Shown here one piece after another: positions 1-20,000 of a DNA stretch of 20,000 nt. Both the position numbers and the translations under genes were made by a program. The notes under the pieces are model-generated. The model was not told where the DNA came from. It saw only the letters and a program-made list of their open reading frames with translations, and made no database searches. The DNA is taken from IMG/VR virus record IMGVR_UViG_2061766007_000322; one strand, 5' to 3'. The DNA comes from an uncultured virus (IMG/VR IMGVR_UViG_2061766007_000322) (Duplodnaviria > Heunggongvirae > Uroviricota > Caudoviricetes). Position 1 is the stretch's first letter. Each line of letters opens with the position of its first letter.

Positions 1-1
1 T

Positions 2-403
2 AAAGGAGTTACAGAGATTGGTGATGGTGTGTTTCAGGGTTGCGACTCACTTAAATCTGTAATGATTCCTGAAGGGGTTACAAAGATCGGTGTGGGTGTA
101 TTTTGTTATTGCAACTCACTCGAATCTGTAGTGATTCCTGAAGGGGTTACAGAGATCGGTGAAGCTGCGTTTTGGGGTTGCAACTCACTTAAATCTATAG
201 TAATTCCTGAAAGTGTTACAAAGATCGGTGAGAAGGTATTTTGTTATTGCAACTCACTCGAATCTATAGTAATTCCTGAAAGTGTTACAGAGATCGGTTA
301 TAGGGCGTTTTTGGGTTGCGACTCACTTAAATATATAGATATTCCCAAAGGAGTTACAAAGATCGGTGATGATGTATTTCTGGGTTGTGACTCGCTTAAT
401 TAG
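2..403 (+). CDS. BspA-family (LRR_5/TpLRR) leucine-rich repeat protein, copy 1; 5'-truncated by the window edge
   Basis: Frame is open from position 2 (KGVTEIGDGVFQGCDSL...), so the ORF-track start at 29 is internal. 23-aa repeats IPEGVTxIGxxAFxxCxSLxSxx. Ends with the C-cap DVFLGCDSLN and TAG at 401-403. Confidence 0.9.
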   Translation, partial: KGVTEIGDGVFQGCDSLKSVMIPEGVTKIGVGVFCYCNSLESVVIPEGVTEIGEAAFWGCNSLKSIVIPESVTKIGEKVFCYCNSLESIVIPESVTEIGYRAFLGCDSLKYIDIPKGVTKIGDDVFLGCDSLN

Positions 404-444
404 ATAACAAATTTCTGAATGGACAATGATTCATAAATAAAAAA

Positions 445-475
445 AGAGGCTGTACTATTGCCAAGTATAGCCTCT
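445..475. terminator. Terminator-like hairpin after LRR copy 1, lacking a + strand U-tract
   Basis: AGAGGCTGTACT-attgcca-AGTATAGCCTCT, a 12-bp stem with one G.T pair. A-tract upstream, no T-run downstream. Homologous to the hairpins at 1382 and 3174. Confidence 0.6.
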
Positions 476-502
476 CATTAATACAGAAAGGACGTATTTA
501 TT

Positions 503-1339
503 ATGAAAGAAAAAATTTTTATTGTACCTGATGGTACAACTATAATCACAAATGGTATGATACCAGACGATACCACTATTGTAATAATTCCCGAAGGAGT
601 TACGGAAATCGGTGAAGATGCGTTTTGTGGTTACGGCTCACTCAAATCTATAGTAATTCCTGAAGGGGTTACAAAGATCGGTGCGGGTGCGTTTTGGAGT
701 TGCGGCTCGCTTAAATCTGTAGTGATTCCTGAAGGGGTTACGGAGATCGGTGAGAAGGCATTTTGTTATTGCAAATCACTTAAATCTGTAGTGATTCCTG
801 AAGGAGTTACAGAGATCACTGAGAAGGTATTTTGTGGTTGCGACTCACTTGAGTCTGTAGTAATTCCCAAAGGTGTTACAAAGATCGGTGAGGGAGCATT
901 TAGCGGTTGTACGTCACTCAAATTTATAGAGATTCCTGAATGGGTTACGGAGATCGGTGATGATGCGTTTTGGGGTTGTGACTCTCTTAAATCTGTAGTG
1001 ATTCCCGAAGGAGTTACAAAGATAGGTATGGGTGCGTTTTGGGGTTGCACGTCACTCAAATCTATAGAGATTCCTGAAGGGGTTACAGAGATCGGTGAGG
1101 ATGCGTTTTGGGGTTGCACGTCACTCAAATCTATAGAGATTCATGAAGGGGTTACCGAGATAAGTGAGAGAGTATTTTGTGATTGCAAATCACTCGAGTC
1201 TATCGTAATTCCCAAAGGAGTTACAAAAATCGGCGATGGTGCATTTAAAGGCTGTAAATCACTCAAATCTATAGTAATTCCTGAAGGGGTTACGGAGATC
1301 GGTAATGATGTATTTCTGGGTTGCGACTCTCTCAATTAA
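503..1339 (+). CDS. BspA-family (LRR_5) leucine-rich repeat protein, copy 2 (278 aa, 11 modules)
   Basis: SD GAAAGGA at 486-492. N-cap MKEKIFIVPDGTTIITNGMIPDDTTIVI, then 11 23-aa repeats ending in the C-cap DVFLGCDSLN. No signal peptide or TM segment visible. Confidence 0.93.
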   Translation: MKEKIFIVPDGTTIITNGMIPDDTTIVIIPEGVTEIGEDAFCGYGSLKSIVIPEGVTKIGAGAFWSCGSLKSVVIPEGVTEIGEKAFCYCKSLKSVVIPEGVTEITEKVFCGCDSLESVVIPKGVTKIGEGAFSGCTSLKFIEIPEWVTEIGDDAFWGCDSLKSVVIPEGVTKIGMGAFWGCTSLKSIEIPEGVTEIGEDAFWGCTSLKSIEIHEGVTEISERVFCDCKSLESIVIPKGVTKIGDGAFKGCKSLKSIVIPEGVTEIGNDVFLGCDSLN

Positions 1340-1381
1340 ATATAAAATTTCTAAATTGACAATGATTCATAAATAAAAAAT

Positions 1382-1420
1382 GAGGTTGTACTATTGCCAA
1401 GTACAACCTCTTTTTTATTT
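1382..1420 (+). terminator. Intrinsic terminator after LRR copy 2, probably bidirectional
   Basis: GAGGTTGTACT-attgcca-AGTACAACCTC, a perfect 11-bp stem, followed by TTTTTTATTT and preceded by AAATAAAAAA. Confidence 0.85.
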
Positions 1421-1565
1421 TTATTTCGTAGATTACACATTTATAATCCAATACGTTCTATCGAAAATATTACAATGAGTTTTAATAGTCATTGTGCTGA
1501 TTAAATAGAAATGTATTGAGCAATATATATTTGATGTTCTAATCAAAATGAAAGGAAGTAATATT

Positions 1566-3132
1566 GTGGAAGAAAAAATTTTTAATATACAATCAGGTAC
1601 AACTATAATCACAAAAGGTATGGTACCAGACGATACTACTATTGTAATAATTCCTGAAGGGGTTGCGGAGATCTGTGAAGATGCGTTTTGGGGTTGCGAC
1701 TCGCTTAAATCTGTAGTAATTCCCAAAGGGGTTACAAAGATCAGCGATGGNNNNNNNNNNAGAAATCGGTAGGAAGGTATTTTGTGGTTGCGATTCACTC
1801 GAGTCTATCGTAATTCCCAAAGGAGTTACAAAGATCGGTGTGGGGGCATTTAGCGGTTGTACGTCACTCAAATCTATAGAGATTCCTGAAGGGGTTACAG
1901 AGATATGTATGGGTGCGTTTTGTGATTGCAAATCACTCGAATCTATAGAGATTCCTAAAGGAGTTACAGAGATCGGTGAGGATGCGTTTCGGGAGTGTAC
2001 ATCGCTTAAATCTGTAGTAATTCCCAAAGGGGTTACAAAGATCAGCGATGGTGCATTTTATGGTTGCGACTCGCTTAAATCTGTAATGATTCCTGAAGGG
2101 GTTACGGAGATCGGCGAGAGGGTATTTTGTGATTGCAAATCACTCGAGTCTATAGTAATTCCCAAAGGAGTTACAAAGATATGTGACGGTGCATTTAAAG
2201 GATGTAAATCACTCAAATCTATAGTAATTCCTGAAGAGGTTACGGAGATCGGTGAGGGTGCATTTTACGATTGTGACTCACTTAAATCTATAGTGATTCC
2301 CGAAGGAGTTACAAAGATCTGTAAGGAAGCGTTTTGGCATTGTAAATCGCTTAAATCTGTAGTGATTCCTGAAGGGGTTACGGAGATCGGTGAGGATGCG
2401 TTTTGGCATTGCACATCGCTTAAATCTGTAGTGATTCCTGAAGGGGTTACAGAGATCGGCGAGCGTGCGTTTTGGCATTGCACATCGCTTAAATCTGTAG
2501 TGATTTCTGAAGGAGTTACAGAGATCGGTGAGTATGCGTTTTCCTGTTGTACGTCGCTTAAATCTATAGAGATTCCCGAAGGAGTTACAAAGATTGGTGT
2601 GGGTGTGTTTTGGCATTGCACATCGCTTAAATCTATAGAGATTCCCGAAGGGGTTACAGAGATCGGTGAGCGTGCGTTTTGTGGTTGTGTGTCGCTTAAA
2701 TCTATAGAGATTCCTGAAGGGGTTACAAAGATCGGTGAGCGTGCGTTTCAAGAGTGTATGTCACTTGAATCTGTAGTGATTCCTGAAGGGGTTACAGAGA
2801 TCGGTAAATATGCGTTTTGCTGTTGTAAGTCGCTTAAATCTATAGAGATTTCCGAAGGGGTTACAGAGATCAGTGCGTATGTGTTTTTCTGTTGTACGTC
2901 GCTTAAATCTATAGTAATTCCTGAAGGAGTTACAAAGATTGGTGTGGGTGTGTTTTGGGGTTGTACGTCGCTTGAATCTGTAGTACTTCCTGAAGGGGTT
3001 ACAGAGATTGGTGAGGGAGCGTTTCGAGAGTGTACGTCGCTTAAATCTGTAATGATTCCTGAAGTAGTGATTCCAGAAGGGGTTACAAAGATATGTGAGG
3101 ATGTGTTTCTGGGTTGCGACTCACACAATTAG
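1566..3132 (+). CDS. BspA-family (LRR_5) leucine-rich repeat protein, copy 3 (>=21 modules; interrupted by a 10-N assembly gap at 1751-1760)
   Basis: GTG at 1566 aligns with the ATG of copy 2 (VEEKIFNIQSGTTIITKGMVPDDTTIVI vs MKEKIFIVPDGTTIITNGMIPDDTTIVI) and has SD GAAAGGA upstream. ORF-track pieces 1548-1772 and 1747-3132 are the two sides of the N gap. There are 20 modules after the gap and the C-cap is DVFLGCDSHN. Confidence 0.85.
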
Positions 3133-3167
3133 ATATCAAATTTCTGAATTGACAACTATTTATAAAT

Positions 3168-3220
3168 AAAAATGAGGCTGTACTTGGCAATAGTACAGCC
3201 TCATTTTTTTATTTTTATTT
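3168..3220 (+). terminator. Intrinsic terminator after LRR copy 3, probably bidirectional
   Basis: AAAAATGAGGCTGTACT-tggcaat-AGTACAGCCTCATTTTT, a perfect 17-bp inverted repeat running into a T-tract. Confidence 0.88.
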
Positions 3221-3265
3221 CATAGATTACACATTTATAATCCAAAATGATAAAGGTGATAAAAA

Positions 3266-4321
3266 ATGAATAAAGATACAAAAGAAGCGTTTATAGACGC
3301 ATTAATGTCAAGACCTGGTATTTATACAAAAAAGGTTAACGACAATGAATATAGAACAAGATGTCCTTTATGTGGTGATTCTAAAAAGAATGAAAATACA
3401 GGACATATGTATATAAAAGTAAATGTAAACGATAACTCTCCAATTCAATTTCATTGTTTTCTTTGTGAAGAAGGTGGAGTATTAAAACCATCAATGTTGT
3501 CAATGCTCGAAATAGATGATATTAATTTAAAATCATCATTAACTGTTTTAAATAAGTCTGCAGATAAAATTGATAAAAAAGGAATAATTGATGGTGGGAC
3601 TTTAAAAATTTTTGATTATGAACTTCCCGAAATAAAACGGTCAGATAAAACTAAATATATAGAAAATCGTCTTGGAATTAAATTACCAGATTCTGCATTT
3701 AAAAAGATGAAAGTAATTACATCATTAAGAGAATTTCTTATTCATAACAAGATAAAAAAACTTACATGCTCTGATAAAATAGCATATAATATAGAGAAGA
3801 ATTATGTGGGATTCTTATCATATGGAAACTCACATATTTTATTCCGTGACATTACAGAAAAACAAGAAATATCTTGGTTTAAATATCCTATAACAAAAGA
3901 TAGTTCTGTTAATAGAATATTCTATTCTATGGACGCTGAAATTGATTTATTTACTTCTGATGAAATTATAATAAATATTGCAGAAGGAGTTATGGATACA
4001 ATATCAGCACATTATAATCTTGGATATGATGGAGAAAATGTTCTTAACTTATGTGTATCTGGAAGATATTATAGTAGCTTAATTCTATTTTTAATATCCA
4101 TGGGTTTTATTGGTAGTAATATTACAATAAATATTTTTGCTGATAATGATTATATGTTCAATAACAAGAATAATGTAAATACTACAACACTTGGATATTA
4201 TAAAAAGATATTATCTGATTATAAACATCTCTTTGGAAAAATATATGTCTGGTATAACTTAAAGAGTAAAGACATAGGAGTTCCAAGAGATATGATAGAA
4301 CTTAAAAAATATATTATATAA
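3266..4321 (+). CDS. Phage DNA primase (T4 gp61/DnaG-like, Zn finger plus TOPRIM)
   Basis: N-terminal Zn finger RCPLCGDS...HMY...FHCFLC. TOPRIM motifs IAEGVMD and FADND, C-terminal KDIG. SD AAAGGTGA. Confidence 0.85.
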   Translation: MNKDTKEAFIDALMSRPGIYTKKVNDNEYRTRCPLCGDSKKNENTGHMYIKVNVNDNSPIQFHCFLCEEGGVLKPSMLSMLEIDDINLKSSLTVLNKSADKIDKKGIIDGGTLKIFDYELPEIKRSDKTKYIENRLGIKLPDSAFKKMKVITSLREFLIHNKIKKLTCSDKIAYNIEKNYVGFLSYGNSHILFRDITEKQEISWFKYPITKDSSVNRIFYSMDAEIDLFTSDEIIINIAEGVMDTISAHYNLGYDGENVLNLCVSGRYYSSLILFLISMGFIGSNITINIFADNDYMFNNKNNVNTTTLGYYKKILSDYKHLFGKIYVWYNLKSKDIGVPRDMIELKKYII

Positions 4322-4338
4322 AGCGAGGAAAATAAAAT

Positions 4339-4869
4339 ATGAAATACTATGTAAATGCTTATGTTAAAATCGACCATGTTAAAAATGGAAATAGGAAAGT
4401 TTTTCGAGCACCTACCACAGGTACACAAATTTATGGATTTGATAATCTCGAAAAGCACATTAGATTATTATGCAAAACCAGTAGTAAAACCTTTAGAAAC
4501 GCACTAATTTGTGATGATAATGACTGTGTAATTGAAAGTATGCATAATGATGAAAACAGATATGATTATGTAAAGCATATTAATAATACAGAAATATCTC
4601 CATTAGAAAAATTATTTCTTGAATTATTTTATAATGATAAGAGAACTTCTGACACAGCATTATCTACATATGACGAAATAGAAAAGTTTCTTGATAGTAG
4701 GAATTTACATGCTAAACCTATAGAAATAAAATCATTTGTTTCCGCAGTTTATCCATGCCTTTTGGGTAATGATTATAAATTTATGCTTTTAAAAGAAACA
4801 AAAGATTTTTATACATTAGAATTAGAAAATAGTGGATGGATATTTAAAAGATTAAATGTATATAGATAA
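4339..4869 (+). CDS. Hypothetical protein (176 aa)
   Basis: ORF with SD GAGGA, directly downstream of the primase and followed by a hairpin. No recognisable motif. Confidence 0.75.
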   Translation: MKYYVNAYVKIDHVKNGNRKVFRAPTTGTQIYGFDNLEKHIRLLCKTSSKTFRNALICDDNDCVIESMHNDENRYDYVKHINNTEISPLEKLFLELFYNDKRTSDTALSTYDEIEKFLDSRNLHAKPIEIKSFVSAVYPCLLGNDYKFMLLKETKDFYTLELENSGWIFKRLNVYR

Positions 4870-4873
4870 AATG

Positions 4874-4906
4874 AAGAACGTGATAACTACATATTATCAC
4901 GTTCTT
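4874..4906 (+). terminator. Terminator-like hairpin
   Basis: AAGAACGTGATAA-ctacata-TTATCACGTTCTT, a perfect 13-bp stem immediately after the stop at 4869. Confidence 0.7.
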
Positions 4907-4937
4907 ATTGATTATCAGTATTTTATATATAGATATT

Positions 4938-4947
4938 TATATATTAT
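4938..4947 (+). promoter_or_regulatory. Putative phage early promoter (TATATATTAT)
   Basis: Exact 10-mer also present, gene-oriented, at 13326, 15324 and 17839. Resembles the TATATTA(C/T) early-promoter motif of phiKZ/AR9-like phages. Confidence 0.7.
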
Positions 4948-4957
4948 TTTTGTAGTA

Positions 4958-5070
4958 AATGAGAGATGCTTATATAAGGCGTTTATATCTCTCATTACAT
5001 ATTATGGTCCGTACAGCCAGTAAATGTACCACCCATGCTCGGGTGACTGGACGAAAGTCTGGGGAAAGGA
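4958..5070 (+). ncRNA. Candidate structured 5' leader RNA upstream of the 127-aa ORF
   Basis: Stems 4958-4967/4987-4996, GTACA/TGTAC (5011-5029), CACCC/GGGTG (5030-5045) and GAC-GAAA-GTC (5050-5059). Possible pseudoknot CCAGT(5017-5021)/ACTGG(5046-5050). Ends at SD AAAGGA. No Rfam family recognised. Confidence 0.4.
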
Positions 5071-5076
5071 GCATTT

Positions 5077-5460
5077 ATGACAAATGAAATTAAAACAGAT
5101 GGAACGTCAGTTGATCTCGTGTTCTCAGCTTTTGCAGCACTCAAGCATCTTCATAGTATGTTTAACACAGTCTCAGAAACAGCACGTCCGGAAGCTGAGT
5201 GGCTTGAAAACGATGTTGTAAGAAAAGTGATCCGTATATCAATATCAACAGCTGTAGAAGAAGCAAACTGCATATCAAAAGAGATAAAGGCTGCAATTGA
5301 CAAACTTCAGACGGCGAGTGTCTTGAATGAAAATGAAGAGGATAGTATGAGAGAAGCACTGATGCACATATCAGCAGAGGTAGAATTCATTAAAAACCAG
5401 CTTATCAATAAACAAACAATGATTCATGAAATTGATGTATACTATGACGAAACTGAATAA
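5077..5460 (+). CDS. Hypothetical protein (127 aa, predicted helical/coiled-coil, acidic); apparent stand-alone transcription unit
   Basis: SD GAAAGGAG at 5064-5071. Own promoter motif upstream and own terminator downstream. Confidence 0.8.
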   Translation: MTNEIKTDGTSVDLVFSAFAALKHLHSMFNTVSETARPEAEWLENDVVRKVIRISISTAVEEANCISKEIKAAIDKLQTASVLNENEEDSMREALMHISAEVEFIKNQLINKQTMIHEIDVYYDETE

Positions 5461-5484
5461 CGAGCATAGCAATCTGATCACAGC

Positions 5485-5528
5485 AGAACTCGGCATCGAC
5501 ACTCAAGTTGGTGTCGGGTTCTTTTTTT
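5485..5528 (+). terminator. Intrinsic terminator
   Basis: AGAACTCGGCATCGAC-actcaa-GTTGGTGTCGGGTTCT, a 16-bp stem with four G.U pairs (so it folds well only on the + strand), followed by a T-run. Confidence 0.85.
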
Positions 5529-5581
5529 ATTATTTTTTAGCTAACTTAGTAATAAACTATTATTAAGGAGGCTTTTTAATT

Positions 5582-6859
5582 ATGCTTTATGAAATTATAA
5601 GTAAAGATGAAACCCCGATTTCACAAATGCATATCTATTTGAAAAACAAAACTAATGATGATGGTGGAAATCTTCCTGAGATATTACATGATTTAGCTGT
5701 TGCAGAAAGTGTTAATCCTCTTTACGCATTTGCTGTATATTGTGTAATTACTGATAATATTACAAAAGAACCGAAAAATGCTAATAAATATCCTACAAAA
5801 GAAGTTATGCTATTAGCGTTTATCCAATATCTTAAAGGTATGGCAACTACTATTGGGTTAAATAAAAAACAGGTGAGTATATTATATGACAATCTTAAAG
5901 AATCGCAGCTTATTGGTCATTCACCAACTCTATTAAATCTTGATGGTGATTTATTCACATCACATTATGATAATAATAAATACTATAGTAAAGAGGCTGC
6001 AGATGAGGCAGAGGATTCATTTCCGTATTGGGTAATAAATATAGTTAAAGAAATAAAAAATAGTAATGAACTTATTACGCCAAAAAAGAATGTTGTATAT
6101 GAACTTCCCTATTATATCCAGAATATTTCTGGTACTTCTATACCCATTTATGATTCATTAGATAAAGAAAAAAGAAATGTAATTGGTAATATTCCACCAA
6201 CTGGTCTTGAACCTGTATTCAAAATTGAAAGAAACTGTGCAAGATTACTTTCATCCGTGTATGCATATGTTGATTTAAATGACAAAATGATTATTCCTGT
6301 AAAACATCTTGAAGATTATTCTGAACTCGAATTGGCTAATGTTGATGAAGTTATATTCCCTAAATTACCATTTGATATAATTGTAAAAGATTCTATTATT
6401 GGTAGGTATGGAATTAATAATCACTATAATACAGATGGTGACCATGAATATAAAACAGATGATAAAATATGTATAATAAACGTATATATGAATACGTATG
6501 GTGTTACTGAAGATGGATTTTTTATTCCATTTGACTTTTCGCATATAAAATTCTATGAAGAGCAAAAAATAGAAGAGTCTGTATCTATTTCTCAGGAACA
6601 TACAAAACTGACAGATGGTTTTAATGTTAAAGAAAGATATGTAGTATGTGTAAAATGTACAAATGAACAGACAAAAATTAAAACATTAGATATACTCAGA
6701 AAACATGTAAAAGAAACAGAACCATATGTATATGAAAATACAATGGGTATATTTGTTATTATAGGTTCATATAACACATTCGATAAAGCATGTTCAATGA
6801 GAAAATCATCTCTTAAATTTGGTTGTAAAGCATCTATTATTGATACAGAAAATTTATAA
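5582..6859 (+). CDS. Peptidoglycan-binding protein: degenerate glucosaminidase (GH73-like) domain, SH3b-like region and C-terminal SPOR-like domain
   Basis: N-terminus IISKDETPISQMHIYLK...AESVNPLYAFAVYCVITD...YPTKEVMLLAFIQYLKGMA...SPTLLNLDG resembles clostridial glucosaminidase domains. IPIYDSLDKEKRNVIGNIP is SH3b-like. FVIIGSYNTFDKACSMRKSSLKFGCKASII is SPOR-like. SD AAGGAGG. Confidence 0.6.
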   Translation: MLYEIISKDETPISQMHIYLKNKTNDDGGNLPEILHDLAVAESVNPLYAFAVYCVITDNITKEPKNANKYPTKEVMLLAFIQYLKGMATTIGLNKKQVSILYDNLKESQLIGHSPTLLNLDGDLFTSHYDNNKYYSKEAADEAEDSFPYWVINIVKEIKNSNELITPKKNVVYELPYYIQNISGTSIPIYDSLDKEKRNVIGNIPPTGLEPVFKIERNCARLLSSVYAYVDLNDKMIIPVKHLEDYSELELANVDEVIFPKLPFDIIVKDSIIGRYGINNHYNTDGDHEYKTDDKICIINVYMNTYGVTEDGFFIPFDFSHIKFYEEQKIEESVSISQEHTKLTDGFNVKERYVVCVKCTNEQTKIKTLDILRKHVKETEPYVYENTMGIFVIIGSYNTFDKACSMRKSSLKFGCKASIIDTENL

Positions 6860-6864
6860 AAAAT

Positions 6865-6906
6865 ATAGATAGAGCAATAGTATATTTTATCTATTGCTCT
6901 ATCTAT
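6865..6906. terminator. Hairpin between convergent genes (bidirectional terminator)
   Basis: ATAGATAGAGCAATAG-tatattttat-CTATTGCTCTATCTAT, a perfect 16-bp stem between the stops at 6859 (+) and 6906 (-). Confidence 0.8.
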
Positions 6907-7589
6907 TATACTCTTGGTAAATGTTGATATTTACCATGACATATGTCAAGCATCAGTGTTGTTGTTTTATTTATATCATACAATTCATTACGAATAAAAA
7001 CAATATCAGTATTGTCTACATTTGATACAAAACATGGTACGTGTATAGAAATTTCTGTATTATTTTCAATAACTTTTTCAAATGCACGAAATTGTTCGTA
7101 TTGTTCATATAATCTTCTAAACATTTCACGGTAGTTTTGAGTTTTATTAACATATTCTCGTTCACACGCTCTATCTGTAATAATTTTGTTACTTGCATAA
7201 ATATATATAAATGTCATATTTTTTTCATCGAACGCATCTTTAAATGCCTGAATTGTATCCTTTGTTCCAATTGAGATATATTCTCGTTTGCTACTCATAT
7301 TTTCTGGTTTGCCTGTACCATAGTAGACAATATCATTATCAGAACCACTAAGATGTGATTTATAGGTTCTATATTCAAATATAATACCAGAGTTATACAA
7401 CTCCATAAATTCTTTATCTGTAACAAAATTATATGCTGACTCTGGTTCATTCGGACGTTGAGAGCGAGTTGTATATAATGGGAGGTACATTAACTTCTCT
7501 TCATCATAATTGCATATTTTTAATGCATTATTAAGCATTGTATCCTTACCACTACAACTTCGCCCCATTAACGAAATAACTTTACACAT
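6906..7589 (-). CDS. Guanylate kinase-like nucleoside monophosphate kinase
   Basis: P-loop GRSCSGKDT. GK motifs YTTRSQRPNE, YNFVT, FEYRTY and YYGT. Confidence 0.85.
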   Translation of the reverse strand: MCKVISLMGRSCSGKDTMLNNALKICNYDEEKLMYLPLYTTRSQRPNEPESAYNFVTDKEFMELYNSGIIFEYRTYKSHLSGSDNDIVYYGTGKPENMSSKREYISIGTKDTIQAFKDAFDEKNMTFIYIYASNKIITDRACEREYVNKTQNYREMFRRLYEQYEQFRAFEKVIENNTEISIHVPCFVSNVDNTDIVFIRNELYDINKTTTLMLDICHGKYQHLPRV

Positions 7590-7596
7590 CTTTTTA

Positions 7597-9081
7597 TCAT
7601 ACCTCCATATTTAACATAATAATTTCTTTACACTTCTTTTCAAATACTGGTCTGTGACGTTTAAACATTTGATATACATAATCTATACCCAAATCTACTA
7701 AATAAAATAAATAGGTGTCATCAGTGTCTGAGTATGGTCTAAGACGACCTCGTAATTGATCCGCCAATGCTTTTGAACCTATCGGTTCTGTATTAATAAG
7801 GACTCTTAATCCTTTTATATCATCTCCTTCACCAATACTTTTAATGGTTGCTATTATAATATCACAATTCATAGCAGCTTCTTTTTCTTCATCAGATTTT
7901 CTACTGTGTACTATACCAATAGATTTGTTTGTACAATCTTTAATATAATCAGCAATAATATCTAATGAATCTATTTTTGGTGCGATAATTAAAATTTTAC
8001 CTTTGAGACGATTAACTTTTATAAGAATACTTTCAATAACTCTTAACATAGAATTTCTTTCATTATGTTTCAATTCATAATCAATATATTTGAAAGTATT
8101 AAATCCATATCTTCCACCAACTATTTGGGTTACAGTGTATATCGATGGCCTTGACTGAAATGTTGTACATATAAGATTTATATGTTTTCTTACTCCATCA
8201 TATTGTAATGTTTCCTCACCAAATCTATAAAGAGAAGCATACGCTCTTTCAAAGATTCTTATTTCCTTTGGATCACTACGGGTAAATGTTGCTGTAAGAT
8301 AATAATTTCTTTTTACATTTGAAAAATAGTCTATCATTAATGAATTCTCAAAAAATCTATGAGCCTCGTCTACTACTTTAACACCAACTCTTATCTTTTT
8401 AAAGAAATCATGTAATGCCTCCCATGAATTCATTCTTGCATATGATGCCAATGTCTGGTGGTTTACAAGATATATATCACCTTCAAGCTCGTTATTCATG
8501 ATTTTATTCATTTCATTAGAACTATCTATAACAACAACCCTATCTTCAGTAATATTGGACTTGTTAATAAATTCTAAATACCATTGGTCCCTTAACCTTG
8601 TTTTATGAGTTATAACTATTGCTTTAAGATTTAAATCAGCAATCGCAGCAATCATACAATAGGTTTTACCAGCACCAGTATCAAGATTTAATCCATATTG
8701 ATTATAGTAATTTCCTTTTGTAAATCTTCCTTTGGATGTTAGGAAATCAATACTATCTTCTTGAATTACATCTCTTGGTTTATAATTCATATCAATTTTA
8801 TTTTTTATATTTTCACATCTATCAACATAATCAATACTAATCTTATTAGGAGTTGCATTGAATTCGTTGGCTAATAAATTAAGCGATGTACCTCTTGGTA
8901 AATAAAGTATATTATTTTCTATATAATAACCAATTGGTATATATTGATGTGTCACGTCGTCCCATTTAGAAAACATTTTTTCCACTTTTGGAGAATCATT
9001 TTTCATATATGGGAATACTTCAATATGCGTACTATATATTCTAATAGAATAGTCTTTATCTATTAGTAGTTTATTTATCAT
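7597..9081 (-). CDS. Superfamily 2 DNA helicase (UvsW/ResIII-like, DEAH)
   Basis: Q-motif KPRDVIQ, Walker A DTGAGKT, motif II VVDEAH, motif III LTAT, motif V IGEGDDI, motif VI QLRGRLR. Start placed at ATG 9081 because the ORF-track GTG at 9090 is part of the SD GAGGTG. Confidence 0.9.
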   Translation of the reverse strand: MINKLLIDKDYSIRIYSTHIEVFPYMKNDSPKVEKMFSKWDDVTHQYIPIGYYIENNILYLPRGTSLNLLANEFNATPNKISIDYVDRCENIKNKIDMNYKPRDVIQEDSIDFLTSKGRFTKGNYYNQYGLNLDTGAGKTYCMIAAIADLNLKAIVITHKTRLRDQWYLEFINKSNITEDRVVVIDSSNEMNKIMNNELEGDIYLVNHQTLASYARMNSWEALHDFFKKIRVGVKVVDEAHRFFENSLMIDYFSNVKRNYYLTATFTRSDPKEIRIFERAYASLYRFGEETLQYDGVRKHINLICTTFQSRPSIYTVTQIVGGRYGFNTFKYIDYELKHNERNSMLRVIESILIKVNRLKGKILIIAPKIDSLDIIADYIKDCTNKSIGIVHSRKSDEEKEAAMNCDIIIATIKSIGEGDDIKGLRVLINTEPIGSKALADQLRGRLRPYSDTDDTYLFYLVDLGIDYVYQMFKRHRPVFEKKCKEIIMLNMEV

Positions 9082-9100
9082 TTTATTCACCTCTTAGTAT

Positions 9101-9138
9101 AAAAAATAACCGGATCAGAACGAATCTTAATCCGGTTA
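9101..9138 (-). terminator. Intrinsic terminator after the 91-aa ORF
   Basis: TAACCGGAT(9107-9115)...ATCCGGTTA(9130-9138). On the - strand it is followed by TTTTTT. Confidence 0.7.
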
Positions 9139-9172
9139 CCTTTTTTATTTAATTGTGTTCGGGTTTTTATTA

Positions 9173-9448
9173 TTAGAAAATAGAACCGCTTCTTCTGGTG
9201 TTAGCTCTGTTATTTGTACCACTAAAACCAGATACAGAAACAAGAGCCTCTGTGAGAATTGCAACTCTTTCTTCATTGCTGAAGTCTTTCAGCATATTTG
9301 TAATATCCTGTTTTGTTCTGTCGTCAAGACGGCCAGAGTTGGCACGAGTCTTAACCGCATCGGCAATAATACCTGCGGCTTTCTTAATAATCTGATTTCT
9401 TTTTGTTACCAGGTCCTGAATTTCCTGACTTGCTGTAGTAAAGTCCAT
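9173..9448 (-). CDS. Hypothetical protein (91 aa)
   Basis: SD AAAGGAAG upstream, terminator downstream, co-oriented with neighbouring genes. Confidence 0.75.
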   Translation of the reverse strand: MDFTTASQEIQDLVTKRNQIIKKAAGIIADAVKTRANSGRLDDRTKQDITNMLKDFSNEERVAILTEALVSVSGFSGTNNRANTRRSGSIF

Positions 9449-9572
9449 AATATGACTTCCTTTCTTATCTTATTATTTTTTTTATTATCATGTCCGCAAG
9501 CATATAACAATTTATAATAGGTTATGAGAAGTTTGTTAAAACTTGCGGTTATGACCTTTTTAAACAGTTACA

Positions 9573-10322
9573 TTATTCACTGGCTTCAGGGATTTTTGAC
9601 TTGAGAAATTCAATAATATCAATTCCCTCTTCTCTAAGCTCTGATACTGTCATCGCACTATCCTTCTCCGTTAAATATACAATCGGTTCAGGAAGCTTAT
9701 CGTCCGCGGTATCTTTTGAATAGGCAATAATAACTGTTTCATACTGTAAGAGTTCTGCCCATGAATTGTAATACGGAACAGACATCTTGGTTGATTTATT
9801 AAGCCCACTCTGCATATTGGACAATCTGTGTGGTTGTCCCGTAGGAAGTTTAGGCTTAATTTTTGCCATACTAATGCTGAGAACATTAAGTATGGTCTTC
9901 GTGATTTTTTTCAGAAAATCATCATTTGCATAAACTACAGGACGATATTTTTCCGATTGAGCATTAAGCCCGTCAATAAACATCTTATCGTAATCTGCAT
10001 CAGGGTTTTCCTTTGCCATGTTGATGATGTCATTTACAGATCTGGCTACAAGTTTATCTGGGTCAAAATATTTTTTGTACTCAATATCAAATCTGGATTT
10101 TTCAATAGCATTATTAGACTTCCAAAAGTAAGGATACAGCGTCCTTACATCATCAGGTTTATTTTTTTTATATATCCATACCTGATTATCATAGCTGTCA
10201 ATGTATCCTTTACCATCAACAAAATTCATCTCTTGGCTATCTTTATCCTTTGAGTTAAAGTAGCCAAGGACAGAAAAGGTATCTTTTGGCGTGAAAATAA
10301 ACGCTGGAAAAGATTTGACCAT
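9573..10322 (-). CDS. Hypothetical protein (249 aa)
   Basis: Long ORF with SD-like AAGGAGGCGAAGGCGGA upstream. No confident motif. Confidence 0.8.
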   Translation of the reverse strand: MVKSFPAFIFTPKDTFSVLGYFNSKDKDSQEMNFVDGKGYIDSYDNQVWIYKKNKPDDVRTLYPYFWKSNNAIEKSRFDIEYKKYFDPDKLVARSVNDIINMAKENPDADYDKMFIDGLNAQSEKYRPVVYANDDFLKKITKTILNVLSISMAKIKPKLPTGQPHRLSNMQSGLNKSTKMSVPYYNSWAELLQYETVIIAYSKDTADDKLPEPIVYLTEKDSAMTVSELREEGIDIIEFLKSKIPEASE

Positions 10323-10351
10323 TTCCGCCTTCGCCTCCTTGTTTTTTATTT

Positions 10352-11011
10352 TTAAATGAACACGTTCTCGTCGTATTTGTGTTTAATGAGAGCGTTCAAA
10401 TAAAATTCAACTATATCACATGTTACGGGTGAATAATTGTTGGCGTCAACACCAACATTAAGACCATATTTTGTTATTTTCCTAAGACCGTGTATATGAC
10501 CAAAAAGATTATAAACAGGATTTGTGATAGAATCCGTAAGGGAATCAAATTCGCATACAAATGGTTGTGACGGATGTCTTCTTGATTCATCACACACAAC
10601 GTCGCCATTAGCCGTCATCACACAATCAATTGGTTTATGAACAAGATTGACAAGTCCAATAAAACCAAATAAGGTATTTGTATCTACTTGATTAAAGCAA
10701 TAATGACTAAGACACATGCCTTCAAAGCCGTCGACTATACTTCCCTTTACCTCAGAGTCATAGTTGCCACAAATAAGGATGTGCTTACCATTAAGATATT
10801 TAACCGTTTCCAAATCACCAAAATCGCCTATATGAAATGTAAGTGTATCATTATCAGCAATCTGGTTGAACCTATTTATAATAGTTTCGTCTGCTTCTGC
10901 GACTGAACAGAACGGTCTTTTATTCAGGAACAGATGGCGTTCGCTACCATAATGTTCATCTGAAGTAAACAAAACTTTTCTGTGCATTACATATTCATTT
11001 ATATTAAACAT
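10352..11011 (-). CDS. Calcineurin-like metallophosphoesterase
   Basis: Motifs TSDEHYG, HIGDF, GNYD, VH and FGHIH, plus the phage-type C-terminal LNVGVDANNYSPV. Confidence 0.88.
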   Translation of the reverse strand: MFNINEYVMHRKVLFTSDEHYGSERHLFLNKRPFCSVAEADETIINRFNQIADNDTLTFHIGDFGDLETVKYLNGKHILICGNYDSEVKGSIVDGFEGMCLSHYCFNQVDTNTLFGFIGLVNLVHKPIDCVMTANGDVVCDESRRHPSQPFVCEFDSLTDSITNPVYNLFGHIHGLRKITKYGLNVGVDANNYSPVTCDIVEFYLNALIKHKYDENVFI

Positions 11012-11045
11012 ATTTATTTCTCCTTTATCGTTTATTTACCATTAT

Positions 11046-11744
11046 TTACCATCCGACATATACATCGATGACATAGTCATTCCCTGTACCATAATCATAT
11101 ATTACTCCAAGCCCCCACGGTGTATAAACCGCAGAGAATCTGTCCATCGTATCAGGCGTATTAGAAGCAAGGCAGAGATTACCGTTACCATCACGCACAA
11201 ATCCATACTCATCAGTCCAGCGACCAGGAATATACAATCCATCGCCAGGAAGAACACGTTCGGAGTAATATGTAAAATAGTAGCCATCATATTCGATGAC
11301 TCCATTTTCTTTAAAGTAACCTGGAGAATACATCATATAACTTGGATAAGTATCGTATCCAAATCCATCAATAGAGTATTTTTCAGGAACATAAACGTCT
11401 CCAGCTACTGTAGTATCTTCAACAGGTTTTACCATAGTAAGCCAATCGCTATGCATGTAATAGTTGTGATTATCATACTGTATCTGAACCCAACCATTGT
11501 ATCTATCAGTAACATCGGTTGCGACAACTTCAGTACCAGGTTTATAAACATCAATAATTCTGGCATCAAGACTGGGTTCTTCTCTTACTCTTAACCAATC
11601 GGTCGTGTAAAGAATCATCCGGTCATATTCTTTCTCGATAACAACATCATTGTTTGCATCAAGTACTATAGATGTTGAATTTGTACATGCTACGCTAAAC
11701 AACATAGTCGATACCATTGCAGCAATTCTATTTTTAGCTTTCAT
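11046..11744 (-). CDS. Secreted/lipoprotein-like SH3b domain protein with a C-terminal 3D-like (putative lytic transglycosylase) domain
   Basis: Signal-like N-terminus MKAKNRIAAMVSTMLFSVAC. SH3b LRVREEPSLDARIIDVYKPGTEV...GWVQIQY...YMHSDWL. C-terminal TYYS...LAS...VYTPWGLGVIYDYG...IDVYV. Confidence 0.7.
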   Translation of the reverse strand: MKAKNRIAAMVSTMLFSVACTNSTSIVLDANNDVVIEKEYDRMILYTTDWLRVREEPSLDARIIDVYKPGTEVVATDVTDRYNGWVQIQYDNHNYYMHSDWLTMVKPVEDTTVAGDVYVPEKYSIDGFGYDTYPSYMMYSPGYFKENGVIEYDGYYFTYYSERVLPGDGLYIPGRWTDEYGFVRDGNGNLCLASNTPDTMDRFSAVYTPWGLGVIYDYGTGNDYVIDVYVGW

Positions 11745-12333
11745 TTGTTATACCTCTATTTCTTGTATTTTGTATTGTAGCCATCTTAATAGCTTCTAAT
11801 GATAATTGAGTCATATCTATTTTACTGAGCTCACTTATTAAATATTCTAACTCAGTGTATGTTAAATACGTATATGAACTCAACGAGTTAATATAAAGTA
11901 TTACACCTTCATATGCTTTACCGTTACTATCAGTAACTACCGATGGCTTTAATTTAATCTTTTTTGATGAGGATGATAACGCAGTAAATGTTTCAACATT
12001 CTCATTCACCATAAGTTCATTATTCATATAGAAAAATAAATCCTTATTATTGGTAAAATACATTGCACATTTTTTTAACATTTTTATCAATAAATAAAGA
12101 TAATATCTATTGAAGGTTATTGATGAGTTGTAGTTATATCCACCATCCTCAAAAATCTCTAATGTTACATAGGGGTGTGGAGCTATTTTTACATACTCGT
12201 TCCCATCAACAGTAAACTTAGAAATTATTGGTTGCATTTGTACAGCTGGCGAAACTACATCTTGACGTAATACTATACCAAATTTTACTTTGAGAGTATT
12301 TATCTTGAATAATTCAATTATCGCCCTATACAT
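11734..12333 (-). CDS. Hypothetical protein (199 aa)
   Basis: SD GGAGGTG upstream. Overlaps the next gene start by 11 nt, suggesting translational coupling. Confidence 0.8.
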   Translation of the reverse strand: MYRAIIELFKINTLKVKFGIVLRQDVVSPAVQMQPIISKFTVDGNEYVKIAPHPYVTLEIFEDGGYNYNSSITFNRYYLYLLIKMLKKCAMYFTNNKDLFFYMNNELMVNENVETFTALSSSSKKIKLKPSVVTDSNGKAYEGVILYINSLSSYTYLTYTELEYLISELSKIDMTQLSLEAIKMATIQNTRNRGITNES

Positions 12334-12415
12334 GAAGCACCACCTCCATTAATTTCAAAGTTACCACGATTATAAAAATATAAAAATCGTATGTAACATT
12401 TTGAACGGTCATCAA

Positions 12416-12451
12416 GGTGCGCGATGTATAACATCAAGCACATCGCACACC
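12416..12451 (-). terminator. Terminator-like hairpin downstream of the 161-aa ORF
   Basis: Minus strand GGTGTGCGATGT...ACATCGCGCACC, a 12-bp stem with one G.U pair and only a weak U-tract. Confidence 0.55.
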
Positions 12452-12484
12452 TAATAACCACGCCTATTTTACAAGCACGCCATA

Positions 12485-12970
12485 TTAAATTTCGTTGATT
12501 GCCTCCATAAGACGTTCATACGATTCCTTCAGAAACGCGACGTTCTTTTCACAAACATTGATCTTTGAGAGTATGACTCCGCGGTCATTCTCACTAAGAT
12601 ATTCATCGTTGACTATGTCTTTAAGTATATTCAAAAGGTTCGTATATTCACCAGACGTTTTTTTGGCGGTTTCACAATCTCTGTACAACCTTGTTATGGT
12701 TGCACTATCAACACGATGTTTGTTTTCCATATTGAACTTTTCTGCAAGAATCTTCTGGTTGTTGTCATAGGGTTTATTCTTACCATCATCAGAGTTATCA
12801 ACACCGATAGAACAATTCAATATATCGGTAACCTGTTCGCCTTTTGCCGACGACGCCATGATAATTTTTTCTATCTGTTCCATCAAGTTTTTGTTGCCTG
12901 ATTCAGGGATACTACCATCCTCAATAATCATAATTATTTTTCCTGCAAATGAATTTTCTCCGTTTTTCAT
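12485..12970 (-). CDS. Hypothetical protein (161 aa, C-terminal coiled coil)
   Basis: SD AAAGGAG lies within the end of the upstream ORF. Helical heptad-like C-terminus. Confidence 0.78.
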   Translation of the reverse strand: MKNGENSFAGKIIMIIEDGSIPESGNKNLMEQIEKIIMASSAKGEQVTDILNCSIGVDNSDDGKNKPYDNNQKILAEKFNMENKHRVDSATITRLYRDCETAKKTSGEYTNLLNILKDIVNDEYLSENDRGVILSKINVCEKNVAFLKESYERLMEAINEI

Positions 12971-12975
12971 AGTAA

Positions 12976-13233
12976 TTAATCTCCTTTTTCTGTCATTGGT
13001 TTTTTCGTAAAGAGCTCAACATGATGTCCTTCACTGTCGATATAGTACTTAACAACAGTACCACAAGTCTTACACCAGTTGATCGTTACCGTCATTTCTC
13101 CGAATTTCTGTTCATGAACACATACGAATGTATGGTTATGATTATAGAAATCAGAGGGGTCTTTGTTCTTCTGCTGAACTGCAGACGTATGACCTTCGCT
13201 TATTTCTTCAAGCGGTTCATCATAATAGTACAT
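12976..13233 (-). CDS. Small hypothetical protein, possibly Zn-binding (85 aa)
   Basis: SD GGAAGGA. Contains HNH..C.H...WCKTCG. First gene after the promoter motif at 13326-13335. Confidence 0.72.
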   Translation of the reverse strand: MYYYDEPLEEISEGHTSAVQQKNKDPSDFYNHNHTFVCVHEQKFGEMTVTINWCKTCGTVVKYYIDSEGHHVELFTKKPMTEKGD

Positions 13234-13325
13234 GCAAATTCATCCTTCCTGTATTTTGTATTTTTTAGAAATGCATTATGCTGATATGTATAAATACAGA
13301 TAGCACATATTACAAATCTACTATA

Positions 13326-13335
13326 ATAATATATA
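13326..13335 (-). promoter_or_regulatory. Putative phage early promoter (TATATATTAT)
   Basis: Exact motif on the - strand, 18 nt downstream of hairpin 13354-13386 and upstream of ORF 13233. Confidence 0.7.
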
Positions 13336-13353
13336 ACTAAAATTATATAGTGA

Positions 13354-13386
13354 AATTCGGGAATAATATGATATTATTCCCGAATT
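13354..13386 (-). terminator. Hairpin after the RNAP subunit gene
   Basis: AATTCGGGAATAATAT-g-ATATTATTCCCGAATT, a near-perfect palindrome 7 nt after the stop codon. Confidence 0.75.
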
Positions 13387-13393
13387 CTTTTAG

Positions 13394-15280
13394 TTATTCT
13401 TCATCATCAAATTCATCTTCATCAGGTAAGTCTTCACTATATACAAGATCATCAACATTACCTTTTTTCTTCTTCTTTCTTTTAAGCATATTAGATGCTG
13501 CAGAAGCTTCGGATTCGGTATCATCATTGTCTATTTCATCTTCAACAACTACTTCACAATGACCCTCTTTTGAAGTACCGTATACCTTAATATCAAGATT
13601 GCTTGTTTGAAGTGTCATTATAGCATCATAAAAATCTGATTCAGAGTCGAAATCAAGTTTTATATACTGCACACCTTTTTTCTTAAGAATCTCCGCAAGA
13701 TCTTTTTGAAACTCATACATGAAATTATCTTTTTCAGGACTATCATCAAAATAAGCACCTTTGATTTTACCATATGGTGTTAGCAAACCAGATGTTCCTG
13801 GGTCAGAGTTTCCGCACACAAGTATATCAAGATTTCCAAGAAATGATGGGTGAATTCCTCTATATTTAAGCCCAATATTATTAGCATTTTTACCTCCAAG
13901 TGAATGTGGTCCCTTGTTAGTAAATTTGAACTTAGAAAAGAATGTCATATCATTAACCGCCTCGTCAAATCTGAGAATACCAGAATTATGCATTTTCTGA
14001 ATAAGAATATCACCAGAAAATCTGAAAAACTCTCTGTAGTTATCAATTGTTGCTTTTTCACCAAGAGAAATAATTCTATTAAGCCTTGATGAGAATTCCA
14101 AAGTAAGAAGTGATGAAATAACTTCATTACAACGAAGCCTCTTATTCTTAAGAGAAAGATTATCTTTAGTTCTGAGGAACGTAAATTCTTGACACATCCA
14201 ACGAAGAACTGTATATATATCCTGTCTATGATAAGGATGTGTTTTAACTATCTTCTTTGTGGTTTCATCAAGAAGTCGTCCAAGAAAATTAAGAGTTGAT
14301 TCACCTTTTTCGTAGTTGTTTGTACCAGAAATTTTCTTAATCCAAACTTTCGGATCGTCAAACGATGCTATTGTTGTTCGATTATTGCATACATGAAGAA
14401 TACCACCAACAATGGATTGAAGATAAATATACTTATTAAAAAGTGTCCTATTTACTGAAAGAAAACACTTATTAGAAATAGGAAAGTATATTGTATCTGG
14501 TTCATGAATGTCAGGAAGTTTCTCAAGAAGTTCAATGGCACCGTTTACACCAAGAAAGTCCATAGCACTACGGAATCCATCCTTAAGATAGAAAAGAATA
14601 ACTGGAACTTCTTTCTTGAATACAAATACGTTATAGTATGGAAGTGTGTATTGTTTACCATAACAATCTTCAATATTCACATTATCAGATTCCATCTTTT
14701 CGTCTGTAAGTGGTGTATCTTCAATATCATCTTTAACATCAATTTCGTTAATACCTGTACTTTCAAGAATACCTCTTTTAACAGCAACCGGCATAAGAGA
14801 TTTAAGAGTAACACTCTGATTTGATGTGTACGTAGATTTTTCCACCATCTGGTAAATAAGATAATACTTCTTTCCATGGATGTAATAATAACCTTTTTCA
14901 TCTTGAATAGGAATAAGCATTTCTTTCTTTACAGGATAAACATGCTTGTACATCTCTCCAGTGTGTTCATTCTTTTCCATAAGATGAATTTCAAGATGTA
15001 CTGTAAGTTTACCAAAACGGTCATCTGCGATAAACTTATAATCCTTTTTATCCCTTTTCTTCTTTTTCTTTTCACGCTTGAAAATATACTTGTTGACATC
15101 TATATCATATTCGTTGGTGTCAAATTCATAACCAATAAACTTAATATTAGGTACAACTTCAAGCGATTTCCATGAGTCAACTATATAGTCTACAAGTGGG
15201 GCATCAAAATCTTTGGTCATAAGACCTGAATTGAGCCTTGGCTCAAATTCACTTGGGTAATCATGAATCAGTGATATCAT
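13394..15280 (-). CDS. Jumbo-phage multisubunit RNA polymerase, beta subunit N-terminal half (probably the non-virion RNAP)
   Basis: IPIQDEKGYYYIHGKKYYLIYQM matches RpoB iPlmt..GtFiinG.erv.vsQl. KRLRCNE matches RpoB rRlr.vGE. RGIHPSFLGNLDILVCGNSDPGTSGLL matches RpoB RdvH.shyGr.c..etpeg.niGl. The ORF ends shortly after this region, so RpoB is split as in phiKZ/AR9. Confidence 0.85.
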   Translation of the reverse strand: MISLIHDYPSEFEPRLNSGLMTKDFDAPLVDYIVDSWKSLEVVPNIKFIGYEFDTNEYDIDVNKYIFKREKKKKKRDKKDYKFIADDRFGKLTVHLEIHLMEKNEHTGEMYKHVYPVKKEMLIPIQDEKGYYYIHGKKYYLIYQMVEKSTYTSNQSVTLKSLMPVAVKRGILESTGINEIDVKDDIEDTPLTDEKMESDNVNIEDCYGKQYTLPYYNVFVFKKEVPVILFYLKDGFRSAMDFLGVNGAIELLEKLPDIHEPDTIYFPISNKCFLSVNRTLFNKYIYLQSIVGGILHVCNNRTTIASFDDPKVWIKKISGTNNYEKGESTLNFLGRLLDETTKKIVKTHPYHRQDIYTVLRWMCQEFTFLRTKDNLSLKNKRLRCNEVISSLLTLEFSSRLNRIISLGEKATIDNYREFFRFSGDILIQKMHNSGILRFDEAVNDMTFFSKFKFTNKGPHSLGGKNANNIGLKYRGIHPSFLGNLDILVCGNSDPGTSGLLTPYGKIKGAYFDDSPEKDNFMYEFQKDLAEILKKKGVQYIKLDFDSESDFYDAIMTLQTSNLDIKVYGTSKEGHCEVVVEDEIDNDDTESEASAASNMLKRKKKKKGNVDDLVYSEDLPDEDEFDDEE

Positions 15281-15323
15281 AATTAAACCTCTCCTTTCTT
15301 TTTATATTTTTCAATGCAAAAAT

Positions 15324-15333
15324 ATAATATATA
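15324..15333 (-). promoter_or_regulatory. Putative phage early promoter (TATATATTAT) for the RNAP subunit gene
   Basis: Exact motif on the - strand between terminator 15342-15386 and the SD/ATG at 15280. Confidence 0.72.
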
Positions 15334-15341
15334 AATTTGCT

Positions 15342-15386
15342 AAAAAATACGAAGTGATGGTATTTATTCAACACTCCGTATTTTTT
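15342..15386 (-). terminator. Intrinsic terminator
   Basis: Minus strand AAAAAATACGGAGTG...CACTTCGTATTTTTT, a stem with one G.U pair ending in a T6 run. Confidence 0.8.
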
Positions 15387-15412
15387 GTTATGGTTTATAT
15401 TCGTACAATGAC

Positions 15413-16252
15413 TTATTCGTTTGCGGATGACGCGAGTTTATCGTCTTTAATGTTAAGCTTACCAGCAATATCTGGTTTGAGTTCGACTATGTCTCTACCA
15501 TCTGGACCTTCTTTAATAACTACTCTAAGAAGTCCAAGGTTAACTTCAAGTTTCGGAACATCTCTGTCTTTTCTTACGAGCTTGCAAACAGTGATTGCAG
15601 CATCATAATAATTTATGAACATCGGAAAAACCGCCTCACTGTTTGAAACCGAAATATTTACTTTATTAAAGTAGTCTACTGCAAGTAAGCCCATTTGTCT
15701 TGTAAGTTCTGGCTGCTTCTTAGAAACACCGTCATCGATTTTGCTGATCAAATTATCTTTATTCCAATCAGCCAATCTTGTTAAGATTGTATCAGTCGGA
15801 TCAACAAAGGCATTTTTAACAGTTTCGCCGCCGATATGACGAAGATAAATCATGAAGTTACCGTTTTTTTCATCCTCATCATTAAGGTTTGAATTAAATG
15901 AAACAATAAACCTGTTCATGAAATTAACGGCAAAAGAACTGTAATTTGCTTCTTTTGATTTGAGCATTGCACATATGCTCTCAAAAGTTTTCAAGAAGAT
16001 AGCCGTGCTCAATGCCCAACTATCAATTTTAATCTTATATTTCTCATAGAGAGCTCTGTTAGCGGTATCTGCAATACTCTCTATAATATCAAAGTCCTCA
16101 CAAAGAGAGTCCTTCAAAAATACAACCCACGGTTCATTTTTTGCAAGAATTTTAACTTCACCACTGTCAAGCTCTACATCACCGCGGATATAACTTTCCC
16201 ACAGACCGTCTTTATTTTTCAAAAGATAGTCAAAATCGTTATTATTTGCCAT
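15413..16252 (-). CDS. Hypothetical protein (279 aa) with an apparent internal duplication
   Basis: Long ORF with SD-like AGGT upstream. Two similar helix-helix-strand segments (see findings). Confidence 0.82.
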   Translation of the reverse strand: MANNNDFDYLLKNKDGLWESYIRGDVELDSGEVKILAKNEPWVVFLKDSLCEDFDIIESIADTANRALYEKYKIKIDSWALSTAIFLKTFESICAMLKSKEANYSSFAVNFMNRFIVSFNSNLNDEDEKNGNFMIYLRHIGGETVKNAFVDPTDTILTRLADWNKDNLISKIDDGVSKKQPELTRQMGLLAVDYFNKVNISVSNSEAVFPMFINYYDAAITVCKLVRKDRDVPKLEVNLGLLRVVIKEGPDGRDIVELKPDIAGKLNIKDDKLASSANE

Positions 16253-16295
16253 AGAAAATTACCTACTTTCTTAAATTTTTAGAGTTATTTTCCTG

Positions 16296-16646
16296 TTATG
16301 CTATAGCTACTTTTTTATTACTAAGCATATTTTTCGTACTTGTGATTATATTCGGAAGATATTTTTTCAGTCCAGCAATAGGACTTCTCGAAATATTTCT
16401 ATACAGGATTTTATGTCCTCCATCATCACCACTTGTTACAAAGATGGAAAATATACCTTTCACAGTATCGTGTGCTGCCAAAATGAGTATTGATTTTTCA
16501 TCAAACTCATCAACAATTGATACTGTCATGGATAATGTGTCTCTATCAAGTTTTGTATTGACGACTATATTGTCATTATTCATGGTACTAACCATTGAAT
16601 CTATTTCATTAGACACATCTGCCATGCTGATGGCTTTCATCGTCAT
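16296..16646 (-). CDS. Hypothetical protein (116 aa)
   Basis: SD GGGGGTG upstream. Lies in an operon-like run between 17759 and 15413. Confidence 0.75.
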   Translation of the reverse strand: MTMKAISMADVSNEIDSMVSTMNNDNIVVNTKLDRDTLSMTVSIVDEFDEKSILILAAHDTVKGIFSIFVTSGDDGGHKILYRNISRSPIAGLKKYLPNIITSTKNMLSNKKVAIA

Positions 16647-16661
16647 ACTTTCACCCCCTAT

Positions 16662-17759
16662 CTATATTAATGAATACCAATTTCTTGATGCATCGCGTAT
16701 TATCTTTTGAACAGTGCCTGTATCACCGTGTTCATTTTCATTCAAAACTATATAACCAAGCGGTATATACAAGTGTTTCCCGCGTGTAGTTGCATATGAT
16801 GATACATTTAAAGAAAAGTCTGTAATCCTGAATGAATCGCCGTTACCAGTAATACAGTTCTCAACAATAAAACTTGGATCACCATTATTAAATAATACAA
16901 CAGTATCAGAATCTGCAGATACAGTCATATATCCAATACGGATTCGTTTATATTTTTCAATTCTGTATATTGGGATATGAACTTTTACAGAAACTATATT
17001 CTTAGCCGTATTATCTTTTGTTTGATGCTGCTGGGTGTATATATTTTTGACTATATTTGTAATAGTTTCCTTTGTATACTGATAAAACGACGAATATTTT
17101 TTTGCAGAATTATATACTCCGAATTCAATGACCGATTCATCAAGATCAATGAACAAGTAATTTCCGCAACCACTTGCTGAAAGCCCAGTCCGTATTTTTG
17201 TAATAGATAAGGTCGGGTTCATTATCGCAGCACGGGTATCATCAGATATATCCATGAGAGGCATGAACATATATGCCAATACTGGGTATATATCGACTTC
17301 TATTTTTTCGGACTTTGGTATCTTGTGAGTTCTTTCCATTAACTCACGGGTATCATGAACGAATTTACTATACGTTTCCAACAACTTATCCGGGATTAAA
17401 ACCGGAACGTCATCTTTCATAATAGTGTTTGCTTTGTTTAAGATTATAGCAGCACCATCAACCACTGATCTGTCATTTGACAGTATAACTGCTGTGTTAC
17501 AACCGTCGTTCATGATATTTCCATTAGAAACATCTATGGTTCTGCACCAAAGAGTTTCTTTCGGCGGTTCCATTCCGATAATGTTTTCAAGGCGTTCAAT
17601 GGTGTCTATTGACTCCGCTTTTTTTGTAAAGGTGTTTATACCCGCAATTGTCATGAGTTCATCGTTGCGTGATGCCATTTTCGTAACAGTTTTTCCAAGC
17701 TTTATTAATTCCTTTACGCGATCCTTTTTCTTTCCAGATGTTTTCTTTGTCTTTGCCAT
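16662..17759 (-). CDS. Hypothetical protein (365 aa) with a Lys-rich N-terminus
   Basis: SD AAAGGAG. First gene after the promoter motif at 17839-17848. No recognised family. Confidence 0.82.
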   Translation of the reverse strand: MAKTKKTSGKKKDRVKELIKLGKTVTKMASRNDELMTIAGINTFTKKAESIDTIERLENIIGMEPPKETLWCRTIDVSNGNIMNDGCNTAVILSNDRSVVDGAAIILNKANTIMKDDVPVLIPDKLLETYSKFVHDTRELMERTHKIPKSEKIEVDIYPVLAYMFMPLMDISDDTRAAIMNPTLSITKIRTGLSASGCGNYLFIDLDESVIEFGVYNSAKKYSSFYQYTKETITNIVKNIYTQQHQTKDNTAKNIVSVKVHIPIYRIEKYKRIRIGYMTVSADSDTVVLFNNGDPSFIVENCITGNGDSFRITDFSLNVSSYATTRGKHLYIPLGYIVLNENEHGDTGTVQKIIRDASRNWYSLI

Positions 17760-17838
17760 AATAACACGTCTCCTTTAATAAAAGTATTTTGTATTTGATT
17801 TTTGAGCACGATTTTCATAAGTACTCTAAATCATAAGA

Positions 17839-17848
17839 ATAATATATA
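17839..17848 (-). promoter_or_regulatory. Putative phage early promoter (TATATATTAT)
   Basis: Exact motif on the - strand 4 nt downstream of the ligase hairpin and upstream of ORF 17759. Confidence 0.7.
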
Positions 17849-17852
17849 ACTA

Positions 17853-17887
17853 AATGCCTAAGTGACTTTTTACATCACTTAGGCATT
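17853..17887 (-). terminator. Hairpin after the DNA ligase gene
   Basis: AATGCCTAAGTGA-ctttttaca-TCACTTAGGCATT, a perfect 13-bp stem 7 nt after the stop. Confidence 0.75.
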
Positions 17888-17894
17888 AATTATA

Positions 17895-19988
17895 TCACTT
17901 AAACGACGGATAGTTCTCGTTAATATAACTCTCACATTCATTAAGAGTTATGACAGGAATACCCCATTTTTGAGCTTTCTCCGTTTTGGATGATGTTACT
18001 CCTTTCATTGGTATAACCAAGAAGTCAACATCCTTTGTTAATGTGTCTGTAGCAAGACCACCTTTAACTGTAATAAAATCTGATAAATCATCATTCGGTC
18101 TTATCTTTGTGAAACACGCTTTGAATCTGGCTTTTTCTTTCTTAAATGAAACCAAATCAAGTATTTCTTCAAGTTCAAGAATAAGTTTTTCATTATCCTT
18201 TATACCATCGATGATTTTTATAGCAGTCTTTTCTTTGATACCCGGGATTTCTACTAATGTCTTAATGGCTTTTCCTTTATAATTAAAACATAAATCCATT
18301 AGTTCATCATATGTGATAATACCAAGTATCTTTTCAAAGATTTTCAGTCCGATACCTTCAATACCGATTGCAGAAAGAAATCTTGCTTCATTAACAGTCT
18401 TCTTATTTTCAATCTCATCTAAGATTAATTTTATAGACTGTTTTCCAAAACCTTCTAATTTACACAAGTCTTTTCTATGTTTTTCAAGCTTATATAAATC
18501 AGAAATTGATTTCAAGTACCCTTCATCGTACAATTGGTCGACTGTTGCATAACTAATACCATCGATAAGCATTTTTGTTATATAGTTCAGAATTCGACCT
18601 TTAATGATACACGGACATTTTTTATTTCTACAATAATATGAATTACCTGTTGCTGAAGTTACAACATCTAATGGTTCACCGCAATCTGGACAAGTTGTTG
18701 GTGTTTCAAATGGTTTGTTGCCGCTTCTTTTACAGTTTTCATCATTATTGTCAAATACAACATATGGGATTATATCATAAAGAACTTTTACTTTATCACA
18801 TTCAGCAAGTTTAAGTTCTTCAAATCTTGCCATTGACCCTAATGATATATTTTGTATTGTATTTCCTTTAAGGATAACCGGTTTAACTTCAAGAATGGGA
18901 TTAACTGAGCCAAATAATCCCATTTGAAATCTTATACCCGTGACTTTACTATAGTCGTGGACTTCAGTAAACTTAAAAGCAACTTCGAATTTCTGCTTTT
19001 CATTTTCACGGCCAAGCAAGTTTTGTATTTTTGGGTCTTTAATATAGATTACAGCTCCATCACATCTAAGTCCATTTACTTCTCTATGGTGCTCAGCAAA
19101 CTTTCTTATAGTTTCAATATCACCAAGTTTACAAGATATAAAATCTGTATTTAAAGCGTTTGGACTTAATTCTTGCAAGCTCTCTTTTCCATCTATCATA
19201 TAAGAAAGTCTAAGCTGCATTATTTTCAAGAACTTAACTCTGTCATCTTTTTCATCACTGTTCATAATGGATGAAACGATTGATCTACTGTTTTTATAGT
19301 TGGTTCCATAAATTTCATTATAAGTTCTAAGATCTTCGTTTGTCATCATTATTTCTGTCTTGACGCCATACTCATAGCGTGCGTTTTTTATAGGACCGGT
19401 AATAATATCCTCAAAGATATGTGTAACAATTTGGGCTTCGTTTGTTTCAGTAAACCCTCTGGTTAAAGCTCTTTGGAGTTTTCCTGTTTTATCGAATTCA
19501 AATATACAGCTTACACCGTCCCACTTTGGGAATACATAAATTTCTTCTTCCATAAGGTTTACGTGTTTGCCTGTTTTCTCATATATTTTTCTGCCAGAAG
19601 TCTCAATCCAATCTATCAAACTTCTTCTACTTTTATTAACAGCATTTTCTTTTTCATCTTCTGACAAATAATATATTTTATCCAAAGTTCCTCTAAGAGA
19701 CGGGTATCTATGATATCCTGTTTTCATATTAGATACAATTTCTGTTGAAATTTTCATTTCTTCCATCATATCTAATTTTTCAAATAAAATATCAAATTCT
19801 TCATCAGTTATTCCGGTATCTTCACCAGAATAGTTATAAACAGTCTGAGCATAATTAACTATTTTTGTTAAAAACTCAGCCTGTTCTTTTGTTAACGGTT
19901 CCTGCTGATGTAATACATCTTTGATAAATTTTTGAGTTTCTTTCTTTTTAAGAAATTTTTCTCTTTTTTTGATTTCAGAAGAACTCAT
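17895..19988 (-). CDS. ligA: NAD-dependent DNA ligase
   Basis: YNYSGEDTGITDEEFD (subdomain Ia), adenylation motif FPKWDGVS, ALTRG, CDGAVI, VAFKF, OB fold, Zn finger CPDCG...CRNKKC, HhH repeats (EGFGKQS, EGIG, PGIKEK) and a C-terminal BRCT (KAQKWGIPVI). Confidence 0.95.
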   Translation of the reverse strand: MSSSEIKKREKFLKKKETQKFIKDVLHQQEPLTKEQAEFLTKIVNYAQTVYNYSGEDTGITDEEFDILFEKLDMMEEMKISTEIVSNMKTGYHRYPSLRGTLDKIYYLSEDEKENAVNKSRRSLIDWIETSGRKIYEKTGKHVNLMEEEIYVFPKWDGVSCIFEFDKTGKLQRALTRGFTETNEAQIVTHIFEDIITGPIKNARYEYGVKTEIMMTNEDLRTYNEIYGTNYKNSRSIVSSIMNSDEKDDRVKFLKIMQLRLSYMIDGKESLQELSPNALNTDFISCKLGDIETIRKFAEHHREVNGLRCDGAVIYIKDPKIQNLLGRENEKQKFEVAFKFTEVHDYSKVTGIRFQMGLFGSVNPILEVKPVILKGNTIQNISLGSMARFEELKLAECDKVKVLYDIIPYVVFDNNDENCKRSGNKPFETPTTCPDCGEPLDVVTSATGNSYYCRNKKCPCIIKGRILNYITKMLIDGISYATVDQLYDEGYLKSISDLYKLEKHRKDLCKLEGFGKQSIKLILDEIENKKTVNEARFLSAIGIEGIGLKIFEKILGIITYDELMDLCFNYKGKAIKTLVEIPGIKEKTAIKIIDGIKDNEKLILELEEILDLVSFKKEKARFKACFTKIRPNDDLSDFITVKGGLATDTLTKDVDFLVIPMKGVTSSKTEKAQKWGIPVITLNECESYINENYPSFK

Positions 19989-20000
19989 TTTATCATCTCC

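What the first reader, a model, noticed from the sequence alone, without database searches (positions are those of the whole stretch)
1..3245. Phage-encoded tandem array of variable LRR genes: a possible VLR-like diversified binder repertoire
Seen: at least three adjacent paralogues share the same C-cap (DVFLGCDSxN), and copies 2 and 3 share an N-cap. They differ in the number of 69-nt modules (11 in copy 2, >=21 in copy 3). The framework is nearly invariant at DNA level, while variation concentrates in about five codons per module (IG-xx-AF-xx-C-x). These positions are rich in W, Y, C, H, R, K, E and D (e.g. EDAFWG, ERVFCD, DGAFKG, KEAFWH, EYAFSC, KYAFCC, ERAFQE). No signal peptide, TM segment or wall anchor is visible in the complete copies, and the array abuts a phage primase. 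Known: BspA/LRR_5 proteins are typically surface adhesins of cellular organisms, and cap + variable LRR modules + cap is the architecture of lamprey VLRs. Inference: a jumbo phage keeps a rapidly reshuffled family of cytoplasmic protein binders, plausibly against host defence or regulatory proteins.
Basis: partly seen in the sequence, partly recalled or inferred. Interest (0 to 1): 0.85.

Follow-up and report, generated by a model that had tools for sequence, protein, structure and literature searches.

The report
Tandem leucine-rich-repeat genes in a giant phage
A giant phage from the ruminant gut carries at least three neighbouring genes for small leucine-rich-repeat proteins of a common bacterial type; the array is real and changes its repeat number by ordinary recombination, but nothing points to an antibody-like diversification system, and its function is untested.

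Summary
Window 1-3245 holds at least three same-strand paralogous genes built from 69-nt (23-residue) BspA/TpLRR-type repeats (Pfam LRR_5). They share caps and a conserved 3' flank with a hairpin, and they lie directly upstream of a phage primase in a fragment of an AR9-like jumbo phage from ruminant gut.

Two corrections:
- Copy 3 is broken by a 10-N assembly gap that sits in a 50-nt exact repeat. Its count of 21 or more modules, and even its continuity, are unproven.
- The framework is not invariant at DNA level. Synonymous diversity is about 0.36 and modules are 64-94% identical.

The 'variable' codons are the x positions that vary across the whole LRR_5 family. They evolve at dN/dS of about 1, against 0.07-0.2 for the framework. 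By motif they lie in the repeat's variable segment, not on the concave strand face. That face is homogenised here, the opposite of lamprey VLRs. No reverse transcriptase, deaminase or cassette library was found.

A sheep-gut contig lacks exactly two modules in frame, which fits ordinary repeat recombination. Similar tandem arrays without export signals occur in ruminant-gut bacterial MAGs (up to 70% identity) and in one 47-kb phage contig.

The function is untested. The proteins are most likely soluble binding scaffolds. The scan has noted LRR arrays in giant gut phages before, on other DNA.

The parts
2..403 (+). LRR_5 copy 1. Its 5' end is cut by the window edge. It holds 1 partial module, 4 full modules and the C-cap module ending DVFLGCDSLN.
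   Evidence: (PF13306, E 5e-42)
446..474 (+). Hairpin in the conserved 3' flank of copy 1. It has no T-run and lies 28 nt before the start codon of copy 2.
   Evidence: read from the sequence; flank alignment
503..1339 (+). LRR_5 copy 2, complete, 278 aa: a 28-aa N-cap, 10 full 23-aa modules and a 20-aa C-cap module.
   Evidence: (E 5.7e-120); AF2 model with pLDDT 96.7; fold matches 4fs7, 4gt6 and 4h09
1382..1410 (+). Terminator-like hairpin with a T-run after copy 2.
1411..1451 (+). 41-nt element, first copy (98% identical to 3205-3245). It contains TATAAT and lies upstream of copy 3.
   Evidence: family D15
1566..1750 (+). 5' part of copy 3: GTG start after an AAAGGAAG ribosome-binding site, then the N-cap, 1 full module and 10 residues of the next.
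   Evidence: Pfam 27.3 bits
1751..1760 (.). Run of 10 N, an assembly gap inside the repeat. 1701-1750 is identical to 2002-2051.
   Evidence: alternative joins in contigs
1761..3132 (+). 3' part of copy 3: 1 partial module, 18 full modules, a 15-nt partial duplication (IPEVV, 3055-3069) and the C-cap module ending DVFLGCDSHN.
   Evidence: (E 4.8e-165)
3168..3208 (+). Terminator-like hairpin with a T-run after copy 3.
3205..3245 (+). 41-nt element, second copy, just upstream of the primase gene.
3266..4321 (+). Phage DNA primase gene. It anchors the array to the phage backbone.
   Evidence: phrog_19847, E 1.8e-38; one Logan contig covers 2929-4947 without a difference

Best explanation
This is a tandem family of at least three small BspA/TpLRR-class (Pfam LRR_5) solenoid proteins without export signals, carried by an AR9-like jumbo phage of the ruminant gut.

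Shown:
- The genes are whole duplicated cassettes: gene, conserved 3' flank and hairpin, and for copies 2 and 3 also a 41-nt downstream element.
- Scaffold residues are under purifying selection.
- Five positions per module (10, 11, 14, 15, 17), in the variable segment of the repeat, change at a neutral-like rate.
- Module number differs between related phages through in-frame loss or gain of 69-nt units.

Inferred:
- The array expands and contracts by ordinary homologous recombination or slippage between modules. No programmed mechanism is involved.
- The genes were acquired from rumen bacteria, which hold the same kind of tandem arrays without export signals.
- The products are soluble binding scaffolds made inside the infected cell, that is, accessory host-interaction genes. 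The target is unknown.
For: Family and fold:
- PF13306 hits reach E 4.8e-165.
- The module fits the TpLRR consensus LxxLxLxxxLxxIgxxAFxx(C/N)xx (consensus read in PMC2946307).
- The AF2 model of copy 2 has pLDDT 96.7. Its best structural matches are 4fs7, 4gt6, 4h09, PcpA 4cp6 and TpLRR 6mlx.

Selection:
- Across the 33 modules, framework dN/dS is 0.21 (0.065 for the strict core), against 1.04 at codons 10, 11, 14, 15 and 17.
- In the 16 most similar module pairs, variable codons show 27 non-synonymous and 8 synonymous differences. Core codons show 5 and 22.

Cassette duplication: the 3' flanks have 82% mean column identity and the N-cap DNA is 85% identical. The 41-nt element occurs exactly twice.

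Recombination:
- Sheep-gut contig 18 joins 2629 to 2768, skipping 138 nt, with 1 mismatch in 237 nt.
- Contig 17 joins 1700 to 2002.
- Further chimeric joins appear in runs X1 and X3 (all).
- Copy 3 carries a 15-nt partial duplication.

Phage linkage: one contig covers 2929-4947.

Foreign origin:
- GC3 is 0.31-0.36 in the LRR genes, against 0.14-0.23 in seven other genes.
- The closest relatives, up to 70% identical, are in Spirochaetaceae, Treponema and Clostridia MAGs.
- 16 of 76 bacterial loci hold two or more LRR ORFs. Loci L044, L047, L052 and L066 have shared N-caps and no hydrophobic N-terminus.

No export or anchor: only LRR-type Pfam hits were found, and the N-terminus forms strands of the solenoid.

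A second phage example: L015, a 47-kb contig with a terminase, holds a tandem pair of 204 and 250 aa with 7 and 9 modules, the same caps, and variation at positions 10, 11, 14 and 15.
Against: - There are no expression data and no known partner, so the intracellular role is inference only.
- In the only related jumbo genome found (292 kb), the five LRR_5 proteins carry a shared N-terminal domain, Ig-like repeats and a C-terminal domain. They look like fibre or adhesin proteins.
- A Goslar preprint places LRR domains on virion fibres.
- dN/dS of about 1 fits diversifying selection mixed with constraint just as well as it fits simple lack of constraint.
- Position 14 is 29% Cys and 29% Trp, against 4-5% in homologues. 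That is not neutral drift.
- The recombination evidence rests on short-read contigs from one sheep sample and on joins that may come from further paralogues or other organisms.
- Copy 3 spans a gap.
- The shared 41-nt element may be a passive product of the duplication and not a shared promoter.
Confidence: 0.55

Rival explanations
1. The proteins are virion-associated or released adhesins. They would decorate the particle, or bind host surface or gut polymers, as LRR domains on phage fibres are thought to do.
For: - Solved LRR_5 relatives are mostly described as cell-surface proteins.
- The related 292-kb phage has LRR_5 domains in multi-domain, fibre-like proteins.
- A Klebsiella prophage match is annotated as a tail protein.
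- In 25 IMG/VR loci, most LRR_5 ORFs are large multi-domain proteins.
- The Goslar preprint describes DUF7941-LRR proteins as a virion 'fibre cloud'.
- Earlier scan notes e1-5657622 and e1-5709251 read LRR arrays in giant gut phages as fibres (unchecked).
- Structural phage proteins need no signal peptide.
Against: - The window's proteins are only cap-LRR-cap (278 aa), with no attachment, Ig-like or fibre domain.
- They lie among replication genes, on the same strand as the primase.
- The same architecture without export signals occurs in bacterial MAGs, where no virion exists.
Confidence: 0.22
2. This is the first reader's idea of a VLR-like, actively diversified binder repertoire. Variable codons would be under diversifying selection and modules would be reshuffled to generate new specificities against host defence proteins.
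For: - There are several paralogues with different module numbers.
- Variation is concentrated in five codons per module at dN/dS of about 1, while the scaffold is constrained.
- Trp, Cys and His are enriched at these sites.
- Module loss is seen in a related phage.
- Giant-virus FNIP LRR families are compared with VLRs in print (PMC9525666).
Against: - dN/dS is not above 1.
- The variable sites are the family-wide x positions, and they are less diverse here than in homologues.
- The strand-face positions are homogenised. VLRs vary on the concave face (that VLR fact is recalled, not from a call).
- The genes are complete ORFs with their own terminators, not an incomplete gene plus cassettes.
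- No reverse transcriptase, deaminase or recombinase was found among the 21 ORFs.
- No two of the 33 modules are identical, so shuffling is not very recent.
Confidence: 0.08
3. The genes are decaying or functionless passengers: bacterial LRR genes picked up by the phage and duplicated by repeat instability, with no role in infection.
For: - GC3 is foreign-like.
- dN/dS of about 1 at exposed sites.
- A truncated variant, in which the copy-3-type 5' part runs into the 3' flank after about 1.3 modules, is seen in runs X1 and X3.
- The hairpin after copy 1 has lost its T-run.
Against: - The ORFs of 278 aa and at least 456 aa are intact, with ribosome-binding sites.
- There is strong purifying selection on scaffold codons (dN/dS 0.065-0.21).
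- The confident fold supports an intact protein.
- Related sequence is present in runs of 13 studies.
Confidence: 0.1
4. The array, or its join to the phage, is an assembly artefact.
For: - The 10-N gap lies inside a 50-nt exact repeat.
- The array is shattered into contigs of about 200 nt in the likely source run, with several alternative joins.
- The window starts inside copy 1.
Against: - An independent assembler's contig runs from 2929 (inside copy 3) to 4947 (past the primase) with no difference.
- Contigs cover 1264-1640 (end of copy 2 to start of copy 3) and 316-515 (copy 1 to copy 2) exactly.
- The 41-nt element ties the flank of copy 2 to the region upstream of the primase.
- Only the internal structure of copy 3 remains doubtful.
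Confidence: 0.05

Closest known systems
BspA / TpLRR-class leucine-rich-repeat proteins (Pfam LRR_5, PF13306; solved examples 4fs7, 4gt6, 4h09, PcpA 4cp6, TpLRR 6mlx)
   Same: They share the 23-residue motif LxxLxLxxxLxxIgxxAFxxCxx, very strong Pfam scores and the same predicted fold. The same positions vary across the family.
   Different: The window's proteins have no signal peptide, lipobox, wall anchor or extra domain. They are phage-encoded and consist only of cap, repeats and cap, in tandem copies. They also carry extra Cys and Trp at motif position 14.
Tandem arrays of LRR_5 genes without export signals in ruminant and other gut bacterial MAGs (e.g. loci L044, L047, L052, L066)
   Same: Adjacent same-strand paralogues share a short N-cap, differ in module number and have no hydrophobic N-terminus. 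Identity reaches 70%.
   Different: They are on contigs binned as bacterial, although prophage or mis-binned phage origin was not checked. Their function is equally unknown.
Giant-virus FNIP/FGxxFN LRR paralogue families (CroV, Megavirus; PMC9525666, passages read)
   Same: These are large viruses that keep many LRR paralogues without export signals. The authors suppose they bind many ligands and compare them explicitly with VLRs. CroV588 appears among the structural matches.
   Different: They belong to a different LRR class (FNIP, 22 residues) and infect eukaryotic hosts. Some are fused to F-box or kinase domains. They number tens of copies, against at least 3 seen here.
Lamprey variable lymphocyte receptors
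   Same: The overall architecture is cap, variable number of LRR modules, cap.
   Different: The VLR features below are recalled, not from a call, apart from one sentence in PMC9525666. VLRs are assembled somatically from cassettes into an incomplete gene, use LRRNT/LRRCT caps, and vary on the concave face. Here the genes are complete, no machinery was found, and the strand-face positions are nearly fixed.
LRR domains on jumbo-phage fibres (Goslar DUF7941 proteins, preprint 10.64898/2026.04.21.720040, passages read; LRR_5 proteins of the 292-kb relative)
   Same: LRR domains encoded by jumbo phages, in several paralogues per genome.
   Different: Those proteins carry attachment or Ig-like domains and are large. 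The window's proteins have none.

Membership tests
LRR_5 / TpLRR-class LRR proteins | Pfam PF13306 score above the gathering threshold | tested here: met
   Scores of 143, 395 and 541 bits against a cut-off of 27.7. The 61-aa piece before the gap scores 27.3 bits.
LRR_5 / TpLRR-class LRR proteins | 23-25-residue repeat LxxLxLxxxLxxIgxxAFxx(C/N)xx | tested here: met
   Among the 33 modules, I8, F13, S18, L19 and V5 are invariant, and C16 is present in 32 of 33. The consensus was read in PMC2946307.
LRR_5 / TpLRR-class LRR proteins | Solenoid fold like solved BspA-type LRRs | tested here: met
   The AF2 model has pLDDT 96.7. Foldseek gives 4fs7 at E 6e-16 and TM 0.76, plus 4gt6, 4h09, 4cp6 and 6mlx.
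BspA-type surface adhesins in the strict sense | Export signal and surface anchoring (signal peptide, lipobox, sorting or Por domain) | tested here: not met
   No non-LRR Pfam domain was found. N-terminal residues 5-7 and 26-28 are strands of the fold at pLDDT above 90. No dedicated signal-peptide predictor was available.
VLR-like somatic assembly system | An incomplete receptor gene flanked by non-coding LRR cassettes | tested here: not met
   Copies 2 and 3 have a ribosome-binding site and start codon, and all three copies have a stop codon and a hairpin.
VLR-like somatic assembly system | Hypervariability on the concave strand face | tested here: not met
   Positions 3, 7, 20 and 23 have 0.7-1.3 bits here, against 2.6-3.2 bits in homologues. 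Variation sits at positions 10-17. Assignment to faces is by motif and DSSP only, because the model coordinates could not be read.
VLR-like somatic assembly system | AID/APOBEC-type deaminase or another dedicated enzyme nearby | tested here: not met
   None was found among 21 ORFs of the 20-kb window in Pfam or PHROGs. The rest of the genome was not available.
Diversity-generating retroelement target | A reverse transcriptase plus a template/variable repeat pair | tested here: not met
   No reverse-transcriptase domain was found. Apart from one 40-nt pair at only 70% identity elsewhere in the window, the direct repeats are the 69-nt module families, the N-cap pair and the 41-nt element. Adenine-specific substitution was not tested.
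AR9/PhiKZ-like jumbo phages (context) | Phage-encoded multisubunit RNA polymerase | tested here: met
   ORF 13394-15280 matches the AR9 and PBS1 RNA polymerase beta subunits (27% identity, E 1e-40). All 21 matching records listed are phages of about 250-275 kb. phrog_2943 also hits. A relative is present in a 292-kb viral genome.

The most novel reading that the evidence does not exclude
The phage keeps an expandable set of soluble intracellular LRR binders. The outward stripe of variable-segment residues (positions 10, 11, 14, 15, 17, rich in Trp, Cys and His) would be the binding surface. Each paralogue would neutralise or mimic a different host defence or regulatory protein, for example as a decoy for LRR-bearing bacterial NLR-like sensors. 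That would be a bacteriophage counterpart of the ankyrin and FNIP repeat families of giant viruses.
Probability: 0.12. Interest if true: 0.75.

Novelty: new variant of a known kind. Interest (0 to 1): 0.35.

Why it matters
Repeat-protein paralogue families are a well-known host-manipulation tool of large eukaryotic viruses. They are hardly explored in phages. My five literature searches found no paper describing small LRR_5 gene arrays without export signals in phages.

If these proteins act inside the cell, they would be a compact, easily expressed class of candidate phage effectors to screen against defence systems. If they are particle or surface binders, they bear on host range in the rumen.

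As it stands, the sequence evidence shows an ordinary, abundant bacterial LRR family that a jumbo phage has taken up and duplicated. The value of the finding lies in that context, not in any new mechanism.

Tried and rejected
Search for close relatives:
- An exact 50-nt primase stretch and a 20-nt N-cap stretch found nothing in IMG/VR.
- The primase protein found one 37% relative in IMG/VR and nothing in JGI metagenomes.
- The 21-nt element found one unrelated AT-rich 1.4-kb contig in JGI metagenomes. I rejected L011 as a chance match.
- Peptides of copy 2 found nothing in IMG/VR.
- blastn of 3266-9090 against the phage collection gave no match.
- No whole genome is held for the window.
- As a result, no orthologous locus comparison or site-model test was possible.

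Promoters:
- The sigma-70 scan found 29 sites against 24.8 expected, which is not informative.
- The AR9 late motif AACA-N6-TR (from PMC5312081) gave 22 matches against 42.6 expected.
- The 15-nt core of the 41-nt element gave 5 matches against 1.8 expected, and only the two known copies were exact.
- The time of expression therefore cannot be assigned.

Defence link: PADLOC gave nothing significant for 5 proteins.

Reads:
- All four runs laid were contigs, so no statement is possible on depth, transcript ends or rare variants.
- Parts of the array without cover in X5 and X6 prove nothing.

Assignment to faces is by motif and DSSP only.

Other:
- No complex prediction was sent.
- Two GenBank 'Bacteriophage sp.' records with many LRR matches (MT835639.1, MT836667.1) turned out to hold single giant LRR ORFs, not arrays of small genes.
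- Look-ups of earlier findings by place and by the sequence of the 3' flank and the primase gave nothing.


Full report
**What is there**

The first 3.2 kb of the window are dominated by 69-nt tandem repeats. Tandem Repeats Finder reports arrays at 3-399, 587-1335 and 1804-3064, with 5.8, 10.9 and 18.3 copies and scores of 388-1207. No such repeat occurs elsewhere in the 20 kb.

The repeats lie in three same-strand ORFs:
- 2-403, which is open at the window edge.
- 503-1339, 278 aa.
- A third that starts at GTG 1566 behind an AAAGGAAG ribosome-binding site and ends at 3132.

All three are Pfam LRR_5, the 'BspA type' repeat, at E 5e-42, 5.7e-120 and 4.8e-165. They also hit PHROGs 35892 and 18805, both of unknown function.

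Copy 2 has a 28-residue N-cap, ten full 23-residue modules and a 20-residue end module. All three copies end in DVFLGCDS(L/H)N. The N-cap DNA of copies 2 and 3 is 85% identical.

Each gene is followed by a conserved flank of about 100 nt with a hairpin. After copies 2 and 3 the hairpin scores as a terminator (1382-1410 and 3168-3208). After copy 1 it has lost its T-run and stands 28 nt before the start of copy 2.

A 41-nt element follows both terminators (1411-1451 and 3205-3245, 98% identical). It occurs only twice in the window. The duplicated unit was therefore the whole cassette, including what now lies upstream of the primase.

**Two corrections to the observation**

First, copy 3 contains ten N at 1751-1760. 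The 50 nt before the gap are identical to 2002-2051. The scaffold gap therefore sits in an exact repeat longer than a short-read k-mer.

Public contigs laid on the window show alternative continuations:
- A sheep-gut contig runs from the terminator of copy 2, through the start of copy 3, straight into 2002-2114.
- Contigs in the likely source run X1 and in an independent run X3 continue from 1738 into the 3'-flank sequence. That would be a truncated copy.
- X1 also has joins 1557 to 494 and 1689 to 2239.

So '>=21 modules in one gene' is conditional on the scaffold join. There are probably further paralogues outside the window.

Second, the framework is not nearly invariant at DNA level:
- The 33 full modules are 64-94% identical, with a mean of 77%, and none are identical.
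- Within-copy and between-copy identities are the same, 0.774 and 0.767.
- Framework codons have synonymous diversity of 0.36-0.37.

**Context**

The downstream genes are phage genes:
- primase (phrog_19847, E 1.8e-38);
- guanylate kinase;
- helicase;
- phosphoesterase;
- NAD-dependent ligase (phrog_3869, E 1e-93);
- a 628-aa protein matching the RNA polymerase beta subunit of AR9, PBS1 and other phages of 250-275 kb.

Primase (37%), ligase (41%) and the polymerase piece (30-55%) all have relatives in one 292-kb IMG/VR genome rated complete. The 'jumbo phage' inference is therefore reasonable.

The stretch 1340-1750 is held by runs of 13 studies, labelled bovine, sheep and other animal gut.

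The join of the array to the phage is real. One contig from an independent assembler covers 2929-4947 without a difference, and others cover 316-515 and 1264-1640. X1 may be the source sample, so this is independent of the assembler but not of the data.

**Are the variable codons special?**

Per-codon analysis of the 33 modules:

| Codon positions | Amino-acid entropy (bits) |
|---|---|
| 10, 11, 14, 15, 17 | 2.1-2.6 |
| 5, 8, 13, 18, 19 | 0 |

- Nei-Gojobori dN/dS is 1.04 at the five variable codons. It is 0.21 for the rest and 0.065 for the strict core.
- In the 16 most similar module pairs (87% or more identical; the pairs are not independent), variable codons show 27 non-synonymous and 8 synonymous differences. 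Core codons show 5 and 22. This again looks roughly neutral.

The same positions are the x positions in the consensus of 58 aligned family members, IPxxVTxIGxxAFxxCxSLxSIxIP.

I compared these modules with 461 modules from 55 homologues:
- The window's modules are less diverse at every variable position.
- Positions 3, 7, 20 and 23 vary strongly in the family (2.6-3.2 bits). Here they are collapsed to E/K or V/E (0.7-1.3 bits).

The module fits the TpLRR class motif LxxLxLxxxLxxIgxxAFxx(C/N)xx (PMC2946307, passages read). In the AF2 model of copy 2 (pLDDT 96.7), the strands fall on module positions 21-23 and 7-8.

The retained variation therefore lies in the 'variable segment' (positions 10-17). 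The strand faces are homogenised. As I recall, VLR hypervariability sits on the concave sheet, so this is the opposite of the VLR pattern. I could not read the model coordinates, so 'one face' remains an inference from the motif.

One feature is not neutral. Position 14 is 29% Cys and 29% Trp, against 4% and 5% in the homologues. Overall Cys content is 6.2% against 3.4%. This is unexplained.

**Mechanism of variation**

No reverse transcriptase, deaminase or recombinase was found among the 21 ORFs scanned. Copies 2 and 3 have their own start codons, and all three copies have a stop codon and a hairpin.

Evidence for ordinary repeat recombination:
- A sheep-gut contig (1 mismatch in 237 nt) joins 2629 to 2768, removing exactly 138 nt, which is two modules, in frame.
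- There is the 1700-to-2002 join described above.
- Copy 3 has a 15-nt partial duplication, IPEVV.
- Two-module blocks are shared between copies 2 and 3: modules 1139 and 1208 match 2089 and 2158 at 90-91%.

These are contigs, not reads, and come from one sample. The point is supported but not proven.

**Origin and relatives**

GC3 is 0.31-0.36 in the LRR genes, against 0.14-0.23 in seven other genes of the window.

The family is very large:
- 7,759 of 7,999 scored candidates matched at E of 1e-3 or better. The best identity was 61% and none was near-identical.
The best 76 loci were 46-70% identical. They came from Spirochaetaceae and Treponema, Clostridia, Bacteroidales and other lineages, many from ruminant MAGs.

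I scanned those 76 loci with a crude regular expression and a hydropathy window, not a signal-peptide predictor:
- 16 loci hold two or more same-strand LRR ORFs.
- Of 68 ORFs not cut by the locus end, 25 have a hydrophobic N-terminus and 43 do not.
- Loci L044, L047, L052 and L066 show adjacent genes with a shared short N-cap and different module numbers. This is the same architecture as in the window.

Among phages:
- 55 of 50,697 GenBank phage records have a match, all below 60% identity. The two records I opened hold single giant LRR ORFs.
- Of 25 IMG/VR loci, most hold large multi-domain or signal-peptide proteins. L015, a 47-kb contig with a terminase, has a tandem pair of 204 and 250 aa with 7 and 9 modules, the same caps, and variation at positions 10, 11, 14 and 15.
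- The related 292-kb phage has five scattered LRR_5 proteins. Those carry a shared N-terminal domain and Ig-like repeats, and none lies next to its primase.

**What it most likely does**

Shown:
- It is a constrained, well-folded LRR solenoid with no export or attachment domain.
- It exists in several copies in a jumbo phage.

Inferred: the products are soluble binding scaffolds made in the infected cell. I put this at about 40%. It is more likely than a virion or surface adhesin role (about 22%). The reasons are that the proteins consist of nothing but cap, repeats and cap, they sit among replication genes, and they have counterparts without export signals in bacteria.

The homogenised strand face could mean a common partner for all modules, or it could reflect recent common ancestry. 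The variable stripe could be a binding surface or merely unconstrained. dN/dS of about 1 cannot separate these. An anti-defence role is possible but nothing here tests it, and PADLOC gave nothing.

**Literature**

Five searches found no paper on arrays of small LRR_5 genes in phages:
- BspA + phage + leucine-rich repeat;
- leucine-rich repeat + jumbo phage;
- LRR_5 + phage;
- rumen + jumbo phage + repeat;
- phage-encoded + leucine-rich repeat + anti-defense.

Passages I read:
- the Goslar preprint, on LRR domains in virion fibre proteins;
- a coral-mucus vibriophage paper, which reports a weak LRR hit;
- the pir03 table, which has a BspA-annotated ORF;
- the SPLASH preprint, where the LRR_5 association was judged incidental;
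- the CroV FNIP structure paper, which compares viral LRR families with VLRs.

A jumbo-phage survey (PMC13037316) contains none of the four search terms. No supplements were opened.

**Earlier notes of this scan** (AI notes on other DNA)

- One note reports an array of LRR genes with a common early leader in an AR9-like giant phage.
- Another reports a recombining 69-bp LRR array on a probable fibre of a ruminant giant phage.
- Others report giant LRR fibre genes.

They agree that ordinary recombination, not a programmed system, drives the variation. They also strengthen the fibre rival. I found no sequence link between those windows and this one.

**Verdict**

The feature is real and the phage context is correct. 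It is an ordinary member of a very abundant repeat family, in an unusual minimal, multi-copy form without export signals. The VLR-like reading is not supported. Interest is moderate.

Noticed in passing
window 1751-1760, with 1701-1750 and 2002-2051: A run of ten N lies inside copy 3, and the 50 nt before it are an exact copy of 2002-2051. The scaffold join is in a repeat, and the segment 1761-2001 may be misplaced or may vary between strains.
   Followed up: partly
window 1411-1451 and 3205-3245: A 41-nt AT-rich element containing TATAAT stands directly after the terminators of copies 2 and 3, that is, upstream of copy 3 and of the primase. It may be a promoter shared by both genes, or only a by-product of the cassette duplication.
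   Followed up: partly
window 2-3132 compared with 3266-19988: GC3 of the LRR genes is 0.31-0.36, against 0.14-0.23 in seven other genes. Overall GC is about 0.40-0.43 against 0.25-0.33. This suggests acquisition from a donor with higher GC.
   Followed up: partly
window, module position 14 (and positions 9 and 15) of copies 1-3: There are extra Cys, Trp and His residues at variable-segment positions (FCxC, FWHC, FxCC). Cys and Trp are each 29% at position 14, against 4-5% in homologues. This may be a metal- or redox-related stripe. It is unexplained.
   Followed up: partly
window 3055-3069: A 15-nt partial duplication (IPEVV) lies in frame before the last module of copy 3. It is a footprint of slippage or unequal recombination.
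   Followed up: no
G001:C1:189042-192723 (locus L039 holds part of it): In the 292-kb relative, the homologue of the window's RNA polymerase beta-like gene is split into four matching pieces spread over about 3.7 kb, with unmatched stretches between them. These may be introns, inteins or inserted genes.
   Followed up: no
L015 1697-1790 and 2481-2575: In the 47-kb phage contig, the same stretch of about 90 nt precedes the second LRR gene and the following non-LRR gene of 150 aa. It reads as MHFTDAPRILKLFFETKSPADWCWVNTKMIM in one frame. This is reminiscent of the 'portable leader' noted earlier in the scan (e1-5658411).
   Followed up: no
window 11046-11744 (- strand): A 232-aa protein has a bacterial SH3_3 domain (E 2.4e-7) and no other hit. 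It may be a cell-wall-binding module, which would hint at a Gram-positive host.
   Followed up: no
window 4339-6859: Three ORFs of 176, 127 and 425 aa between the primase and the guanylate kinase have no Pfam or PHROGs hit, and only insignificant PADLOC hits.
   Followed up: no
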